64,000 bases of DNA, taken from Promethearchaeota archaeon. Its GTDB lineage: Archaea; Asgardarchaeota; Lokiarchaeia; Sigyniarchaeales; SOKP01. Within the stretch, counting starts at the first letter, position 1; the number at the start of each line of letters is the position of its first letter. Location of the stretch: NCBI GenBank assembly GCA_016839705.1, contig JAEOTR010000025.1, forward strand, positions 1 to 64,000. The letters run 5' to 3'. The notes beneath the pieces were generated by a model. That model was not told the DNA's origin. It did no database searches and saw nothing but the letters and a program-made list of their open reading frames with translations. Of this stretch, positions 1 through 64,000 are shown piece after piece. The position numbers and the translations under genes are program-made.

Positions 1-164
1 ATAATAAAATGTAAAAAAATAAGTATTAAGTCTTTTCTAACTCTATCTCGGATATCTATTTCAAATCTAAAAGCTTTTATTTTAGAGACTCTAATATTTT
101 CAAATATAATTGAATAAATCGAGTTTGTTAAGAATTATTTTATATTTTGCAGATGTGAAATAAT

Positions 165-575
165 ATGGATATGAAAACATTTAGAAAAACTTTCAAATTT
201 ATTTGTTATGATTGTAGAGAATTTTCTGAATTAAAAAGAGAATTTTGCGAAAAATGTGGCAGTCCAACCGTAATAAAGACAACGAAAGATGATTATGCTA
301 AATATGCTGAAGAAAATCCTAAGGTAACCAAGGGAGGTTTGAACGTTATACAAAAGATTATGATTGGATTAGGTGTTGCAGGGCTTATTCTTGTTATCCT
401 TGGGATTACTTTATCGGTTTTGACACTAGGAGAACCTTTAGGTTCCCTGATTTTTCCTGTAACGCTAACATTAATAATAATAGGTGCTATCTTAATTGGA
501 ATAGCGATTGCGTATATTTTTCGTGAAGGTTCGGATTTTGCTGATTGTTGTTGCATTTGGCAACTCACAAGGTGA
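165..575 (+). CDS. Small membrane protein with N-terminal zinc ribbon and two TM helices
   Basis: CxxC...CxxC (CYDC/CEKC), two long hydrophobic segments, C-terminal CCC. Confidence 0.7.
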   Translation: MDMKTFRKTFKFICYDCREFSELKREFCEKCGSPTVIKTTKDDYAKYAEENPKVTKGGLNVIQKIMIGLGVAGLILVILGITLSVLTLGEPLGSLIFPVTLTLIIIGAILIGIAIAYIFREGSDFADCCCIWQLTR

Positions 576-611
576 GTTTAAATGATAAAAATAATGAAAA
601 ATAAAAATTTT

Positions 612-1751
612 TTAAGTCTTTTCTAATTCCATTTCACTAATTGCCTTTCCTGAACGAAATGGTGTGTCTTCGAGAGATAGACCTGCTTCATAATCGAATT
701 TTTCTTTAAAAGCCTCATTTAATGATTGAAAATAGAGTGAAAGCGGTAAATTTTGAGGACAATTATTATCACAATTCCCACATTCAACACATCTGTCGGC
801 ATCGTGAGCTATCCTTGTTAATTGGTATGTTACTTTATCTATGGTTTTATCCTTTCTCTTTTTCTGGAGTATACAATCCACACAGTAGCAAACTGGACAT
901 CCTCTAATGCATGTATTACACATAGTACATTTAAGTAACTCAGCAATCTTTTCTTCTTGAGAAAGTTTATCCCATTCTTCCAAATCTTTTGTCCTTTTTT
1001 CTTTCGCTTTTTCAATTATTCCATTGAATGTATCTTCATGATCTTTTTTGATATTAGCTGGGAGTGCTTTCTTAGAAATACCTGATTTTTCAAGAATTTC
1101 ATTTCCTTTATCCGAGTAAACTTTCAAGATAATCTCTTCTGAATCAATCGGAATACCGAGATCGCTAACTGTTAAATCTGCAACCACAGGTATCTTCCGA
1201 TAACATCGTAAACAATTTTCAGCAACAGAAAGATTGAGTTCTTTTGTACTTCCATCGTCTAGTTTGACAATTAGTCCCTTATCTCCGACTTTTTCTTTAA
1301 CAATCTTCGTTGGATCCACATCTTTAATGGATCTCATCTCTCGTCCTGCTTTTGGAAGCATTCCTCTATCTTCTATCCCAACTATAAAGAGATTATCTAA
1401 ATTCACTTGTCTGATTTTAGCGAGTTCAATCAAAGCTCTTGTATCACAAGGTCGTGCAATAAGTCCAACTTTCTCATTCATTGCACCCGCGACAGATTTA
1501 TGAAGATATTTTGAAGCAGAATCAGTCCTCGCATATCCAAAAGCGATTAGAGGTGATAAAGGAAAATCTGAAAGATCTTCTTCTTTTTCAACTAATTTTG
1601 GTTGAACAGTAAATCGATCAACATTTCCCGATTTTTTATCTACTCTCAATTGAGCTCCAATAATTTTGTCTACGACTTTTTCCTTTAATAACGTTGCTAA
1701 GATTTTAGAAAAGTCTTCATTCTTAATCAGATATTCTGCCATTGAATCCAT
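612..1751 (-). CDS. FdhB/FrhB-family (F420 hydrogenase/dehydrogenase beta-like) Fe-S flavoprotein
   Basis: ARPCDTRALIELAK FrhB-like motif, CLRC, C-terminal CTMCNTCIRGCPVCYCVDC and CVECGNCDNNCP; start may be the ATG at 1742. Confidence 0.8.
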   Translation of the reverse strand: MDSMAEYLIKNEDFSKILATLLKEKVVDKIIGAQLRVDKKSGNVDRFTVQPKLVEKEEDLSDFPLSPLIAFGYARTDSASKYLHKSVAGAMNEKVGLIARPCDTRALIELAKIRQVNLDNLFIVGIEDRGMLPKAGREMRSIKDVDPTKIVKEKVGDKGLIVKLDDGSTKELNLSVAENCLRCYRKIPVVADLTVSDLGIPIDSEEIILKVYSDKGNEILEKSGISKKALPANIKKDHEDTFNGIIEKAKEKRTKDLEEWDKLSQEEKIAELLKCTMCNTCIRGCPVCYCVDCILQKKRKDKTIDKVTYQLTRIAHDADRCVECGNCDNNCPQNLPLSLYFQSLNEAFKEKFDYEAGLSLEDTPFRSGKAISEMELEKT

Positions 1752-1862
1752 GTATTATCAACTCTACAATTTATACAAATAAAATCCTTTTTTTTACTAA
1801 ATTTCCAAACAATTTAAAATTATTTTCTATAATTTCTTACCTTTTTTATTATAAAATTTTTT

Positions 1863-1937
1863 ATGTGTGTTATGGTGCACCCATATCTTCGGCATGAGTT
1901 CTCGTTTTTATAACTCAGCTTCATTAGTCAACACATT
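1863..1937 (-). promoter_or_regulatory. Eukaryote-type SECIS element candidate in the mvhD 3' UTR
   Basis: mRNA reads UGUGUUGACUA-AUGA-A-GCUGAGUU-AUAAAAACGAG-AACUCAUGC-C-GA-AG...UAACACAC: AUGA/GA core (1921-1924 and 1889-1890), 8-bp helix with one bulge, A-run 11 nt after AUGA, 19 nt after the stop of a two-UGA gene. Confidence 0.85.
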
Positions 1938-1943
1938 ATATTT

Positions 1944-2399
1944 TTAAGCTTTAGCTTTTGCCTCAGCTTTTTTAGGTGTGCCACTTTTAATTCGCGTAGG
2001 ATTAGGTCCAAGTTTTCGTATAGTTTTATCGAATTCTGTAGCTTCTCTTTGAAATTTTTGACCTTCCGCTGCGGTGCAATAAATAATCTTGATTCGTTCT
2101 GGACTCATACCAACCGCTTTTAAAATTTCCTTGGTATATTCAACTTGCCGGTATGCATAATAATTTCCAGTTTCATAATCACACTCACCAGGATATCAAG
2201 CATTAATAATAACACCATCAGCGCCTCGTCCAAACGCACGCATAATAAGGTCAGATCCTACACGACCACTACACGGTACTAAGACATTTCGAATCGAATC
2301 GGGATACTGTGCACGAATAGTACCTGCCATATCTGCAGAACCGTATCCTCATTTCCAACAAGCGTATACAATAATTTTAATATCTTTCTCTTCTGCCAT
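1944..2399 (-). CDS. mvhD: Methyl-viologen-reducing hydrogenase delta subunit MvhD/VhuD, selenoprotein (Sec17, Sec68), 151 aa; absent from the ORF track
   Basis: Hand translation MAEEKDIKIIVYACWKUGYGSADMAGTIRAQYP...VPCSGRV...GADGVIINAUYPGECDY...SPERI...CTAAEG...LGPNP; TGA at 2349-2351 and 2196-2198 fall on conserved Cys positions; GAGGT RBS upstream. Confidence 0.95.
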
Positions 2400-2412
2400 T
2401 TTCCTTACCTCT

Positions 2413-4392
2413 CTATTCCTCCAATGGTAATAATTGATCTACTAATGCCATATATTGATCATCTCTAAAGTAAGTTAAATCAATTGCTTTTGAAGGACAT
2501 AAACCAGCACAGGTTCCACACCCTCGGCAATTTATTAAGTCAACAACAATGCTTCCCGCTTCATTTATCGAAATTGCTCTATATGGACAAGCTTCTATAC
2601 ACTTATAGCATTTAGCACAACGTTCATCTGATGGTGTAGCTCGAATTAATTCCATAGTATATTCTCCTTTACCCATTGGAATACCTGCAACTGATGCTGC
2701 ACCTCTCGCTTGACTTACTGCTTTATCGATCTCTTTTTGACCTTGTACAGAACCGCAAATGTAGATTCCCGGAACTTTTGTGCTAATCGGATCAAGTCTA
2801 GCATGATATTCTTTTAAGAAACCATCAGGGCTTTTTTCCATTTTTAATACTTTAGCAATTTCGATTGTTCCTTGAGATGGAAGAGAAGCAGATGATAATA
2901 CAACCATATGAGCTTCCATCGTAACAACTGAATCAGTTCCAACAGGTTCAAATTGAACAGTCAGGTTTTTTGTTAAGGAATCTTCTGTTATACTCCCAAC
3001 GAGTCCCTTTACGAATAGTATTCCTGCATCTCGGGATCTTCTGTAGTATTCTTCGTATCCTTTTCCAGCACATCGCATATCTATATATGTACATACGATT
3101 TGTGTATCAGGATATTCTGATTTAATTAACTTGGAATTTTTAAGAGACAGATTACAACAAATAACGCTACAATGAGCATTCTTATTTACATCTCGTGATC
3201 CAACACAGTTAATGAATAATACTTTTGTAGGACGTTTACCGTCGGAAGGACGCTTTAAATGTCCATAAGTTGGGCCATTAGGAGCCAAGATCCTCTCGAG
3301 CTCTATTTGATTGATTACATTATCATATACACCATAACCGTAATCATCACCCTTGTAAAGATCCCAACCCGTAGCAACTATTATAGTACCAACTTTAAGC
3401 TCAATAATTTCATCCTGTTGACTGAAATCTATGGCCGATTGCTCACATGCATCAACACATGCAAAACATTCAACACATACTGTTCTATCGAGCTGTGAAA
3501 CAGCGGGTACTGCTTGAGCAAAAGCAATATCAATAGCTTTTCTAGCTGATAGGTGCTCATCAAATTCATTGCTTGTATATACAGGACACACATCGGTACA
3601 TGAACCGCAACCTGTACATTTATCTTCAAGGACAAATCGGGCTTTCCTTTTCACTTTAACTTCAAAATTACCAATGTATCCATCAATTTCAGTAACTTCG
3701 CTGTATGATAAGATTTCAATATTTGGATGACGATTAGCTTCAAGCATTTTAGGACCCAAGATTCATATTGAGCAATCATCAGTTGGAAAAGTTCGGTCTA
3801 ATTGAGCCATCCTACCACCAATGGTCGTATTCTTTTCAACTAAATATACTTTATATCCTGCATCACCTAAGTCAATCGCTGTAGATAACCCTGCAATTCC
3901 CCCGCCAACTACAAGAGCAGTGGGTTCTACTGGCACTGTTTTAGTTGGCACGTCTTCTAGTAATCTCGCTCGAGCAACTCCTGCTTTAATTAATTCGATT
4001 GCCTTTAAAGTAGCTCTTTCACGTACTTCAGGAGCTTGATGTACAAAAGAACAATGCTCTCGAATATTTACGAATTCCAAGTATCTTGGAGGCAATCCCA
4101 TCTCAGTAAGTATGGCATGAAATACAGGTTGATGAGTCTTGGGTGTGCATGCAGCAACTAAAATCCTGTTAAACCTTGCATCTTCATGTTTCTCTTTAAT
4201 TTCAGCAGAACCGCCTTCAGTTCACAAGGAAAGATACGGATAAGCCCAAACATCCTCTATCTTATTTATCTCTTCGACTATCCTCGGAATATCTAGTATC
4301 CCTGCTATGTTAATACCTCAGTGGCACACGAACACGCCTATTCTAGGCTGAACTTCGTCTTCATTCTTTTCATTGGTCTGTTTGCCAGACAA
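2413..4392 (-). CDS. hdrA: Heterodisulfide reductase subunit A, selenoprotein (Sec25, Sec57, Sec210), 659 aa
   Basis: One frame from TTG 4392 (GGTGA 5 nt upstream) through TGA 4318-4320 (RIGVFVCHUGINIAG), 4222-4224 (YLSLU) and 3763-3765 (TFPTDDCSIUILGP); joins ORFs 3763..4101 and 2413..3759; GGGIAG FAD motif, AACTP, NIREHCS, ferredoxin motifs. Confidence 0.95.
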
Positions 4393-4447
4393 AATATTCA
4401 CCTTTAGTTAATTTAACCTCCTAGGTTTTTAAGGCTATAATTTTTCC

Positions 4448-4469
4448 ATGATCCTAAAATTAGGATCAT
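4448..4469. promoter_or_regulatory. Perfect 10-bp inverted repeat upstream of hdrA (candidate operator or leader hairpin)
   Basis: ATGATCCTAA-AA-TTAGGATCAT, about 55 nt upstream of the hdrA TTG. Confidence 0.45.
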
Positions 4470-4737
4470 TCTCATTGCTAAATTAAATAATTTATATTAT
4501 TAAAATTAAATTATTATGAAAAGTTATTTCACTCGGATTAAATTCTGGTGATTTAACAATGTTTTATGAATCCACTTTTTATGAGAAAGCATAAATTGAC
4601 GAATACCACTCAAAAGTTTATAATTAAATTATTGATTTTCACTATTCTTTGTCCCTATTTTATCACTTTCGATCTTGATCTTTTAGAACGGAGTCCGAAA
4701 AAAAATATCAAAAAATGAAAAAAAAGTTTACCAACAA

Positions 4738-6648
4738 TTAAGTTACAACAATACGAACCCGATCTTGATTAATGATGTGTCTTATTATATCTTGTTTATC
4801 CCCTTTACGGTGAAGATATACCCGAAAGGTCGCAAAATATATACCTGGTTCATTATAACTATGTACAACTGAGGATTGGATCTTATTTTCAATACCCTTA
4901 AGATCCTCATGATAAGGAAAAGTACCTGAGCCATCAAAGTCCCACTCTACTCTTACGAAGTATCCCGTGTTAGGTGGGGCTTCTGCTTCACCAATTAAGG
5001 TTATAGATTGACCTGTTTTGATATCTGCGCGCTTATTCCCATCGACATTAGCTTGGACTAAAGGTTGAATACCCAAACGCTCTAAGGGTGTGTCTGATAG
5101 AATCAGAGCTCCATCATCATTGAATTTATATTGCGAGCTAGGTGGTGGTTCTACCCCTTCTTCAACCCATTTGATAAGATCTGTTAATGATTGAACAATA
5201 TTACTGCCATAGAGAATGTATCGAGTTTGAGTTTCTGGTGTAAAGGGTGGTACATGGGTTGCATTTTCAGTCCAATAAATTCTGAAACATTTGTTAAATG
5301 CATCACCTAGTTGTTCTTTTACAGACTCTACATAAGGTCGGATGGCGTCAGGCCAACATTCACGATCCTGAGCATGTTGTAAAAGGATCATCTTCCCATG
5401 GATTTTTCCCGAAGGAGTAGGGAGAAAGTCAATTGATCGGGTTGTAGGCTTATAAACTGGATATCCGTCAATGAAGAAATGCTTCATATTTGGGTATTTT
5501 TCAGTTACAAAATGTCGATGATGAAAGGTAAATGCAAGCATTCTTCGGTTGTCGATATGGACTTTATCCCCTGGTTCCACATCATCTAACCATTGAACTT
5601 CGTATAAAGCAACCACTACATCTTTGACATTATGCGTACAGAACAATTTGCGACCGTTAGGAAGTTGGATCGTACAACCATGATATCTACCAGGATTTTT
5701 ACATTTGATCCTAAGACCTACCTTCAAATTTTTGGGATAACGCGTTTCGTTGTGTAGCAAAGCTTCTAGGGGGTCACCTTGAACCAATGGCAAAAACTGT
5801 TCCATGCTTATAATTTCGAGTATGATTGCCTCTTCATTTATAAGGAGTGAAGTTACTATTGGATCATTATCAGCTCCTTCAAATCCAGGTTCTGTCCAAA
5901 ATACCTTCCAATAACTAGGATCAGGAAGGATTTGTAATCCCAATATCCATAAAGAATTAGAAATTAGTTGAGCTTCTGCCCCACGAGGATAACCTGCACG
6001 ATATAGTGTACTAAGTGCCTGTTTCTGTGATCCACTATCTAACACTTCAAATGGATTGCCATTTCCACCAGGGTCGGTCGCATCGACAATATCCTCAATT
6101 TTATCGCCTAAAATTTGACCCGCCCAAGCAGCAATAGACCAGAAAAAAGTGTTCAAACCTGCTCGATTTACGATAAAAGGTAGGAATCCATCCCATATCT
6201 CAACGGGTGCTTCAGCACAGTTTATACTTCGCATACCTCCTCCACTACCTCCATAGAGATACCCATGATGAGGTATCGCACCATATATTTCTTTAGCAAA
6301 TTCCTGACCAAACTTAGCTGTTGCATAACTCGCTTTCCATTGGAGAAGTGAGGCATCATCCTTGAGTTCTCTCATATTTCCTCTGTGTCCTTGATTTGAT
6401 TCAACGTAATAACCACGATGAAGGAAAGCAACTAGAAGTGATTGATTTGAATAACCAGCATATTCACTTCCACCTATACCACCTTGAAGAAATTGGATGA
6501 ATCTTCCATCATAGTTTTCAATTTCTGGAAAACAAAGAATGAAATTAGTGTAAGTACCCTCGAATGATCCATGCACAAATCGATGACGGATTGGTTTATC
6601 ACGCCATTCATCAGTATCAATAATGGCAGGACCAAAATAATCTTTCAT
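4738..6648 (-). CDS. Alpha/beta-hydrolase-like (tannase-like) protein with C-terminal PKD-like domain, paralogue 1
   Basis: YLYGGSGGG nucleophile-elbow motif; C-terminal EWDFDGSG...HSYNEPGIYFATFRV PKD-like pattern. Confidence 0.65.
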   Translation of the reverse strand: MKDYFGPAIIDTDEWRDKPIRHRFVHGSFEGTYTNFILCFPEIENYDGRFIQFLQGGIGGSEYAGYSNQSLLVAFLHRGYYVESNQGHRGNMRELKDDASLLQWKASYATAKFGQEFAKEIYGAIPHHGYLYGGSGGGMRSINCAEAPVEIWDGFLPFIVNRAGLNTFFWSIAAWAGQILGDKIEDIVDATDPGGNGNPFEVLDSGSQKQALSTLYRAGYPRGAEAQLISNSLWILGLQILPDPSYWKVFWTEPGFEGADNDPIVTSLLINEEAIILEIISMEQFLPLVQGDPLEALLHNETRYPKNLKVGLRIKCKNPGRYHGCTIQLPNGRKLFCTHNVKDVVVALYEVQWLDDVEPGDKVHIDNRRMLAFTFHHRHFVTEKYPNMKHFFIDGYPVYKPTTRSIDFLPTPSGKIHGKMILLQHAQDRECWPDAIRPYVESVKEQLGDAFNKCFRIYWTENATHVPPFTPETQTRYILYGSNIVQSLTDLIKWVEEGVEPPPSSQYKFNDDGALILSDTPLERLGIQPLVQANVDGNKRADIKTGQSITLIGEAEAPPNTGYFVRVEWDFDGSGTFPYHEDLKGIENKIQSSVVHSYNEPGIYFATFRVYLHRKGDKQDIIRHIINQDRVRIVVT

Positions 6649-6750
6649 ATATTTTCACTATATTATCAGTTTTTTATATTCTTTTTCTTAATTTTAACAA
6701 TATCGATGATTACCTCTTTTTTAAGTTTTCTACGATTACTAATATGTTTA

Positions 6751-8667
6751 TTACGATACTACAACCCGAACTCGAGATTGATTAATAATATGGTGTATAA
6801 TATCATGTTTGTTACCATTACGCTCGAGTAAAACTCGAAAGGTAACAAAGTAAGTACCAGGTTGACTATACTCATGTGAAACTGTTGTTTTTATTTTGTT
6901 TTCAGTTCCGCTTAATTCTTCTCGATGTGAAAACTTACCTAAGCCTGCAAAATCCCATTCTAGCCTTATAAAGTAACCAGTATTGGGTGGTGCTTCGGCT
7001 TCACCTTCTAATATTATTGTTTGATCGACTTTTACGTGAGTACTTTTTTTACCCTTGATGTTTAATTGAACAGTAGGTTGAATACCCTTCCTTTCAGAAG
7101 CATGTTTTGGTAATCGAAGTGCTGAATGAATATTAAAATTATACCTAGTGCTAGGTGGTGGTGATATACCTTCTTCTATCCATTTAATGAGGTCATTCAT
7201 CGCCTGAGAGACAATAGAACCCCATTGAATATATCTGGTTGATTCTAAGGGAGTTAATGGTTGAATATGACATGCATTTTCTGTCCAATATATACGAAAA
7301 TACTTTTCTAAACTTTTACCTAGATGATTTTTAACGGACCTTATGTAAGCACGAGCATTACTAGGACAGGCATCACAATCTTGGGCATTTTGTATGATGA
7401 TCATTTTTCCATGAAATTTCCCAGAAGGAACCGGAATGTAATCCAGTGAGCGTGAAGATGGTTTGTAAATGGGATTCCCATCAACAAAGAAGTTTTTCAT
7501 TTCTGGATAATGATTACTAACAAAGTGTCGATGGTGATGACTAAATGCTACAAGTCGACGATTGTCAATATGTATCTTATCTCCAAGTTCTACATCATCT
7601 AGACTATGACGCGAAAATAAGGCAACTAAGACATTATCTACATTATGAGTGCAATACATTTTACGGCCATTAGGCAACTGCATGGTACAACCAACATATT
7701 TCCCCGGATTTTTGCATTTTACCTTGATACCAATATTTGCTTCTTTGGAAAACCTAAGATCTCTTAATAGACCTTCATCTAAGGCATTTTCCACAATTAA
7801 AGACCGAATTTGATTTACCTTAAGTAACTCTTCCACTTCAATGTCTTCTTCTATAAGTAAAGATTTTACAATAGGATCATCATCACTTCCTTCGAATCCA
7901 GGCTCTACCCAGAAAGTCTCCCAATGCTTTGGATCAGGTAAGATCTGCATAGAGTAGGACCAGAATGGGTTTGGTCCTAGTTGTGCTTCTGCTCCACGGG
8001 GAAAGCCTGATTGATAGAGTCTCGCTAGAGCTTCTTTCTGTAAATTATTATTTAATGTAGTAAATGGATTTCCACTTCCACCAGGATCAGTAGCATCTAC
8101 AACGTCTTTAATTTTATCTCCTAAGATAAGAACTGTCAATGCGGTTATTGAATCATAAAAAGTAAAAAAACTTGGATATGACATGATCATGGGCATGTAT
8201 CCATCCCAGAATTTAATTGGAGCTTCTGCACATTTGATACATCGATATCCTCCACCACTACCACCATAGAGATAGCCATGATGAGGTACTTCTCCATATA
8301 CCTTCTTAGCAAACTCACGTCCATATTTAGCTGTTGCTGCACTTGCTTCCCAGTCAAATACTGAAGTATGATTACGTAATACCCTTAAATCGCCAGTGTG
8401 ACCTTGATTTGATTCTACATAATAGGCATTGTTACGAAGTGCAAGATAAAGTCCCCCTGCATAATAACCAGTATATTCGTTTCCTCCTAATCCTCCTTCT
8501 AAGTGTTGGATAAAGCGTCCACCATAATTATTATCTTTGGGAAAGCAAAGAATGAAGCGTGTGTAAGTATTATCAAAAGATCCATGTACAAATCGATGTT
8601 CTATTGGTTTATCTCTCCATTCATCAGTATCAATAACAACAGGACCAAAATAATCTTCATTTAACAG
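6751..8667 (-). CDS. Paralogue 2 of the hydrolase-PKD family; extends 157 codons upstream of the called ORF, probable CTG start
   Basis: Frame is open from 8667 (LLNEDYFGPVVIDTDEWRDKP...YLYGGSGGG) and colinear with paralogue 1; no in-frame ATG/GTG/TTG before 8196; GGTGA 7 nt before CTG. Confidence 0.7.
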   Translation of the reverse strand: MLNEDYFGPVVIDTDEWRDKPIEHRFVHGSFDNTYTRFILCFPKDNNYGGRFIQHLEGGLGGNEYTGYYAGGLYLALRNNAYYVESNQGHTGDLRVLRNHTSVFDWEASAATAKYGREFAKKVYGEVPHHGYLYGGSGGGYRCIKCAEAPIKFWDGYMPMIMSYPSFFTFYDSITALTVLILGDKIKDVVDATDPGGSGNPFTTLNNNLQKEALARLYQSGFPRGAEAQLGPNPFWSYSMQILPDPKHWETFWVEPGFEGSDDDPIVKSLLIEEDIEVEELLKVNQIRSLIVENALDEGLLRDLRFSKEANIGIKVKCKNPGKYVGCTMQLPNGRKMYCTHNVDNVLVALFSRHSLDDVELGDKIHIDNRRLVAFSHHHRHFVSNHYPEMKNFFVDGNPIYKPSSRSLDYIPVPSGKFHGKMIIIQNAQDCDACPSNARAYIRSVKNHLGKSLEKYFRIYWTENACHIQPLTPLESTRYIQWGSIVSQAMNDLIKWIEEGISPPPSTRYNFNIHSALRLPKHASERKGIQPTVQLNIKGKKSTHVKVDQTIILEGEAEAPPNTGYFIRLEWDFAGLGKFSHREELSGTENKIKTTVSHEYSQPGTYFVTFRVLLERNGNKHDIIHHIINQSRVRVVVS

Positions 8668-8695
8668 ATTAATTTCACCAAGAAATTATTCAGTT

Positions 8696-10579
8696 TTAAG
8701 GGATAATCCTTAACTGTTTTAATTTATCTTCTGTTGGTCTTCCCGTTTCCCAATTCCAGCCTCGTCTGGTGTAATACTTCTTTAAGTTATCTTCTAAATC
8801 AAGTTTGACACCCATGATTCTTCCGGAAGGCAAAGATTTTAGAATATGGTTTGGAAGTTTATCATCTTCTCTTGTGATTCCTAAATTACAGCTGATTAAC
8901 CGTTTGAGATTATTAATACGTTCTCCCACTTCCATTAAAGATTTCTTATCGTAATTAAATCCTGTTGCAGCATTAATATACCCAATTATGTTATCAAGTG
9001 GGGGTCCATTCATATTACAATTCACAGCAGAATCATCAATAGCTCTCAAATCTTGAAGATTTGCGATACCTTTTTCGCTTCCTTTTATATTATTTCTTCC
9101 TTTACTTCTTTTTACCTTTATTGATTGATAATTAACGTTCCCTAATTCAGCTCCATACCAGTCACACTTATTATGATCTGCTCCAACACAGCCCGTCATA
9201 TAACTTAATGCTTGTCCTGCAAATGCTCGGGGTTCATGCATAGGTATCTCCAATCCTTTTACATGGGCAGCTAATTCTGGATCTACTTCTAGCTTTTCTG
9301 CCATAATTTTAACTCCTTCAGAAAGTATAGCTCCAATTTCTTCTTTTTTAACAATTTTTTCTATTAACGTTAATATTAATTCCCCGTTTCCCCAATGGAT
9401 ATCCTCTATTTGAATGCTACTAAGATTAGATTTAATTTTTTCAGTACCTAGATTATTTTCAACTAAGTAGATTAAGAATGCAATACTTACTCCACAAGAA
9501 ATTGTATCAATACCATACTTATTACATAGATGATTCGCTAAAATCACTTGTTTAGAATCAAAAAGTCCACAAAGAGTCCCTAAAGCAGCAACAGACTCAT
9601 ATTCTGGACCATCAACTTCAATATCTTCTCCGTTTACCTCAATAATAGTAGCTTTACCACATTTTACGGTACATCCTGCACATCCATAGCTAAACATTGG
9701 ATATTCTTCTTTTAATGTTTTACTTGTTAATTTTTCAGCAAGAAATTCTGCTTCAGTAAAATAATATCCAGGAGTATCACCATTAACCATTCCCAGATCG
9801 AGATAGAAATTAGTGCCATATAAATTAAATAATTGAGATGTTATGTTTCCCATTGGACCTGCGTCTTTTGCAAGTTCTTCTTGTTTTCGTAATTCTTTTC
9901 CGAGATCTTTGTCTGAAATTTCAATTCTTTTCGTTCCACGAATCGCAAGAGCTTTTAGATTTTTCGAACCCATTATTGCCCCTAATCCACACCTTCCAAC
10001 AGCTCTTCCTTCATCATTAATGATTGCTCCATAGTTTACTAAATTTTCTCCACCCTGACCTATACATGCGATTCTAAGATTTGATTGATCAATTTCTTTT
10101 TTTATTAATTCTTGAGTTTCATAGCAATCTTTACCCCATATAGAACTCGCATTTTTAAATTCAATAGTCCCATCGTTTATATACACATACACAGGTTCGT
10201 TTGCTTTGCCAGTAAAAACAATTGCATCATAACCACTGTTACGTAAGGATAAACAAAAATAACCTCCAGAAGTGCCTTCTCCCCATATACCTGTTGCGGG
10301 AGAAATGCCTGTGACTGAATATCTTCCTGAACTCGGTCTAATCGTTCCAGTTACGGGACCAGTAGCAAAAATTAACGGATTGATCTCCGCCAGTAGATTG
10401 GATTTGAGCTGGGTAAGAGCTTCCTCTGAAAGTAAATCATAAGTAATTTTAGCACTTAATCCAGTTCCCCCAAGATATTCTCTTGCAACATTAGGATCTA
10501 GATCTTTAATTTCAAAACTCTTATCAGTTAAATTAACAAACGCAATTTTCCCATTATATCCATATAATTTTTCTGTCAT
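8696..10579 (-). CDS. aor: Aldehyde:ferredoxin oxidoreductase (W-pterin family)
   Basis: GRCGLGAIMGSKNLKA, CAGCTVKC, GPEYE, GIDTISCG, VKGLEIPMHEPR. Confidence 0.92.
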   Translation of the reverse strand: MTEKLYGYNGKIAFVNLTDKSFEIKDLDPNVAREYLGGTGLSAKITYDLLSEEALTQLKSNLLAEINPLIFATGPVTGTIRPSSGRYSVTGISPATGIWGEGTSGGYFCLSLRNSGYDAIVFTGKANEPVYVYINDGTIEFKNASSIWGKDCYETQELIKKEIDQSNLRIACIGQGGENLVNYGAIINDEGRAVGRCGLGAIMGSKNLKALAIRGTKRIEISDKDLGKELRKQEELAKDAGPMGNITSQLFNLYGTNFYLDLGMVNGDTPGYYFTEAEFLAEKLTSKTLKEEYPMFSYGCAGCTVKCGKATIIEVNGEDIEVDGPEYESVAALGTLCGLFDSKQVILANHLCNKYGIDTISCGVSIAFLIYLVENNLGTEKIKSNLSSIQIEDIHWGNGELILTLIEKIVKKEEIGAILSEGVKIMAEKLEVDPELAAHVKGLEIPMHEPRAFAGQALSYMTGCVGADHNKCDWYGAELGNVNYQSIKVKRSKGRNNIKGSEKGIANLQDLRAIDDSAVNCNMNGPPLDNIIGYINAATGFNYDKKSLMEVGERINNLKRLISCNLGITREDDKLPNHILKSLPSGRIMGVKLDLEDNLKKYYTRRGWNWETGRPTEDKLKQLRIIP

Positions 10580-10603
10580 TTTTTCTTTTCCTCTTTTTAT
10601 TAA

Positions 10604-11902
10604 TTAAAAATCAATATCTCTCCCATCCCACGCATATTCATATATTTTTTTATAGGTCTCTTTATGCATCCAACGGGGAGCTAAAAGATCCACAGCATCA
10701 GTTTCTGCATAATTAACTAAAAGATCTATCTTAGCCATGTATTCTTCCCTCGAAATAGTTGGATTTTTTACCTCTTTTATAAAAACCGCTCCATCTATCG
10801 AATGTATGAAATCCTTAATTGCCTGAAGTAATTCCGTAAGCAATGCTTTCCTTTCTTTCCCTTTAGATTCGACTCCGAAAACAGGACATAAATCTTTCCA
10901 TCTATCTGATATCTTTGCTGTATATGCCACGGTGTAAGGAAGAAATAAGCCTACACAAAATCCATGATGCATCTTGAATACTTTTCCCAAACTGTGACCT
11001 AAACCGTGATCGATTCCAACCCTAGTATTACCAAAGCCCATGCCAGCTACTACTGTTGCCATTTGCATTTTTTCACGAGCTTCTAAATCTTTAGCACCAT
11101 ATTTATAAGCTCGAGGTAAATATTTGAGAATTTCTTTTATAGCAGCAATATTCAGAGCATCGTTTAAAGGACCACCCCATGTGGAAACGTATGCTCCTGC
11201 TGAATGAGCAAGTGCATCTAAACCTGTGGCCATTGTTAAGAATGGTGGCATATCTTTCACAAAATCAGTATGCAAAACAGCTATATCTGGAACGAGTTCA
11301 GAATGAGAAAGAGCCAGCTTCTGTGGAGGGTCTCTCGTCGTTATTGTAAGCATAGCGTTACGAGTAACCTCAGATCCCGTTCCTGAAGTTGTAGGAATAG
11401 CAATTAAGAACTTCATCTTTTTACGTAACCCCAAACCTCCAAGTCCTAAAAGTCTATAAAAATTAGCATCGGGATTTTCATATTTAAGCATTATGGCTTT
11501 TGCAGAATCCATTACACTTCCCCCACCAATCGCAATACCCACTGTGGGTTTAAAATCTCTACAAACCTCTGCACCCTCTTCAATCGTAGGGATTGGTCCT
11601 TCTGGTTTCACACCGGACCATACCTTTGACTCAGCCTCTATTGTATTTAACTCTACAATTACTTGATTCGCAAATTTCTCTGTGAAATCATCGGTAATAA
11701 TTAATACTCGTCTTTCATCTTTCTCAAGTCTAGCCTCTAAAAATCCACTCATCTGATTTAATGCATTAATCCCGAAAAATATCTGTGCAGTTCTGAAACT
11801 TCCCATCATCATCTGTGCGGGTGCTCTTCCTAGTACAGCACTTATAAAATCCTTAACCATGTCAAGTTCATAAAGAGGTACATTATCTGGTAAATTTTCC
11901 AA
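10604..11902 (-). CDS. Iron-containing alcohol dehydrogenase
   Basis: GGGSVMDSAK, IPTTSGTGSEVT, GLDALAH, HGLGH...HHG; TTG start with GGTGA upstream. Confidence 0.92.
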   Translation of the reverse strand: MENLPDNVPLYELDMVKDFISAVLGRAPAQMMMGSFRTAQIFFGINALNQMSGFLEARLEKDERRVLIITDDFTEKFANQVIVELNTIEAESKVWSGVKPEGPIPTIEEGAEVCRDFKPTVGIAIGGGSVMDSAKAIMLKYENPDANFYRLLGLGGLGLRKKMKFLIAIPTTSGTGSEVTRNAMLTITTRDPPQKLALSHSELVPDIAVLHTDFVKDMPPFLTMATGLDALAHSAGAYVSTWGGPLNDALNIAAIKEILKYLPRAYKYGAKDLEAREKMQMATVVAGMGFGNTRVGIDHGLGHSLGKVFKMHHGFCVGLFLPYTVAYTAKISDRWKDLCPVFGVESKGKERKALLTELLQAIKDFIHSIDGAVFIKEVKNPTISREEYMAKIDLLVNYAETDAVDLLAPRWMHKETYKKIYEYAWDGRDIDF

Positions 11903-12190
11903 TTTTTATATCACCATAAAATATTAATTTAATTTTTTGATAAAAAGTATTTTAATCTATATCTTTTTTAGTGATTTTACAAGTAATTACTATTTCTAAA
12001 AATTATTGATTAATTCGAAAAAATAAAGAATTTATTGGTAGGATTCCTGACTTTGAAGTAAGTTTCTTAAGCAAAAGAATCTTATTTATTTTCAATTATG
12101 ATTTTGAAAACCATTGATTAATCAATTAACATTTATCGGGATTGGTTAGCTTCATAATCCAATTTGAGCAGTATTAAGTGATTAAGAAAA

Positions 12191-13906
12191 ATGTCAGATA
12201 GCAATCAAGAAGTATCAGAAAAAAAAAATGATGCAGCCTCTTTAAGAGAAAAGTCGTGGGGATACTATTTTAAAGGTGATTATAATAAAGCTTTTGAGTT
12301 AGCAGAGCAAAGTTTGAAAATAGAAGAAAAAAAGAGTAGCAAATTTGGCATCGCCGTTAGCTACCATTTGTTAGGGAATATTTTATTACTAAAAGGTGAG
12401 CGTGATGCAGGTTTAGATTATGCTTATAAGTGTTTAAAACTATTTGAAGAACTAGAAAATAGAGGTTGGATCGCAGCAAGTCTTCACTTGATCGGTCTTG
12501 CCTATAATTTTAAAGGAGATTATAATCAATCGATCAAATTCAGCAAAAAAAGCTTGGATATCAGTGAAATTTCAGATGAAACTAGGGCAAACGTACTTTA
12601 TAATCTAGGGAGTGTCTATAGCATGAAGGGAGAGATTCGGAGAGCTTTGAAATATCTTGAAAGAGGTGCTACGCTTACCGAGGAACAAAATGATTACCTC
12701 CTGTTATCTTTAATTCTATCTCAAATGGGGATGATATATTGGGGCATGAATATTCATGAGAAAAGTAAAGAATACCTTGAGCGCAGTTTAAAAATTTCTG
12801 AGAAATTAAACTATTCGAATGTAATATCATGGTCCCTTTTTGGTTTAATAATGACGGCACTCGATCAGGATCTTCATGACCAAGCTCAGGAACATTTAAG
12901 ATGGTTAAAAGATCATACTGATAAAGCAAAAAGTAAGTTCTTAACTGATATTTATTCTTTTGCAAAATCTCAGGTTCTTTTAAACAGTGGCAGGACTCGA
13001 AACCGGGCACAAGGTGAAATTCTCTTAAGAAAAATTACAGAAGAGGATGTTTCTAACCCTTCCATATATTTAACGGCCCTCTCGTTTTATTGTATGTTTC
13101 TTATAGAAGAACTCGGAACATCTAATGATTTAAAGATTTTGGAAGAATTAAACCCCTTAATTAACCGTATTTTCAAATTAGCTGAAAGAACTCATAATTA
13201 TATTATGCTTGCTTATGTAAAGGTATTTCAAGCAGCAGTAGAATTAATTCAAATGAAGTTCGATGATGCCAAGAAACTATTAACAGAGAGTCTACGTATT
13301 ACCATGTTGCAAGACAATCCAAGATTAGCTCAATATATATCAAGATTATATGATCACTTTCTTGAGCAACAAGATACATGGGAGCAATATAAAGAATCGA
13401 ATGCTCCGATGACAGATAGAATAAAACTTGCCTCTATTAATAGCATATTAAATCGTCTTACAGGAAAGATTCCCGCTGACAGTCCAGAATTGATTAATGA
13501 AGAATCGGTACTTCTTCTAATCACCGCAGAAGGCGGGACACTTATCTTTTCCAATTCCTTTACAAAAGATATTTCCTTTGAAGAAGATCTTGTAAGTAGT
13601 TTTTTATCTGCATTTAATACATTTAGCGGGGAATTGTTTTCAAAGGGTCTTGATAGAGCTAAATTTGGTGAGTATATGATATTAATGGAATCAATAAACT
13701 CCTTCTCAATTTGTTATTTATTTAAAGGGCAGACTTATTCAGCAAAACAAAAATTAACTCAATTTACTGAACGCTTAAAAAGTAATACTCAAGTATTGAA
13801 AGCTTTAGATCGGAGTAATAAAACAAGTCAAGTTCTTGAACTAAGGGACATACCTGCACTTCAAGATTTAATAACGACTGTTTTTATTAAAGGTGGAGTT
13901 AACTAA
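12191..13906 (+). CDS. TPR-repeat protein with C-terminal longin/roadblock-like domain
   Basis: Repeated A/S-x3-LG-x2-Y-x3-G-x-Y-x2-A TPR pattern; C-terminal LLITAEGGTLIFS...LVSSFLSAFNTFSGELF beta-beta-alpha module. Confidence 0.75.
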   Translation: MSDSNQEVSEKKNDAASLREKSWGYYFKGDYNKAFELAEQSLKIEEKKSSKFGIAVSYHLLGNILLLKGERDAGLDYAYKCLKLFEELENRGWIAASLHLIGLAYNFKGDYNQSIKFSKKSLDISEISDETRANVLYNLGSVYSMKGEIRRALKYLERGATLTEEQNDYLLLSLILSQMGMIYWGMNIHEKSKEYLERSLKISEKLNYSNVISWSLFGLIMTALDQDLHDQAQEHLRWLKDHTDKAKSKFLTDIYSFAKSQVLLNSGRTRNRAQGEILLRKITEEDVSNPSIYLTALSFYCMFLIEELGTSNDLKILEELNPLINRIFKLAERTHNYIMLAYVKVFQAAVELIQMKFDDAKKLLTESLRITMLQDNPRLAQYISRLYDHFLEQQDTWEQYKESNAPMTDRIKLASINSILNRLTGKIPADSPELINEESVLLLITAEGGTLIFSNSFTKDISFEEDLVSSFLSAFNTFSGELFSKGLDRAKFGEYMILMESINSFSICYLFKGQTYSAKQKLTQFTERLKSNTQVLKALDRSNKTSQVLELRDIPALQDLITTVFIKGGVN

Positions 13907-13994
13907 AATAACTTTAAAGGCATTTAACCACTTCAGAGTTAATTGAGTTTAAATTGAAAATAATTAAAGAAAAAATAAAAGAAAAAAATAAGAT

Positions 13995-14549
13995 TTATCC
14001 TTCGGATTCCGAAAGAATATCACCAAAGAGTCGTTTAACAGCGTCAATCCGCTTCTCTTCGCCAATTTGCTCAACATCTTTTAATGATATTGCTTCTTTT
14101 GGACAAAGATCAATACATGCAGGATATTTTTCTCCTCTTTCAGGATTGATATAGTCTTCCTTCATCGTATCACATAGATCACAAATTAGCGCTTTTTGCG
14201 ATATTATATGTAAATTCAAAACTCCGAAATCACATGCTCTAATACAAAAAGCACATCCATTGCACTTATCATCATCTACAATAATAGAACCAGTCCTTTT
14301 ATCCTGCTCCAAAGCCTTTTCAGGACAACTTCGAACACATGGTGCGTCATCACACTTCTGGCATGCTAATGCGACGTTTAAGATGGGTTCAATTCTAACT
14401 CTGTGAATTCTAGTATTTATAGGATTAAATTCTCCGTCGTGTACAAAAGAGCATACAGATTCGCAAGTTTCACAACCAGTACACAGATTTGGGTCAACGA
14501 TAATAAATTGATGAACGACTCCGCCTCTCTTTTTAGTCGATTTTGACAT
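13995..14549 (-). CDS. 4Fe-4S polyferredoxin subunit (DmsB/HydN-like), partner of the adjacent AOR
   Basis: CTGCETCESVC, CQKCDDAPCVRSCP, CNGCAFCIRAC, CDLC...PACIDLCP; 3 nt after the AOR stop. Confidence 0.9.
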   Translation of the reverse strand: MSKSTKKRGGVVHQFIIVDPNLCTGCETCESVCSFVHDGEFNPINTRIHRVRIEPILNVALACQKCDDAPCVRSCPEKALEQDKRTGSIIVDDDKCNGCAFCIRACDFGVLNLHIISQKALICDLCDTMKEDYINPERGEKYPACIDLCPKEAISLKDVEQIGEEKRIDAVKRLFGDILSESEG

Positions 14550-14552
14550 CTC

Positions 14553-16487
14553 TTAACTCTTACCTCCCGCTGATTTTAGTTTGCCTATAACAAAGTCTAA
14601 TCCGAGTGCTTTTAAGGTTTCATCCGTTGGAATTCCTGTTTTAGTATCCCAGCCACGAGCCTCAAAATAACCGCTTAATAATTTCTGATACCCATCTTCC
14701 TTCAAAACAACGCCTTTAGCTGGTCCTCTTGTATGTGGTTGTTTAAAGAATCTTTCTGGAGGTCGATCATCTTCTCGCTTCCAACCTTCTCGAATATTAA
14801 AGCATTTGGAGAGATTCACAATCGCTTCTCCTCGGTGCTGAATAGATTTATCAGTCATGGGGATTCCAGTTACTAATTCAAAAACCTTAGCCATCTCTGC
14901 ATCGTTTTCATATATTCCTCGAGTGAATTTACACACTATATAGGAATCGATGATCGCGTAAATATCTTCCAAGTCTTTAATTGCTTTTCCTCTCTCAACT
15001 GGCTTCTCGTAACCAAACCTGTCAAAATTACCCTTAGCATCAAGGCCGTATGAACCATTACGTAAATGGCATGCTCCACGAACAGAAACACTCATTCCAA
15101 CGGCAAAAGAACTCATACCGTGTACATCAAAAGCCGGCATTTCCAAACCCTTTATATGCATGCCATAATAGCTTGCATTTTTCTTACCCATTTCTTCTAA
15201 TCGCTTTCCTGCTTCTCTTGTTCCATCTCCAAAAATCTTACCAGCAAAACCTTTACCAAGAATCATTTCTTCAGTAAATCTGACGAGATTAACTGTCGAT
15301 CCAAAAGGTAATTCATAACCCAAATCTTCTTTGGTAATAATACCTTCTTCATAACACTCCATAGCCATAGCAGCAGTAACGCCACCACTGATAGCGTCGA
15401 TGCCAAGATCATCAGTTAGAGACACACACTTAAACACCGTAGGCCAATCATAATTTCCACAAGCAGATCCAAAACTATAACAAAGCTCTTGATCTATGCT
15501 TGAATAAAGATTGGGCCAGTTAGGGTGATCTTTGGGTATTTTTGTGATATGATCACATCCTATTGAGCATTGAGAACACGCAACTTTCTTCACAACCCAA
15601 TCTTGATTGAGTATATCACCAGTAAAAGTTCCATCATCAACTTTATCCCATGTACCTTCACGATGATTGAAAGTTGGCATCATTCCGAGTTTATTATAAC
15701 TAGTTATCCCGGCAGGAGTGCCTAAATCACGGTATTTAGCTGTAGCAGGTCCATTTGCAACTTTTATTAGTTTCTTAGCTAACTTAAAAAACTCGACTGG
15801 TTGGGCTACACTGATTCCTTTAGTACCTCGAAAACATATTGCTTTAAGGTTTTTTGACCCCATAACCGCGCCCATTCCAGTTCTTCCAGCTTGCCTATTA
15901 CGATCATTAGTGATACATCCCATAAATCCACCGCGTTCTCCTCCTGGGCCAATAGTCATTACTCCTAGGCGCTGATCTTGAAATTCTTCCCTTAAAATTT
16001 CTTCTGTTTCCCAACATCCTTTACCCCAAAGATTGTCTTTGCATGGAACTAAATAATAATCATCGTCATCTACAACCATATAAACAGGTTCGGGGGCTTT
16101 ACCTTTGATTACAATCATATTGATACCAGCACGACGAGCTTGAGCAGCAACTGATCCAGAAGAAATCGCCATACCAAACTGACCTGTTAATGGAGATTTG
16201 GCAAATACTCCATATTTGGAGCTTGTAGGAAGTATTGTTCCCGGAAATGGACCGTGTGCATATACGAACACATTTTCAGGGCTCAGTGGATCAACTCCTG
16301 CGGGACACTCATCCCAAAGTACTTTAGCACCGAATCCATAACCACCAATCCAGTCGCGACAGAATTCATTAGATAATTTAGTTTTACTTATTTTTCCATC
16401 AGTTAGATTTACATCAAGTCGTACTTGAGTAAATCCTTTAACATCATCAGGAACTGGTATTTCCTTAGTTTTACTCATGTTTTTCAC
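14553..16487 (-). CDS. aor: Aldehyde:ferredoxin oxidoreductase (W-pterin family)
   Basis: AGRTGMGAVMGSKNLKA, CSQCSIGC, GIDAISGG, IKGLEMPAFD, RGACH. Confidence 0.92.
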   Translation of the reverse strand: MKNMSKTKEIPVPDDVKGFTQVRLDVNLTDGKISKTKLSNEFCRDWIGGYGFGAKVLWDECPAGVDPLSPENVFVYAHGPFPGTILPTSSKYGVFAKSPLTGQFGMAISSGSVAAQARRAGINMIVIKGKAPEPVYMVVDDDDYYLVPCKDNLWGKGCWETEEILREEFQDQRLGVMTIGPGGERGGFMGCITNDRNRQAGRTGMGAVMGSKNLKAICFRGTKGISVAQPVEFFKLAKKLIKVANGPATAKYRDLGTPAGITSYNKLGMMPTFNHREGTWDKVDDGTFTGDILNQDWVVKKVACSQCSIGCDHITKIPKDHPNWPNLYSSIDQELCYSFGSACGNYDWPTVFKCVSLTDDLGIDAISGGVTAAMAMECYEEGIITKEDLGYELPFGSTVNLVRFTEEMILGKGFAGKIFGDGTREAGKRLEEMGKKNASYYGMHIKGLEMPAFDVHGMSSFAVGMSVSVRGACHLRNGSYGLDAKGNFDRFGYEKPVERGKAIKDLEDIYAIIDSYIVCKFTRGIYENDAEMAKVFELVTGIPMTDKSIQHRGEAIVNLSKCFNIREGWKREDDRPPERFFKQPHTRGPAKGVVLKEDGYQKLLSGYFEARGWDTKTGIPTDETLKALGLDFVIGKLKSAGGKS

Positions 16488-16654
16488 AATTAATTGTGTA
16501 TTTGAATTTTAAAATATTTTAAATCAATATTTATTTTCAATATTTCAGTATTTAATTATTTTCTTGTTAACTCTAGAAATACCTTTCTTTAAATGAGTAA
16601 GACTCTAAAAGAGTAAAAAAGAAAATATATCTTTTAAAACAATTTCAAGAAGAA

Positions 16655-17623
16655 TTAGTTACTTTTAATCCTTGAGCCACATTGCGGACAAAAAGTTGCC
16701 ATCTCACCTAATTTCATTCCACAAAATTCACAAAACTGTTGAGTAGCTTTAGATTTATCCTCTTTTAAATCTGAAATAGGGGGAAAAGGCTGATCTTCTT
16801 TTTCTTCTTTAATTAAAGGGGATTCCAGAATTTTTTCAACTCTAAGATCAGGTTTTTCTGCCACAATTTTTTCTTCTTTTGTAACTGAGACTAGCGAAAT
16901 TTTTTGATCCTCTTCAGCTTTTTTTCCACATTTAAAACAATATATTGCTTCTATGTATAACCGCTGCCCACAATGAGGACATTTTTTAATTGATTCTTCT
17001 TCTAATTTTCTGGATGGGGATGGCATCGTTTTTATTTCTTTAACTCTTACTTGGGGTGTTGACGTTGAGACAGTGTATTCTCGTTTATACCGACGTTCAG
17101 TCCGACGAGTAGTTTTTTTCTTATTAGATATAAATGCACATGCAGATATTATTATTATCACAAAAATAATAATAATTCCTATCTGTATGGAAAATTCTGG
17201 AGGAAAAGAGGGGTAAGTGTCCGAAAATTCTCTAATATCTTGGGTATTACCATTAAAAATATTATCTGTGATCTCATTATTATAATAATAATATAGATAA
17301 ATGCCGATATAATTATTATTAAGTGTGTTTTCTGTGATTTCGTTATTATCACTAAACCGTAAATAGATCCCATAATCATTAAAAGACACGGTGTTTGCTA
17401 CAATCATATTATTATGACTGCTTTGTAAATCCACTCCATGATCACCATTGTTATATAGAACATTGTCAAAAATATAGTTATAATCACTATACCATATTCT
17501 TATTGCATCTAGACGATTATCACTTACAACATTTCTAATAATATCATTGAAATTACTATTCTCTAGGAGTATTCCATTAGAAGCGTTATATACAACATTG
17601 TAAATTAATTGCCCATTTCCAAT
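16655..17623 (-). pseudogene. 5'-truncated NosD/right-handed beta-helix surface protein with TM helix and two C-terminal zinc ribbons
   Basis: Beta-helix repeats (N..GI.L..S..N.I..N) continue 63 codons upstream of the called GTG (17434) to an in-frame TAA at 17624-17626 with no ATG or signal peptide; CPHC/CFKC and CEFC/CPQC ribbons. Confidence 0.55.
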
Positions 17624-17666
17624 TTACCCCTTTCGTAATCGAAAAATAAAGAAATAATAGTAATAA

Positions 17667-20429
17667 TTATATTAAAAAGAGCATCTTTCCTATAAAACTT
17701 ACTATATCAATTACAGTAATATCTTCTTTTAATTCTCTGTGTTCATTCAGATAGCAATTCAGATGCGCAACACATTTTGGACAAGCAGTAATTAGATATT
17801 CTGCACCAGTTTCTATTGCTTGTAATAATTTTTTCTCTTGTAATTTCTTCGAATCTTCAGTACAAGAGATATAAGCAGATACACCACAACATTCCGCATC
17901 TTGCATTGTATCCCCCATTTCTACTATTTCTACTGAGGGTATTTTTTTTAGTACTTCTCTTGGTGCATCAAAAACCTTACTCATCCTCCCAAGTCTACAA
18001 GGATCATGGTATGTGACTCTAATTTTATCCAAACTTGGAAATGCCATATCTTCTAATAATTTATCTTTTAAAATATATTCAGTTATGTGATAAATTTCAA
18101 AATCAAACTCATCCTTACCCTTGAATAAATTTCTGTATTCATGATTCCATGTATAATACCCTTCAGCACAACTAAAGATAATAGTTTTTACTCCAGCATC
18201 TTTAAATAGATTTACATTATACTTTGCTAAAGTTTCAAAAGTCTTTACATCCCCCCGCCAAATTGCATCATGTCCACAGCATTTTTCTTCGGGTAAAATA
18301 ACGGGAACTATATCGTTTTGATTCAGTATTCCAATTACACTTTTAGGAATTGACAAATAATCTGGAGCATTTAATGAGCTCCAATTATCTTGATTCCCGT
18401 AATTTGATATCATTACCCCTGAAGTATCTAATGCTTTTTCAAAATCTTCAGGGATTTGATCGGAATTGCAGCAGCAATTACAGTTTAAGCACCTATTTGC
18501 TTCTCTTTTTGCTTGTTCTTCAGTAAAACCTAATTCCATTTCATCAAAACAAACAAGTCTTTCCTCACCAGGCATGAAGTTCATTTCTTGGCAAGATTGA
18601 GTTAATATATATTTTTTAGGTATTGTTGAGCGTTTTAAATCACTTTTTACAATTCTTCCTTCTCTTAAATTTAGTCCTCGTAGATATCTATCCATGGTGA
18701 AAGCTGCTTCTCTTCCGTCTCCTATGGCATCAACGGCACACATTAATGAATTATAGATGATATCACCACCAGCGAAAACCCCTGGGATACCCGTTTCATA
18801 AGTTAAATCATCAACTACAATTTTACCTCTCTCAATTTTTAATTTATTATCCGTTGCCGCATTAAGTGGTTCTGGATCAAGCCCTTGACCAATAGCTATT
18901 ACGACGTGATCAACAATTATTTTAAACTCTGATCCTTCAATTTTATTTAATGGTCTCCTTCCTGTTTCTGGATCAGGGTCACCCCATTTTATTTTATAAC
19001 AGTTTAAGGCTAATTTACCATCAGGTTCTTGTGTAATGTTTGCTGTTGATGTTTCAAAATGATATTCCATTAATTCTCGCTCAGCCTCATGTAAGTCTTT
19101 GAGCACGTTCTTTAAAGCATCTTCGGAGAGGATATCGACAAGATCAGCTTTAGTTGCTCCTAATCGAATTGCAGTCTCACCAGCATCTACTGCAACTGCT
19201 CCTCCGCCGATTATCCCAAAAGTTTTACCTTTGAATTCTTCAGGGTTTTCAGCACATTTATATTTTCGATCTAAAAGAAAATCAAGTGCAACATGTACAT
19301 TAGGTAAGTCCTCACCATCAAGCCTTAAAGTTTTTGGCACATACAAGCCTATAGCAATAAAAACAGCTTTAAATCCTTCTTTCCAAATATCATCTAATGT
19401 AAATTTAGGTCCGAATTCTTTATTCAAAACAATTTCTACACCCATGCTTCTAATAAATTCGACATCATGATCAAGCGCTTCATCAGAAAGTCTGTATTGT
19501 GGAACACCATACCTAACTACACCTCCAGTTTTATCTCCTTTCTCGAAGATAGTTGGTTTATAGCCCATTCTTGCAAGAAAGTAAGCAGCAGATAACCCAC
19601 CGGGTCCAGCACCTATAACTGCTACTTTTTCTTTTGTTTGTGGTACAGGTTTTATCTTACTTTGATTAGGATGTTCGGCTTCCCAATCGGAAACAAACCT
19701 TTTTAGTTCCCGGATCGCCACAGGATCATCAAAATATTGTCGATTACAATTTAGCGCACATTGAGCGGTACAGATCCTCCCACATAAATACGGTAAAGGA
19801 TTTTTATCCCGTATAAGATCGATGGATTCTTGATATTTTCCTTCTGAAATTAGGGAAACATAACCTTGAACATCGACACCAGCGGGACATCCTACCACAC
19901 ATGGAGCAGTTCCTGATAGGAAAGGTACACATCCCATAAAATAAGCAATATCTCCGTTATCCGTTGTCTTTAATCCTGTTCCCTCTAAAAATCCTGCTTT
20001 ATTCGTAAATTTAATTTTATCTTCAGCCATTAATTTTGGCAAGCTTGAATATACTCTTTCATGATTGCAGCTTATTAATCCATCTTGTAATGGTTGATAC
20101 TCTGAAGCTAAGGAGCGAAGATCTTTAATGATTTTTGTAAAATTAACTCCGATTTCCTCTTTCGTCATAGGACAGTATACCGAACATAAACCGCATGTTA
20201 GACATTTCCAAATGTCATTCTTTTCTAAAGCTTCTTCCGGCGTAGAAAAAGTCAAATCCATAATTAAGCTACGGGGGTAAAAAATATCAAGGTATGCGGT
20301 TGGGCAAACATTATTACAACGATTACAAGAGTAGCAGTAATTTGCAGCATTATTTACTTTTTTAAGCAACTCGATTGAAGCGCTCCCAGTAATTTTTTCT
20401 TCAGCTGCTTTTTCATCGATTTCAGTCAT
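17667..20429 (-). CDS. HdrD-like (4Fe-4S + CCG) protein with inserted GltD/NfnA-like FAD/NAD oxidoreductase module
   Basis: CYSCNRCNNVCP, CLTCGLCSVYCP; APCVVGCP, CGRICTAQCALNCNR, GAGPGG, GVFAGGD; EKCCGH, TYHDPCRLGR, ECCG, TACPKC. Confidence 0.88.
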   Translation of the reverse strand: MTEIDEKAAEEKITGSASIELLKKVNNAANYCYSCNRCNNVCPTAYLDIFYPRSLIMDLTFSTPEEALEKNDIWKCLTCGLCSVYCPMTKEEIGVNFTKIIKDLRSLASEYQPLQDGLISCNHERVYSSLPKLMAEDKIKFTNKAGFLEGTGLKTTDNGDIAYFMGCVPFLSGTAPCVVGCPAGVDVQGYVSLISEGKYQESIDLIRDKNPLPYLCGRICTAQCALNCNRQYFDDPVAIRELKRFVSDWEAEHPNQSKIKPVPQTKEKVAVIGAGPGGLSAAYFLARMGYKPTIFEKGDKTGGVVRYGVPQYRLSDEALDHDVEFIRSMGVEIVLNKEFGPKFTLDDIWKEGFKAVFIAIGLYVPKTLRLDGEDLPNVHVALDFLLDRKYKCAENPEEFKGKTFGIIGGGAVAVDAGETAIRLGATKADLVDILSEDALKNVLKDLHEAERELMEYHFETSTANITQEPDGKLALNCYKIKWGDPDPETGRRPLNKIEGSEFKIIVDHVVIAIGQGLDPEPLNAATDNKLKIERGKIVVDDLTYETGIPGVFAGGDIIYNSLMCAVDAIGDGREAAFTMDRYLRGLNLREGRIVKSDLKRSTIPKKYILTQSCQEMNFMPGEERLVCFDEMELGFTEEQAKREANRCLNCNCCCNSDQIPEDFEKALDTSGVMISNYGNQDNWSSLNAPDYLSIPKSVIGILNQNDIVPVILPEEKCCGHDAIWRGDVKTFETLAKYNVNLFKDAGVKTIIFSCAEGYYTWNHEYRNLFKGKDEFDFEIYHITEYILKDKLLEDMAFPSLDKIRVTYHDPCRLGRMSKVFDAPREVLKKIPSVEIVEMGDTMQDAECCGVSAYISCTEDSKKLQEKKLLQAIETGAEYLITACPKCVAHLNCYLNEHRELKEDITVIDIVSFIGKMLFLI

Positions 20430-20621
20430 ATTTTCTCAATAAAATTAAGTGTTTGATACTGTTTATCTAAAATTTTTTTTTAATTTGAATATAACTATTA
20501 TAATTTGATAATAACAACTTTACATACACTTCTTATTTCGCATTAGATTTTCTATTTTAACGTCTTAATTTAAAATACTAAAATTTTTACGTTTGCTTAT
20601 ATTAATTAAAATATAAAGATA

Positions 20622-23600
20622 ATGGTTTCCAAAATAGATCTCTTAAAATATCGATGCCCCTTCTGTAAAAAAGAATTAGAATCGAAATTTTCAAAATGCT
20701 TTAATATTTACTGCCAAGGGCAGAAATTCAACACAGGAAATTTAGTTATTTATAGGTTAAATCCAGAATTAGGCTTAGGAAGGATTATAAAGGTAATAGA
20801 AATTCCTACTTCAAAATCTTTAGATGATGAAGACACAACCTTTTTCTCAAAATATAAAGTTCTTTTCAAAAATAACATTGTAAAGATTATACATCCTATA
20901 GATTTAGTACACTTCATTTTTGAAGAGAATGAGAAAATTGAAAGCAAACAGGGAATTGGAATCATTAATTCTGAAGATTTTTTAAACCAGGATGGGAAAA
21001 TCTCTTATGAGTTTTTAAAGAAAAATGGAAAAGTATCACAGATTTATGAATCTGAAATTTTTTCTAAGTTTATACCAACTCTCGATTTAAAAATATCACA
21101 ACGAAAATACGACCCTCCGAGACAATTCTTGATTAAATATTGGGCTCATCTCTTTTATTCTTATTACACTTCTTATCAAATAAAGTGTATAACAAATTCT
21201 CGTTTGTCCTTAATGCCACATCAAATTAATGTGACACATCGATTATCTGAAGAATATTTCCCAAGAATTATCCTTGCCGATGAAGTTGGATTAGGGAAAA
21301 CAATAGAAGCGGGTATATATATCAAAGAGATGATGGCGAGAAATCTTGCTGAACGAGTAATTATAATTGTGCCTGCTTCATTAGTAAAACAATGGCAGTT
21401 TGAGATGCAAAACAAATTTAACATCAATTTTACAATTTATGATGGAAAAAAAATAAAGGAATTACAACGAAACGGTAATTATAAAAGTGCTGAGATGTAT
21501 CAAAATCTCTTTTACTATGATAATTTAATTATCTGTTCGCTTCAATTTGCGAGAAATCAAAAATATATTGAAATGATCTCTGCAATTTCCTGGGATATTG
21601 TAATTTTTGATGAAGCTCATCATTTAAGGCGATATTTAACCAATACATCTTCAGGAAGATACAGAGAAACTCTCAATTATGAATTAGCTCGGAATTTAAG
21701 CTTAAAATCAGAAAGTATGCTTTTATTAACTGCCACTCCATTACAACTCCACTCATTTGAACTATTTTCATTGATCGAGCTGATCCACCCTGAATCATTT
21801 AACAATTTCAGTGATTTTGAACATTTTAGAAAAAATATGCCCTTCATCAATCTACTAATTACCAATATAAATCAAATTGACAAATTAAATAATTTTGAAG
21901 TAAAAAATACCGTAAAACTTCTCAAAGATCTTAATTACATTAGTAAAGACAAGAGTAATGCACAAATCCTTGCTGAGATAAAAGATGAATCATTGAGACT
22001 AAATATATTGAAAAGAATTGAACAAGACCATACGCTTTCAAAATTCTTAATAAGAAATCGAAAGAAAAATATCTTTACTGAAGAACTCATCAATAAAAGA
22101 ATCGTTCACACCATTTTAGTTAACCCTACCAAAGAAGAATTGGATGTGTATAATGAAATTCGCCTATATCTAGCTCAGATTTATAATTCATCTCCTAGTA
22201 AAGAAAATGTCGGTTTAGGATTTGTATTAACAACTCTTCAGAAATTATTAACAAGCTCGAAATTTGCGATATTAAAAAGCCTTGAGAGAAGATTAGAGCA
22301 GATTAATAGGTTTAAAGATATTTTTTTAAATTTAGATGCTATAAAAGATGAAGATCCTGAATATTTTGAGCTAGAAGTGGAAGATGAGTTTCTCGACTCA
22401 GAAATTTTTGAAAAATATAAAGATAAATTATCCAAAGAACAAATTGAGTATGGATCAAATGTATTTAACCAACAAAACATCTTAAAGGAATTCTATACTA
22501 AATTAAAAAATTTACCGTATGATTCTAAATCTGATAAATTAGTTGAAGTTATCAATCAGATTCATTCTCGAAATCCTAGAGAAAAATTAATAATCTTTAC
22601 ACAATTCGTTGATACACTTAATTATTTGAAAGATCTGTTGAAAAAGGAAAATTGTGATTATTTTGTGGAAATTTTTTATGGAGGTTTAGATAAGGATCAA
22701 AAAGATGAAGCAGTCGAGAGATTTCGTAATGATCAGAATTTTTCAATTCTTATTTCAACTGAAATTGGGGGTGAGGGTCGAAATTTTCAATTCTGTCGAA
22801 CCCTCATAAACTATGATTTACCTTGGAATCCAATGAAACTTGAACAAAGAATTGGAAGGCTTGATAGAATTGGACAAGAATCCCGAGAAATTTATATATA
22901 TAATTTCTACTTAGAAGGTACTGTTGAAACAGATGTTGTTTATGCATTGATAAAGAGGATTAACCTATTTGAAGAATCAATTGGAATATTAGAACCCATT
23001 ATTGGGAGAATAGAGAAAGATCTTAAAAACGTTATTTTTGCAGAAGATGATAAGAAAAAAAGAAAAAAATTAAATGAATTTTACCGAACATTGGATGAAG
23101 AAATTCAAAGGGCAAAGGAAATTGAAATACAATTAGATGACCTAATGATTGATAAAAGGTCTTTCCAAATGGAAAGTTTAGTAAGTACGCTTGCATCCTG
23201 TATTGATGTAAAACTTACTCATAATAAACTTTTTTTACTAATTAGCTACTTTTTCAACCTTAACAGTCACAAATATGGAATTGTTGGAAATTTAGAAAAT
23301 AAAATAGATAATGATGGAGGGATTATTCAATTTATATCGAAAATAAAAATAGATAAGAAATTGTTAAGAACTCATAAATATAATCTCCTCGATGAATATA
23401 TTGGGACTTTTGATTTAGATTTTGCTCGAGAGAGAGAAGAATATGATTTTTTTGCTTTAGGTCACCCTTTGATTAATGCAATCTTAGATTTTTGTATGAA
23501 TGATTCCTTTAAAGGAAATTATACTTCTCTGAATTTGAAAAAAAACACTATACCTAACAATATAATAGCGGATTTAGCTCATCAGAAAGAATTTTATCTA

Positions 23601-24230
23601 TTTGTTTTTTCAGTCAAATTTCAAGGATATATAATTGAAAACCAGATATTAAGTGTACTTATGGATAAAAATGGAAATGAAATGAAAAAATTACAGGATT
23701 TTGTCTTAAATATAGAGAACTATGACAAAGTTTTTGAGTTTAGCGAACAATCAAAAAATCTCGAGAAATCTGTTGATTTGATTTCAAATCTTCAAGCTAA
23801 GGCTAAAAAGATCGTAAAATCTAAAACCTCGATTTGGAAAAAAGAAATAAAAGAACTTAATGACAAAATCTTTACTATTGAAAGAGAAAAAAAGAAGAAA
23901 ATGTACGCTTATAACAGAAGGGTTTTAAATTTTAAACTAGAATCAGTACATCAGAGATTAGAACGTAATATCAATAAGAAACCCACAAACCGGCAACTTC
24001 AGAATATTAATAATTTACAGGATGAGGTCAAGAAACAAGAAAGACTGCAGGGAATAAAAAGATTGCAAGAAGAAATAAGGTTTGATGAAAGAGATATAAA
24101 ACGAATAGAAAAAACATTAGACGATTTATCTTTTGAATATGAAGACTTAAAAAATGAGATGATAAGAAGGAACTTAGCGAAATTCTATACTAACGTATTA
24201 TCTTTTGCTATTATACAACTCGATGACTAG
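20622..24230 (+). CDS. SNF2-family (RapA/HepA-like) helicase
   Basis: LADEVGLGKT, DEAHH, LTATP, STEIGGEGRNFQ, YDLPWNPMKLEQRIGRLDRIGQ; N-terminal Cys cluster, C-terminal coiled coil. Confidence 0.9.
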   Translation: MVSKIDLLKYRCPFCKKELESKFSKCFNIYCQGQKFNTGNLVIYRLNPELGLGRIIKVIEIPTSKSLDDEDTTFFSKYKVLFKNNIVKIIHPIDLVHFIFEENEKIESKQGIGIINSEDFLNQDGKISYEFLKKNGKVSQIYESEIFSKFIPTLDLKISQRKYDPPRQFLIKYWAHLFYSYYTSYQIKCITNSRLSLMPHQINVTHRLSEEYFPRIILADEVGLGKTIEAGIYIKEMMARNLAERVIIIVPASLVKQWQFEMQNKFNINFTIYDGKKIKELQRNGNYKSAEMYQNLFYYDNLIICSLQFARNQKYIEMISAISWDIVIFDEAHHLRRYLTNTSSGRYRETLNYELARNLSLKSESMLLLTATPLQLHSFELFSLIELIHPESFNNFSDFEHFRKNMPFINLLITNINQIDKLNNFEVKNTVKLLKDLNYISKDKSNAQILAEIKDESLRLNILKRIEQDHTLSKFLIRNRKKNIFTEELINKRIVHTILVNPTKEELDVYNEIRLYLAQIYNSSPSKENVGLGFVLTTLQKLLTSSKFAILKSLERRLEQINRFKDIFLNLDAIKDEDPEYFELEVEDEFLDSEIFEKYKDKLSKEQIEYGSNVFNQQNILKEFYTKLKNLPYDSKSDKLVEVINQIHSRNPREKLIIFTQFVDTLNYLKDLLKKENCDYFVEIFYGGLDKDQKDEAVERFRNDQNFSILISTEIGGEGRNFQFCRTLINYDLPWNPMKLEQRIGRLDRIGQESREIYIYNFYLEGTVETDVVYALIKRINLFEESIGILEPIIGRIEKDLKNVIFAEDDKKKRKKLNEFYRTLDEEIQRAKEIEIQLDDLMIDKRSFQMESLVSTLASCIDVKLTHNKLFLLISYFFNLNSHKYGIVGNLENKIDNDGGIIQFISKIKIDKKLLRTHKYNLLDEYIGTFDLDFAREREEYDFFALGHPLINAILDFCMNDSFKGNYTSLNLKKNTIPNNIIADLAHQKEFYLFVFSVKFQGYIIENQILSVLMDKNGNEMKKLQDFVLNIENYDKVFEFSEQSKNLEKSVDLISNLQAKAKKIVKSKTSIWKKEIKELNDKIFTIEREKKKKMYAYNRRVLNFKLESVHQRLERNINKKPTNRQLQNINNLQDEVKKQERLQGIKRLQEEIRFDERDIKRIEKTLDDLSFEYEDLKNEMIRRNLAKFYTNVLSFAIIQLDD

Positions 24231-24765
24231 ACTTAGCATTTACATTTTTAAGCATTTGATGTGTCAGGTTTAAGAAGGCACCTTCGACATTTTCACCTAT
24301 TTTAACAGAAGTAGATATAAAAGCAGTATTTTCTCTCTTAGCTAGAGCTTCAGCACTATCTTTATCATATTCCCCATAACTATCTTCTATTAAATCCGCT
24401 TTATTTCCTATCAGTATAAAAAGGATATCTTTCCCTGCGAATTCTCGTAAATCTGAGAGCCAATCATCTAATTCTTTAAATGTATGCCATCTTGAGATAT
24501 CAAAAACTATTAGTGCTCCTTTTGCTCCATCGAAAAAACTTGCTCGAAGGAATTTGTAGCGGTCTTGTCCACCAATATCCCATATCTGTAATTTACATGT
24601 AGTATCTGGTTTTGGGTATCCCTCAATAATTTTCGAAAGAAAGTCTGCTCCTATCGTTAATTTATAACAAAAAGAGAATTTATTCTCAAGGAAACGATGC
24701 AAAAGGCTAGTTTTTCCCACTACTCCTGGGCCAATTATGATTACTTTAAAAACGTATAAGGACAT
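24211..24765 (-). CDS. Rab-like small GTPase
   Basis: GPGVVGKT, TIGADF, WDIGGQDRY, GNKAD, TSVK; overlaps the helicase 3' end by 20 nt. Confidence 0.9.
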   Translation of the reverse strand: MSLYVFKVIIIGPGVVGKTSLLHRFLENKFSFCYKLTIGADFLSKIIEGYPKPDTTCKLQIWDIGGQDRYKFLRASFFDGAKGALIVFDISRWHTFKELDDWLSDLREFAGKDILFILIGNKADLIEDSYGEYDKDSAEALAKRENTAFISTSVKIGENVEGAFLNLTHQMLKNVNAKSSHRVV

Positions 24766-24920
24766 AATGAATGGGACTAATGTTATTTAAAAAATCTAGT
24801 TTAATAAATAATCTAAATCAAATATTTAAACATTTTCACAAATGATTCATTTATATAGAAACGACAATAAAGTGTATACTCTTTTAGCCTATTAGAATTT
24901 GTACTTTTGGAAAAAATAAC

Positions 24921-25448
24921 TTAAGAATAATGTTGTAACATTCTTAGGGTAAGCTCTAAAAAGGCTTTCTCAACATTATCTCCATTTTTAGCAGAAGTTG
25001 TAAAAAATGAGCTATTAATCTGTTCTGCAAACTTTTGAGGTTCTTCTGAATCTATTACTTCCCCAATATCTGGTATTAGATCTGATTTATTCCCAATTAA
25101 TACTATAGGAATTTCTTCTTGGATAATACTATTCATATCAGTTAGCCATTCTTTCATTTTTGGGAATGTTTTTGCTCGTGAGAGATCAAAAGCTAGTAGA
25201 GCACCATGGGTTCCTTCATAAAAACTACGACGTAGAAATTTAAATCGTTCTTGTCCTCCTACATCCCAGATTGAAAGTCTAGCTAATTTTCCTTTTTTAT
25301 ATTCAACGGTTTTGGCTAAGAAATCGACACCGATGGTAAATTGGTATTCACCCGAAAATTTATTCTCAACAAATCGTCGTATTAGGCTGGATTTACCAAC
25401 TGCGGGAGGTCCAATAATAATTATTTTGAAAGTATATTCAGCGGTCAT
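24921..25448 (-). CDS. Rab-like small GTPase
   Basis: GPPAVGKS, TIGVDF, WDVGGQERF, GNKSD, TSAK. Confidence 0.92.
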   Translation of the reverse strand: MTAEYTFKIIIIGPPAVGKSSLIRRFVENKFSGEYQFTIGVDFLAKTVEYKKGKLARLSIWDVGGQERFKFLRRSFYEGTHGALLAFDLSRAKTFPKMKEWLTDMNSIIQEEIPIVLIGNKSDLIPDIGEVIDSEEPQKFAEQINSSFFTTSAKNGDNVEKAFLELTLRMLQHYS

Positions 25449-25486
25449 TGTTTTTCAGTTATAATTATGTATAATTCAATATTGGG

Positions 25487-26299
25487 TTATTTATTTATTA
25501 AATTGTACTTTTTTCCATATTGTTTAAATAATTTCGTTCCTCCACCCTCTTGCAAGATTCGCAATGTTGCTTTTGAGTTTAGAATTTCCATACCACCAAC
25601 TATGTTTACGCCATTTTCAAATAAAACATCTGGAACTAAGCTGGCTGAGGGCCCAATTAAAACTATCTTTCGAGCTTTATTTCTGAACAATTCTAATATT
25701 TTTTCAATAGTATTGTTGATTAATGTAGTTCCTGTACAAAATAAGATATCGGTTGAAAAATCATTATTTCTTAATTGTTCTATTTTATTGCTAAATTTGA
25801 ACTCATTAAATTCTGCTGTTAATGGAATAGAATCCTCCACTAAAGTAATAGCTTTTGTCATTTTACTTAACTTATGAATTAGGGGTTTCATTAATCCAAT
25901 AACCATAATTTTGGTATCAATATCAATATTCAATTCACTAAGTAAATCACCATTCAATTTGGTGTAAGAACTTTTAATTTTAAAAATATGCTGAGAGATT
26001 GCGTTAATAGTTGCAAGACCCACAATTTTTTTAATGTTTGGAGGTTCAATTGACCAGTCCATCAGTTCAAATAATGCTTTATTCGTAAGATTTCCGGCAA
26101 ATTCTATTTTACTACAATCAATATTATTTACTATACTAGGAACTGTAGCAGCTAGCCCTAAAAATGAACCAGCTTTCTGAGTAGAAATCTCTACACCGGT
26201 ATATCCTAATCCTAAAACAACTCTAGAAACCTTTGGAGGTTGTATGTTATGACTTATATAGGTTTGCTTAAGGTGTTCTACGGTTTTTTCTAAAATCAT
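25487..26299 (-). CDS. DUF364-family (Rossmann-like, putative metal/pterin-binding) protein
   Basis: VGLATINAISQ, TGTTLINNTI, IGPSAS, GVNIVGG. Confidence 0.75.
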   Translation of the reverse strand: MILEKTVEHLKQTYISHNIQPPKVSRVVLGLGYTGVEISTQKAGSFLGLAATVPSIVNNIDCSKIEFAGNLTNKALFELMDWSIEPPNIKKIVGLATINAISQHIFKIKSSYTKLNGDLLSELNIDIDTKIMVIGLMKPLIHKLSKMTKAITLVEDSIPLTAEFNEFKFSNKIEQLRNNDFSTDILFCTGTTLINNTIEKILELFRNKARKIVLIGPSASLVPDVLFENGVNIVGGMEILNSKATLRILQEGGGTKLFKQYGKKYNLINK

Positions 26300-26363
26300 T
26301 TAAACAAGTAAATATCAATTTTGTTTAAATAATAAAGTTGCTTATTTAACATTAAAAATTTTT

Positions 26364-26759
26364 ATGAATCGTGAGTTTCGTTTGGATTACATTATTATTG
26401 AAAATGAAAAAATTGGCCAAATTAAAGCTGAGCTCCTTAGAGATAAGAATCCTAAGACATGTGATGCAATTTGGGATGCTTTACCATTTGAGGTTAATCT
26501 AGCAAGATGGGGAGAAGAATTGTATGGTGAAATTCCCGTCTCTTTGGGGCAAGAAAATTCTCAAGTTGACTGTGAAGTAGGAGATATTGGGTTTTGGCCA
26601 AGTGGGAATGGATTTTGTATCTTTTTTGGACCTACTCCTGCTAGTAAAGATGATAAACCAAAAGCAGCGTCTCCAGTGAATATATTTGCGAAAGTTGAAG
26701 GAGATGCAAATATTTTTAATCAATTCTCATCCTTTAAAGGTCAAGTAAAAAAAGGGTAA
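26364..26759 (+). CDS. Cyclophilin-like fold protein (DUF369/TM1367-like)
   Basis: PKTCDAIWDALP, WGEELY, GDIGFWPSGNGFCIFFGPTP, ASPVNIF. Confidence 0.8.
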   Translation: MNREFRLDYIIIENEKIGQIKAELLRDKNPKTCDAIWDALPFEVNLARWGEELYGEIPVSLGQENSQVDCEVGDIGFWPSGNGFCIFFGPTPASKDDKPKAASPVNIFAKVEGDANIFNQFSSFKGQVKKG

Positions 26760-26795
26760 TAATTTCTCTTAATTCTACGAAATTTTAATAAACAA

Positions 26796-27068
26796 TTGTT
26801 GAGTGCTACTAATATGCTTGAACCCATTCAAGAGGAAATAACCAGAGCAAGAAAATTATTAAATGAGGGAAAGGTAGAAGAAGCTCTTGAATTTATAAAG
26901 AACCTAGAAGAAAGGAAAAACTTGACAGATATTGAGAAAGTTGAATGTCTTATTCTTAAAGGTTGTATCTTCAATGAAATGGGATTGCATAATGATTGGC
27001 TGGAACTTTCTAAACTTATTTTACAAGAAGGTGAACAATTAGGAAAGCCGAATTTGAATCTTTCGTGA
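26796..27068 (+). pseudogene. N-terminal fragment of a TPR-protein gene
   Basis: ARKLLNEGKVEEALEFI...CLILKGCIFNEMG helical repeat start, ends after about 90 aa with no recognisable continuation. Confidence 0.5.
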
Positions 27069-27145
27069 TTTTTTCCAAAGTAATTATTTCTTGAGGGTAC
27101 TCAACGTCATTCATTTCTAATATAAGGAATATATTATTTTTTATT

Positions 27146-27577
27146 TTACAGTATAATTATTTCTAACTCTTCTCTAGACTCAGCATTTCCTTTTAAGATG
27201 CTATTTTGATTGCTAAAATTATCAAAATTCAGTTTAGTGTCTTTAGCAATTACACAATTATTTAGTTTGAAATTCTTTCCTATATTGACATTATCAAGTA
27301 TTATACAATTAGAAATTTCTGCATAATCATCGATTACGGAGTTATTTCCGATGTAAACCTTGGGTCCGATGAGTACATCATCGCCTATTTTCACATGATT
27401 TCCAAGAATAACGGGTTCCATGAATGTAGGATAGTCTCCTATATAATTATCTATTTTTAACCCTTTAATATGATCTTTTAGTAGTTTTGTTTTTAAATCT
27501 TTAATTTCTTCTAAATCAAATTCTTTTTTACTAAGTAGGCTTTCTAAATGTTGTAGTAGTTCTTTCATAATTATCAC
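27146..27577 (-). CDS. Stand-alone left-handed beta-helix (hexapeptide repeat) protein resembling NDP-sugar synthase C-termini
   Basis: PVILGNHVKIGDDVLIGPKVYIGNNSVI...NCIILDNVNIG. Confidence 0.7.
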   Translation of the reverse strand: MIIMKELLQHLESLLSKKEFDLEEIKDLKTKLLKDHIKGLKIDNYIGDYPTFMEPVILGNHVKIGDDVLIGPKVYIGNNSVIDDYAEISNCIILDNVNIGKNFKLNNCVIAKDTKLNFDNFSNQNSILKGNAESREELEIIIL

Positions 27578-27589
27578 TTACATAAAGAA

Positions 27590-28297
27590 TTATAATTCTA
27601 ATATCTCAATTAATTTTTCAATATTCTTCCCAGTTTTAGCACTTGTCGTTATAACTTGAATATCAGGATTAATATTCTTAGCATCATCAACCATTTTTTG
27701 AACGTCAGTTCCTAATCTCTCTGCTAAATCAATTTTGTTAATAACAGCAACCTGAGACATTTTAAAAAGCATTGGATGTTTTTCTATCACCCATTCTCCC
27801 TCAGTTGTAGAAACTATGGTGATTCGTTTATCAGTACCAAGAGTAAAGTCAGAAGGGCAAATCAAATTTCCTACATTTTCGATGAATAATAAATCAAAAT
27901 TTTTCAGATCTTTATTCTCGATAATTTGATGAATGTGATAGGCATTTAAAGCACACTCTCGACCAGTATTAATCTGAATTGTTTCAGCATTATGCACTTG
28001 AATTCTATCCGCATCAACTCTGGTAGTAATATCACCACAAATTACTAAAATTCTATACTTCTTAGATAAGATCTCAACCATTTTTTCTATGATTGCTGTT
28101 TTCCCGGCACCTATCGCTCCAACTATATCTATCGATTTTATATCAAATTTTCGTAATTCCTGATTATTCAGTTGTGCTAGACGTTCATTATCTTTTTCTA
28201 CTTCCATTTTAGTTTGGACTACAAGGTCTCGAATATCATCAGTTGCTAAATTAATGCTCTCAAGTTCTTTTATCCGTTCAATATCTTTTTCTGACAT
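27590..28297 (-). CDS. hypB: Hydrogenase nickel incorporation GTPase HypB
   Basis: GAIGAGKT, INTGREC, ENVGNLICP, NKID, TSAK. Confidence 0.92.
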   Translation of the reverse strand: MSEKDIERIKELESINLATDDIRDLVVQTKMEVEKDNERLAQLNNQELRKFDIKSIDIVGAIGAGKTAIIEKMVEILSKKYRILVICGDITTRVDADRIQVHNAETIQINTGRECALNAYHIHQIIENKDLKNFDLLFIENVGNLICPSDFTLGTDKRITIVSTTEGEWVIEKHPMLFKMSQVAVINKIDLAERLGTDVQKMVDDAKNINPDIQVITTSAKTGKNIEKLIEILEL

Positions 28298-28362
28298 TCT
28301 TATTAATAAATAAAAGAAAAGGCTATAAGGATTACTTTTTTAAATTAAAAATCAAAAAAAAA

Positions 28363-29205
28363 TTATTTGGTTTTATATCTATAGAATCCTTTTCCAGATT
28401 TAACTCCCAATTCACCCCTATCAACCATTTCTTTAAGAGCATCTGGTGGTTTATCATCAGGGTAACCGCTATTTTTAAAGTATGACATTTCAATATCATA
28501 AACAACATCTAATCCAATTCGATCCATGAATTGAAAAGGTCCTAAATTGGTTTTGCTAAAAAATTGACAAAATAACCTCCATGCTTTATCAACAATTTCA
28601 ATATCGGCATGATCCCCCGCCCAAATCTTTAGACAATCCTTTTTAATCGCTCTCCATATCCGATTCATAACAAAACCGTAACATTCTTTCTTTACTTCAA
28701 GGGGTGTAATTTCAATACTCTCTAACCAAGCTCTACCTTTTTCGAATGTAGCTTCGCTTGTTTGAGTTCCGCGCATGATATCAGCTATAGGTAGCATAAA
28801 TAGATCATAGAAGTGAATATTCATTACCTTATCTTTTCTTTCCACAACATCTTCAATCTTTGAAATCGGTATTGAGGAACTATTTGTGGCTATAATTGTG
28901 TGGGGTGAAGCTGCTTTATCTATCTTGGGAAAAATCTCTCTCTTTAATTCAAGCTTTTCAGGTACAGCCTCAATAACAAGGTCTACACCTTTAACAGCTT
29001 CAGCAATGTTATTAAATTGAGTTATAGATGCACTTAGATTTTTGTCCTCTATTGTTTTTTTCATCCTTTTCGTAAAAGCATCTAAATCTTCCTTGTTAGT
29101 ATCAAAAGCTTTAATCTTGTAATTATAAAGAAGAGATTTCTCAATAATTTGTTTACCCAAATACCCTGCACCTACTACAGATATTTTTCTAATTTTACTA
29201 TTCAT
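28363..29205 (-). CDS. 3-hydroxyacyl-CoA dehydrogenase family
   Basis: VVGAGYLG, EAVPEKLELK, TNSSS, GPFQFMDRIGLD, GVKSGKGFY. Confidence 0.88.
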   Translation of the reverse strand: MNSKIRKISVVGAGYLGKQIIEKSLLYNYKIKAFDTNKEDLDAFTKRMKKTIEDKNLSASITQFNNIAEAVKGVDLVIEAVPEKLELKREIFPKIDKAASPHTIIATNSSSIPISKIEDVVERKDKVMNIHFYDLFMLPIADIMRGTQTSEATFEKGRAWLESIEITPLEVKKECYGFVMNRIWRAIKKDCLKIWAGDHADIEIVDKAWRLFCQFFSKTNLGPFQFMDRIGLDVVYDIEMSYFKNSGYPDDKPPDALKEMVDRGELGVKSGKGFYRYKTK

Positions 29206-29310
29206 ATTCGGTTCTCTTAAGATTTTGATAAGAATAGTAATTTATATGAAGAGTAACAAATTAATTTGATCTATTAAGTAGAAGTTATATAGAAGAGTAG
29301 AAATAATATA

Positions 29311-30276
29311 ATGGAAGCTAAAGATATTAAAAAAATTGCTGTCGTTGGAGCAGGAGTCATCGGAAATAGCTGGACAGCAAATTTTATATGGAAAGGATAT
29401 CCTGTGAATCTTTGGCTGTATACCGCAGATGAAGAGGATATTGCTAAACAAGAAATTAATGAACATCTTGAAAGTTTAGCTATAAATGGAGTTTTTGGAA
29501 AAGAAGAAATTCCTGATATGATGAAATTAGTAAAATATACAACTTCCCTTGAAACTACAGTTAAGGATGTTCAATTTATTCAAGAGTCAATAATTGAAAA
29601 ATTAGAAATAAAACAGAAGTTTCTTGCTGATATAGATAAATTAGCATCCCCTGATGCAATTTTTGCAAGTAGTACATCCTATCTATTAATCAGTGACATT
29701 GCTAAATTTTCACAATACTCTCATAGATGTATTGGTGCTCACCCGTATAATCCGCCTCATCTTATTCCTCTAGTCGAAATAACAATTCCAGGAGGAGATA
29801 AAGGGTCGATCAAAACAGCAGAACTAGCAGCTAAATTTTATGAAAAAATTAATAAAGTCCCAGTTATATTGAAGAAGGATGTTCCAGGATTTATCGCAAA
29901 TCAAATACAAGGGGCAGTAGGTACAATATGTGGGGAATTACTTGTTAATGGTGTATGTACCGTTGAAGATATAGATAAAGCTATGTCTTTTGGTCCAGGA
30001 TTACGGTGGGCAACTATGGGTCCTTATTTAGTTTATCAGTTGGGGGGAGGTAAAGGAGGGATTAAGGGAATAACATTACATATACGAGGAGAATCAGGAG
30101 AACCAATGGATGAACAAGAGAGGAAACAACTTGAAATGTATGCAAATTTTATTCAAGGAGAAGTAGATAAAGAAATGGCAAAAAGACCTCCAGAATTTGG
30201 AAATGATAATGATTCTCTAAGAAAATTTCGAGATCGTCTCATTATTAAAATACTTCGAGAACATAAGAAAATTTAG
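29311..30276 (+). CDS. 3-hydroxyacyl-CoA dehydrogenase family (carnitine/gulonate dehydrogenase-like)
   Basis: VVGAGVIG, QESIIE, ASSTS, HPYNPPHLIPLVE, GPGLRWATMGP. Confidence 0.88.
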   Translation: MEAKDIKKIAVVGAGVIGNSWTANFIWKGYPVNLWLYTADEEDIAKQEINEHLESLAINGVFGKEEIPDMMKLVKYTTSLETTVKDVQFIQESIIEKLEIKQKFLADIDKLASPDAIFASSTSYLLISDIAKFSQYSHRCIGAHPYNPPHLIPLVEITIPGGDKGSIKTAELAAKFYEKINKVPVILKKDVPGFIANQIQGAVGTICGELLVNGVCTVEDIDKAMSFGPGLRWATMGPYLVYQLGGGKGGIKGITLHIRGESGEPMDEQERKQLEMYANFIQGEVDKEMAKRPPEFGNDNDSLRKFRDRLIIKILREHKKI

Positions 30277-31388
30277 AATTTTTCCAATGCTAATGAGATT
30301 TCTTCTCGAACTTTTTCATTACTGTGTTCAAGAAAAGATTCTAAAGCTGTTTTAGATTCGTCTCCACCAAGCCTTCCTAATGCCCAAGCGATCATCCCAT
30401 TTACTCGATCATCATTATTTTCTTTAAATGCCTTAATAAGCTCAGGTATATATTTCTGATCTAGTGAATTTCCCATGGCTCTTGCCACATTCATTTTCCA
30501 TCGCCATGTTTCATTAAATGATTGATAAAACATATGGGGCCATATCTTTGTTTGATAATATTCAAGATCCATATGAAGCAAATTTACTAAATTGAAATCC
30601 TCTTCTTTATCTGCTACTCTTTCATTTGGGGACAAATTTTGAGATAACCATGGTCTGTTTCGAGGACAAACTTCTTGACACCGATCACAACCGTATACCC
30701 AAGTACCCATTTGCTCGCGAATTTCTAATGGAGTGATCCCAATTTGATAATAACTAAGAAAAGATATACATTTCCTTGGATCGATTGTATTTGGAGCTTT
30801 AAGAGCACCTGTAGGACAGGAAGCAATACATGTATTTTTACACCATTTAGGACAGCCTACCTCTATTGTGGGCTCATCGGGCTCAAATTCATAATCTACA
30901 ATTAAAGGGATTGGGGAAATCCAAGAACTTTTTCGAGCTATACGGTTTGAATAGAGAAAATTATTCTTTCCAAATGTTCCTAATCCTGCTCTTGCTGATG
31001 TTAATCGATGGGGGATATTAAAAGGTGATCTCGAATCAATTCCATTATCACGCAAAAAACTACGAAAAACCTTAAGGCGTTGATATAATGGACCTTTAGT
31101 TCGACGGTGATCATCTAAATATGCACGCCCAAAATACCCTTCTAATCCCGAAGGAAAAGACTTGCTAAAATAAACATCAATTAGAACAATAATTGATTTG
31201 CCATGACGCATTATATTTTTAGGATCAAGACCTTTCTCGATATCGGTACCACTTAAAATAAGCCAAGCATACTCTCGCTTTCTAGAATCTAAAATTTCTT
31301 TTTGAGATTCAAAAGGTTCCATAGTTGTAAATCCTATATCGTCAAAACCTAATTCAAATGCTTTATCGATTACTTCGCTTTTCTCCAT
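30273..31388 (-). CDS. Epoxyqueuosine reductase (QueG)-like cobalamin/Fe-S protein with C-terminal HEAT repeats
   Basis: RAGLGTFGKN, CIASCPTGAL, CISF, YGCDRCQEVCP, AWALGRLGG. Confidence 0.82.
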   Translation of the reverse strand: MEKSEVIDKAFELGFDDIGFTTMEPFESQKEILDSRKREYAWLILSGTDIEKGLDPKNIMRHGKSIIVLIDVYFSKSFPSGLEGYFGRAYLDDHRRTKGPLYQRLKVFRSFLRDNGIDSRSPFNIPHRLTSARAGLGTFGKNNFLYSNRIARKSSWISPIPLIVDYEFEPDEPTIEVGCPKWCKNTCIASCPTGALKAPNTIDPRKCISFLSYYQIGITPLEIREQMGTWVYGCDRCQEVCPRNRPWLSQNLSPNERVADKEEDFNLVNLLHMDLEYYQTKIWPHMFYQSFNETWRWKMNVARAMGNSLDQKYIPELIKAFKENNDDRVNGMIAWALGRLGGDESKTALESFLEHSNEKVREEISLALEKF

Positions 31389-31480
31389 AATATCCCACTA
31401 TAATCTAATCAATATATAAGCTTAAAATTAAAAATCATTTTATAACTTAAGCCCTTCTAAATATAATTTAAGAATCACTC

Positions 31481-32587
31481 TTAGCATTCAACAGGCATAA
31501 CTAGCTGTTCTTTATAACCTATAATGACTTTTACAAGTCCTTTGAGTTGTAAATCAAAATCACTATCTCCAGTATCTACTCTTAAACAATCAAGATTTCT
31601 AATTTTATCTGCAGTTGAAATGATTATTAAATTCTTTTTCCCTATTCTTTTAATGACTTCTGGAGTAAACTGTTTATTTCCTCTTCCAAAAATAAATCCT
31701 TGACCTCCTAATGGGGAAATTATGATCTTATAATCATTGAATTCTATTAATATTTCAAGAATGCTTTTTTCATTCAAATCTCTTCCAATTAACTTCTTAT
31801 TATCCATAGCATCTACACCAAGCAGAGTTTTGGGTAGCTTCAAAATATCTGTTATTGTTTTTACAGTTGTGCCAGGTCCTAATAAATAGAGTGTATCTTC
31901 TTTCATATCTTCAATTATCCATTGAGCAATTCCTTGTTTATTTTCTTCTATTGTCCTCCCAGATTCTGAACCTATTTTCCCCGCTTGAATAAGATTTTTA
32001 AATATAAGGACTTTTAAATATCCATATAGCGTCGTTTTTAGCACATTATCTCTGTAAAGCTCCTCATCGATGTCTAAAATTTCTCTATCTTCAGTTTCAA
32101 TAAAATCTTCTAAAAATCCATCAATTATTTGGGCTGCTGCTTTCGGGTTAAATGAAAAAACTGAACTGTACATTTTAACTCCACCAGGTACAGCAACAAC
32201 GGGAATTTCTAAACCAATTGAATCATAAATATCTCTTGCGGTTCCATCTCCACCACAAAAAATTAATAAATCAATCCCATTATTGAGCATTTGTTTAGCG
32301 ATTCTTTTTGTGTCATCCGCTGAAGTTGTTTCACCAATTTCACCAATAATTTCAAAATTTATTCCCTTCCCTTTAATAATATCCGCACCCATCTTTCCCG
32401 GTGCAACTAGCATCGATAGGTTTCCCTTATTTTTTATTTGGGATAATAGTACAGATACTCTCTGTGGAGTTACGGGTTTTGCTCCCATTTTTACAGCTGT
32501 TTTATATGAATCTCCATCTGTACCTTTAAGTCCAACACTACCTCCCATCCCCGCAATGGGATTTACAATTAAACCAATCCTTTTCAT
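31481..32587 (-). CDS. ATP-NAD/AcoX-like kinase family protein
   Basis: NPIAGMGGSVGLKGTDG, GGDGTARD, GVKMYS, GGQGFIFGRGN. Confidence 0.85.
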   Translation of the reverse strand: MKRIGLIVNPIAGMGGSVGLKGTDGDSYKTAVKMGAKPVTPQRVSVLLSQIKNKGNLSMLVAPGKMGADIIKGKGINFEIIGEIGETTSADDTKRIAKQMLNNGIDLLIFCGGDGTARDIYDSIGLEIPVVAVPGGVKMYSSVFSFNPKAAAQIIDGFLEDFIETEDREILDIDEELYRDNVLKTTLYGYLKVLIFKNLIQAGKIGSESGRTIEENKQGIAQWIIEDMKEDTLYLLGPGTTVKTITDILKLPKTLLGVDAMDNKKLIGRDLNEKSILEILIEFNDYKIIISPLGGQGFIFGRGNKQFTPEVIKRIGKKNLIIISTADKIRNLDCLRVDTGDSDFDLQLKGLVKVIIGYKEQLVMPVEC

Positions 32588-32616
32588 TTTTGTAGAGGTA
32601 TTTTCCGTAATCTGAG

Positions 32617-34395
32617 CTAATTTTTTGTAGGAGCAACTTCCAGAATGACTTCTTCCTTTTTCTTAACTTTTGGGGGGCGTCTTGCTTTAGCTAGAGCTGT
32701 CAATATTGTATTTACTTTAGGATCAATTCTTACATCAATTACTGCAGGAACATTTGAATCAAAAGCGCGCTGTAATGCAGGACCAATTTCATTAGGATCT
32801 GTCACCAATTCACCGTAACAATTAAATGCTTCAGCATATTTATCATATCGAGTATCACTACTTAATGAACTTCCTAATCCAAAAAATTTCTTGCCATGAG
32901 TTACTTTCTGTCCTCTTGCAACCATGCCCCAAAGGCTATCATTACTTACTACAACTACAATAGGTAAATCAAATCTCTTTGCAGTATCCAGCTCTTTACC
33001 GTTAAACAAAAATGAACCATCACCGGTTAACACTAGAATCTTCCTTTCAGGTTCAACGTATTTAGCAGCAATAGCCATTGGCACACCTCCTCCTAGATGC
33101 TGAATTCCTAAACCCCCAGAAAAGTAGAGTGATTTTGGTGAATGAGCTCGTAAGTAGATTAGTCCCCATACTGTTGTATCTCCCCCATCTAATATGATAA
33201 CACTGTCCTCAGGCATAAAATCTCGTATTTCTTTTACGAGACGTTGAGGTTTGATTGGAATTTTATCTGAAGATCCTTCTTTCTCTATTCTTGCCTCGAA
33301 ATTTTTTAATTGAGTTTGAACATCTTTAACCCATTGTGTTTCCGTTCTAGGACTTTTTATTTTTTCACTTGCGATTTTGTATAATTGAGTAAGAATCCCT
33401 TTAATATCCCCTACAATAGGGATATCTATAGCACGATTTCTCCCAATTTCTTCAGCTTTTATATCGACTTGAATCAATTTTGCTTTATCCGTAAATTGAG
33501 GCATATGTCCATATTGCATATATTCACCCAATCTAGATCCAAGAATCAATACAACATCAACTTTTGAGAGTAATGCTGTTCCAGGACCTGCAATAGGTGT
33601 CGCCGGTCCAAAGCATAATGGATGATCGATTGGAAATTCACCAAAACCAAAACCCCAAGTTCCCACAGGGATTTGTGTAAGTTCAGCAAACTTTAGTAAT
33701 TCTAATGATGCATTAGAAAAAGCAGCTCCGGTTCCTGCTATTATTAATGGATTTTTTGCATTTAATAATAAATCTACTGCTCTTGATACTAAAATTTCAT
33801 TACCATAAGGGCCATAAAACGGTCTTAACTTTTGAACAGGCTCAAATGCTTGTTTGACTATATCTAATTCATCATCACATTCTCCACCTAATACATCAGA
33901 AGGAATAACTAAAACGACAGGACCAGGTCTGCCAGTTGTGGCAATCCTGAAAGCCATATTAATATACTCTGGAATTCGAGCAGTCGTATAACAATATCCA
34001 CTCCATTTCGTTACTGGAGTAAGAGATGGTACAACATCAACTTCATTATGATGTAACTTATCAAAAAGCATCATTGGTGTACTAGTACAAACTGCTACAA
34101 TAGGAATACTTGCATCCATAGCAAGTGGAATTGAAGGGAATAAATCTGTTACTCCTGGTCCAGCTGGAACTGAGCAGACCCCAGGTTCACCCGTAGCAAG
34201 GTAATATCCCATAGCAGCATGCCCTGTAGCTTGTTCATGTCGAAAATCAATAATATCAATGCCTAGTTCTGTACAGGATGAATCTTGGCAATAATTATAT
34301 ATTAAAGCATTATCTCCACAAAGGGTAAATATAACTTTAACACCTTGGTGATCCAAAGCACGAACCACTAATTGGGCTCCATTTACTTTTACCAT
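32617..34395 (-). CDS. Thiamine-diphosphate-dependent enzyme (acetolactate synthase / 2-hydroxyacyl-CoA lyase-like)
   Basis: FRHEQATGHAA, GRPGPV, GDGSF...N ThDP motif. Confidence 0.85.
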   Translation of the reverse strand: MVKVNGAQLVVRALDHQGVKVIFTLCGDNALIYNYCQDSSCTELGIDIIDFRHEQATGHAAMGYYLATGEPGVCSVPAGPGVTDLFPSIPLAMDASIPIVAVCTSTPMMLFDKLHHNEVDVVPSLTPVTKWSGYCYTTARIPEYINMAFRIATTGRPGPVVLVIPSDVLGGECDDELDIVKQAFEPVQKLRPFYGPYGNEILVSRAVDLLLNAKNPLIIAGTGAAFSNASLELLKFAELTQIPVGTWGFGFGEFPIDHPLCFGPATPIAGPGTALLSKVDVVLILGSRLGEYMQYGHMPQFTDKAKLIQVDIKAEEIGRNRAIDIPIVGDIKGILTQLYKIASEKIKSPRTETQWVKDVQTQLKNFEARIEKEGSSDKIPIKPQRLVKEIRDFMPEDSVIILDGGDTTVWGLIYLRAHSPKSLYFSGGLGIQHLGGGVPMAIAAKYVEPERKILVLTGDGSFLFNGKELDTAKRFDLPIVVVVSNDSLWGMVARGQKVTHGKKFFGLGSSLSSDTRYDKYAEAFNCYGELVTDPNEIGPALQRAFDSNVPAVIDVRIDPKVNTILTALAKARRPPKVKKKEEVILEVAPTKN

Positions 34396-34492
34396 TATTT
34401 TTCTCTCCTATTCTTTCTTATATAATCATTAAATCAATTTAGATATTTTTGAATATGAAATCTCACTTTTATATATGGGGAAAAAACAATAA

Positions 34493-34888
34493 TTAAAGAT
34501 TGAAAAGACCATATATCATGAATAATTGTCCAGCAATTAATGATAAAAGATTTACCAGTATTTCTATTTTATTTTCTTTCCTTTTTTTTCTGCTATATGT
34601 TTTTTGTTGAATATTGAATGAAAAGTCAAGCAAAAACAAAAAAAAAACAGCACTTCCTCCCGCAATCGAAAAAAAGATCCAAAATTCTTGATTTGTAAAT
34701 AGGCCAAATGCAGATGTAAACATACATGGTGCAACCCAGAAGATATCGGGAAGAATAAACGATCTTTCAAATACTAAATATACCTCAGTTTTTTCTGGAT
34801 TCCTATTTTCAGCTATAAGGAAATAAATCCAAAAAATTATTATTCCAGAACCAAATGTAATCTGTAAAACAGCTATTAAAATCTCCAT
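34493..34888 (-). CDS. Small four-TM membrane protein
   Basis: Four hydrophobic segments; FERSFILPD motif. Confidence 0.6.
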   Translation of the reverse strand: MEILIAVLQITFGSGIIIFWIYFLIAENRNPEKTEVYLVFERSFILPDIFWVAPCMFTSAFGLFTNQEFWIFFSIAGGSAVFFLFLLDFSFNIQQKTYSRKKRKENKIEILVNLLSLIAGQLFMIYGLFNL

Positions 34889-35031
34889 AATTGATTATCT
34901 TAATTAATGATAATATTTCTCCTTTACTTCTAGCATACTTTAAAAAGATTCTTTCTGGGGGATTTAAATCCAAAACTTTAATTATTAAATCGTAATTAAA
35001 AAATAATATAGAAATATCAAGTGAGTCTAAT

Positions 35032-36612
35032 ATGGTTGATAAAGTAGTACCTTTTTTAATTAATATGGGTGAAATTACTCCTGCACGAAGTCAAGCCTCT
35101 GTTTTGAATGAGTTAGCAATGGCACTTATTGAATGTATCGAAATTTATCGTAAGAATCTTAAAAAAATGGGCCGAATTGCAAAAATCTCAACAGCATTTT
35201 GGCCTGTTCGTTTAATTCCATTATCTGAAACTAGAGCATGTGTATGTAGTTATCTATATAATAAACAGGAGAAATTAAGTGTTGGTAAATTTGCTCAGAC
35301 GCCCCCTCGACCTGAAGCTGTTATAAAAGGAGCAGATCCGGTAAGTTTTCTAAATTCTTTACAACAATATAATAATAACTATTTGAGAAGAACAAAGAAT
35401 TTTAAAAGGGGTGTAGTAATTCAAGAAGCTTTGTTTAATACAAATGAAGTCGGCTATTTTCAGAATTTTTTCCTGAATCAGTACAATTTAAGCTCACATG
35501 CATCCCCCTATTTTTTACTTGAGGGAGGTTCAATATCAAAGAGTGTAAATCAAACGAGAATTGTTCCCGAAATTACGGAATATCTATCTCAAAAGGATGT
35601 TCATCTTCTTGATACTTATGGAGATGCAATTACGAAATTATGTGAAAGATGGATACAAAAAGGAGGAAAAGACGCGGACAAAATTAGAGACACAAAAGTA
35701 GATACTGGTGAGGAAGAAAAACAACTTGCTATTCTCAATAAAGAATTACAAGCAGAGAAAGAACGAACGTTCGAAAAGACTCCAGAAGAACTAGTTAAAA
35801 GTGGGAAATATAAAATTAATGATAAAACTGGAGAATTGAATAATAATCTTAATGCTATAAAAAATAGTGTTGATAGTATGAAAAATGCTATTAATCAGAG
35901 AGATCTTTTTCTTACCGAAGAGAGTTTGAAGGATGCTGATCTAAAATATAGAGATTTGGGAAATTCTTTAAATCGTTATAAAAGTGAAATAGATCAGTTA
36001 AGGAAAAACGTACAAAGAGAAGTCTCTGACCAAGAGAAAACACAACAACAGAAAATTAGAGAATTAGAAAGAAAAAAATCTGAAGTTGAAAAACAAATTG
36101 AAGCTAAGCATTCAGGTTTAAGTAAAGATTTAACGTCTGCTGAAGACGTAGTCGCGAAAATTAAAACTGAAAAGCAAACATGCTTGGATAATATTGAGAG
36201 TATAAAAGATAAAGAAATGACAGAGGTTCAAACCTTTTTCAATAATTATTCTCTTGAGGTAAAAACTCAAAATGTTGTTGTTGGGATTCCGATTTATATC
36301 TTTTATTTTGTCGATCCCAATACAAATAGCACCACTGAAAGAGCTCCCGTTCTCCCAATTTTAATTGATAAAGGAAAAGTAGTTAGTACTAAAGTCAAGA
36401 CAAGCTTTAGGCAAAAATTACGGGATCTAATGAATAAAGATAACGCAATGATTAGTTTGGTTGAAACCCAAGGAGATAATAATAATTTAATGGAAATTAA
36501 AAATTTAGATACTCGTTTAGAGGACGCGATAAACGATTTGAGAATCCGAAAAATTTTGAGCAAAAAGTTAGCAGAATCTGCGAAAAATGTAATTACCGAT
36601 TTATTATGGTAA
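35032..36612 (+). CDS. Hypothetical protein with long central coiled coil
   Basis: 526-aa ORF; E/K/Q/L heptad-rich region from about residue 225 to 400 flanked by globular segments. Confidence 0.75.
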   Translation: MVDKVVPFLINMGEITPARSQASVLNELAMALIECIEIYRKNLKKMGRIAKISTAFWPVRLIPLSETRACVCSYLYNKQEKLSVGKFAQTPPRPEAVIKGADPVSFLNSLQQYNNNYLRRTKNFKRGVVIQEALFNTNEVGYFQNFFLNQYNLSSHASPYFLLEGGSISKSVNQTRIVPEITEYLSQKDVHLLDTYGDAITKLCERWIQKGGKDADKIRDTKVDTGEEEKQLAILNKELQAEKERTFEKTPEELVKSGKYKINDKTGELNNNLNAIKNSVDSMKNAINQRDLFLTEESLKDADLKYRDLGNSLNRYKSEIDQLRKNVQREVSDQEKTQQQKIRELERKKSEVEKQIEAKHSGLSKDLTSAEDVVAKIKTEKQTCLDNIESIKDKEMTEVQTFFNNYSLEVKTQNVVVGIPIYIFYFVDPNTNSTTERAPVLPILIDKGKVVSTKVKTSFRQKLRDLMNKDNAMISLVETQGDNNNLMEIKNLDTRLEDAINDLRIRKILSKKLAESAKNVITDLLW

Positions 36613-36654
36613 AAATTAATCTTTTTTTAAAATTTCTATTTTTATATTTTAGAA

Positions 36655-36822
36655 CTAATTATAAACCATTTTTTTTCCACAGCATTCAGGGATCGGTTGA
36701 TACCCACAATCCTTTGAGCAACAACATAATAAATAGCCGTTTTTCAAAATCATTGATTGATCACAACATGTAGGTACTTCTTGTTCTCTACCACATACCG
36801 AACACACTAATTTTTGTCCCAT
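36655..36822 (-). CDS. 55-aa Cys-rich protein with two desulforedoxin-like motifs; absent from the ORF track
   Basis: MGQKLVCSVCGREQEVPTCCDQSMILKNGYLLCCCSKDCGYQPIPECCGKKMVYN; GTGA upstream of ATG; internal repeat. Confidence 0.8.
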   Translation of the reverse strand: MGQKLVCSVCGREQEVPTCCDQSMILKNGYLLCCCSKDCGYQPIPECCGKKMVYN

Positions 36823-37055
36823 TTTCTTCACTGTTTGATATATAATCTCTATAAATTCAAAGAAAATTCAGAAACTAAAACTATACTTTTATAGAATATA
36901 ATTAAATGGCGAGAACTCTATGTTTAAAGAAAGCAAAAATCTCTTAAATTATGTGAATTATAAGTTCTCTACTTTTACTCATATCTTAAATCCTTTTAGA
37001 AATGTTCAATAATTATGCTATATCATTAATTCATATTATTTAATAAAATAGGAGA

Positions 37056-38309
37056 TTGGAAATGTCCAAAAAATTAATCCTTAATAAAACTTTCAAATTA
37101 TACGAAGAAGCACTTGGATTAATTCCCGGAGCAATACTTGGAATTAGAAGACCATATAACTTCGTTGAAGGTGAATATCCAATATTCTTTGAGACCGCCA
37201 AAGGGGGAAAGGTGATTGATGTTGATGGAAACGAATATATTGACATGCTGTGCGCCTATGGTCCCATAATAATTGGTCATAGAGAAGAAGAAATTGATAA
37301 CGCGGTCATTACACAAATAAGAGAAAAAGGATTTTGTATGTCCTTAACTCAACCAACGCAAAATCAATTAGCTAAAAAATTAAAACAACTAATACCATGT
37401 GCTGAGAAGATGGTATTTGTTAAGATGGGATCTGATGCTACTACCTCTGCGGTTCGCGTTGCTCGAAGTTATACAAATAGAGTCAAGATTTTACGCTGTG
37501 GTTATCACGGATGGCATGATTGGTGTGTTGAACAGAAAGGTGGGATACCTGAAAAATTATATGAAGATGTCATCGAATTTGAGTACAATAATTTAGAGCA
37601 AGTTAGGCATCTGATGAATGAACATGGTAAAGACGTGGCCGCGATTATTCTTACTCCGATTAACCACCCAGGAGGACACGAAGTAGAAATGCCTAAAAAT
37701 GGATTCTTAGAAGGTATTCGTGAAATTACGGATAATTACGGTTCTCTTCTTATATATGATGAGATCCGTACTGGATTTCGTGTTGATATGGGGGGTTTTC
37801 AGAAAAAATCAGGAGTTATCCCTGATTTGGGAGCTTTTGGTAAAGCAATGGCGAATGGATATCCTATTGGGGTGCTTACTGGGAAGAAGGAATTTATGGA
37901 TGAGTTAGTTGAGAATGTATTTCTCAGTTCTACTTTTTTCCCTAATAGTCTAGCACAAGTTGCAGCTCTTAAAACAATAGAAATAATGGAGCGTGAAAAT
38001 GTATTAGACAATATAAGCGAGAAAGGAAATAAATTTGCTAATACAGTTAAAAATATGATAGAGGATAGCGGTGTCCCCTGTACCTTCTCTGGAGAACCTT
38101 GGATGCCTTATATTACGTTTGACCGCGATCCTGATAATCTTTATAAAAAATTACGAGAAGAATTTTACAGGCAATTAATCCGTCGAAATGTTTTTCTTCA
38201 ACCATTCCATCATGGTTATATTTGTTTCCGACATACTGATGAAGATTTAGAACATGCCGCAGAAATGATTAATGAATCCCTGAACGAATGCAAGAAATTG
38301 ATGAAGTGA
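37056..38309 (+). CDS. kat: Class III PLP aminotransferase (HemL-like), probable 3-aminobutyryl-CoA aminotransferase Kat
   Basis: DVDGNEYID, GYHGWHDW, DEIRTGFR, FGKAMANGYP; first gene of a lysine fermentation cluster lacking kal. Confidence 0.75.
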   Translation: MEMSKKLILNKTFKLYEEALGLIPGAILGIRRPYNFVEGEYPIFFETAKGGKVIDVDGNEYIDMLCAYGPIIIGHREEEIDNAVITQIREKGFCMSLTQPTQNQLAKKLKQLIPCAEKMVFVKMGSDATTSAVRVARSYTNRVKILRCGYHGWHDWCVEQKGGIPEKLYEDVIEFEYNNLEQVRHLMNEHGKDVAAIILTPINHPGGHEVEMPKNGFLEGIREITDNYGSLLIYDEIRTGFRVDMGGFQKKSGVIPDLGAFGKAMANGYPIGVLTGKKEFMDELVENVFLSSTFFPNSLAQVAALKTIEIMERENVLDNISEKGNKFANTVKNMIEDSGVPCTFSGEPWMPYITFDRDPDNLYKKLREEFYRQLIRRNVFLQPFHHGYICFRHTDEDLEHAAEMINESLNECKKLMK

Positions 38310-38317
38310 AAAAGACC

Positions 38318-39505
38318 ATGGTTAGACCACTAGAAGGAATTAAAGTTTTAGATTTGTCAAGAGCACTAGCTGGACCTTACTGTACCATGATGTTAGCAGA
38401 TATGGGCGCGGATGTAATAAAGTTAGAAATGCCTGGGAGAGGAGATGACTCTAGAGCTTGGGGACCACCTTTTGTTGATGGTGAAAGTGCTTATTTTATG
38501 AGTGTTAACCGTAATAAGAAATCTATGACCTTGAACTTGAAAAAAGAGAAAGCTATGGAGATAATTCATAAATTAATTAAACAATCTGATGTTTTACTAG
38601 AAAATTTTCGTCCAGGCACAATGGAAAAGTTGAAGTTAAGCTATGAGGAAGTCAAGAAAATAAACCCAAATATTATATTTTGTAGCATTTCTGGCTTTGG
38701 ACAGGATGGTCCCTATCGATTATTACCCGGTATGGATCAAGTATTACAAGGCATGGGAGGATTGATGAGTATCACAGGGGAACCTAATGGGCCCCCCATG
38801 AAGGTTGGAGTAGCTGTTGCTGATATTGCTGGTGGAATGTTCGCTGCATATGGTATTCTAGTGGCTCTATTTAATAGGGAAAAAAAAGATGAAGGACAAT
38901 CAATAGATCTAAGTTTATTAGATTGTCAAATTGCTTGGTTAACTTATCGAGCGGGCTCATATTTTGCTTCCGGAGAGATTCCTAAACCGTTAGGCTCCGG
39001 TCATCCTGTGATTGTACCTTATCAAGCATTTAAAGCGAAAGATGGTTATGTTAATATTGCAGCTGGTAATGACCAGTTATGGCAAAAATTTTGTAAAGCA
39101 GCTGGATTGGAAAATATAATGAATAAAAAAAGCTTTGCTACTAATGAAGTACGGGTTGAAAATAGAGAAGAATTAATAGAAATTATAGGAAAAGTGATAA
39201 GTACCAAGGATTCTGAAGAATGGCTCAAAATTTTAACTGATGCGGGTGTTCCTTGTGGACCAATCTTTAATATGGAAAAGATTTTTAGTGATCCTCAAGT
39301 ACTACATAGGGAAATGGTAAAAGAACTTGATCATAAAACAGCAGGAAAGGTAAAGGTAACTGGTATACCAATCAAATTATCGAAAACCCCTGGTGAATTA
39401 TTAACAGCACCTCCCGTTTTAGGACAGCATACAATTGAAATCCTCTCGGACTTAGGATATAATGAAGATGCAATTAAGGAATATTATCAAGATAACGTTA
39501 TTTAA
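38318..39505 (+). CDS. Family III (CaiB/BaiF) CoA-transferase
   Basis: PLEGIKVLDLSRALAGP, NRNKKS, ENFRPG, SISGFGQDGP, D..GG; ATG 38318 preferred to 38288. Confidence 0.92.
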   Translation: MVRPLEGIKVLDLSRALAGPYCTMMLADMGADVIKLEMPGRGDDSRAWGPPFVDGESAYFMSVNRNKKSMTLNLKKEKAMEIIHKLIKQSDVLLENFRPGTMEKLKLSYEEVKKINPNIIFCSISGFGQDGPYRLLPGMDQVLQGMGGLMSITGEPNGPPMKVGVAVADIAGGMFAAYGILVALFNREKKDEGQSIDLSLLDCQIAWLTYRAGSYFASGEIPKPLGSGHPVIVPYQAFKAKDGYVNIAAGNDQLWQKFCKAAGLENIMNKKSFATNEVRVENREELIEIIGKVISTKDSEEWLKILTDAGVPCGPIFNMEKIFSDPQVLHREMVKELDHKTAGKVKVTGIPIKLSKTPGELLTAPPVLGQHTIEILSDLGYNEDAIKEYYQDNVI

Positions 39506-39543
39506 TTTATTCGAGTTTTAAAAAACCACAAGGATGAAATATT

Positions 39544-40368
39544 ATGGAAAAACTTATTATTACAGCTGCTATTTGCGGAGCAGAAGTTACTAAAGAACAT
39601 AATAATAATGTACCTTATACTGTAGATGAAATCGGACGAGAGGCAGAAGCTGCATATAATGCAGGTGCGAGTATAATCCATCTACATGTGAGAGAAGATG
39701 ATGGAACACCAACTCAAAATAAGGAGAGATTTAGAAAGTGTATTGAAGAAGTGAAAAAAAGGTGCCCAGATGTTATTATTCAACCCTCTACAGGGGGAGC
39801 AATTGGTATGACAAATGAGGATAGATTGCAGCCTATTTACTTAGAACCTCCTCCTGAAATGGCAACCTTAGATTGTGGAACCATGAATTTCGGAGGAGAT
39901 GAAATCTTCGTAAACACTGAAAATACAATTATTTTTTTCGCAGAAGAAATGAACAAGAGAAATATTAAATATGAGCTAGAATGTTTTGATAAGGGAATGA
40001 TTGATATGGTCTTACGATTAAACAAAAAAGGACATATTAAAGAGCCAATGCATTTCAATTTTGTACTTGGGGTGATTGGAGGAATAAGTGCTTCACCCCG
40101 AGATTTAAATTTTCTTATAGGAAGTATACCAGAAGGTTCTACCTATACAGTGTGCGCAGTTGGGAGACATGAATTTCCGATGGTATCATTATCTATTGAA
40201 AAAGGAGGTCACGCTAGAGTAGGCTTTGAAGATAACATATATCTCGCTAAAGAGGTATTAGCAAAATCAAATGGAGAATTAGTAGAAAAAGTTGTGAGGA
40301 TTGCAAACAAATTCGGAAGAGTTATTGCTTCTCCAAATGAAGCACGTAAGATCCTAAGTATATTATAA
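39544..40368 (+). CDS. kce: 3-keto-5-aminohexanoate cleavage enzyme
   Basis: MEKLIITAAICGAE, IHLHVR, QPSTGGA, PEMATLDCGT, RVGFEDN. Confidence 0.93.
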   Translation: MEKLIITAAICGAEVTKEHNNNVPYTVDEIGREAEAAYNAGASIIHLHVREDDGTPTQNKERFRKCIEEVKKRCPDVIIQPSTGGAIGMTNEDRLQPIYLEPPPEMATLDCGTMNFGGDEIFVNTENTIIFFAEEMNKRNIKYELECFDKGMIDMVLRLNKKGHIKEPMHFNFVLGVIGGISASPRDLNFLIGSIPEGSTYTVCAVGRHEFPMVSLSIEKGGHARVGFEDNIYLAKEVLAKSNGELVEKVVRIANKFGRVIASPNEARKILSIL

Positions 40369-40398
40369 TTAAACTAACCATAAAAATAAAGGGTAGGT

Positions 40399-41106
40399 AT
40401 GTATAAAGAATTAGCTAAATATTATGATTTGATTTATTCTTGGAAGGATTATAAAAAGGAAACTGTTAAGATTAATAAATTAATTAAAAAATATAAGAAT
40501 TCGGATGGAAATAAACTTCTAGATGTAGCATGTGGAACAGGAAAACACCTAAAATATTTTAAAAAAAACTTCTCATGTTCAGGTATTGATTTAAATGAAG
40601 AAGTGATAGATATTGCTAAGACTAATGTAAGGGATGTGTCATTTAACCAGGCAGATATGATAAATTTCAATTTGAATGATACTGTTGATATAATAATCTG
40701 TCTATTTAGCTCAATCGGATATGTTAAAACCTATGATAACTTAGAAAAAACGATTAGGAACTTCGCAGATCATTTAAAAACTGGTGGAATAGCAATTATA
40801 GAACCTTGGTTTACTAAATCTACATATACGGTAGGCTATCCCGGGATGACAACTTATAATGGAGAAGATATTAAAATTGCGAGATTAAACACAACAAAAT
40901 TAGAAAATAATCTTTCAGTTATGGAGATGCATTATTTAATCGTCGAAAGAGATAAAGATGTTAAATATTTTGTTGATAGGCATGAAGTAGGACTTTTTGA
41001 AATCGATAAATTTTTAGAAATCATGAACAATTCTGGATTTAAAGCAGAATTTTTAAAAGATGGATTAATGAAAGATAGAGGTTTGTACATCGGTATAAAA
41101 TCTTAA
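40399..41106 (+). CDS. Class I SAM-dependent methyltransferase (resembles amino-sugar N-methyltransferases)
   Basis: LLDVACGTGKH, CLFSSIGY, IIEPWF. Confidence 0.85.
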   Translation: MYKELAKYYDLIYSWKDYKKETVKINKLIKKYKNSDGNKLLDVACGTGKHLKYFKKNFSCSGIDLNEEVIDIAKTNVRDVSFNQADMINFNLNDTVDIIICLFSSIGYVKTYDNLEKTIRNFADHLKTGGIAIIEPWFTKSTYTVGYPGMTTYNGEDIKIARLNTTKLENNLSVMEMHYLIVERDKDVKYFVDRHEVGLFEIDKFLEIMNNSGFKAEFLKDGLMKDRGLYIGIKS

Positions 41107-41118
41107 AAATTATTAAAA

Positions 41119-42174
41119 GTGGAGATTATAATGAAAAAAGGAAATAGATATGGTACACATAGAGTTATTGAGCCTGTAGGAACACTTCCACAACCTGCCA
41201 TAAAAATATCAAATGACATGGAAATATTCGATAATGAAATTTTAATAGATGTGGATTATTTGAATATTGATTCAGCGAGTTTCATGCAGCTCAAAGAAGA
41301 GGCGAAAGGAGATATCGAAAAGGTAAAAGCAAAAATAATAGAAATTGTAAATAATAGAGGTAAAATGCAAAATCCTGTTACTGGCTCTGGTGGAATGCTT
41401 ATAGGAAATGTAGAGAAAGTAGGTGATTCAATAAAAGGAAAGGTCAAGATAAAGGAAGGAGACAAGATTGCTACATTAGTTTCATTATCACTCACACCCC
41501 TTCGAATTGATAAAATTATTGACATAAAACCTGACATCGATAGGGTCGAAATTGAAGGGAAGGCAATTCTTTTTGAAAGTGGAATATATACTAAACTTCC
41601 AGATGATATGGATTCTACTTTGGCATTAGCTGCGTTAGATGTAGCAGGCGCCCCAGCTCAGGTTAAACATTTAGTGAAAACTGGTGATACTGTGTTGATT
41701 TTAGGTGCAACAGGTAAATCTGGATTAATGTGTTCCTATATTGCTAAAAAACTTGCTGGTGATAAAGGAAAAGTTATTGGTCAAGCAAGGAATGAAACTC
41801 GAGCAGAATTTCTTAGAAACACAGACTTTTGTGACGAAATTATTATTGCTGATGTATTAAAACCTACAGACGTGTTAGAAAAAACACTAGAAAGTAATAA
41901 CGGAAAAGAAGTAGATCTTACCATCAATTGTTTAAGCATACCAAATACAGAGATGTCGAGTATTCTTCCAGTTCGAGATGGGGGAATAGTATATTTTTTC
42001 TCGATGGCGACTAGCTTTACTAAAGCCGCTTTAGGAGCTGAGGGTGTAGGAAAAGACGTAACAATGATTATCGGTAATGGTTATACAAAAAATCACGATC
42101 AAATAGCGTTAAATGTCCTAAGGGAATCTAAGGTTTTAAGAAAAATATTCGAAGAAAAATATACAAAGAAATAA
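41119..42174 (+). CDS. kdd: L-erythro-3,5-diaminohexanoate dehydrogenase
   Basis: YGTHRVIEP.G.LPQPA, NPVTGSGGML, LDVAGAPAQ, FSMATSF; ATG at 41131 is an alternative start. Confidence 0.93.
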   Translation: MEIIMKKGNRYGTHRVIEPVGTLPQPAIKISNDMEIFDNEILIDVDYLNIDSASFMQLKEEAKGDIEKVKAKIIEIVNNRGKMQNPVTGSGGMLIGNVEKVGDSIKGKVKIKEGDKIATLVSLSLTPLRIDKIIDIKPDIDRVEIEGKAILFESGIYTKLPDDMDSTLALAALDVAGAPAQVKHLVKTGDTVLILGATGKSGLMCSYIAKKLAGDKGKVIGQARNETRAEFLRNTDFCDEIIIADVLKPTDVLEKTLESNNGKEVDLTINCLSIPNTEMSSILPVRDGGIVYFFSMATSFTKAALGAEGVGKDVTMIIGNGYTKNHDQIALNVLRESKVLRKIFEEKYTKK

Positions 42175-42266
42175 TGAACTAATTTAATTCTTCTAATTAA
42201 ACAATATTTTTAGCTTTTGAAACATTACTAATTATTAGATTAAAATACACTTGTAGGTTTGTTGTT

Positions 42267-43505
42267 ATGAAAGTTAATAGACGTAAAGATTTATTTTCTC
42301 ATATAAGCGATGAGGAATGGAATGATTGGCGTTGGCAAGTTAAAAATAGAATAACCACGTTTGAAGAGTTAAGAAAATATCTTAAATTAACTGAGGAAGA
42401 AGATGATCCTCGTTTATTGAAAGAATACCGCATGGCAATTACACCCTATTATTTAACTTTAATTGACCCAGATGATCCTTATGATCCTGTCAGAAAACAA
42501 GCAATTCCAACCGTTCATGAATTAGAAAGATACACTGGGGACCTTGAAGATCCTTTAAGCGAGGATGTTGATTCCCCTGTTGAGGGATTAACCCATCGTT
42601 ATCCAGATAGAGTATTGTTTTTAGTTACTGAAGTTTGTTCAATGTATTGTCGACACTGTACTAGAAGAAGATTCGCAGGTCATCATGATATGGCACCACC
42701 TCAACCACAAATTGATGCTTGCATTGAGTATATCAGAAATACTCCTTCTATCAGAGATGTGCTCTTATCTGGTGGAGATGCATTATTAATCTCTGATAAG
42801 AACCTCGAAGATATTTTACAAAAATTAAAAGAAATACCGCATGTAGAAATAATCCGGATAGGTTCAAGAGCCCCTGTTACAAATCCATTCCGAATAACGC
42901 CAGAATTATGTAAAATACTTAAAAATTATCAACCTATTTGGTTTAACACACATTTTAATCATGCGAATGAAATTACAGACGATTCAACAAAAGCATGTGA
43001 AATGCTAGCTGATGCGGGGATTCCGATGGGAAATCAATCTGTTCTTTTAAGAGGTGTCAATGATTGTATTCATGTAATGAAAAATTTAGTACAGGGATTA
43101 GTAAAAATTCGAGTTAGACCTTATTATCTTTATCAATGTGATCTTTCTATAGGACTAGGACATTTTAGAACCAGCGTTGCTCAAGGTATTGAAATTATTG
43201 AAGGGTTAAGAGGACATACGTCTGGGTTATGTGTACCGACATTTGTAGTTGATGCTCCTGGAGGTGGTGGTAAAATCCCCGTCATGCCAGATTATACAAT
43301 TTCTCAAGGAAACACTCGAGTTGTTTTGCGAAATTTTGAGGGAGTTATAACAACTTATGAGGAACCAAACGATTATATTCCAATTTGCCATTGCGAAGAC
43401 TGTGAAAAACAAATTGGGGTTAGTGCTTTATTAAGTGGGCAAAAAATGACAATTGAACCTGAAGATATGGTCAGAAAATTAAGAAGGAAGAAACTGAGTA
43501 AATAA
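42267..43505 (+). CDS. kamA: Lysine 2,3-aminomutase (radical SAM, PLP)
   Basis: [42 protein letters not shown]. Confidence 0.96.
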
Positions 43506-43551
43506 TTTTTTGATATCCCGAATTAAATGATTAAGCAAAAATCAAAAGATT

Positions 43552-44172
43552 TTATAGATCAATGACTATGAAGTCATTATCTCCAAGTAATTTTACTTCA
43601 TTCCTGGTATTTTTAATATATTTTTCAAGAAATTTCATGTGAGAGGATTCAGAGTAGTGAGCACAAATTTCGAAATTTACAATGCCTAATCCTGTAAAAT
43701 CTCTCATTTCATCTTGAGTCATATATTTTTTACCACCAGGATAATTATCATTAAATAATTTAGCAATTTCTAATGTTGGTGTGAGTACATAAGCACCTGC
43801 GCTATAACCTGCCAAAATGAATCCCTCCTTTTTTGTAAACTCTGTAATAGAAGCATCTAATCTTGATTTGCGCAAGTTAATTAACAATTGAAATGGATCC
43901 CCCCCAGATATTATTAAAATATTAGAATTTTTGAGCTTTTCCTCTTCATTAGGTATATCTATAGCAGAATTATCAACATAATCAAGATTCACATTGAATT
44001 CATTTGCAAAACAATCCCAATCATCAAAAAACTGTTGTGGAGTATTTGCTATCCCTTGTGAGGGCATAAAAAGTGGGTGTTTATTTTTCATAGATGTTGG
44101 GAATATTAAACTCAAAATTTCCTGAAAGTTTTCATTGTTATAAGGCGTCGAAAATAAAACAATTCTCTTCAT
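43552..44172 (-). CDS. Peptidase E (S51) / type 1 glutamine amidotransferase-like protein
   Basis: SGGDPFQL, GYSAGA, GLGIVNF...AHY. Confidence 0.78.
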   Translation of the reverse strand: MKRIVLFSTPYNNENFQEILSLIFPTSMKNKHPLFMPSQGIANTPQQFFDDWDCFANEFNVNLDYVDNSAIDIPNEEEKLKNSNILIISGGDPFQLLINLRKSRLDASITEFTKKEGFILAGYSAGAYVLTPTLEIAKLFNDNYPGGKKYMTQDEMRDFTGLGIVNFEICAHYSESSHMKFLEKYIKNTRNEVKLLGDNDFIVIDL

Positions 44173-44254
44173 TTTCTTGATAATCTCCTTAGTAAATTGC
44201 TAAGAAGAATAGTTTCCTTAAAAGCCTTTGGTAGCTGAATGTATCAAATAATTT

Positions 44255-45355
44255 ATGATTAAGTTAAAATTTAAGGAAATAAGAATTATCATTATTAATT
44301 CAATTATTTCTTGCATGAAAATGGACTTATTTATAGACTATTTCACTAAAATTGAGACACCAAAAGTAATCTCAATAATAGGTCTTGCAAAAAATGTTTC
44401 TAAAACAACGACTCTGAATTATATTATAAGAAATATCAATGAAAGTTATGTTCTAGGTCTCACTTCAATTGGGAGAGATGGTGAAAAGTATGATGTCATC
44501 ACGGATTTACCAAAACCCCAAATTTACATAAAGTATGGAACTTATGTAGTCACTGCTAGGCAGTGTTTTGAGGAGAGTAAAATAAAGTTCGAAGTTATTA
44601 AATCTACTGGGTTTAATACACCCCTAGGAGAGATTCTGATCTTAAAGGCACAAGCAAATGGATATATTGAATTAGCAGGGCCTTCCATAAATAACCAATT
44701 AAAAAAAATCTGTACAGATCTAAAAAACTTAGGTTGCGATCTTATACTATTGGATGGAGCATTTGATAGAAGATCCTATTCAACGCCTTTAATCTCAGAT
44801 GCTACAATTATCTCGACAGGAGCCTCTGTATCAAGAAATATGAAAGAAGTAATAGATTTAACGGTTCATACCATTAAATTACTAAATTTAGAGCAAGAAT
44901 TGGATAAAAAAATTTTAAAATCCTCTGAAAAAATAATAGGAAAATTTAAAATAGGTACTATAAGTAAAACTAATTCAATTGAGATTTTAAAGGTCGCAAC
45001 AGCGTTAGATTCAGCTCAATATATAATTGATAGTATAGATGAAGATTCAAATTACATTGTAATAAGTGGTGCTATTACAGATAAATTTTTGGAAGACTTA
45101 ATGAGATCTACTCAAAAGTATAAGGGTCTCACCTTTTTAGTTAGTGATTCGACAAAATTGTTTTTAAGCGAGAAGATTTTGGAGAAATTCCAAAAGAAGG
45201 GAGGAATCATAAAAGTTTTAAATCCTATAAAAATTATCGCAGTGACAATAAATCCGACATCCCCAAATGGATATGAATTTGATAAAGATGTATTTTTAAA
45301 ATCATTAGCTGAAGAACTTAAGATCCCTGTCTATAACCTTGGAGTTAATGATTAA
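44255..45355 (+). CDS. kamB: KamB-like lysine 5,6-aminomutase accessory protein
   Basis: SIIGLAKNVSKTTTLN, LTSIGRDGE, DGAFDR, TINPTSP; directly upstream of kamD; start may be ATG 44315. Confidence 0.7.
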   Translation: MIKLKFKEIRIIIINSIISCMKMDLFIDYFTKIETPKVISIIGLAKNVSKTTTLNYIIRNINESYVLGLTSIGRDGEKYDVITDLPKPQIYIKYGTYVVTARQCFEESKIKFEVIKSTGFNTPLGEILILKAQANGYIELAGPSINNQLKKICTDLKNLGCDLILLDGAFDRRSYSTPLISDATIISTGASVSRNMKEVIDLTVHTIKLLNLEQELDKKILKSSEKIIGKFKIGTISKTNSIEILKVATALDSAQYIIDSIDEDSNYIVISGAITDKFLEDLMRSTQKYKGLTFLVSDSTKLFLSEKILEKFQKKGGIIKVLNPIKIIAVTINPTSPNGYEFDKDVFLKSLAEELKIPVYNLGVND

Positions 45356-45369
45356 ATAAATAAGATTAT

Positions 45370-46950
45370 GTGAAAATCATGATGGAAAAAGAAAGTAAGT
45401 TAAATTTAGATTTTTCAATTGTAATTAAAGCAAGAGAATCAGCAAAAAATATTGCATTAGATACTCAAAAATTCATAGATCAATACACCACTATTACAGT
45501 TGAAAGGACTGTATGTAGATTATTTGGTATTGACGGTGTAGATGAATTTGACGTTCCCTTGCCAAATGTTGTGGTTGATAGTATAAAAAACGACATAGCA
45601 ATTGGCGCAGCAATCCATATTGGAAACGCTATATTGCATATCAACCTTACACCTCAAGAAATTGCTGAAAAAGTTAGTAGGAGCGAATTAGATTTACTTA
45701 GTTTACCATTAAAAGACATTTCTGAGATTAAAACTAAAATTAATTCCATTGTTCAGGAAAAATTACGTCAAATTTCTCAAAATAAAAGCAAAAGAAATGA
45801 ATTAATTAATAAGTATGGAGAAAAGGATGGTCCCCTTATTTATGTTATTGTCGCAACAGGTAATATTTATGAAGACATTATCCAAGCTCAAGCAGCAGCG
45901 CGTCAAGGTGCAGATGTAATCGCAGTAATTAGATCTACAGTACAAAGCTTACTTGATTATGTTCCTTATGGTGCTACAACTGAAGGTTTTGGAGGGACTT
46001 ATGCGACTCAAGAGAACTTTCGACTAATGAGAAAAGCATTGGATGAGGTTAGTGAAGAATTAGGACGATATATTAGACTGACCAATTACTGCTCTGGCTT
46101 ATGTATGCCAGAAATTGCTGTAATGGGTGCTTTTGAAAGACTAGATATGATGCTAAATGATGCTTTATACGGAATTTTATTCCGTGACATCAATATGAAG
46201 AGAACGATTGTTGATCAATATTTTTCGAGAATGATAAATGCTTATGCAGGAATTATCATTAATACCGGTGAGGATAATTATTTAACCACGGCTGATGCAT
46301 ATGAATCGGCGCACACTGTTATTGCTTCTGAATTTATTAATGAACAATTTGCCTTACTTGCAGGATTAAGAGAAGAACTTATGGGTCTAGGACACGCCTT
46401 TGAAATGAATCCCGATTTGGAAAATGGCTTTTTATATGAACTTGCACAAGCTCAAATGGTAAGAGAAATTTTTCCGAACGCACCTCTTAAATACATGCCT
46501 CCGACGAAATATATGACTGGAAATATCTTTAAGGGGCATATTCAAGACGCTTTATTTAATATAATTACAATCATGACTAACCAACGAATCCATCTCTTGG
46601 GCATGTTGACAGAGGCTATACACACTCCCTTTATAGCTGATAGAGCATTATCAATAGAAAATGCGAAATATATTTTTAATAACCTGAAATCCCTGAGTGA
46701 AGAAATTACGTTTAAGAAAGGCGGTTTAATAGAAAAACGAGCTAACGAAGTTCTTAATAGTGCTTATAATTTGCTAAAGCAAATTGAAAAACAGGGACTA
46801 TTTACAACTATTGAAAAAGGCATTTTTGCGAATATTAAGAGATCCCCAGATGGTGGAAAAGGAGTGGAAGGAGTGATTCGAAAAAATAAGGACTATTATA
46901 ATCCATTTATGGATATTATGATTAATGAATTAAGAAAAGGAGGGAGTTAA
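45370..46950 (+). CDS. kamD: D-lysine/beta-lysine 5,6-aminomutase alpha subunit
   Basis: TVERTVCRLFGIDG, YVIVATGNIYED, NYCSGLCMPEIA, PLKYMPPTK. Confidence 0.95.
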   Translation: MKIMMEKESKLNLDFSIVIKARESAKNIALDTQKFIDQYTTITVERTVCRLFGIDGVDEFDVPLPNVVVDSIKNDIAIGAAIHIGNAILHINLTPQEIAEKVSRSELDLLSLPLKDISEIKTKINSIVQEKLRQISQNKSKRNELINKYGEKDGPLIYVIVATGNIYEDIIQAQAAARQGADVIAVIRSTVQSLLDYVPYGATTEGFGGTYATQENFRLMRKALDEVSEELGRYIRLTNYCSGLCMPEIAVMGAFERLDMMLNDALYGILFRDINMKRTIVDQYFSRMINAYAGIIINTGEDNYLTTADAYESAHTVIASEFINEQFALLAGLREELMGLGHAFEMNPDLENGFLYELAQAQMVREIFPNAPLKYMPPTKYMTGNIFKGHIQDALFNIITIMTNQRIHLLGMLTEAIHTPFIADRALSIENAKYIFNNLKSLSEEITFKKGGLIEKRANEVLNSAYNLLKQIEKQGLFTTIEKGIFANIKRSPDGGKGVEGVIRKNKDYYNPFMDIMINELRKGGS

Positions 46951-46951
46951 A

Positions 46952-47746
46952 ATGGGTGGCGGATTATATTCGACTGAAAAGAAGGATTTTGACGAAAAAT
47001 TAGATTTGACAAGAATTAAACCTTATGGGGATACTATGAATGATGGGAAAGTGCAAATAAGCTTCACACTACCTATTGAAGATAACGAAAAAGCAGTAGT
47101 AGCAGCTAAAGAGTTGGCAAATAAGATGGGATTAAAAGATCCCGAAGTAGCTTATCATACAGCTTTAGATAAGGGATTCACCTTCTTTGTAGTTTATGGA
47201 AAATCACTCCATTCAATTGATTACACTAAAATTCAAATAGATGCAGTAGAAGTAGATGTCATGTCGAAAGAAGAGATAAATCATTATATTCAGGATAAAA
47301 TTGGACGAAAATTAGTGATTCTTGGAGCTTCTACAGGCACAGATGCTCATACTGTAGGAATTGATGCAATTATGAATATGAAGGGTTTTGCAGGTCATTA
47401 TGGTCTTGAACATTATGAAATGATCGAAGCTATTAACCTTGGTAGTCAAGTAACGAATGAAGAATTTGTTAAAAAAGCTATAGAACTTAAAGCAGATGTT
47501 TTGCTTGTTTCACAAACGGTTACCCAGAAAAATATACATTTAACTAACTTAACTCAATTAGTTGACCTTTTAGAAGCTGAAGGAATAAGAGAGCATATTA
47601 TTTTAATTTGTGGTGGAGCTAGGATAGATAATGAATTAGCAAAAGAATTAGGATATGATGCTGGGTTTGGACCGGGTAGTTATGCTGAAATTGTCGCATC
47701 TTTTTTTATTAGAGAGTATGTAAGCAGAATGGAATTAAGCAAATAA
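46952..47746 (+). CDS. kamE: Lysine 5,6-aminomutase beta subunit (B12-binding)
   Basis: KPYGDTMNDGKVQ, DAHTVGIDAIMNMKG cobalamin/PLP motif, GYDAGFG. Confidence 0.95.
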   Translation: MGGGLYSTEKKDFDEKLDLTRIKPYGDTMNDGKVQISFTLPIEDNEKAVVAAKELANKMGLKDPEVAYHTALDKGFTFFVVYGKSLHSIDYTKIQIDAVEVDVMSKEEINHYIQDKIGRKLVILGASTGTDAHTVGIDAIMNMKGFAGHYGLEHYEMIEAINLGSQVTNEEFVKKAIELKADVLLVSQTVTQKNIHLTNLTQLVDLLEAEGIREHIILICGGARIDNELAKELGYDAGFGPGSYAEIVASFFIREYVSRMELSK

Positions 47747-47874
47747 TTTCATTTTTAAACATCTTTAAGAATCCCATTTTCTTCCCAAATTTAATAGGAA
47801 ATCATCTAAGCTTTTAATCAATAAGGTCTTATATTTAAATAGCACTATAGCAAAAATAAAAAGTGTGAAATTAA

Positions 47875-49137
47875 ATGCCATCGTCAAAAGAATTTATTGA
47901 GATGGATGATAAGTATTGCGCACATAATTATCATCCTATACCAGTTGTTATTTCGCGTGCAGAGGGTGTTTGGGTTTATGATCCAGAAGGTAAAAAGTAT
48001 TTAGATTGTTTATCGGCATATTCAAGTCAGAATACGGGTCATTGTCACCCAGAAATCATCGCTGCTTTAACGGAACAAGCCAGTATTGTTACACTTACTT
48101 CACGAGCTTTTCATAATGATAAAATGGGACCATTTTTGAAAATGTTAGCTGAAGTTGTAGGACCACATATTAATGATCCAACAAATTCAGGCATAATGTC
48201 TATTCCAATGAATACCGGAACAGAAGCGGTCTCTACTGGTCTGAAAATGATAAGAGCTTGGGGGTATATTAAGAAAAAAATTCCCAAAAACGAAGCGGTC
48301 ATAATTGTATGTAGAAATAATTTTCATGGTAGAACCATAACTATATCAGGTTTTAGTTCTGACATATCAGCAGTGAGGTATTACGGTAATTTTGGACCCT
48401 ATACTCCCGGATTTAAAATAATTCCTTATGGAGATGCTGAAGAACTAGAGAATATTATTATAGATATTGGGCCGGAAAAAGTAGCAGCATTTCTATTTGA
48501 ACCAATACAGGGGGAAGCGGGGGTAAACGTTCCTCCTGAAGGATATTTGAAAAAAGTGAGAGAAATTTGTACGAAATATAATGTTCTTATGGTTCTCGAT
48601 GAAATTCAAACTGGATTTTGCAGAACAGGGAAATTTTTTGCCTGCGATCATGAAAATGTGAAGCCTGATATGTTATTACTTGGAAAAGCGCTTGGAGGTG
48701 GCATATATCCTGTTTCAGCATGTGTTACAACTAAAGATATTATTGGTCCTGATGTAATAAAACCTGGTACTCATGGAAGCACCTTTGGTGGAAACCCTTT
48801 AGCATGTGCTGTCGCAATGAAATCAATTGACATTCATTTGCGAGAGAATCTCGCTGAACGAGCAACGGAAATGGGGGCCTACTTTATTAAGAGATTGAGG
48901 GAGATTGGTGAAAAAAGAACTACAATTCCAATAAAAGATATTAGAGGTAAAGGATTACTGATTGCTGTCGAATTCACTGAAGATATCAGGCATATTGTTG
49001 AAGAATTAAAAGACAATGGCATTTTGGCAAAGGATACACATTCCACGACTATTCGATTTGCTCCACCTTTAGTAATTACACGAGAAGAAATTGATTGGGC
49101 TTTAGATATAATAGAAAAGGTAATTGTAAAACACTAA
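47875..49137 (+). CDS. rocD: Ornithine aminotransferase
   Basis: AHNYHPIPVV, DCLSAYS, LTSRAF, FHGRT, EPIQGEAG, LGKALGGG, HGSTFGGNPL. Confidence 0.93.
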   Translation: MPSSKEFIEMDDKYCAHNYHPIPVVISRAEGVWVYDPEGKKYLDCLSAYSSQNTGHCHPEIIAALTEQASIVTLTSRAFHNDKMGPFLKMLAEVVGPHINDPTNSGIMSIPMNTGTEAVSTGLKMIRAWGYIKKKIPKNEAVIIVCRNNFHGRTITISGFSSDISAVRYYGNFGPYTPGFKIIPYGDAEELENIIIDIGPEKVAAFLFEPIQGEAGVNVPPEGYLKKVREICTKYNVLMVLDEIQTGFCRTGKFFACDHENVKPDMLLLGKALGGGIYPVSACVTTKDIIGPDVIKPGTHGSTFGGNPLACAVAMKSIDIHLRENLAERATEMGAYFIKRLREIGEKRTTIPIKDIRGKGLLIAVEFTEDIRHIVEELKDNGILAKDTHSTTIRFAPPLVITREEIDWALDIIEKVIVKH

Positions 49138-49178
49138 ATGAATTTATACTATATATCATTCCGTATTTAAAAATAATC

Positions 49179-50090
49179 TTATCCTTTATATATCTGTGTT
49201 CCCGCTTTTCCTTCTAAAGCTTCAATAATTTTATCAATGGAAGTTATTATTGCTTTTTCTCCACCAGATTCTAAAAAATTTATAACTGCTTGAATTTTTG
49301 GACCCATACTTCCCGCGGGAAATTGTTCTTCTTCTAAATATTTCCTTGCTTCAGAGATTGATAATTTTTCTAAATCTTGCTGGTCTTGGGTTCCATAATT
49401 AAGAGAAACTTTTTCTACGTCAGTTGCTATTAATAGAATATCCGCGCCAATTTGTTCAGCTAATTTTGCACTTGCGAGATCTTTATCTATTACCGCTTCA
49501 ACCCCATAAAGTCTTTTTTTTTCTTTTATTACAGGAATACCTCCACCTCCGCATGCAATTATGATCCAACTTCCTAATTCCATTAATTTTTTTATCTCAC
49601 GCCATTGATAAATTTTTATAGGTTTTGGGGAGGGAACTACTCGGCGATAACCTTTTGCAGTTTTAACATACCCTGGTTTTGGCACTGAATAAGCAGGACC
49701 TATTGGTTTAGTGGGATTGAGGAATGCAGGGTCTTCTGCATCTACTTTAACATATGTTAAAATCGTAAGGAACAACTTTTCTTCATCAAGGTCGATTTTC
49801 ATTAGTTCTTCGTCTAAAGTTGATTCAATCATGAAGCCTATTTGCCCTTGAGTTTCAGCAACTAAGATTTGTAATGGTCTCTTCGAAACTGCCTTTGTAG
49901 CTTCTTGTTGTAGCAATAGATTTCCCACCTGTGGACCGTTTCCATGAGTTATTATTATATTATATTCCTTAGCTAATTGTGCTATTTGACTTATTGGTAC
50001 ATGCAAGTTCCTGAATTGCTCTTCTGTCGTACCTTCATCACCAAATTTTATTAAAGCATTCCCACCCAATGCTACAATTAACGTTTTCAA
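49179..50090 (-). CDS. arcC: Carbamate kinase
   Basis: VALGGNAL, THGNGPQVG, NPTKPIG, RRVVPSP, EAVIDKD, GSMGPK. Confidence 0.95.
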   Translation of the reverse strand: MKTLIVALGGNALIKFGDEGTTEEQFRNLHVPISQIAQLAKEYNIIITHGNGPQVGNLLLQQEATKAVSKRPLQILVAETQGQIGFMIESTLDEELMKIDLDEEKLFLTILTYVKVDAEDPAFLNPTKPIGPAYSVPKPGYVKTAKGYRRVVPSPKPIKIYQWREIKKLMELGSWIIIACGGGGIPVIKEKKRLYGVEAVIDKDLASAKLAEQIGADILLIATDVEKVSLNYGTQDQQDLEKLSISEARKYLEEEQFPAGSMGPKIQAVINFLESGGEKAIITSIDKIIEALEGKAGTQIYKG

Positions 50091-50376
50091 AGAATAACCT
50101 CTGAAGTTTAAAGAATTAACACAAATGGAAAAATTATAATATTTAGCTTATTATTTAAAATTTTTCTCGGAAAAATAACATTATTGCATATTGTATATAT
50201 AGATGATTTTGATTATTACCTAATGGTATTTATGCTAAATAATTGATTATATTTCTATTTCAAATAATAACCTCAAATATTAAGATATTAACACAATTGA
50301 AAAATTATTGATGTTTAACTTTATATTTAAAATTTGTCTAGTGGCTTTCTGGTTAATCAACGTAAACTGCTTTAAA

Positions 50377-51681
50377 CTAAGGAATAATTAATGAATATAA
50401 AGTTAAGTAGGTTATACTAACTCCAATATGCACTAAAGTCATCATAGAACCATATTTTAATAACGATATATAATTGAAATCTGATACATCATTTTTTTCT
50501 GCGAGGTTTAAAGTTATTAAATCACATGCCGCTCCCTGTGGTAAAAAATTCGAACCAATATTTATCCCTAGGAGAATTGCCATAATAATTAGGTTAGGAA
50601 CTTGCTCAATACCATATATATTTTGCATTAATGTGATAAATACGAGGGCTGTTGGAATTTGGGCTAAAAAACCTGATAACACACTTATCATCAACAAAAT
50701 GGTTATAGCAGCAATAAGAGCATTATCCGAGATAAAATTTCCTATTAAATCACCAATAATTATGAAAGTTCCATTTATTTGCATTGTAGCCATAAGGAGG
50801 AATATTCCGATAAAAAATGTAATAACCTTTAGATCAGTTTTTAGAAGAATTTCCGTAAAGTCCTTTCGATTTAAAAGACTCATTACGACAGCACCAACAA
50901 CAGCGACTATATAGGCCGAAGGGATAATAATAAATCCAATAATAATAATAACAAATGATATCGAATTGAAAACAAATTTCTTTTTATTAGCAATAACTAT
51001 GTTAGGATCCATGATATCAAGAAGAATTTTTCTATATTTTTCAGGAGGGGGTTCTTGCTTTCTAAGCATGGTAAAATCTACAAGGAAAAGGGTATAAATT
51101 AGAGTTGGAATAACTATCAGAGTAAAATTTGTTATAAAGTAAATGAAATTAAGTTAAAAAGCATTTGCAATTAGAATATTCTCAGCTGAACTAAAAGGAG
51201 TGTAAATCGATCCAATATTTATCGTAAAACTAAGACCAAAAAGATAAGGTGCGGGATTTATTTTCAAGATTCTACATGCTCGTATAACAATAGGTACAAA
51301 AATTATTCCAACTGTAATATCAGAAATAATTGCTGAAGTTAAACTCGCCACAAGACAGATCAAATAGAAAAATTTTCTATGATCAGCTTTTGTCCAATGA
51401 AGGGTTTTTAAGATAAGCCACCTAAATATTCTATTCTCTTCCATAATAGCAATTATAATTTGCATACAAATTATAAAAAATAACGGTTCAAATTCGACAT
51501 AGTTCATAAAGTCTGAAAACCCAACACCAAAGACACTACCGGCAACAACACATGCAATAACTGCTGCCAGTATTGTAAAAGAAATATAGTCAATTCGTTC
51601 ATTAGTAAAGATTACCATTATTGCAATAAACAGAACAGCTGAAACAATAATAGATGCAATTTCGTACATATTACTTTTCAA
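50377..51681 (-). pseudogene. SLC13/ArsB/NhaD-type permease interrupted by one in-frame TAA
   Basis: ORFs 51154..51681 and 50377..51069 share a frame; TAA at 51154-51156 is followed by continuous hydrophobic coding (ILIANAF*LNFIYFITNF...). Confidence 0.75.
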
Positions 51682-51771
51682 TTTTGATTATTAAGTTTTG
51701 ATTTTAATAACCTGTATAAAATTTTTATTTTTCCTTACAACAACAATCCTAAAGTGTAATCAACTGTTAAT

Positions 51772-52704
51772 TTAATATTTATCTCGTAAAAATAGCATAA
51801 TTGCTTTTTGAATGTGTAATCTATTTTCCGCTTGATCAAACACAACAGATTGGGGTCCATCAATTACTTCAGCAGTTTGTTCATACTCTCTCATTGCTGG
51901 TAAACAATTCATAAATATAGCATCTGATTTTGCTGTTTTCATAACTGTTGATGTAACTTGGAAAGGTAAGAAAGCTTTCTTACGATCTTCTTCTTGTTCT
52001 ATTGGAATTCCATAACTCATCCAGCTATCTGTATATATAACATCAGCATCTTTAGCAGCGGTTAGAGTATCATTCATTATTCTTATTTCCGCACCAGTAT
52101 TTTTTGATAAAGTTTCTACTTCCTCTAAAACAGATTTTTCAGGTGTATATTTAGAATCTTGAGGACATGCTACATCCATTTTTAAACCAAATAAAGCACA
52201 CATTCTCATTAGATCATACGTAACATTATTATACGCATCCCCAAAATAAGATAGCTTAAAATTATCTAGATTGTTTCGTTTTTCTTTTATCGTTTGAAAA
52301 TCTCCAAGAATTTGGCAGGGATGTGCAAAGTCATCAAGCATGTTAATTACAGGTACATCAGCATATTCAGCAAGATCCCACACATCTTTTCTGTTATAAA
52401 CACGTGCAGCAATTATATCTACAAATCTTGAAGCTACTTTTGCCGTATCACTAATATTCTCTTTTTTTCCTAAGGGAGAATCTTTAATTGAATAGAAAAT
52501 CGCATGACCCCCTAATTGTTGCATACCTGTTTCAAAGGAAATTCTAGTCCTTAAGGAGGGCTTTTCAAATAGCATTAGGAGTGTCTCTCCTTCTAAGGAA
52601 GACACGAACTTTTTAGGATTTTTCTTAATTTCAATAGATTTGTTAATAACTTTTTCACATTCTGCACGAGAGAAGTCAGAGACTTTTAATAGATTTCTTA
52701 CCAT
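51772..52704 (-). CDS. arcB: Ornithine carbamoyltransferase (probably catabolic)
   Basis: FEKPSLRTR, HPCQ, YTDSWMSYG, NCLPA, FDQAENRLH. Confidence 0.92.
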   Translation of the reverse strand: MVRNLLKVSDFSRAECEKVINKSIEIKKNPKKFVSSLEGETLLMLFEKPSLRTRISFETGMQQLGGHAIFYSIKDSPLGKKENISDTAKVASRFVDIIAARVYNRKDVWDLAEYADVPVINMLDDFAHPCQILGDFQTIKEKRNNLDNFKLSYFGDAYNNVTYDLMRMCALFGLKMDVACPQDSKYTPEKSVLEEVETLSKNTGAEIRIMNDTLTAAKDADVIYTDSWMSYGIPIEQEEDRKKAFLPFQVTSTVMKTAKSDAIFMNCLPAMREYEQTAEVIDGPQSVVFDQAENRLHIQKAIMLFLRDKY

Positions 52705-52788
52705 TTTGATTTCCTTTTAATTATGATAGCTAATATTTTTTAATAATATGAACTGATTAAAATCGTTTTGTACTCTAATATTACGACT

Positions 52789-52816
52789 TTTAATTTTATA
52801 GATTTAATTTTATAGA
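52789..52816. repeat. 14-nt tandem direct repeat in the divergent arcB/DRG promoter region
   Basis: TTTAATTTTATAGA twice in tandem. Confidence 0.5.
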
Positions 52817-52886
52817 TCTCAAAAGAGGTGCCGTGGGATAATAATATAGAAAAATTTTTTGATTATAATAGTTTTATATTAATGGA

Positions 52887-54035
52887 ATGAGTGAAAAAGT
52901 TGAAGATCGAATAAAAGAACTAGAAGAACGATTGGCTTCCACCAAGGTAAACAAAGCTACACAAAAAAGTATAAATTTCATTAAAGCACAATTAGCCAAA
53001 CTCAGAGAAAGCTTGATTCAAATCGTGAGTTCTAAAAAAGGCGGTGGTGGTGGCTTTGGGATTAAAAAATCGGGTGATGCTCAAGTAGCTTTTATTGGAT
53101 TTCCCTCCGTTGGCAAATCTTCATTACTTAACCTATTGACAGAAGGTGATACTCATTCAAAAGTAGCAGCTTACGATTTCACTACAATAACTGCCATTCC
53201 TGGTATGATGAATATTGAAGATGCCAAAATTCAGCTCATAGATTTACCTGGTATCATATTAGGGGCTGCTACTGGAAAAGGCAGAGGGAAGGAAGTCTTA
53301 GGAGCGGTACGATCCGCTGAATTAATTCTGATAATTATTTGTTTTCGAGAAGATGGAACCATCAATTTTCAAGATTTAAAAAAAATTAGAAATGAACTTC
53401 ATAATGCGGGGATCCGTTTAAATAGTCGACCATCACGGATTTCTATTAAAGAACAAACTCGAGGTGGGATTCACTACTCCTCAAAAGGATCTCAATTAAT
53501 GGATAAAGATGAGGTTAAAGCTTTACTAAACGAATTGGGTCTGCGCAATGCAGGTGTACATTTTTCTGAACCAAATATTACGGCAGATCAATTAATTGAT
53601 TTTATAATGGGAAATAGGGTATATACTAAAGAATTTATTGTAATTAATAAAGTAGATTTGATGAAGATTCCACTCTCCCCAGAAGAAATTACGGAATCTA
53701 TTGGGCATAATCATTGGGTTATGATTTCAGTAAAAAATCAAGAAAATATAAATACCCTTCGCCATCGGATTTTCCAAGAATTGAATTTAATTCGAGTATA
53801 TTTGAAGCCTCCTAAAGAAGAAGCAGATATGGAGGAACCGATAATTCTTCATAAGGGAGATACTATGAGAACTCTTTGTAGTAAGATTCATAAAAGGTTT
53901 GTAAAAGACTTTCGGTTTTCGCTAATATGGGGGAAATCAGCAAGACATCCCGGTCAAAAAATTGCCAACTTAAACCATATAATTGAAGATGGTGATATTA
54001 TTTCAATTTATACTAAAATGGGTATAAATGATTAA
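52887..54035 (+). CDS. DRG/RBG-family OBG GTPase with TGS domain
   Basis: GFPSVGKSS, AAYDFTT, DLPGII, NKVD, WGKSARHPGQ. Confidence 0.92.
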   Translation: MSEKVEDRIKELEERLASTKVNKATQKSINFIKAQLAKLRESLIQIVSSKKGGGGGFGIKKSGDAQVAFIGFPSVGKSSLLNLLTEGDTHSKVAAYDFTTITAIPGMMNIEDAKIQLIDLPGIILGAATGKGRGKEVLGAVRSAELILIIICFREDGTINFQDLKKIRNELHNAGIRLNSRPSRISIKEQTRGGIHYSSKGSQLMDKDEVKALLNELGLRNAGVHFSEPNITADQLIDFIMGNRVYTKEFIVINKVDLMKIPLSPEEITESIGHNHWVMISVKNQENINTLRHRIFQELNLIRVYLKPPKEEADMEEPIILHKGDTMRTLCSKIHKRFVKDFRFSLIWGKSARHPGQKIANLNHIIEDGDIISIYTKMGIND

Positions 54036-54118
54036 TAAAAATGAGGAAATCTAAATTTCATTGAGAAATACTATTTCAATCTGATCTCTTGTTGATAATT
54101 ATTTACGGATTTAAAAAG

Positions 54119-55285
54119 TTATTTTAATACTTCTTCATTAAAAAAGCCAGGCTTAGGAGTTAAGCTGTTTAAAATTAGTTTATCGGCAGGAGTGGTTCTT
54201 TCCGTCACAATACGAGCAATTAATTCTCCTAAACCTGGACCTAACATAAAGCCTTGTCCACACATACCTACGGCATTAATATATCCGCTTACTTCTTCAA
54301 CATTACCCACTATAGGATTTCCATCATGAGTCATTGGATATAATCCTCGCCATGTTCTCCTAATCTTAATATTCTTCAAGCGTGGTATAAGTTGAACCAT
54401 CCTTTTTGTAATTTGAGGTAGAAATGTACTTGTTTCTCTGCGGTCAATTCCGGGAATAGTTGGATTAGGTGTCAAACAAAAAATAATTTTCCCTTCGTTA
54501 TTTTGATAAAAATAGTAATTCTTTGAATTTCCAAATTTTTCATCCAAGCAAGGACTAATATCGACAACCATAGGGGAAAAGAACTTTTGAACAGGTTCAG
54601 TAATACCCGCTTCATGAGATTCTGGTTCTACAGGTAGATCTAAACCGATTAAATTCCCAATATCTTTTGCTTGAGCTCCAGCAGCATTAATAACAATATT
54701 AGTTTTATATTTTGACTTAGTTGTTTTTATGCCAACAATGCTTCTTTTTTTTAAATTAATATCAATAACTTCTTCATTAAAATGATATTTAGTACCTAAT
54801 TGCTTTGACCGACGATAGAATGAATGTAAAGATAGTAATGGAGAGGCATTCCCATCTTCAGGACTAAAAGTTCCTCCTACTAAACCTTCTTCGTTAATCC
54901 CTGGTATAAGTTCTTTAATTTTTTCAGTTTCGAGAAAATCGATATTCAATCCAAAACTCTTTTGGAGCTTAACTGTATCTTTAAGCATTTTTTTATCTTC
55001 ATCTGAAAATGCTAAAAAAGTATATCCTCCTTGATTCCACCAAATATCGTCTCCATACTCTTCTTCCCATTTGGAGAAAATCTCGATTGATCGCTTGCAT
55101 AATAATGCTTTACCTATGTTAGAATGAGTAGCTCGAATACCACCTATTGCATGTTTATTATCTGCTTGAGCAACTGAAGGTAATGAATCGAGGACAAGTG
55201 TTCTAAGCCCATCAGTAGCCATCGCTAAAGCTATTGGAACACCAACACTACCCGCACCAATGATAATTACATCATATTCAACCAT
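54119..55285 (-). CDS. FAD-dependent amine oxidoreductase (proline dehydrogenase / sarcosine oxidase beta-like)
   Basis: DVIIIGAGSVG, VINAAG, WRGLYPMTHDGNPIVG, GMCGQGFMLGP. Confidence 0.85.
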   Translation of the reverse strand: MVEYDVIIIGAGSVGVPIALAMATDGLRTLVLDSLPSVAQADNKHAIGGIRATHSNIGKALLCKRSIEIFSKWEEEYGDDIWWNQGGYTFLAFSDEDKKMLKDTVKLQKSFGLNIDFLETEKIKELIPGINEEGLVGGTFSPEDGNASPLLSLHSFYRRSKQLGTKYHFNEEVIDINLKKRSIVGIKTTKSKYKTNIVINAAGAQAKDIGNLIGLDLPVEPESHEAGITEPVQKFFSPMVVDISPCLDEKFGNSKNYYFYQNNEGKIIFCLTPNPTIPGIDRRETSTFLPQITKRMVQLIPRLKNIKIRRTWRGLYPMTHDGNPIVGNVEEVSGYINAVGMCGQGFMLGPGLGELIARIVTERTTPADKLILNSLTPKPGFFNEEVLK

Positions 55286-55287
55286 TG

Positions 55288-57372
55288 CTACACACTTTCC
55301 TTTTTATTTCTAATTCCGGCAAATATCCCCATAGGTACTTCAATAAATAATGGACGTTTCGTTCCCGGTGTAATGTTTTCAGTTGGTATTCCTTCTTCTC
55401 GAAATATCTGATTAATTAGATGAGTACAAGTTTTCGCTCCACAAGATCCCATTCCCGCTTTAGTTAAAGCCTTCAATTCATTGAAATCCTTTACGCCTGA
55501 TTGAATCCACTTTCTTATTTCCCCAACAGTGACACGTTCACATCTACAGACAATTGTATCATCTTCAGTAACAGATTTTTTATATTTTTCAATTGGTTCA
55601 TGATAACTAGTACTCACCAATTTTATCGCAACAGCTTGTTTCGCTATCTCTGAAGGCAATTTTATGGTTATCAATTGAGTTTTTGGAAATTCTGGAAGTA
55701 TTCTTGCTCTATGTATTTCATATTCTCCTAATTCTTTTTCATTGCTAACAACAATTATTTTATGACCTTTTTCTAACTTAGTCTCTGGAAGCTCTAATGG
55801 AAAAGTAACCAATGGATAATCTTTCTGTTTTCGATAATCATGTAATACTACTGCTAATCCAGGACAAACTGCAATACATTTCCCACATCCAAGACAATCT
55901 TTTTCTCCTTTAAAATATGGTAATTTAGTGATTAGATCATCTACGGTTTTAATTTGTCCTTGGTCACATACTGAAGTACATGGATTACATGGTATCTCTT
56001 GGGTGCAATAAAACACTGGATAAATTCCTTCTTCTTTAAAATGGAAATCGGCTTTTAAAGGTTGAGGAGGTTTCGCTTTCATTAATTTAGCAAATCGATG
56101 AAGATCATCCATTTTTTCTCTAAAAGGAATTCCTTTTTCCTGTAGAATTTTTAATGCTTCAATTCTCCCTGTAAATATTGCAGCAGAAGCTTCAGCTATT
56201 TCTTGAGCATCTCCTGCAACCCATACTTTCATATTAAATTCTTTTGCTTTTCGGAAAAACTCATCAACAGGATTTAAGCCAACAGCTATTAAAATTGTAT
56301 CACAGTTAAATGATTTTTCAGTACCAGAGAGAATTTTACCCTTTTTATCCAGTTGTCCGATAGTTATTGATTCTACTTTTTTTTCCCCGTTTGCTGAAAC
56401 TATAGTATGATTAGTATATATTGGAACACCTAAACGTCTCAATTTATCTTCATGAACTTTATACCCCCCGCATTGAGACATTGCTTCAATCAAACCAACA
56501 ACTTCAATTCCCGCTTGGATCGCGTGATACCCCGCAATTAATCCAACATTCCCTCCCCCAATAATGAAAACCTTTTCTGCTGCTTTTACCAGATCACGAT
56601 TAACTAAGGTTTGGAAAGCTCCAGCACCATAAACTCCTGGAAGTGTGTTTCCTGGAAAAATCAGCATCTTTTCTCGAGCTCCAGTGGCAATTAAAAGGCG
56701 TTTTGGTTTAACTAAAATGTATTCCTTATTATTTTTCAGAATTCCTACAAATCCATCACTAAATACTGCTATACACACACTATTTAACCAAACTTGAACA
56801 TTTGGTAATGATTCAATTGATTCACCAAGAATTCTTGCAATATCGATACCTCTTTTTCCTGCATAAACATCTTCTTGAGAGCCAAAAAATTTGTGGGTTT
56901 GGAGAACAAGCTTCCCCCCAAGTCGATCTTTGTCATCAATTAGAATCATATTAAGATTGTGTTCTCCTAGTATTTTAGTAGCAGAGAGTCCGGCAGGTCC
57001 CGCCCCTATTACTAGAATTTCAATATCGATTATTTCTGAATCTCCTATATCAACAAGAAAATCTTCAGCAGGCAATTCTGGTAAGCCATTACAGCTTTCA
57101 ATAATCATATCCCTTATTAGAGGAGTCATACATGCTTTAACGGGAATTCTATTAGCAATTACATTACATTGAGAGCATTGACCATTTGCGCAAAAAATTC
57201 CTTGAGGACTTCGATCTTTAACATGGTGACCAAAAGTTTTAATATTATTGAGAAAAAGAGCAGAAGATATAACCATACCTTCATACCCAGTTAAGATTTT
57301 CCCATCAAAGCTAAAATTAATTGCTTTTCTTTCTGGTATATCTAAAATTGGATGATTTTTTATATCTCCCAT
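55288..57372 (-). CDS. Proline dehydrogenase / sarcosine oxidase alpha-like multidomain Fe-S flavoprotein
   Basis: FCANGQCSQC 2Fe-2S, GAGPAG, ATGARE, CNPCTSVC and CLGCGKCIAVCP, BFD-like CRCERV...GMGSCGAKTC. Confidence 0.85.
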   Translation of the reverse strand: MGDIKNHPILDIPERKAINFSFDGKILTGYEGMVISSALFLNNIKTFGHHVKDRSPQGIFCANGQCSQCNVIANRIPVKACMTPLIRDMIIESCNGLPELPAEDFLVDIGDSEIIDIEILVIGAGPAGLSATKILGEHNLNMILIDDKDRLGGKLVLQTHKFFGSQEDVYAGKRGIDIARILGESIESLPNVQVWLNSVCIAVFSDGFVGILKNNKEYILVKPKRLLIATGAREKMLIFPGNTLPGVYGAGAFQTLVNRDLVKAAEKVFIIGGGNVGLIAGYHAIQAGIEVVGLIEAMSQCGGYKVHEDKLRRLGVPIYTNHTIVSANGEKKVESITIGQLDKKGKILSGTEKSFNCDTILIAVGLNPVDEFFRKAKEFNMKVWVAGDAQEIAEASAAIFTGRIEALKILQEKGIPFREKMDDLHRFAKLMKAKPPQPLKADFHFKEEGIYPVFYCTQEIPCNPCTSVCDQGQIKTVDDLITKLPYFKGEKDCLGCGKCIAVCPGLAVVLHDYRKQKDYPLVTFPLELPETKLEKGHKIIVVSNEKELGEYEIHRARILPEFPKTQLITIKLPSEIAKQAVAIKLVSTSYHEPIEKYKKSVTEDDTIVCRCERVTVGEIRKWIQSGVKDFNELKALTKAGMGSCGAKTCTHLINQIFREEGIPTENITPGTKRPLFIEVPMGIFAGIRNKKESV

Positions 57373-57418
57373 TCAGACTCTTCTTTTTAGTTTATTACTT
57401 TAAGTTTTTTAGCAATAT

Positions 57419-57556
57419 TTATAGCTTCTTATTAAAAAGCTGTTGTGAAATTGATAATGCACAGTGTTTTCCACATATCGAAAACACATCTTCATTTATA
57501 GGATGCTGTTTTTGAGGTTCTGTTGGATCAATGCTATGCTTAAATGAGTTTAAACA
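57419..57556 (-). pseudogene. Probable relic of the 3' end of a thiC/bza-family radical SAM gene
   Basis: Startless frame FKHSIDPTEPQKQHPINEDVFSICGKHCALSISQQLF resembles the ThiC C-terminus (F...IDP.....CSMCGxxCA). Confidence 0.5.
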
Positions 57557-59737
57557 TTATTGGTATGGTTTTATAACTTTGATGATATCTACAAAATCTA
57601 TTCCTAGCTCTTTCACTTTATTTATTGTCGGACATCCTTTTTGATTCCATCCACGTTCACTATAAACAGCATCTTGGAGTTTTGAATATTGTTCTTCTCG
57701 GTATTTTCTAAGTATCTTTATTTTATCTTCAGTATTTTTGCCACTTATCTCATATCCGAGAGCTTTTAATTGTTTATCATATCTTTCAGCACGACTTTCA
57801 TATTCTAAAGGCAATACCGGTCCCATGGCTCTATACGGAAGGTTTGAATCATGTTCTCTAAGTCCTCCACCTTGCCTTATGTTGAATATCCTTTGAAAAT
57901 TATATACCACCTCACTCATTTTAATGATGTCATCTGGTGTTGATTGACGTCCTGTGACAGCAGAGAAATATTGAGTATACCATGCAACATGATCAGGGAC
58001 TCTTGCCCTTACAAGTTCTCCTGTCTTAGGATCTTTAATAGGGTAGTCTGCTTGAGATTTAGGTTGAATATCATTCCATGGGAGCTTGCATAATCCACAA
58101 AGTCCAAACCAAGTCCGCCATAATGGAAACCAACGTAAAGCTTTTGCTTTATCCTCGAAAGTTGGAAGGGAATTTCTTATTACATCCTCGAATATTAACC
58201 AGGCTTCATCATGCTGAGGACCCTTATTTGTAAGTCCATATCCACCCTGTTGAGCTAATGATTCTTTAGTCACATATTCCGAAAACTCTAATCCTTTATG
58301 TTCCATTCCGATATCCTGTACAAAATTTGGATCTGCTCCATATTCCTTGACAAATATTGCTTTCATTTCTTTAATACCTTGACCTACAATTTTTCCAAAT
58401 CCTTCTCCCTTCGCCATTTGATGAATTAATTCTATTGCAGCTTCCACATTTCCGAAGCTAAGATCTAACCCACCCGTAACTTTTTTATTTAGGATACCCG
58501 CTTCATAACATTCCATCACAAAAGCAATACCAGTTCCCACACTTATTGTATCAAGCCCATATGTGTCACAGTAGAAATTTACTTCTAATATCCATTTAGG
58601 ATGCCATACGTCCCAATTTGAACCACATCCAGCAATAGTCTCATATTCGGGACCATCCACAATCACTTTTTGACCTTTGAAAGGACCAGTCATTATTTCA
58701 TAGTTATCTGAGTAATGTGAACAGCTAACAGTACACCCTATCCAGCATCCATCTGCCCCTTCTTTTCCAGAATAGATTCTTCTCATATTTTCCCTACTAT
58801 AAGGAATATCTTTTCCACTAATTTCTTTATGTGTACCATATCTGAAATTTTCAGTAGGTAATAGGTCGGTTACATTCATAATATCGGGAAGATGTCCGGT
58901 ACCTACTCTTCTCATTTCATTTTGAATAGGATCCAGTTCCATGACTTCTTGGCTGTGTTTTTTACCTAATTCTTTCGCTGCGTCTAGATTATCGGGGTTA
59001 TTTGATTTTACAGTAACTTTTGGGGTTCGACAAACCAATGCTTTGATCTTTTTATCTGCAAAAACAGAACCTATTCCCCCCCTACCAGCCTGTTTACATG
59101 AAGCCCAGTTCCGTCCCCGTACAAACCACGAAAAGTTTAGCATCCCCCATTTTGAATGTTTTGCTGCAGGACCAGTACTAACTACGGAAATGCGTTGTTT
59201 TTCATTTTCATCTTGAGCGTATTTCTCGGTTAATTGTTGGGTAAGTTCATGTGAATATATTGAAAGGTTATCATCTTCCTCTACAACTTTAATTTGGATG
59301 ATACCCTCAACACCATCGATATAAATAACAACTTCCTTTTCAGCTTTCCCTTGTATTTCAATCGTATCAAAACCCGAAAATTTTAAGTATGGACCAAAAT
59401 ATCCTCCCACATTGCTGTCAACAACTAATCCTGTTAAGGGGGAAATCGTGGTGACTATACTCTTCCCCGATCCTGGATAAAACACACTTCCTCCTAATGG
59501 GCCTGAAGCAATACAGATTTCATTCTCTGGGTCATTCCACTTTACTATTTTATCTTTTGGAAGGGAATTCCACATAAGCCATAGATCAAAACCTTTTCCA
59601 CCTATGAATTTATCTTTCATTCCATCTGAAACAGGTTTAATAGTGATTTCATTATTTGAAAGATTTATATATAAAGTTCGATTCATATAACCTTTCTGGG
59701 CATTACGAAGTTCATATTTTTTTTCTGCTAAAATCAA
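57557..59737 (-). CDS. Long-form aldehyde:ferredoxin oxidoreductase family protein
   Basis: QAGRGGIGSV, CWIGCTVSC, GPEYET, GLDTISVG, HKGLEFSEY, KGPQHDE. Confidence 0.9.
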   Translation of the reverse strand: MILAEKKYELRNAQKGYMNRTLYINLSNNEITIKPVSDGMKDKFIGGKGFDLWLMWNSLPKDKIVKWNDPENEICIASGPLGGSVFYPGSGKSIVTTISPLTGLVVDSNVGGYFGPYLKFSGFDTIEIQGKAEKEVVIYIDGVEGIIQIKVVEEDDNLSIYSHELTQQLTEKYAQDENEKQRISVVSTGPAAKHSKWGMLNFSWFVRGRNWASCKQAGRGGIGSVFADKKIKALVCRTPKVTVKSNNPDNLDAAKELGKKHSQEVMELDPIQNEMRRVGTGHLPDIMNVTDLLPTENFRYGTHKEISGKDIPYSRENMRRIYSGKEGADGCWIGCTVSCSHYSDNYEIMTGPFKGQKVIVDGPEYETIAGCGSNWDVWHPKWILEVNFYCDTYGLDTISVGTGIAFVMECYEAGILNKKVTGGLDLSFGNVEAAIELIHQMAKGEGFGKIVGQGIKEMKAIFVKEYGADPNFVQDIGMEHKGLEFSEYVTKESLAQQGGYGLTNKGPQHDEAWLIFEDVIRNSLPTFEDKAKALRWFPLWRTWFGLCGLCKLPWNDIQPKSQADYPIKDPKTGELVRARVPDHVAWYTQYFSAVTGRQSTPDDIIKMSEVVYNFQRIFNIRQGGGLREHDSNLPYRAMGPVLPLEYESRAERYDKQLKALGYEISGKNTEDKIKILRKYREEQYSKLQDAVYSERGWNQKGCPTINKVKELGIDFVDIIKVIKPYQ

Positions 59738-59829
59738 TTAATTACACCAAATCTAAAATAAAAATATTAAAAAATCATAGAGGCGGATTATAATAAAGAT
59801 TAAATTACCTATAATTTAAAAAAATATAG

Positions 59830-61173
59830 CTACTTTTTTAAGAATTTATTAATAAAATTATCAAGGACTTCTTCGATAGTAGGACTTCCAATTGATTCGA
59901 TATCATACGATACTTTCACAATAGGCTTATTTATTTTGATTAATTTGGTTAAATCTATAGGACTTCCATTCAAGATAATATCTGCCTTCACATTATTAAG
60001 TGTTTTTTCTAAGTCGTCTATTTGTTCATCAGTGTATCCCATTGCAGGTACTATTTGTGTAATTTGAGGGAAATCTTCGTAGATTTCTTTCATAGATCCT
60101 ACTAAAAATTTTCTTGGATCTACTATTTTTGCTTCTGCGTTTTTAGCAGCAACATATGCAGCTCCAATTGCCATGCCTCCATGAGTTAAAGTGGGTCCAT
60201 CTTCTACAACTACAACTTTCTTTCCCTTCAATCTTAAAGGATCTTCTGCTTTAACCACCGAGTTTGTATAAACTCTTATAGCATTTGGATTTAATTCATC
60301 GAGATTTTTTTCCACAATTTTAACATCTTCTGGTTTCGCACTGTCCATCTTATTTATTACAAACACATCAGCATATTTAGCATTAACTTCACCTGGGTGA
60401 TATTTCTTCTCATGTCCCGGTCTTAATGGATCAACGACTACGAAAAGTAAATCAGTAATATAGAAAGAAATCTCATTATTTCCCCCATCAAAAATAATTA
60501 CATCTGCTTCTTTTTCAGCTTCCCTAATTATCTTCTCATAATCAACTCCCGAATAAATCACTAATCCCTGCCTAATGTAAGGTTCATATTCTTCCCGTTC
60601 TTCAATAGTGCAATCGTATTTATCTAGATCCTCATATTTTTCAAACCTCATAACATTTTGTTGAATTAAATCACCATAAGGCATTGGTTCACGAATAGCT
60701 ACAACTTTGTATCCTTTACTCACTAAGTATCGATATGTAGCTCTAGAAACTTGACTTTTGCCACATCCAGTTCTTACCGCACAAATAGCAATTACCGGTT
60801 TATTAGCTTTAAGTTGAGTGAATCTCCCAGATATTAATCGATAATTAGCCCCTGCAGCAAGTGCTCTTGAAGCTTTATGCATTACCTCCTCATGAGACAC
60901 ATCTGAATAAGCAAACACAACTTCATCGATTTTATGTTTTTTTATATATTCTTCTAAAAGATCTTCAGAAACCATTGGAATTCCATTTGGGTATACATTA
61001 CCAGCTAGTTCTACGGGGAATTTTCTTTCGGTTTCTTCTGTTGTACCAACATTTTGTTCACCTGCTATAGTAAATGCAACAACCTCGTATTCTTCGTTAT
61101 CTCTAAAAACAGTATTGAAGACATGGAAATCGTAACCTAATGCACCTATGATAACAACTTTCTTTCTCTTCAT
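59830..61173 (-). CDS. arcE: Arginine synthetase ArcE-like P-loop protein (cyclic 2,3-diphosphoglycerate synthetase-like family)
   Basis: DFHVFN, AVRTGCGKSQ, PMPYGDL, TIEEREEYEP, DGGNN, EDGPTLTHGGM, PAMGY; arcB and arcC nearby. Confidence 0.72.
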   Translation of the reverse strand: MKRKKVVIIGALGYDFHVFNTVFRDNEEYEVVAFTIAGEQNVGTTEETERKFPVELAGNVYPNGIPMVSEDLLEEYIKKHKIDEVVFAYSDVSHEEVMHKASRALAAGANYRLISGRFTQLKANKPVIAICAVRTGCGKSQVSRATYRYLVSKGYKVVAIREPMPYGDLIQQNVMRFEKYEDLDKYDCTIEEREEYEPYIRQGLVIYSGVDYEKIIREAEKEADVIIFDGGNNEISFYITDLLFVVVDPLRPGHEKKYHPGEVNAKYADVFVINKMDSAKPEDVKIVEKNLDELNPNAIRVYTNSVVKAEDPLRLKGKKVVVVEDGPTLTHGGMAIGAAYVAAKNAEAKIVDPRKFLVGSMKEIYEDFPQITQIVPAMGYTDEQIDDLEKTLNNVKADIILNGSPIDLTKLIKINKPIVKVSYDIESIGSPTIEEVLDNFINKFLKK

Positions 61174-61473
61174 AGATATAAACCAATCTCAAAGTATTCT
61201 ATCGTTTATCATAATATTTAATTTGAGATTTGTTATAATGTTTTTTGATAACAATATGGGAATGACAACCCACTTTTATATCTAGATAATGAATACTATT
61301 TTTTTCCTTTTTTCAATATGATCTCTTCAGTGAAGATACTAAAATATAAAAGATTTTATGTTTTATAGAAAGTTTTGAAGGTCCTTTATGAGTTTATTTA
61401 ATTTCATAAACAAAGAAATCTCTTGCTTTTTTCAAATTTTTAGCAAGATGTGATTCTTAGTAAATTGCTATTT

Positions 61474-62475
61474 TTAATTTTTAATATTATCTAGCTTTTT
61501 TAGGTTTTTTTTAACCAATTTTACACCGATACTTAAACGACCTGCCTTTTCCTCAGGTCCCTGCCAAAAAGGGTAATTTTTTTCTAAAATTTTCATTTTT
61601 TTAATTCTTAATATCAAAATTGCCATAAAATTAATGGCAAGAATATTTGACATTAAAAGAACAAAACTTCCAAATGATAAAAGTACATTTCCAAAAATTA
61701 GAGTTACTCCAATATTAACGGCGGGAGGCATCAATGATACCGCAATAGCAATCCCTACTAAAGAAGATTGTATTATTCCCGTAGTGGCAAATCCTACTGC
61801 TAAACCCGCGGCGATAGAAACGATCAAATCAAAAATTGTTGGAAAATTTCTATTCAACATTTCATGCGTTATAGAAGGTGAACCGTAAATAAGTAAAGCC
61901 ACGATTGCTAATAAAAATCCAATTACTAATGCGATAAGAACACTAAGAATTTGTCCGACTATTCCTTTTTTAATTAAAAGATAATTTTTGCTTATTATTC
62001 CATATGAAACACCTAGAATAGGCCCCATTAATGGAGATATGATCATTGCCCCGATAATAATTGCAGTAGAATTTAAAATAAGTCCTGCCCCTGCGATAAG
62101 CGCAGCTAATATAATAAAGAGATAATAATTGATATTTAATTCCATTCCTTCTTTTATTGAGGATTCGATTTCTTCCACGGATACTCTACTTGATAGCTCT
62201 TCGGAAACATCTAGTTGATCCTCTTTTAATTCTGGAATCGTTACTTGTAATTTTAATATATCTATTATCCCAAATTCGATTCCCACTCCAAGTTCATTCA
62301 GTACTTCAAGTACTTTAGGAACCCTATTTCTTGGACAGCGAATAATGATTAATGAATTGTTAGCTCCTTTTAATAAAATCATACTTTTAATGTTAATTTT
62401 CTCATTTAGTGCAGTAATTATGGATTCTGTATTCTTTTTTGGTTCATTAGGAAGACTTATCTGAATTTGACTCAT
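61474..62475 (-). CDS. DUF389 / TIGR00341-family membrane protein
   Basis: NSTAIIIGAMIISPLMGPI, GIAIAVSLMPPA. Confidence 0.85.
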   Translation of the reverse strand: MSQIQISLPNEPKKNTESIITALNEKINIKSMILLKGANNSLIIIRCPRNRVPKVLEVLNELGVGIEFGIIDILKLQVTIPELKEDQLDVSEELSSRVSVEEIESSIKEGMELNINYYLFIILAALIAGAGLILNSTAIIIGAMIISPLMGPILGVSYGIISKNYLLIKKGIVGQILSVLIALVIGFLLAIVALLIYGSPSITHEMLNRNFPTIFDLIVSIAAGLAVGFATTGIIQSSLVGIAIAVSLMPPAVNIGVTLIFGNVLLSFGSFVLLMSNILAINFMAILILRIKKMKILEKNYPFWQGPEEKAGRLSIGVKLVKKNLKKLDNIKN

Positions 62476-62905
62476 TTAATATGCATTATTTTTTTAAAGA
62501 GTTAAAATAAATTTACTTAGAAGTTATATAAATTTTTTTCAAGATTTTTTAAAAAATTAAAAGACTCGTAAAATTAACGCTTTAAAAAATTGCTAAATTT
62601 TGTATTTTCGACAATATCTACAAATTTCTTAATATAAGTTCGTAACTTTTCGATTTTTTCAAAGGCAATGAGAATCTGTTCTAATTTTCTAGAAAATTTT
62701 ATAAATTTTTTTTTCATAAAAGTGACCTTCAAATTGCAATCTTTAATTGATCATCGTAATTAATTTAGAACAAATTATTATGATTATTAATTCTATGAAG
62801 GGAAGGATAAAACACTCTTTTTATTCGACTTTTTGGAGGAAATTGATAATTATTAGTCCACAAGAAAAAAAAAGGGAATGATCTGGAAATGCTAAACACA
62901 ATAGA

Positions 62906-64000
62906 TCATTCATTTTCTTTTAAAATTTTATTGAGAGTTTCTATCGCATTTTCTTTAATCGATTTTGAAGTTATTTTTTTTATAGTTTTTGCCATCATTT
63001 TATAGGCTCCTGAGACCGTAATATCAATTTCAATAAAAACACCAATACCAGACTCTGTATCTTCAAAACTTACGTTATAAAAAGTTTCACCAGCAGAAGG
63101 AACAACTTCGAATTTTGTGGAACGTTCAGTTCTTGGCCCAATCTCATTAGTTGAAATTTCTCTTCCCTGAACTGTTGTAACACGGTTTCCAGTTATATCA
63201 AAAAATTCGTTTACAATTTCTTTAAAGTTGTCTGGTATCTCTTTTAATTCATATATTAATTCCTTACCTTCAGATTCTTCCTTTTGCTTTTCCTTACTAG
63301 TCACCACGACCCTCACACGACCGATGTTCTGGATTCTAGCATGGCGAGTATTAGGATCGCCTTGTCTATGCGAGGTTATACGAATTGTCGGGAAGTAAGT
63401 GCCAGGTTCGGAGAAAGTATAAGTGGTTTTCAATTCTACATGAGTGCTTTTTGTGTTTTTGAGTTTCTCGGTTATTGGATAGTCACCAGTGCCCTCAAAG
63501 TCCCATTCCGCACTGACTATTGAACCGGCATCTGGTGGTGTATCGATAACACTGAAAAACTTAACTTTCTTCCCAACCTTAACATCAACACGCTCACCTC
63601 CATTTACTGTAAGAGTGACCACCGGTTGAATCCCCTTACGCTCCACAGCAGTCGGTGGCACTTCCACCTGGCCATCTACCACTTTATATGTAGTACTTGC
63701 TGGGGGTGCCACGCCTTTTTCAACCCATGCGCTCACGTCGCGCAGTGCCTGTTGCAATATACCACTATAGTTGATAACTCGTGTGGTTATTGCTGGACGG
63801 GAGTCTAAAGGTGTGATCACAGGTGGTGTATGCATTGCATTGTCAATAAACCAGAGTCGATAATTATCATCGAATTTTTCTCCCAATGCAGCTTTCACCT
63901 TCGAGCGATACCAGTCGGCTTGCCAAGGATAGGCTGCCTCGTCCATCAACATATTAACTGCGATCATCTTGCCTTCAAACTTGCCTGTCTGTACCGAACC
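62906..64000 (-). CDS. Paralogue 3 of the hydrolase-PKD family with C-terminal extension; 5' end lies beyond the window
   Basis: Frame open to 64000 (GSVQTGKFEGKMI...); RLWFIDNAMH, WVEKGVAPP, EWDFEGTG, NIGRVRVVV align to paralogues 1 and 2, then about 130 extra residues. Confidence 0.75.
   Translation of the reverse strand, partial: GSVQTGKFEGKMIAVNMLMDEAAYPWQADWYRSKVKAALGEKFDDNYRLWFIDNAMHTPPVITPLDSRPAITTRVINYSGILQQALRDVSAWVEKGVAPPASTTYKVVDGQVEVPPTAVERKGIQPVVTLTVNGGERVDVKVGKKVKFFSVIDTPPDAGSIVSAEWDFEGTGDYPITEKLKNTKSTHVELKTTYTFSEPGTYFPTIRITSHRQGDPNTRHARIQNIGRVRVVVTSKEKQKEESEGKELIYELKEIPDNFKEIVNEFFDITGNRVTTVQGREISTNEIGPRTERSTKFEVVPSAGETFYNVSFEDTESGIGVFIEIDITVSGAYKMMAKTIKKITSKSIKENAIETLNKILKENE

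Follow-up and report, generated by a model that had tools for sequence, protein, structure and literature searches.

Tandem HdrA and VhuD genes sharing one selenocysteine (Sec) insertion signal have been described in Asgard archaea. Mariotti et al. 2016 (PMC4989117) reported that all HdrA and VhuD genes of Lokiarchaeota stand in tandem with the sole lokiSECIS downstream of VhuD, that HdrA never ends in UGA, and that the pair most likely occupies a single polycistronic mRNA, on which as many as six UGAs are spread over ~2 kb. Huang et al. 2024 (PMC11227280) described type I eSECIS-like elements of hdrA-frhD and extended the account to >400 Asgard genomes. Both the arrangement and the shared-SECIS reading are already known, having been published in 2016 and 2024, and the five UGAs of the locus studied here stay below the published maximum. 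The initial annotation of this locus, which gave the shared element as an inference, overrated its novelty, since PMC4989117 already states both the configuration and the inference. In other archaea, the SECIS of M. maripaludis was shown to tolerate distances to 679 nt (PMC9622424). While the present locus adds no new principle, it offers a large comparative set and Cys-only controls matched within its own genome, and the side hairpin with its three-way junction and a Sec-Sec gene family are additions to the account given in the main texts of these two papers.

In this study, we analysed a window of DNA, that is, the whole stretch of 64,000 nt, in which hdrA and mvhD (HdrA-VhuD) lie in tandem (Table 1). 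With a probability of about 0.92, the pair is a Lokiarchaeia-type selenoprotein operon served by a single lokiSECIS, presumably on one mRNA. The three UGAs reported initially in hdrA, the two in mvhD and the length of the gap between the genes are all exact on the minus strand, as is the hairpin, whose AUGA starts 19 nt past the mvhD stop, with a GA partner, 8 pairs and an A-run beginning 11 nt after AUGA. The TTG start chosen for hdrA fits a conserved SD-TTG arrangement in relatives. From the first hdrA UGA to the AUGA of the element, the distance is 2,396 nt.

Table 1. Features of the hdrA-mvhD locus and its surroundings (positions in the window)
Feature	Position	Strand	Remarks
FrhB/FdhB-like Fe-S protein gene	612..1751	(-)	no UGA; 192 nt past mvhD; possible third cistron
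Helix I	1863..1936 (1936-1931 with 1868-1863)	(-)	closes whole element; covariation weaker than in helix II
3' side hairpin	1871..1885	(-)	UAUGG / CCAUA, loop GUGCA; within internal loop, giving three-way junction
lokiSECIS core	1889..1924	(-)	AUGA 1924-1921, GA 1890-1889
Helix II of lokiSECIS	1920-1912 with 1900-1891	(-)	U bulge 1894
Apical loop of lokiSECIS	1911-1901	(-)	11 nt, A-rich, AUAAAAACGAG, ending AG
mvhD (VhuD/FrhD)	1944..2399	(-)	151 aa, ATG 2399, stop TAA 1946-1944
Two putative Sec codons of mvhD	2351-2349 and 2198-2196	(-)	in-frame TGA
Intercistronic gap hdrA/mvhD	2400..2412	(-)	13 nt; not in frame with hdrA; contains mvhD SD-like AGAGGT
hdrA, heterodisulfide reductase subunit A	2413..4392	(-)	659 aa from TTG 4392, three putative Sec, stop TAG 2415-2413
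hdrA UGA 3 (TDDCSI-U-IL)	3763..3765	(-)	canonical HdrA Sec position; U in 71/71 homologues
hdrA UGA 2 (LSL-U-TE)	4222..4224	(-)	labile site; homologues: U 9, C 62
hdrA UGA 1 (VFVCH-U-G)	4318..4320	(-)	conserved Cys aligned; U in 71/71 aligned homologues
AT-rich BRE/TATA-like block	4494..4517	(-)	~100 nt upstream of hdrA; near-identical in most orthologous loci printed

The hdrA product matches a solved HdrA over its full length (E 2.7e-204), and the mvhD product is likewise a full-length VhuD/MvhD. In alignments with solved structures, the five UGAs of the two genes face Cys or, at the canonical Sec site, an unresolved residue, and their positions are U or C in the alignment of 71 homologues; they almost certainly encode selenocysteine. 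The in-frame stop codons might alternatively mark hdrA and mvhD as pseudogenes, or the organism might generally read UGA as Cys or Trp, a view of negligible probability that is contradicted by the joint conservation of the UGA positions and the element: 71 homologues, as distant as ~67% identity, retain the same UGA positions. Against it also speak the use of TGA to close 14.5% of the long ORFs of the genome and the presence of tRNA-Sec and EFSec. Apart from the sites in Table 1, a second labile hdrA Sec site (Cys85, counted from GTG 4401) has UGA in 12/71 homologues (L076, L079, L084, L090, L092, L101-L104, L106, L110 and L111), and two homologues, L113 and L116, have a UGA near the C-terminus.

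The element itself conforms to the published lokiSECIS in having AUGA directly before the stem and GA (AA being the other form) directly after it. Its helix II of nine positions, made of 8 pairs and an A.C mismatch next to the core and interrupted by a 1-nt U bulge, corresponds to the 9-bp stem of lokiSECIS; the mismatch and the bulge set it apart from the published elements, the latter being common to a few close relatives and missing from most orthologues. The loop AUAAAAACGAG has the lokiSECIS length of 11 nt, adenines in the first five positions and a last G that, as usual, follows A. As in the lokiSECIS tandems of PMC4989117 and PMC11227280, hdrA lies right upstream of vhuD with a very short gap, a multi-Sec HdrA is combined with a two-Sec VhuD, the hdrA stop is UAA or UAG, the Sec sites fall on conserved Cys including the canonical one, and the sole element stands past vhuD, close to the stop of the UGA gene and absent behind Cys paralogues. 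The span of 2.4 kb is typical of the family (2,235-2,406 nt).

The geometry had been called eukaryote-style in the initial annotation, which is right for the AUGA/GA core and for the distinction from the methanococcal type, but not for helix II, which is of the short lokiSECIS type. Eukaryotic type I SECIS, such as those of SELENOP and SELENOL mRNAs, have the 3' location, the AUGA/GA kink-turn core, the apical adenines, the lower helix and the action at a distance in common with the locus; on the other hand, the canonical eukaryotic element has a longer helix II and an unpaired internal loop, whereas the element here has a hairpin in this loop and would serve two cistrons. In SELENOP, two elements serve one cistron, and at this locus one element would serve two. 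The methanococcal/Methanopyrus SECIS shares the 3' UTR position, and that of vhuD combines AUGA with GA/AA motifs and acts on two Sec codons, but the GAA/A bulge of this type, flanked by a long lower and a short G-C upper stem, has no match in 1701-4750.

A covariance model trained on 31 cores from other loci gave a sole significant match over the whole 64 kb (1888-1925, 32.4 bits, E 1.2e-5), with the next candidate at 15.9 bits; Rfam at gathering thresholds gave no match in the window. Given a fold z-score of -2.67 for 1860-1945, the covariance-model match and the conservation described below, the hairpin is no product of chance; helix I was not predicted by RNAalifold. With covariance and pattern models that recognise known SECIS shapes only, the scan for further elements proposed in the initial annotation yielded no second one, be it Loki-type or methanococcal, within hdrA or ahead of it.

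The conservation expected for the hairpin was found as well, a single element being kept at the same place, within ~20 nt of the mvhD stop, in 80/80 related loci, with two-sided, compensatory changes at 8/9 pairs of helix II among 70 orthologous sequences. Among 78 related hdrA-mvhD loci, about one third of which had also been in the training set, the covariance model found one match of at least 24 bits in 77 and a weak one, in the corresponding position, in the remaining locus; a second element elsewhere in these loci did not appear above 18.6 bits. When the three Sec pairs of this genome are taken in, 53 loci carry four UGAs and 28 carry five, over spans of 2,235-2,406 nt. The two further Sec pairs of this genome, on C15 (3+2 UGA) and C81 (2+2), have one element each, after mvhD. 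The Cys-only hdrA-mvhD pairs of the same genome are without the element, the hdrA of the C18 pair ending in TGA, and no element was found behind its five Cys-type mvhD. Across ten genomes from other families of Asgard archaea, 46/47 Cys-type mvhD lack the element pattern, and 7/13 Sec-type mvhD have strict pattern matches, most of the others being variants recognised by eye; in the whole-genome searches with the covariance model no more than 150 candidates were scored and elements in distant Asgard genomes were missed, so that blanks there carry no weight.

As a mechanism, we propose that one mRNA would begin ~100 nt before hdrA and reach the end of the element or beyond, and that ribosomes would initiate separately on hdrA and on mvhD. 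The AUGA/GA kink-turn core would probably be bound by a putative L7Ae/L30-type or dedicated protein, SBP2, which binds the canonical eukaryotic SECIS, being reported absent from Asgard archaea, and the bound factor would recruit EFSec with Sec-tRNA, so that any in-frame UGA on the mRNA beyond a minimal distance may be recoded, whichever cistron it belongs to. The predicted products are a flavin-bifurcating HdrA and a [2Fe-2S] adaptor MvhD with Sec for Cys at conserved sites. The AT-rich block upstream of hdrA (Table 1) may act as promoter, and the FrhB/FdhB-like gene is found ~190 nt beyond mvhD in 40/42 loci, thus the element may sit inside a longer mRNA. Further upstream of hdrA, two adjoining related genes occupy 4738-6648 and 6751-8196 (-) of the window; the first is a weak tannase/feruloyl-esterase match, the second resembles a shorter paralogue, and no link of this gene pair to the Sec operon was seen.

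If the element recodes any UGA on the mRNA, hdrA cannot end in UGA and mvhD can. The stop codons of Sec-hdrA are 47 TAA, 34 TAG and 0 TGA (n=81) and TGA closes 5/83 mvhD, against a genome background of 14.5%, or 24% where another gene follows closely; these are counts that, coming from related genomes that are not independent, overstate significance and are supportive rather than a p-value. Likewise, Cys codons of hdrA can then become UGA without a new signal, and the Sec state of hdrA UGA 2 is scattered over five separate places in a quick tree, as expected under such recoding. A single element for UGAs to ~2.4 kb upstream and across cistrons, as held initially, is supported, and the three refutation tests that were run, out of four named initially, left it standing. 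If true, one 3' element acting on two separately initiated cistrons over 2.4 kb would mean that Sec decoding in archaea and eukaryotes needs no cap, closed loop or fixed distance, presence on the same mRNA being the sole need, a point made in 2016.

It is conceivable that hdrA has its own, differently shaped signal (bacterial-type hairpins behind each UGA, a GAA/A element as in methanococci, or one located in the 5' UTR), the 3' hairpin then serving mvhD only. A 5' UTR SECIS has one documented archaeal case (PMC4989117), and a perfect 9-bp palindrome follows an AUGA upstream of hdrA at 4475-4449 (-); however, its 4-nt loop lacks adenines, it has no match to the covariance model and it is not conserved in orthologues, and we rejected it as a 5' SECIS. 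Synonymous diversity after each hdrA UGA is not reduced (0.96-1.16 of expectation), which argues against bacterial-type internal elements, and the GAA/A pattern is absent from 1701-4750 and turned up no more than four times in 71 loci, as scattered single matches, none conserved. That hdrA avoids UGA as its stop speaks for a downstream signal, and a private hdrA signal is very improbable. The inverted repeat at 4449-4475 (-), just downstream of the promoter-like block, may be an operator or form a hairpin in the 5' UTR.

As co-transcription of hdrA and mvhD is inferred only, it may also be supposed that the two genes have separate transcripts and that decoding of the hdrA UGAs is either inefficient, with no cis element involved, or due to a SECIS in trans. 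Words present in metatranscriptome runs amounted to 5-9%, with short assembled contigs only; an 86%-identical contig spans the hdrA-mvhD junction and an identical one runs from mvhD into the element, but such contigs can derive from DNA and show no single transcript. Separate transcription is hard to reconcile with a gap of ~12-21 nt with SD in the loci examined and with the conserved promoter-like block upstream of hdrA, or with stop-codon usage, as Cys paralogues may stop at UGA and Sec-hdrA never does; moreover, three signal-less UGAs would presumably yield almost no full-length protein. We consider this supposition even less probable than a private hdrA signal. Read-through of hdrA into mvhD as an in-frame fusion was ruled out by the gap, the usual 13 nt being out of frame.

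Besides helix I and the core with helix II, the lokiSECIS includes a small hairpin 3' of GA, the three together making a three-way junction. This side hairpin occurs in 138/139 distinct strict cores from the fetched loci, compared with 24 +/- 4 after shuffling. It has a G-C-rich stem and a GC-motif loop, often GNRA-like; 52 different stems of both polarities were counted, and 134 of the cores carry the GC-type motif in the loop. Elements that follow mvhD, selD, prxL and genes of the Sec-Sec family described below have the side hairpin, as do elements in distant Asgard families. Among hdrA-mvhD orthologues its stem is nearly invariant, so the covariation is one between gene families. A text search of the literature gave no description of it, and it is absent from the main texts of PMC4989117 and PMC11227280, the figures or supplements of which may show it. 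We regard it as an even chance that the Asgard SECIS is a three-way junction with a required 3' side hairpin, perhaps the site of a SECIS-binding factor, rather than a shortened eukaryotic hairpin, with cross-cistron recoding then general; that such recoding would be a general property of the element is suggested by a second gene family, in which one SECIS follows two UGA cistrons in three genomes. The three-way junction is a fuller RNA model and would improve SECIS searches and reporter design.

This second family was met in the same genome as a gene of ~130-159 aa with two adjacent in-frame TGAs (HAD-U-U-ADV) at L123:2291-2810 (C73:86790-87310, +), beside arsR-like and SBF/Acr3-type transporter genes and with a canonical lokiSECIS 5 nt past its stop. 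Homologues with 2-3 TGA (UU, CUU, UGUU) occur in 117/135 genomes of the family; the gene has no Pfam or NCBIfam match and is not listed among the Asgard selenoprotein families of Huang 2024 (PMC11227280). Three tandem pairs of such genes (L152:1027-2026, L153:955-1915 and L159:916-1926) have one SECIS, after the second gene, the first (CUU; stop TAA or TAG) being without element, and six others (L154-L158 and L160) have an element per gene. By gene and element order, the three pairs are an independent putative instance of SECIS sharing across a cistron boundary, and the tandem pairs together offer a natural comparison between elements that are shared and elements that are private. At C73:89123-89159 (+), 1.8 kb downstream of the Sec-Sec gene and with no clear UGA gene upstream, lies a degenerate SECIS-like copy (UUGA core, intact side hairpin, 24 bits), possibly the relic of a lost paralogue.

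The Sec machinery, proposed as a further check in the initial annotation, was found in the genome, namely SecS, a PSTK-like kinase, EFSec, tRNA-Sec and two UGA-containing SelD; PSTK (E 1e-42) and EFSec (E 1e-69) are clear best matches with scores under the curated cut-offs. The tRNA-Sec gene is placed where the ends of contigs C16 and C87 overlap, with EFSec, 4 kb away, on one side and SecS on the other, at L125:5955-6080 (= C16:22954-23079), with the identical sequence ending C87; the overlap of 127 nt puts the three genes in one neighbourhood. After removal of ~35 nt of the D loop, the gene gives a 9-bp acceptor stem, a 6-bp D stem, a UCA anticodon, a long variable arm and a 4-bp T stem (9/4 fold). 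These ~35 nt are an intron of the D loop; in the Loki tRNA-Sec published earlier it is the T loop that carries an intron, of 31 nt. Because of the D-loop intron the gene was missed by ARAGORN, and with the Rfam tRNA-Sec model it stays below cut-off; a separate ARAGORN tRNA-SeC call falls on C18.

The selenoprotein set of the genome comprises HdrA, VhuD, PrxL and the two SelD, and this set, the SECIS type and the linkage of EFSec with tRNA-Sec suggest that the host is a member of Lokiarchaeia. For a vhuU/mvhA selenoprotein, no attributable element was seen among the SECIS matches listed in the genome. PrxL selenoprotein genes with elements are located at L121:3380-3950 (C13:69380-69950) and L122 (C88:38581), the frame of the former ending ~95 nt before its element. 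At L120 (C5:4000-8000), Sec-containing selD genes stand in tandem with their own element each, type II-like behind the first and type I behind the second, and both elements include the side hairpin.

Follow-up and report, generated by a model that had tools for sequence, protein, structure and literature searches.

Organization of the gene cluster

The window, the whole stretch of 64,000 nucleotides analysed here, belongs to a metagenome-assembled genome that is 93% complete with an estimated contamination of 6.8%, and its Asgard identity is shown by the nearest homologues, which bear the names Promethearchaeota or Lokiarchaeota. As an earlier note on this DNA had described, the cluster is headed by a gene for a class-III PLP-dependent, "HemL-like" aminotransferase (kat), located on the forward strand (37062..38309; PF00202, 181 bits). 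Its reading frame can be read from TTG 37056; the ATG at 37062, preceded by GGAG and giving a protein of 415 residues that matches the length of the homologues, is more likely to be the start. The 3' end of kat overlaps the 5' end of a family III (CaiB/BaiF) CoA-transferase gene (38288..39505, forward strand; PF02515, 471 bits). On the same strand follow kce (39544..40368; NF052387, 434 bits, cut-off 382; PF05853), a SAM-dependent methyltransferase gene (40399..41106; Methyltransf_25/11/23), kdd for L-erythro-3,5-diaminohexanoate dehydrogenase (41119..42174; NF052381, 271 bits, cut-off 200), and kamA for the radical SAM/PLP enzyme lysine 2,3-aminomutase (42267..43505; TIGR03820, 597 bits, cut-off 525), the product of which contains both the CSMYCRHC cluster motif and the PGGGGK PLP-lysine motif. 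An S51 peptidase gene (PepE/cyanophycinase-like; 43552..44172; PF03575, 76 bits) on the reverse strand divides the cluster into two transcription units. [quoted passage not shown]

Kce, Kdd, KamA, KamB, KamD, and KamE all exceed their curated NCBIfam cut-offs, including all five core enzymes of lysine fermentation (kamA, kamDE, kdd, and kce), and the clustering of these core genes noted earlier is borne out, with every gene on the forward strand. Four further genes in the span had gone unmentioned, namely those for the CoA-transferase, the methyltransferase, the S51 peptidase, and KamB. The S51 peptidase gene is absent from the equivalent position in the clusters L005, G182, and G191, and its product is probably not a pathway enzyme. 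The methyltransferase gene between kce and kdd is conserved in many Asgard clusters, occupying the same place in G191, G246, G241, G247, G249, and G151; in the bacterial cluster L045, the kce–kdd interval contains no gene. Upstream of kat lies a gene for a conserved coiled-coil protein of 526 residues (U526; 35032..36612, forward strand), which is found 5' of both Kal-type and Kat-type clusters. This protein has no family match in Pfam or NCBIfam, and its AlphaFold model is poor (pLDDT 55) and unusable outside the coiled coil.

The best model for KamA is the AblA equivalog TIGR03820, a match that would also suit an enzyme serving the synthesis of the osmolytes beta-lysine or N-epsilon-acetyl-beta-lysine instead of catabolism. 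However, the cluster lacks an ablB-like acetyltransferase gene, and kamA is embedded among kamDE, kdd, and kce, a setting that is sensible for breakdown only, which makes an osmolyte role extremely improbable.

Identity of the aminotransferase

[quoted passage not shown] 2011, PMC3149608), and the window resembles it in possessing a HemL-like class-III aminotransferase in place of Kal. Two proteins served as proxies for the assayed Kat enzymes CLOAM0809 and DIG1_60031: L046 from a Cloacimonadota MAG and L045 from a digester Bacteroidetes MAG. Both are taken as Kat orthologues because they come from the same phyla as the two assayed enzymes and lie in corresponding gene contexts (PMC3149608). 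In L046, a thiolase gene lies immediately 5' of the aminotransferase gene, and in L045 the order is AtoD-AT-Kce-Kdd-KamA-KamB-KamC-KamD-KamE. The two proxies are 65% identical to each other, the value also given for the two Kat subgroups in the original description (PMC3149608). The window aminotransferase aligns without gaps to both, with 63% identity to L046 and 65% to L045, and its Schiff-base lysine motif FGKAMANGYP lines up with the corresponding motif of the Cloacimonadota protein.

In a careful maximum-likelihood tree, the Kat family is supported at 100/99, the Asgard proteins together with the lysine-context bacterial Kats at 100/98, and the Asgard clade at 100/100. The 100/98 clade takes in L045, L046, L052, L054, and L056, and the true HemL L103 falls far outside it. 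The earlier assignment of the protein to the Kat type is thus sustained, and both sequence comparison and phylogeny support membership of the leading aminotransferase in the Kat family and not among the GSA aminomutases.

A true HemL would form 5-aminolevulinate for corrinoid synthesis, which would account for its location beside the B12-dependent KamDE. HemL shares its fold and overall length with the window protein; the only aminotransferase models retrieved from NCBIfam, which holds no Kat model, are of the HemL type; HemL structures are the closest sequences in the PDB (230 bits), where Kat has no entry; and IMG labels the Asgard homologues GSA aminotransferase. However, all of the HemL-type scores lie below their curated cut-offs, the best being that of TIGR00713 (282 bits, far under 527.3), a model on which L103 reaches 579 bits, and the tree separates L103 from the Kat family. 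Furthermore, the 93%-complete genome yields no PF00490 match for HemB, its best match to TIGR01035 for HemA reaches 20 bits (cut-off 210), and the gene alternates with kal at a single slot. The HemL reading is therefore scarcely credible.

Kat is defined by transamination between 3-aminobutyryl-CoA and 2-oxoglutarate, with inactivity on free beta-amino acids, and the characterised enzyme (EC 2.6.1.111) accepts other beta-aminoacyl thioesters (PMC3149608). For the Kat of Cloacimonas, kcat is about 2 per second and Km lies in the low micromolar range. A sister clade from Desulfobacterota, 55–60% identical, occurs without lysine genes, and the NaphS2 homologue is a further Kat-like case of this kind (PMC3149608); wider family membership therefore does not fix the substrate. 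From its clade and gene context, the window protein is predicted to be a 3-aminobutyryl-CoA:2-oxoglutarate aminotransferase.

The CoA-transferase beside kat

The best NCBIfam match of the family III CoA-transferase is succinate–glutarate CoA-transferase, at 400 bits and below the cut-off of 750, and among solved structures human SUGCT is the nearest (387 bits). Orthologues were found in 9 of the 135 family genomes and are adjacent to kat in seven, and the gene is an accessory of one sub-lineage. An obligatory partnership with Kat, as a non-orthologous replacement of AtoAD, was rejected as a general rule on this distribution. The idea is further weakened by the three family I CoA-transferase pairs in the genome and by the nearest characterised relatives, which are dicarboxylate transferases such as SUGCT.

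The overlap of the two genes in the window might also signify that the aminotransferase acts on another beta-aminoacyl-CoA or beta-amino acid, the CoA-transferase first activating, for instance, free 3-aminobutyrate or beta-alanine, in a module independent of the Kce product. In keeping with this, some of the Desulfobacterota Kat-like genes that lack lysine genes precede a gene for a family III CoA-transferase (L035 and L044), and the range of thioesters taken by the characterised Kat would permit it. However, the CoA-transferase accompanies kat in just seven of about 60 Asgard kat genomes, and in the others kat sits immediately 5' of kce. In addition, kat and kal use the same slot and almost never occur together, and the Asgard proteins join the lysine-context bacterial Kats and not the Desulfobacterota clade. 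Such an independent module is unlikely, and the more probable substrate is 3-aminobutyryl-CoA delivered by Kce.

Exchange of kal and kat at one slot

The absence of kal from the cluster, reported earlier, extends to the whole genome, so that the outcome named in the earlier note as a refutation did not arise. The best match to NF052388 across the 93%-complete assembly scores 23.6 bits (cut-off 160), and the Kal portion at the N-terminus of NF052389 finds no match. In contrast, two genomes of the same genus, G182 and G191, carry the order U526-Kal-Kce-(MT)-Kdd-KamA-KamB-KamD-KamE-OAT, in which Kal occupies the position that Kat has in the window, and their operon proteins are 73–90% identical to those of the window. 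This retention of the operon in congeneric genomes, with kal at precisely the kat position of the window, is a new observation. In two near-sister pairs, homology ends just past U526 and restarts exactly at the start of kce; the non-homologous segment between these points measures 612 bp with kal versus 2223 bp with kat in one pair, and 580 bp versus 1411 bp in the other.

Among the 83 KamD-positive Asgard species genomes, 54 carry kat only, 22 carry kal only, one carries both, and six carry neither. At least ten switches between kat and kal are forced on the KamD tree, with which the kat tree is in conflict. Either cassette, kat or kal, can fill the single slot immediately 5' of kce in this order of Asgard archaea, and the two have replaced one another repeatedly; in family f1, the slot is bounded by the 526-residue gene and kce. 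On comparative grounds, this swap pattern strongly supports the function assigned to the Kat family, which has so far been assayed in two bacterial proteins only. It is possible, although on balance rather doubtful, that kal and kat are the two alleles of a single cassette that recombines within Loki-type Asgard populations. Homologous recombination between the U526 and kce flanks would swap the alleles, toggling a redox-balanced Kal mode yielding butyrate and a Kat mode with more ATP and export of reducing equivalents to a syntrophic partner.

Among 400 sampled genomes, the lysine cluster genes occur in a single order, and there only in families f1 and f3. The NCBI labels "Thorarchaeota" and "Hodarchaeota" on some homologues had suggested a wider Asgard spread, which was rejected on the basis of this sample. 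Acquisition from bacteria, proposed in the earlier note, is plausible, with a putative direction of transfer; it would agree with the trees and with the confinement of the genes to a single order of Asgard archaea.

Comparison with known lysine fermentation systems

The window and the Bacteroidetes-type cluster L045 have the order kat-kce-kdd-kamA-kamB-...-kamD-kamE in common, with identities of 62–67% for Kat, Kce, Kdd, KamA, KamD, and KamE and of only 28% for KamB. Unlike the bacterial Kat systems, the window system belongs to an archaeal host and has no kamC. It also differs in the SAM methyltransferase gene between kce and kdd, and its sub-lineage has a family III CoA-transferase gene after kat, with no AtoAD or thiolase genes adjacent.

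The earlier note placed the characterised route in anaerobic bacteria and overlooked MK-D1, an Asgard isolate for which a Kal-type lysine degradation pathway had been listed (Imachi et al. 2020, PMC7015854, Suppl. Table 4). Lysine fermentation in Asgard archaea is itself therefore not new. A literature search on Asgard or Loki lysine fermentation, Kat, and aminomutases found nothing beyond this supplementary table. MK-D1, of the same archaeal order, shares the core genes kamA, kamD, kamE, kdd, and kce. However, in MK-D1, as in G182 and G191, kal lies beside kce, where the window has kat and no kal. MK-D1 also lists a MutS2-like gene, a candidate KamC, between kamD and the presumed kamB.

With the classical fermentation of Fusobacterium nucleatum and Clostridium sticklandii, the window shares the first four steps and their enzymes (PMC3149608, Fig. 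1). The classical route then proceeds by reduction to butyryl-CoA, which activates acetoacetate (PMC3149608), and the window differs in lacking Kal.

Proposed pathway

With a probability of about 0.8, the cluster is a functional pair of operons by which a Loki-type Asgard archaeon breaks down lysine anaerobically in the Kat variant. In the proposed sequence, KamA would convert L-lysine to beta-lysine, and KamDE, with adenosylcobalamin and PLP and serviced by KamB, would form 3,5-diaminohexanoate. Kdd would then oxidize and deaminate this intermediate to 3-keto-5-aminohexanoate, which Kce, using acetyl-CoA, would split to give acetoacetate and 3-aminobutyryl-CoA. Kat would transfer the beta-amino group of 3-aminobutyryl-CoA to 2-oxoglutarate, producing acetoacetyl-CoA and glutamate, a step that stands in for the deamination to crotonyl-CoA by Kal. 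Glutamate dehydrogenase would restore 2-oxoglutarate, and thiolase together with ADP-forming acetyl-CoA synthetase, both encoded elsewhere in the genome, would yield acetyl-CoA, acetate, and ATP. The downstream genes are present, comprising thiolases, the three family I CoA-transferase pairs, two glutamate dehydrogenases, and an ACD-type acetyl-CoA synthetase.

The dependence of the pathway on B12, put forward earlier, fits the DAHTVG (DxHxxG) motif of KamE. Since the genome lacks the C5 route to tetrapyrroles (no HemA or HemB), which also sets the organism apart from a HemL context, the pathway would depend on imported cobalamin. Of the two reactivase subunits, KamB passes its cut-off and KamC does not; no kamC lies in the cluster, and the best match in the genome (211 bits, cut-off 300) falls in a true MutS gene (935 bits). 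This gene on contig C32, the sole MutS-like gene in the genome, was accordingly rejected as KamC. U526 was likewise considered as a substitute and discarded, with no Walker A motif by eye and no family match. Reactivation of KamDE without KamC may proceed by a different mechanism or may be impaired.

Compared with the Kal route, the Kat route would leave over a second pair of reducing equivalents, which would have to be passed to a syntrophic partner as H2 or formate or else be spent on the reduction of acetoacetyl-CoA to butyrate. The genome contains 14 acyl-CoA dehydrogenase, 20 crotonase-family, and at least five 3-hydroxyacyl-CoA dehydrogenase genes, including an hbd-crt pair on contig C22 and, within the window, two 3-hydroxyacyl-CoA dehydrogenase genes 8 kb upstream of the cluster. 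Because of these many homologues, acetoacetyl-CoA could still be reduced to butyrate, and the earlier expectation of acetate rather than butyrate is not secure. A Kat-type pathway could thus make largely butyrate through 3-hydroxybutyryl-CoA, crotonyl-CoA, and butyryl-CoA, re-oxidizing NAD(P)H, so that the switch from Kal to Kat would alter the route and not the products; the same proposal was made for Cloacimonas (Perret et al. 2011, PMC3149608). However, none of these candidate reduction genes lies near the cluster, and MK-D1, a relative in culture, lives in obligate syntrophy and exports H2 or formate, which would allow a fully oxidative route. A largely butyrate-forming Kat pathway is a serious possibility, though at less than even odds.

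Implications for Asgard metabolism

Two unrelated enzymes have traded places repeatedly and exactly at a single position of the operon, which provides a clean natural case of non-orthologous replacement. If kal and kat do behave as a two-allele cassette, the state of the cassette would report, and perhaps tune, the dependence of a lineage on syntrophy. Among the sampled Asgard species, genomes with the Kat form outnumber those with the published Kal form by about 2.5 to 1, and in the Kat form the amino group would pass to glutamate, with an extra electron pair needing disposal. Metabolic reconstructions that seek only kal, or that trust the "HemL" label, would misread this step of lysine breakdown and, with it, misjudge the redox balance and the H2 output of these organisms.

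Gene content and layout of the cluster

The cluster is led by a gene for a class-III aminotransferase (predicted Kat, 3-aminobutyryl-CoA aminotransferase; 37056/37062–38309, forward strand), most likely starting at the ATG at 37062, which has GGAG upstream and gives a protein of 415 aa, as in the homologues. Its end overlaps by 22 bases a family III CoA-transferase gene (38288–39505, forward), followed on the same strand by kce (39544–40368), a SAM methyltransferase gene between kce and kdd (40399–41106), kdd (41119–42174) and kamA (42267–43505). Beyond an S51 peptidase gene (PepE/cyanophycinase-like) on the reverse strand (43552–44172) lie the forward-strand genes for the reactivase subunit KamB (44255–45355), KamD (45370–46950) and KamE (46952–47746). 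For each of Kce, Kdd, KamA, KamB, KamD and KamE, the score lies above the curated NCBIfam equivalog cut-off, and a sequence check finds the motifs CSMYCRHC and PGGGGK in KamA and DAHTVG in KamE. The ORF listing and the profile searches thus agree with the earlier note that kamA, kamDE, kdd and kce are clustered behind a HemL-like aminotransferase. The intergenic gaps are 1–92 bases and the reverse-strand peptidase gene splits the cluster, which is therefore laid out as two transcription units. No S51 peptidase gene is seen between kamA and kamB in the related clusters examined. The closest homologues carry the names Promethearchaeota or Lokiarchaeota.

Directly upstream, the gene at 35032–36612 (forward) encodes a protein of 526 aa whose central part is a long coiled coil; the protein has no Pfam or NCBIfam match and a poor AlphaFold model (pLDDT 55). 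Its gene is kept (59–88% identity) directly upstream of both Kal-type (3-aminobutyryl-CoA ammonia lyase) and Kat-type clusters in the window's family, f1.

The aminotransferase is Kat-like

The best NCBIfam matches of the aminotransferase are HemL models, but its score of 282 bits stays below their cut-off of 527; a control, the HemL of a Methanosarcinaceae genome, reaches 579 bits. When GTDB species genomes were scanned and then searched by tblastn with the window proteins, bacterial relatives at 50–65% identity came up among lysine genes. In an anaerobic-digester Bacteroidetes MAG (L045), the order is AtoD, aminotransferase, Kce, Kdd, KamA, KamB, KamC, KamD, KamE; another locus (L052) has kdd...kamDE, aminotransferase, kce, two Elusimicrobia loci (L054 and L056) have kamDE followed by the aminotransferase, and further relatives in lysine context are found at L048 and L057 (aminotransferase–kce). 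In a Cloacimonadota MAG (L046), an acetyl-CoA acetyltransferase gene lies directly upstream. The contexts of L045 and L046 are those described for two assayed Kat proteins, CLOAM0809, adjoining the thiolase CLOAM0810, and the Bacteroidetes DIG1_60031, at a kal locus (PMC3149608). Between L045 and L046 the identity is 65%, the figure given in that paper for its two Kat subgroups, and the window protein is 65% identical to L045 and 63% to L046 over its full length, the latter alignment being gapless.

In a careful maximum-likelihood tree of 59 sequences, the Kat family has support of 100/99, and true HemL and other HemL-like clades fall outside it. Inside the family, the Asgard clade (100/100) groups with L045, L046, L052, L054 and L056 at 100/98; the sister group is a Desulfobacterota clade without lysine genes, with which the NaphS2 homologue of PMC3149608 probably belongs. 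Some Desulfobacterota Kat-like genes (L035, L044) have a distantly related family III CoA-transferase gene (31–32% identity) next downstream.

Furthermore, kal is missing. Across the whole genome (3.36 Mb, 93% complete), the best score with the Kal model NF052388 is 23.6 bits against a cut-off of 160, and the bifunctional model finds no match for its Kal half. Within the cluster, the absence is certain because the contig runs unbroken across the slot that holds kal in relatives. The tree and the genome-wide search therefore find neither of the circumstances that the earlier note named as refuting its reading, a grouping with GSA aminomutases and a kal elsewhere.

Alternation of kal and kat at a single slot

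G182 and G191, two genomes from the same genus as the window, have the order coiled-coil gene, Kal, Kce, (methyltransferase), Kdd, KamA, KamB, KamD, KamE, OAT, with 66–90% protein identity to the window; the coiled-coil gene is seen in G182 only, the G191 contig stopping about 0.9 kb beyond kal. In both, Kal occupies exactly the slot held in the window by Kat and the CoA-transferase. Among 400 sampled genomes of the phylum, KamD occurs in 83, Kat-like proteins (E ≤ 1e-120) in 61 and Kal in 28, all from two families of one order. The 83 KamD-positive genomes comprise 54 with Kat only, 22 with Kal only, one with both (G138) and six, most of them incomplete, with neither. No other comparative evidence speaks as strongly for a shared intermediate of both products as this near-exclusive alternation.

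In near-sister pairs, nucleotide homology of 84–89% runs through the coiled-coil gene, the left boundary of the swap, ends soon after and restarts at precisely the first codon of kce. The unrelated segments measure 612 bp (kal) versus 2223 bp (kat) in one pair (G246 and G241) and 580 versus 1411 bp in another (G247 and G249). Each gene shares one contig with its flanks, which rules out binning error as the cause. A careful tree of KamD was built from 18 Kal, 22 Kat, one with both and four bacterial sequences; on it, the kal/kat state needs 11 changes, against a shuffled-label mean of 13.3, and well-supported branches force at least 10. The tree includes every full-length Kal-type genome and only a subset of the Kat-type genomes; the count therefore sets a minimum for the sampled taxa and is not a rate.

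G138 (6 Mb, single contig) shows that the two can co-exist: kal, a 1106-aa reverse-strand gene and then kat–kce (G138:C1:3074976–3081800), an arrangement that may be intermediate or ancestral. The Kat and KamD trees conflict. Genus g1, recovered by KamD at 99/96, is split into three Kat groups, and its monophyly on the Kat tree is rejected (AU p = 0.0002; run post hoc, g1 itself being a taxonomic group); simultaneously, the Kats of g15, a genus of the other family, are nested in an f1 group at 100/99. Hence kat has passed between lineages without kamD, although only 8 kb separate the two, a pattern that favours recombinational cassette exchange over simple differential loss from an ancestor with both genes.

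Origin and spread

The bacterial Kats among which the Asgard clade is nested come from at least five phyla. The L045 cluster has its gene order in common with the window and shows 62–67% identity for Kat, Kce, Kdd, KamA, KamD and KamE, with only 28% for KamB. With the restriction of the pathway to one Asgard order in the 400-genome sample, this is consistent with a transfer from bacteria to an ancestor of that order; the G+C content, level across the whole cluster region, argues against a recent one. Several MAGs (those of L006/L007 and of the proteins P0023, P0060, P0100, P0109 and P0114) bear the NCBI labels Hodarchaeota or Thorarchaeota. However, the L006 contig is exactly as long (29087 bases) as the kat contig of G260, a genome that grouping places in the window's own family, so the submitters' phylum labels overstate the spread of the cluster.

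Accessory genes and cofactor supply

Orthologues of the family III CoA-transferase (≥75% identity) occur in only nine of 135 family genomes, adjoining kat in seven; the gene is a sub-lineage addition. Among solved structures, human succinate-hydroxymethylglutarate CoA-transferase (SUGCT; 387 bits) is the nearest. The methyltransferase between kce and kdd recurs in G191, G246, G241, G247, G249 and G151, unlike in L045, which has no gene there. KamC, the ATPase partner of KamB, is absent from the cluster and the genome. The sole MutS-like gene of the genome (G000:C32:53993–56878) is a true MutS (935 bits) and was rejected as KamC. In L045 the KamC gene lies between kamB and kamD, as does a MutS2-like KamC candidate in the Asgard isolate MK-D1 (PMC7015854), and the 1.5-kb kamB–kamD gap of G138 may hold one. 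Neither HemA nor HemB was found in the window's genome, which leaves no C5 tetrapyrrole route, so the adenosylcobalamin of KamDE must be imported or salvaged; their absence also speaks against the aminotransferase being HemL, an argument that Perret et al. (PMC3149608) likewise made for Cloacimonas.

Downstream steps and end products

Several thiolases, three family I CoA-transferase pairs, two glutamate dehydrogenases and an ADP-forming acetyl-CoA synthetase-type protein are encoded in the genome; on paper, they complete the Kat route as far as acetyl-CoA, acetate and ATP. The same genome holds 14 genes for acyl-CoA dehydrogenases, 20 of the crotonase family and several for 3-hydroxyacyl-CoA dehydrogenases, by which acetoacetyl-CoA may still be reduced to butyrate. 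The earlier proposal of acetate rather than butyrate is thus not secure. Two divergent 3-hydroxyacyl-CoA dehydrogenase genes about 8 kb upstream of the cluster (28363–29205, reverse; 29311–30276, forward) are candidates for acetoacetyl-CoA reduction. A second BKACE-family paralogue (G000:C88:114421–118981; L002, L014; 178 bits against the Kce portion of NF052389) adjoins thiolase-like and acyl-CoA dehydrogenase genes and may belong to a different beta-keto acid cleavage pathway.

Asgard lysine fermentation is already known, since Supplementary Table 4 of Imachi et al. 2020 (PMC7015854) lists kamA, kamD, kamE, kdd, kce and kal of MK-D1 under "Lysine degradation", with kal (DSAG12_00569) adjoining kce. 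This published form is the Kal form. Our literature search found no report of Kat in Asgard archaea; one study on Thaumarchaeota names Kat and Kal as putative, the core pathway being absent. Sequence, phylogeny and comparative context together lend good support to the reading that this Asgard cluster serves lysine fermentation of the Kat type. By established biochemistry, crotonyl-CoA reduction in the Kal route would use up the NADH derived from Kdd, giving butyrate and acetate. The Kat route with glutamate dehydrogenase would free a second electron pair, yield up to three acetate and more substrate-level ATP, and then need an electron sink. The added value lies in the repeated, exact exchange of kal and kat cassettes and in what it probably means for the redox economy of syntrophic Asgard archaea.

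What the first reader, a model, noticed from the sequence alone, without database searches (positions are those of the whole stretch)
47875..61173. Arginine synthetase (ArcE)-type arginine/proline pathway without arginine deiminase
Seen: ArcE-like P-loop protein, OTC, carbamate kinase, ornithine aminotransferase and a proline dehydrogenase-like pair within 13 kb, with no arcA or arginase in the window. Known: in Thermococcus kodakarensis ArcE reversibly converts arginine + ADP + Pi to citrulline + NH3 + ATP. Inference: two ATP per arginine by substrate-level phosphorylation, with reversible Pro-Orn-Arg interconversion.
Basis: partly seen in the sequence, partly recalled or inferred. Interest (0 to 1): 0.75.

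Follow-up and report, generated by a model that had tools for sequence, protein, structure and literature searches.

The report
Loki-archaeal arginine synthetase and proline island
A marine-sediment Loki-type Asgard archaeon carries the recently discovered arginine synthetase (ArcE) route, which most likely yields two ATP per arginine. Proline-oxidising genes and a tungsten-type aldehyde oxidoreductase sit beside it, in a lineage that lacks the usual arginine and proline synthesis genes.

Summary
All the genes named are present and intact at 47875-61173.

**Assignment**
- The 447-aa protein at 59830-61173(-) belongs to the ArcE (COG2403 'predicted GTPase') family, not to cyclic-2,3-diphosphoglycerate synthetases.
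- Its similarity to solved cDPGS is low: 17-19% identity, E 5e-5.
- Its predicted fold hits cDPGS first and LpxK 4EHY next, as published for TK2200.
- Relatives from many phyla sit directly beside carbamate kinase or OTC. One relative is fused to a carbamate kinase.
- Two closed Loki genomes have a tight arcE-OTC-CK-OAT operon.

**Genome context**
- No arcA, argG, argH, arginase, argC or proA was found in this 93%-complete genome.
- Across 41 genomes of the order, ArcE, carbamate kinase and the proline dehydrogenase occur in exactly the four genera that lack ArgG, ArgC and ProA.

**Reading**
- This is arginine catabolism with Arg/Orn/Pro interconversion, as in Thermococcus kodakarensis.
It may oxidise glutamate semialdehyde; this is speculative.
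- A CPS gene probably lies in an assembly gap.

**Limits**
- The TK2200 sequence itself could not be fetched, and nothing has been assayed.
- The pathway is known (Michimori 2024), with Lokiarchaeota named as carriers.
- This scan noted the same island earlier in another genome (e1-5570349).

The parts
59830..61173 (-). ArcE-family P-loop protein, 447 aa (P0001): candidate arginine synthetase / ATP-forming arginine deiminase
   Evidence: No NCBIfam model matches and Pfam gives only a weak cobW hit. The only PDB sequence hit is cDPGS 9sxb, E 5e-5. The AlphaFold model has pLDDT 92; Foldseek top hits are cDPGS 8oru/8ork at 17-19% identity, then LpxK 4ehy. It is 46% identical over its full length to the Ignisphaera aggregans homolog and 43-55% identical to homologs in 80 named genomes, 14 of which have carbamate kinase within 8 kb. 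It is a single copy in the genome.
57557..59737 (-). Aldehyde:ferredoxin oxidoreductase family protein, 726 aa. Proposed, without proof, to oxidise glutamate 5-semialdehyde.
   Evidence: AFOR_N and AFOR_C domains match at E 8e-48 and 6e-94. Best solved relatives are P. furiosus AOR 1aor (5e-52) and FOR 1b25 (1e-44). It lies between arcE and the dehydrogenase genes in genera g1 and g5.
55288..57372 (-). Proline-dehydrogenase alpha-like electron-transfer subunit, 694 aa, fused to 2Fe-2S, 4Fe-4S and BFD domains
   Evidence: Pfam finds Fer2_4, Pyr_redox_2, Fer4_7 and Fer2_BFD. PDB hits are SoxA 2gag_A at 2e-21 and PH1363 1y56_A at 7e-17. Its stop lies 2 bases before the start of the next gene.
54119..55285 (-). 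Proline-dehydrogenase beta-like catalytic flavoprotein, 388 aa
   Evidence: The Pfam DAO domain matches at 1e-57. The best PDB hit is 1y56_B, the P. horikoshii L-proline dehydrogenase beta subunit, at 8e-57 and 196 bits; the next best hit scores 91 bits. It is found in the same four genera as ArcE.
51772..52704 (-). Ornithine carbamoyltransferase (ArcB/ArgF), 310 aa
   Evidence: TIGR00658 scores 356 bits against a cut-off of 281. The putrescine carbamoyltransferase model falls below its cut-off.
50377..51681 (-). CitMHS/ArsB-type ion-transporter-superfamily permease, interrupted by one in-frame TAA at 51154-51156. Probably a pseudogene; its substrate is unknown.
   Evidence: The two ORFs match the N and C halves of PF03600. 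They form one reading frame with a single stop. Contigs of two sequencing runs from the same study carry the same letters there. The gene is not found at this position in relatives.
49179..50090 (-). Carbamate kinase (ArcC), 303 aa
   Evidence: TIGR00746 scores 370 bits against a cut-off of 358.
47875..49137 (+). Ornithine--oxo-acid aminotransferase (RocD/OAT), 420 aa
   Evidence: TIGR01885 scores 527 bits against a cut-off of 378. In closed genomes G032 and G038 its ortholog directly follows carbamate kinase in an arcE-OTC-CK-OAT cluster.

Best explanation
The locus encodes the arginine synthetase pathway of a Loki-type Asgard archaeon.

**Proposed steps**
- ArcE (59830-61173) converts arginine + ADP + Pi to citrulline + NH3 + ATP.
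- OTC phosphorolyses citrulline to ornithine and carbamoyl phosphate.
- Carbamate kinase makes a second ATP.
- OAT converts ornithine to glutamate 5-semialdehyde/P5C, which ProC (encoded elsewhere in the genome) reduces to proline.
- The adjacent proline-dehydrogenase-like pair feeds proline into the same P5C pool.

**Consequence**
The organism lacks ArgG, ArgH, ArgC and ProA. The module is therefore its means both of fermenting arginine for ATP and of interconverting arginine, ornithine and proline taken up from peptides.

**Shown and inferred**
- Shown: gene identities by curated models, family context, phyletic pattern and fold.
- Inferred: the ArcE reaction, the direction of flux and the ATP yield, all taken from T. 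kodakarensis.

**Sub-hypothesis (about 0.3)**
The AFOR gene between arcE and the dehydrogenase genes oxidises glutamate semialdehyde to glutamate and reduces ferredoxin.
For: **Gene assignments.** OTC, carbamate kinase and OAT pass their curated cut-offs.

**Fold of P0001.**
- P0001 has the family features published for TK2200. Homologs are annotated 'GTPase' or 'predicted GTPase'.
- It has low similarity to cDPGS.
- It has a P-loop fold that matches LpxK 4EHY (compare PMC11032458).

**Gene neighbourhood of the family.**
- Among 80 named loci from more than 20 phyla, carbamate kinase lies within 8 kb in 14 cases, mostly directly downstream. OTC does so in 7.
- Protein P0128 fuses an amino-acid-kinase domain to an ArcE domain.
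- Closed Loki genomes G032 and G038 have arcE-OTC-CK-OAT on one strand. The gaps in G032 are 191, 52 and 20 bp.

**Absences.**
- arcA was absent from all 41 genomes of the order searched.
- argG and argH are absent here. The lyase-family hits are purB and fumC/aspA.
- The only arginase-family gene is agmatinase-like and sits next to deoxyhypusine synthase.

**Phyletic pattern.**
- ArcE, carbamate kinase and the proline dehydrogenase beta subunit occur in genera g1, g2, g5 and g9.
- ArgG, ArgC and ProA occur in the other seven genera and, within the four, only in one genome (G023).

**Proline branch.** ProC is present. The dehydrogenase beta subunit is closest to P. horikoshii L-proline dehydrogenase.
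Against: - No enzyme here has been assayed.
- The characterised TK2200 sequence could not be fetched, so orthology rests on family-level evidence.
- The genes are not one operon in this genome. A GTPase gene and a broken transporter interrupt them, and in congener G006 the carbamate kinase gene lies about 2.35 Mb from arcE.
- The genome is 93% complete with 6.8% contamination, so absences are provisional. Congeners agree with them.
- A CPS gene probably exists in an assembly gap, so an anabolic direction is also possible.
Confidence: 0.75

Rival explanations
1. ArcE works mainly in the synthetic direction. With CPS, OTC and ArcE but no ArgG/ArgH, the cell makes arginine from ornithine, carbamoyl phosphate, free ammonia and ATP. 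The ornithine derives from proline through the proline dehydrogenase pair and OAT.
For: - argG and argH are absent here and in 23 of 24 congeners.
- 22 of 24 congeners have a full carB. This genome's contig C90 starts with the small ORF that lies about 940 bp downstream of carB in closed congener G006.
- The ArcE reaction is near equilibrium, and Michimori et al. raise this role for organisms with CPS, ArcB and ArcE but no ASS/ASL (PMC11032458).
Against: - The de novo ornithine genes argC and proA are absent too, so this would be salvage from proline, not de novo synthesis.
- A catabolic carbamate kinase is co-located.
- In CPS-less G032 and G038 it is co-transcribed with arcE.
- The two roles do not exclude each other.
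Confidence: 0.15
2. The protein is an ArcE-family enzyme with another substrate, such as another guanidino or ureido compound, and its proximity to OTC and carbamate kinase reflects a related but different pathway.
For: - There is no direct comparison with TK2200, and only one family member has been characterised.
- Only 14 of 80 diverse homologs have carbamate kinase nearby.
- Some distant family members have degenerate P-loops.
Against: - The Loki proteins keep the P-loop and all motifs conserved in the core family.
- They sit in arcE-OTC-CK-OAT operons whose other products act on citrulline, carbamoyl phosphate and ornithine.
- Lokiarchaeota are named as arcE carriers in PMC11032458.
Confidence: 0.08
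3. The protein is a cyclic 2,3-diphosphoglycerate synthetase, as NCBI names many of its Asgard homologs.
For: NCBI gives that name to close homologs. cDPGS is the top structural and sequence hit among solved structures.
Against: - Identity to M. fervidus cDPGS is only 17-19% with TM-scores of 0.41-0.47, and phmmer gives E 5e-5.
- No NCBIfam model matches.
- The neighbours are not a 2-phosphoglycerate kinase.
- The organism is a low-GC marine-sediment archaeon. That cDPG is a thermoprotectant of hyperthermophilic methanogens is from my own knowledge.
- The family's conserved neighbours are carbamate kinase and OTC.
Confidence: 0.02

Closest known systems
Arginine synthetase pathway of Thermococcus kodakarensis: ArcE TK2200, ArcB TK0871, ArcC TK2158 (Michimori, Yokooji & Atomi 2024, PMC11032458; 2026 follow-up PMC13260591)
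   Same: - It has the same set of enzymes (ArcE-family protein, OTC, carbamate kinase) with no arcA, argG or argH.
- Ornithine is passed on towards proline.
- The predicted fold has the same relatives: LpxK 4EHY, with only distant similarity to cDPGS.
- Related closed Loki genomes without CPS but with pyrB parallel the 2026 finding that arginine supplies carbamoyl phosphate.
   Different: - The organism is a mesophilic-looking, low-GC Asgard archaeon from marine sediment.
- The genes are clustered here, whereas they are scattered in T. kodakarensis judging by their locus numbers.
- OAT, a proline-dehydrogenase-like pair and an AFOR are co-located with them.
- This genus probably keeps CPS.
- Direct sequence identity to TK2200 was not measured.
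Classical arginine deiminase (ADI) pathway, arcABC
   Same: The OTC and carbamate kinase steps and the overall conversion of arginine to ornithine, CO2 and 2 NH3.
   Different: No ArcA was found in any of the 41 genomes searched. The first step is taken by a P-loop enzyme that should conserve an extra ATP.
L-proline dehydrogenase PDH1/PDH2 of Pyrococcus horikoshii and Thermococcus (structure 1Y56)
   Same: The beta subunit is a close homolog (E 8e-57). An alpha-like Pyr_redox_2 subunit is encoded immediately upstream.
   Different: The alpha-like protein is 694 aa and carries fused 2Fe-2S, 4Fe-4S and BFD-type domains. Only its first 270 or so residues align to PH1363. Substrate specificity is untested: related enzymes oxidise sarcosine, opines, D-hydroxyproline or glycine (from my own knowledge).
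Cyclic 2,3-diphosphoglycerate synthetase of Methanothermus fervidus (8ORK, 8ORU, 9SXB)
   Same: The same superfamily and overall architecture; it is the top structural hit.
   Different: Identity is 17-19%, and the genomic context and phyletic distribution differ.

Membership tests
Arginine synthetase ArcE (TK2200 family) | Sequence orthology to the characterised TK2200 protein | not testable with these tools
   No tool returned a Thermococcales sequence. Proxies are 46% full-length identity to the Ignisphaera aggregans (Desulfurococcales) homolog and the fact that Lokiarchaeota and Desulfurococcales are named as arcE carriers in PMC11032458.
Arginine synthetase ArcE (TK2200 family) | P-loop NTPase fold resembling LpxK (4EHY), with only low similarity to cDPGS | tested here: met
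   The model has pLDDT 92. Foldseek gives cDPGS 8oru/8ork at 17-19% identity, then LpxK 4ehy at E 6e-9 with TMt 0.60. A TGCGKS P-loop is present.
Arginine synthetase ArcE (TK2200 family) | Genomic association with arcB and/or arcC | tested here: met
   The window itself shows it. G032 and G038 have arcE-OTC-CK-OAT operons. Carbamate kinase lies within 8 kb in 14 of 80 diverse loci. P0128 is a carbamate-kinase-like/ArcE fusion.
Arginine synthetase ArcE (TK2200 family) | Stands in for ArcA in genomes that carry ArcC | tested here: met
   arcA was not found in 41 genomes. Strong carbamate kinase hits are confined to the genera that carry ArcE.
Arginine synthetase ArcE (TK2200 family) | Catalyses Arg + ADP + Pi <-> Cit + NH3 + ATP | not testable with these tools
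   This needs an enzyme assay.
Cyclic 2,3-diphosphoglycerate synthetase | Close sequence similarity to the characterised M. fervidus enzyme | tested here: not met
   phmmer gives E 5e-5 and 25 bits. Structural alignment gives 17-19% identity.
Cyclic 2,3-diphosphoglycerate synthetase | Partnered with a 2-phosphoglycerate kinase gene | tested here: not met
   The flanking genes are an AFOR and a DUF389 protein. A genome-wide search for 2-phosphoglycerate kinase was not run.
ADI pathway (arcABC) | Arginine deiminase ArcA present | tested here: not met
   TIGR01078 gives no hit in G000 or in 40 relatives. The search is positive in control genomes.
Archaeal L-proline dehydrogenase (PDH1, 1Y56) | Beta (catalytic) subunit homologous to PH1364 and encoded next to an alpha subunit | tested here: met
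   1y56_B matches at E 8e-57. The alpha-like gene ends 2 bases before it.
Archaeal L-proline dehydrogenase (PDH1, 1Y56) | Alpha subunit equivalent to PH1363; L-proline as substrate | tested here: inconclusive
   Only residues 10-272 align to 1y56_A (7e-17). SoxA scores slightly better, and extra Fe-S domains are present. The substrate is untested.
Tungsten/molybdenum aldehyde:ferredoxin oxidoreductase (AFOR) | AFOR_N and AFOR_C domains | tested here: met
   The Pfam domains match at 8e-48 and 6e-94. The closest solved relative is 1aor at 5e-52. The substrate is not testable here.
OTC / carbamate kinase / ornithine aminotransferase | Score above the curated NCBIfam equivalog cut-off | tested here: met
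   TIGR00658 scores 356 against 281, TIGR00746 370 against 358, and TIGR01885 527 against 378.

The most novel reading that the evidence does not exclude
In these Loki archaea the AFOR encoded between arcE and the proline dehydrogenase genes is a glutamate-5-semialdehyde:ferredoxin oxidoreductase that replaces NAD-dependent P5C dehydrogenase. Arginine and proline would then both be fermented to glutamate, yielding two ATP from arginine plus low-potential reducing power for H2 or formate transfer to syntrophic partners. Run in reverse, the same enzyme could supply glutamate semialdehyde in lineages that lack ProA and ArgC.
Probability: 0.3. Interest if true: 0.7.

Novelty: new member of a known kind. 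Interest (0 to 1): 0.45.

Why it matters
- **Energy metabolism.** Asgard archaea are the closest known relatives of eukaryotes, and the cultured ones live by syntrophic amino-acid fermentation. Showing that a large Loki genus uses the energy-conserving ArcE route instead of arginine deiminase would add a concrete, testable item to their energy budget.
- **Nutritional dependence.** These archaea have lost the standard arginine and proline synthesis genes. That explains a dependence on external peptides.
- **Annotation.** Many database entries for these proteins read 'cyclic 2,3-diphosphoglycerate synthase' or 'GTPase' and would need correcting.
- **The AFOR link.** If real, it would give a physiological substrate to one of the many orphan tungsten oxidoreductases.

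Tried and rejected
**Attempts to fetch TK2200 or any Thermococcales ArcE, all without success**
- Three cluster look-ups returned only unnamed or non-Thermococcales proteins.
- The genome-contig scan returned 80 loci, none from Thermococcales.
- A profile search returned only Thermoproteota.
- The protein atlas gave only 'putative GTPase'.
- The supplements of PMC11032458 are not held.

**Other dead ends**
- The first literature search failed.
- No open paper links formaldehyde ferredoxin oxidoreductase, semialdehydes and proline.
- No open paper discusses citrulline and arginine in Prometheoarchaeum.
- No RNA holder was listed for the locus, so nothing can be said about expression.

**Ideas considered and rejected**
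- *carB absent.* Rejected: the fragment on C90 matches a small ORF that follows carB in congener G006.
- *The arginase-family hit is an arginase.* Rejected: it is agmatinase-like and lies beside deoxyhypusine synthase and ArgRS.
- *An ALDH acts as a dedicated P5C dehydrogenase.* Not supported: none of the three ALDHs reaches that model's cut-off, but a generic ALDH cannot be excluded.
- *AFOR is linked to the proline dehydrogenase genes outside g1 and g5.* Not found: in g2, g9, g10 and g11 the 56-64% identical AFORs sit in unrelated contexts.
- *The eukaryotic (Creolimax) homolog is specifically related to Asgard ArcE.* It is sister to the Loki clade in a FastTree tree. However, its best hits are spread over DPANN archaea, WOR-3 bacteria and Asgard archaea at 46-52% identity, so this is not established.
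Full report
**Organism and locus**

The window is the first 64 kb of an 82-kb contig (C3) of a 3.36-Mb metagenome-assembled genome. The genome has 97 contigs, is 93% complete and has 6.8% contamination. GC content is about 31-33%.

The closest relatives of its proteins are Loki-group Asgard archaea, at 80-93% identity. DNA of the locus is held by three marine-sediment metagenome runs of one study.

**Gene content of 47875-61173**

ORF listing and Pfam/NCBIfam scans give the following genes.

| Coordinates | Strand | Assignment | Evidence |
|---|---|---|---|
| 47875-49137 | + | OAT | TIGR01885, 527 bits vs cut-off 378 |
| 49179-50090 | - | carbamate kinase | TIGR00746, 370 vs 358 |
| 50377-51681 | - | CitMHS-type permease | see below |
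| 51772-52704 | - | OTC | TIGR00658, 356 vs 281 |
| 52887-54035 | + | DRG-type GTPase | MMR_HSR1 + TGS |
| 54119-55285 | - | DAO flavoprotein | Pfam DAO, 1e-57 |
| 55288-57372 | - | 694-aa Fe-S flavoprotein | Fer2_4/Pyr_redox_2/Fer4/BFD |
| 57557-59737 | - | AFOR-family enzyme, 726 aa | AFOR_N and AFOR_C |
| 59830-61173 | - | 447-aa P-loop protein, P0001 | no NCBIfam hit; weak cobW hit in Pfam |

The permease is one reading frame interrupted by a single TAA at 51154-51156. Contigs of two runs from the same study show the same letters there.

The additions are the AFOR, the GTPase and the broken permease. The genes form at least three transcription units: arcE-AFOR-alpha-beta, OTC-permease-CK, and OAT downstream of kamDE on the other strand.

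**Is P0001 an ArcE?**

Michimori et al. (PMC11032458) describe TK2200 as follows:
- It was a hypothetical protein or 'putative GTPase' with no characterised homolog.
- Its fold is similar to P-loop NTPases such as LpxK 4EHY.
- It has low similarity to cDPG synthetase.
- It is sometimes encoded next to arcB or arcC.
- It is complementary to arcA among genomes that carry arcC.
- It is present in Lokiarchaeota, Desulfurococcales and many bacteria.

P0001 fits each of these points:
- Its homologs are named 'predicted GTPase', 'GTPase' or, by NCBI, 'cyclic 2,3-diphosphoglycerate synthase'.
- The only solved structure found by sequence is cDPGS 9sxb, at E 5e-5.
- A confident model (pLDDT 92) hits cDPGS 8oru/8ork at 17-19% identity and then LpxK 4ehy.
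- It is 46% identical over its full length to the Ignisphaera aggregans homolog.
- It is 43-55% identical to homologs in 80 named genomes of archaea and bacteria.
- In 14 of those 80 loci a carbamate kinase lies within 8 kb, usually directly downstream. OTC does so in 7 and an OAT-like gene in 4.
- Metagenomic protein P0128 fuses an amino-acid-kinase domain to an ArcE domain.

The flanking genes are not a 2-phosphoglycerate kinase. I could not obtain the TK2200 sequence itself, so direct orthology is untested.

**Synteny in relatives**

- In closed genomes G032 and G038 (the other family, f2), arcE, OTC, carbamate kinase and OAT lie on one strand. The gaps in G032 are 191, 52 and 20 bp.
- In congeners of the window's genus (G002, G024) and in genus g5 (G030), the order is arcE-AFOR-alpha-beta ... 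OTC ... CK, as in the window.
- The filler genes between these units vary.
- In closed congener G006 the carbamate kinase gene lies about 2.35 Mb from arcE.

**Genome-wide pathway context in G000**

- No arcA was found.
- No argG was found.
- No argH was found. The two lyase-family hits are purB and fumC/aspA.
- No ornithine cyclodeaminase was found.
- No argC or proA was found.
- The one strong arginase-family gene is agmatinase-like and sits beside deoxyhypusine synthase and ArgRS.
- ProC is present, and so is pyrB.
- No carA was found.
- carB appears only as a 229-aa C-terminal-like ORF at the very start of the 2.7-kb contig C90.
- In closed congener G006 an equivalent 239-aa ORF lies about 940 bp downstream of a full carB. 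In addition, 22 of 24 congeners have a full carB.
- CPS is therefore most likely present in G000 but unassembled.

**Phyletic pattern across 41 genomes of the order**

| Feature | Genera g1, g2, g5, g9 | The other seven genera (f3, f4, g8, g10, g11) |
|---|---|---|
| ArcE | 18/24, 3/3, 2/2, 3/3 | none |
| Strong carbamate kinase hits | present | none |
| Proline dehydrogenase beta | present | none |
| ArgG, ArgC | only in G023 (g1) | present in nearly all |
| ProA | none | present in most |

- Two further g1 genomes lose arcE only to contig ends (G011 and G024).
- Four g1 genomes lack ArcE, carbamate kinase, AFOR and the proline dehydrogenase together.
- arcA was found nowhere.
- These genomes are related and so are not independent samples. 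The partition is nevertheless clean.

The pattern points to ArcE as part of a catabolic and salvage module in lineages that gave up de novo arginine and proline synthesis, much like T. kodakarensis.

Genera g2 and g9 mostly lack carB but keep pyrB. This parallels the 2026 finding that arginine supplies carbamoyl phosphate in CPS-less Thermococcales (PMC13260591).

**Proposed mechanism**

1. Arginine + ADP + Pi gives citrulline + NH3 + ATP (ArcE).
2. Citrulline + Pi gives ornithine + carbamoyl phosphate (OTC).
3. Carbamoyl phosphate + ADP gives ATP + CO2 + NH3 (carbamate kinase).
4. Ornithine gives glutamate semialdehyde/P5C (OAT), which goes to proline (ProC) or to glutamate.
5. Proline enters the same pool through the dehydrogenase pair. 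Its beta subunit is closest to P. horikoshii L-proline dehydrogenase (1y56_B, E 8e-57).

The published ArcE equilibrium is near unity. With CPS probably present, the reverse direction (proline to ornithine to citrulline to arginine) is also open.

The gene assignments are shown. The fluxes and the ATP yield are inferred.

**The AFOR**

The AFOR lies 92 bp downstream of arcE and 184 bp upstream of the alpha gene. It keeps that position in g1 and g5.

No P5C dehydrogenase equivalog was found. The three ALDHs of G000 score 156-287 bits against a cut-off of 660 for TIGR01237.

This suggests that the AFOR oxidises glutamate semialdehyde with ferredoxin as acceptor. The suggestion does not prove it, for three reasons:
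- AFORs that are 56-64% identical in g2, g9, g10 and g11 sit in unrelated contexts.
- Generic ALDHs exist in this genome.
- No non-Asgard ArcE locus carries an AFOR.

I put this at about 0.3. That is not independent evidence.

**Novelty**

The pathway and its presence in Lokiarchaeota are published. New here are:
- the explicit Loki gene organisation;
- the genus-level complementarity with ArgG, ArgC and ProA;
- the co-location with proline dehydrogenase and AFOR genes.

I class it as a new member of a known kind, with a moderately interesting untested extension.

Noticed in passing
window 37056-47746: A lysine-fermentation gene set lies directly upstream of OAT. It comprises a class-III aminotransferase (37056-38309), a family III CoA-transferase (38288-39505), a beta-keto acid cleavage enzyme Kce (39544-40368), lysine 2,3-aminomutase KamA (42267-43505) and D-lysine 5,6-aminomutase KamD/KamE (45370-46950, 46952-47746). 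Together with the Arg/Pro genes this makes a basic-amino-acid catabolic region of about 24 kb.
   Followed up: partly
window 50377-51681 (-), stop at 51154-51156: A CitMHS/ArsB-type permease between OTC and carbamate kinase is broken by a single in-frame TAA. Contigs of two runs from the same study carry the same letters there. The gene is absent from this position in relatives.
   Followed up: yes
G000:C90:6-611 (L005) and G006:C1:2161205-2161846: A stand-alone ORF of about 230 aa resembles the C-terminal 200 residues of CarB. In closed congener G006 it lies about 940 bp downstream of the full carB. In G000 it opens a 2.7-kb contig, which implies that carB sits in an assembly gap.
   Followed up: partly
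G000:C97:16862-17755 (L116, L117): A second carbamate kinase (346 bits) lies directly after an FdrA-type acyl-CoA synthetase and a BMP-family ABC transporter. This is probably a separate carbamoyl-phosphate-yielding module of the oxamate or purine-breakdown type.
   Followed up: partly
P0128 (metagenomic protein, 766 aa): A natural fusion joins an amino-acid-kinase (carbamate-kinase-like) domain, residues 3-292, to an ArcE-family domain, residues 329-755, which is 46% identical to P0001.
   Followed up: partly
P0131 (Creolimax fragrantissima, EukProt) and P0292: Eukaryotic ArcE homologs exist. In a FastTree tree the Creolimax protein and the unnamed P0122 are sister to the Loki clade with 99% local support. 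However, the Creolimax protein's best hits are spread over DPANN archaea, WOR-3 bacteria and Asgard archaea at 46-52% identity, so a specific Asgard affinity is not established.
   Followed up: partly
G032:C1 and G038:C1 (closed Loki genomes; L025, L026): These genomes have a tight arcE-OTC-CK-OAT operon and pyrB but no carB. Carbamoyl phosphate for pyrimidines must therefore come from arginine or from carbamate kinase, as shown for T. kodakarensis in 2026.
   Followed up: partly
Asgard homologs P0002, P0005, P0009, P0017 and others: NCBI names many of these proteins 'cyclic 2,3-diphosphoglycerate synthase'. Given 17-19% identity to the real enzyme and the arc-gene context, this is probably a misannotation.
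   Followed up: yes
G023:C7:741489-743780: One congener, G023, carries both the ArcE island and an adjacent argG-argC pair. It is the only genome of the four ArcE genera that does.
   Followed up: no
window 52887-54035 (+): A DRG/Obg-like GTPase with a TGS domain is inserted between OTC and the dehydrogenase genes. At this position congener G024 has an amidohydrolase-family gene, and between OTC and carbamate kinase it has a radical-SAM gene and an unassigned ORF. The GTPase is therefore probably a bystander.
   Followed up: partly
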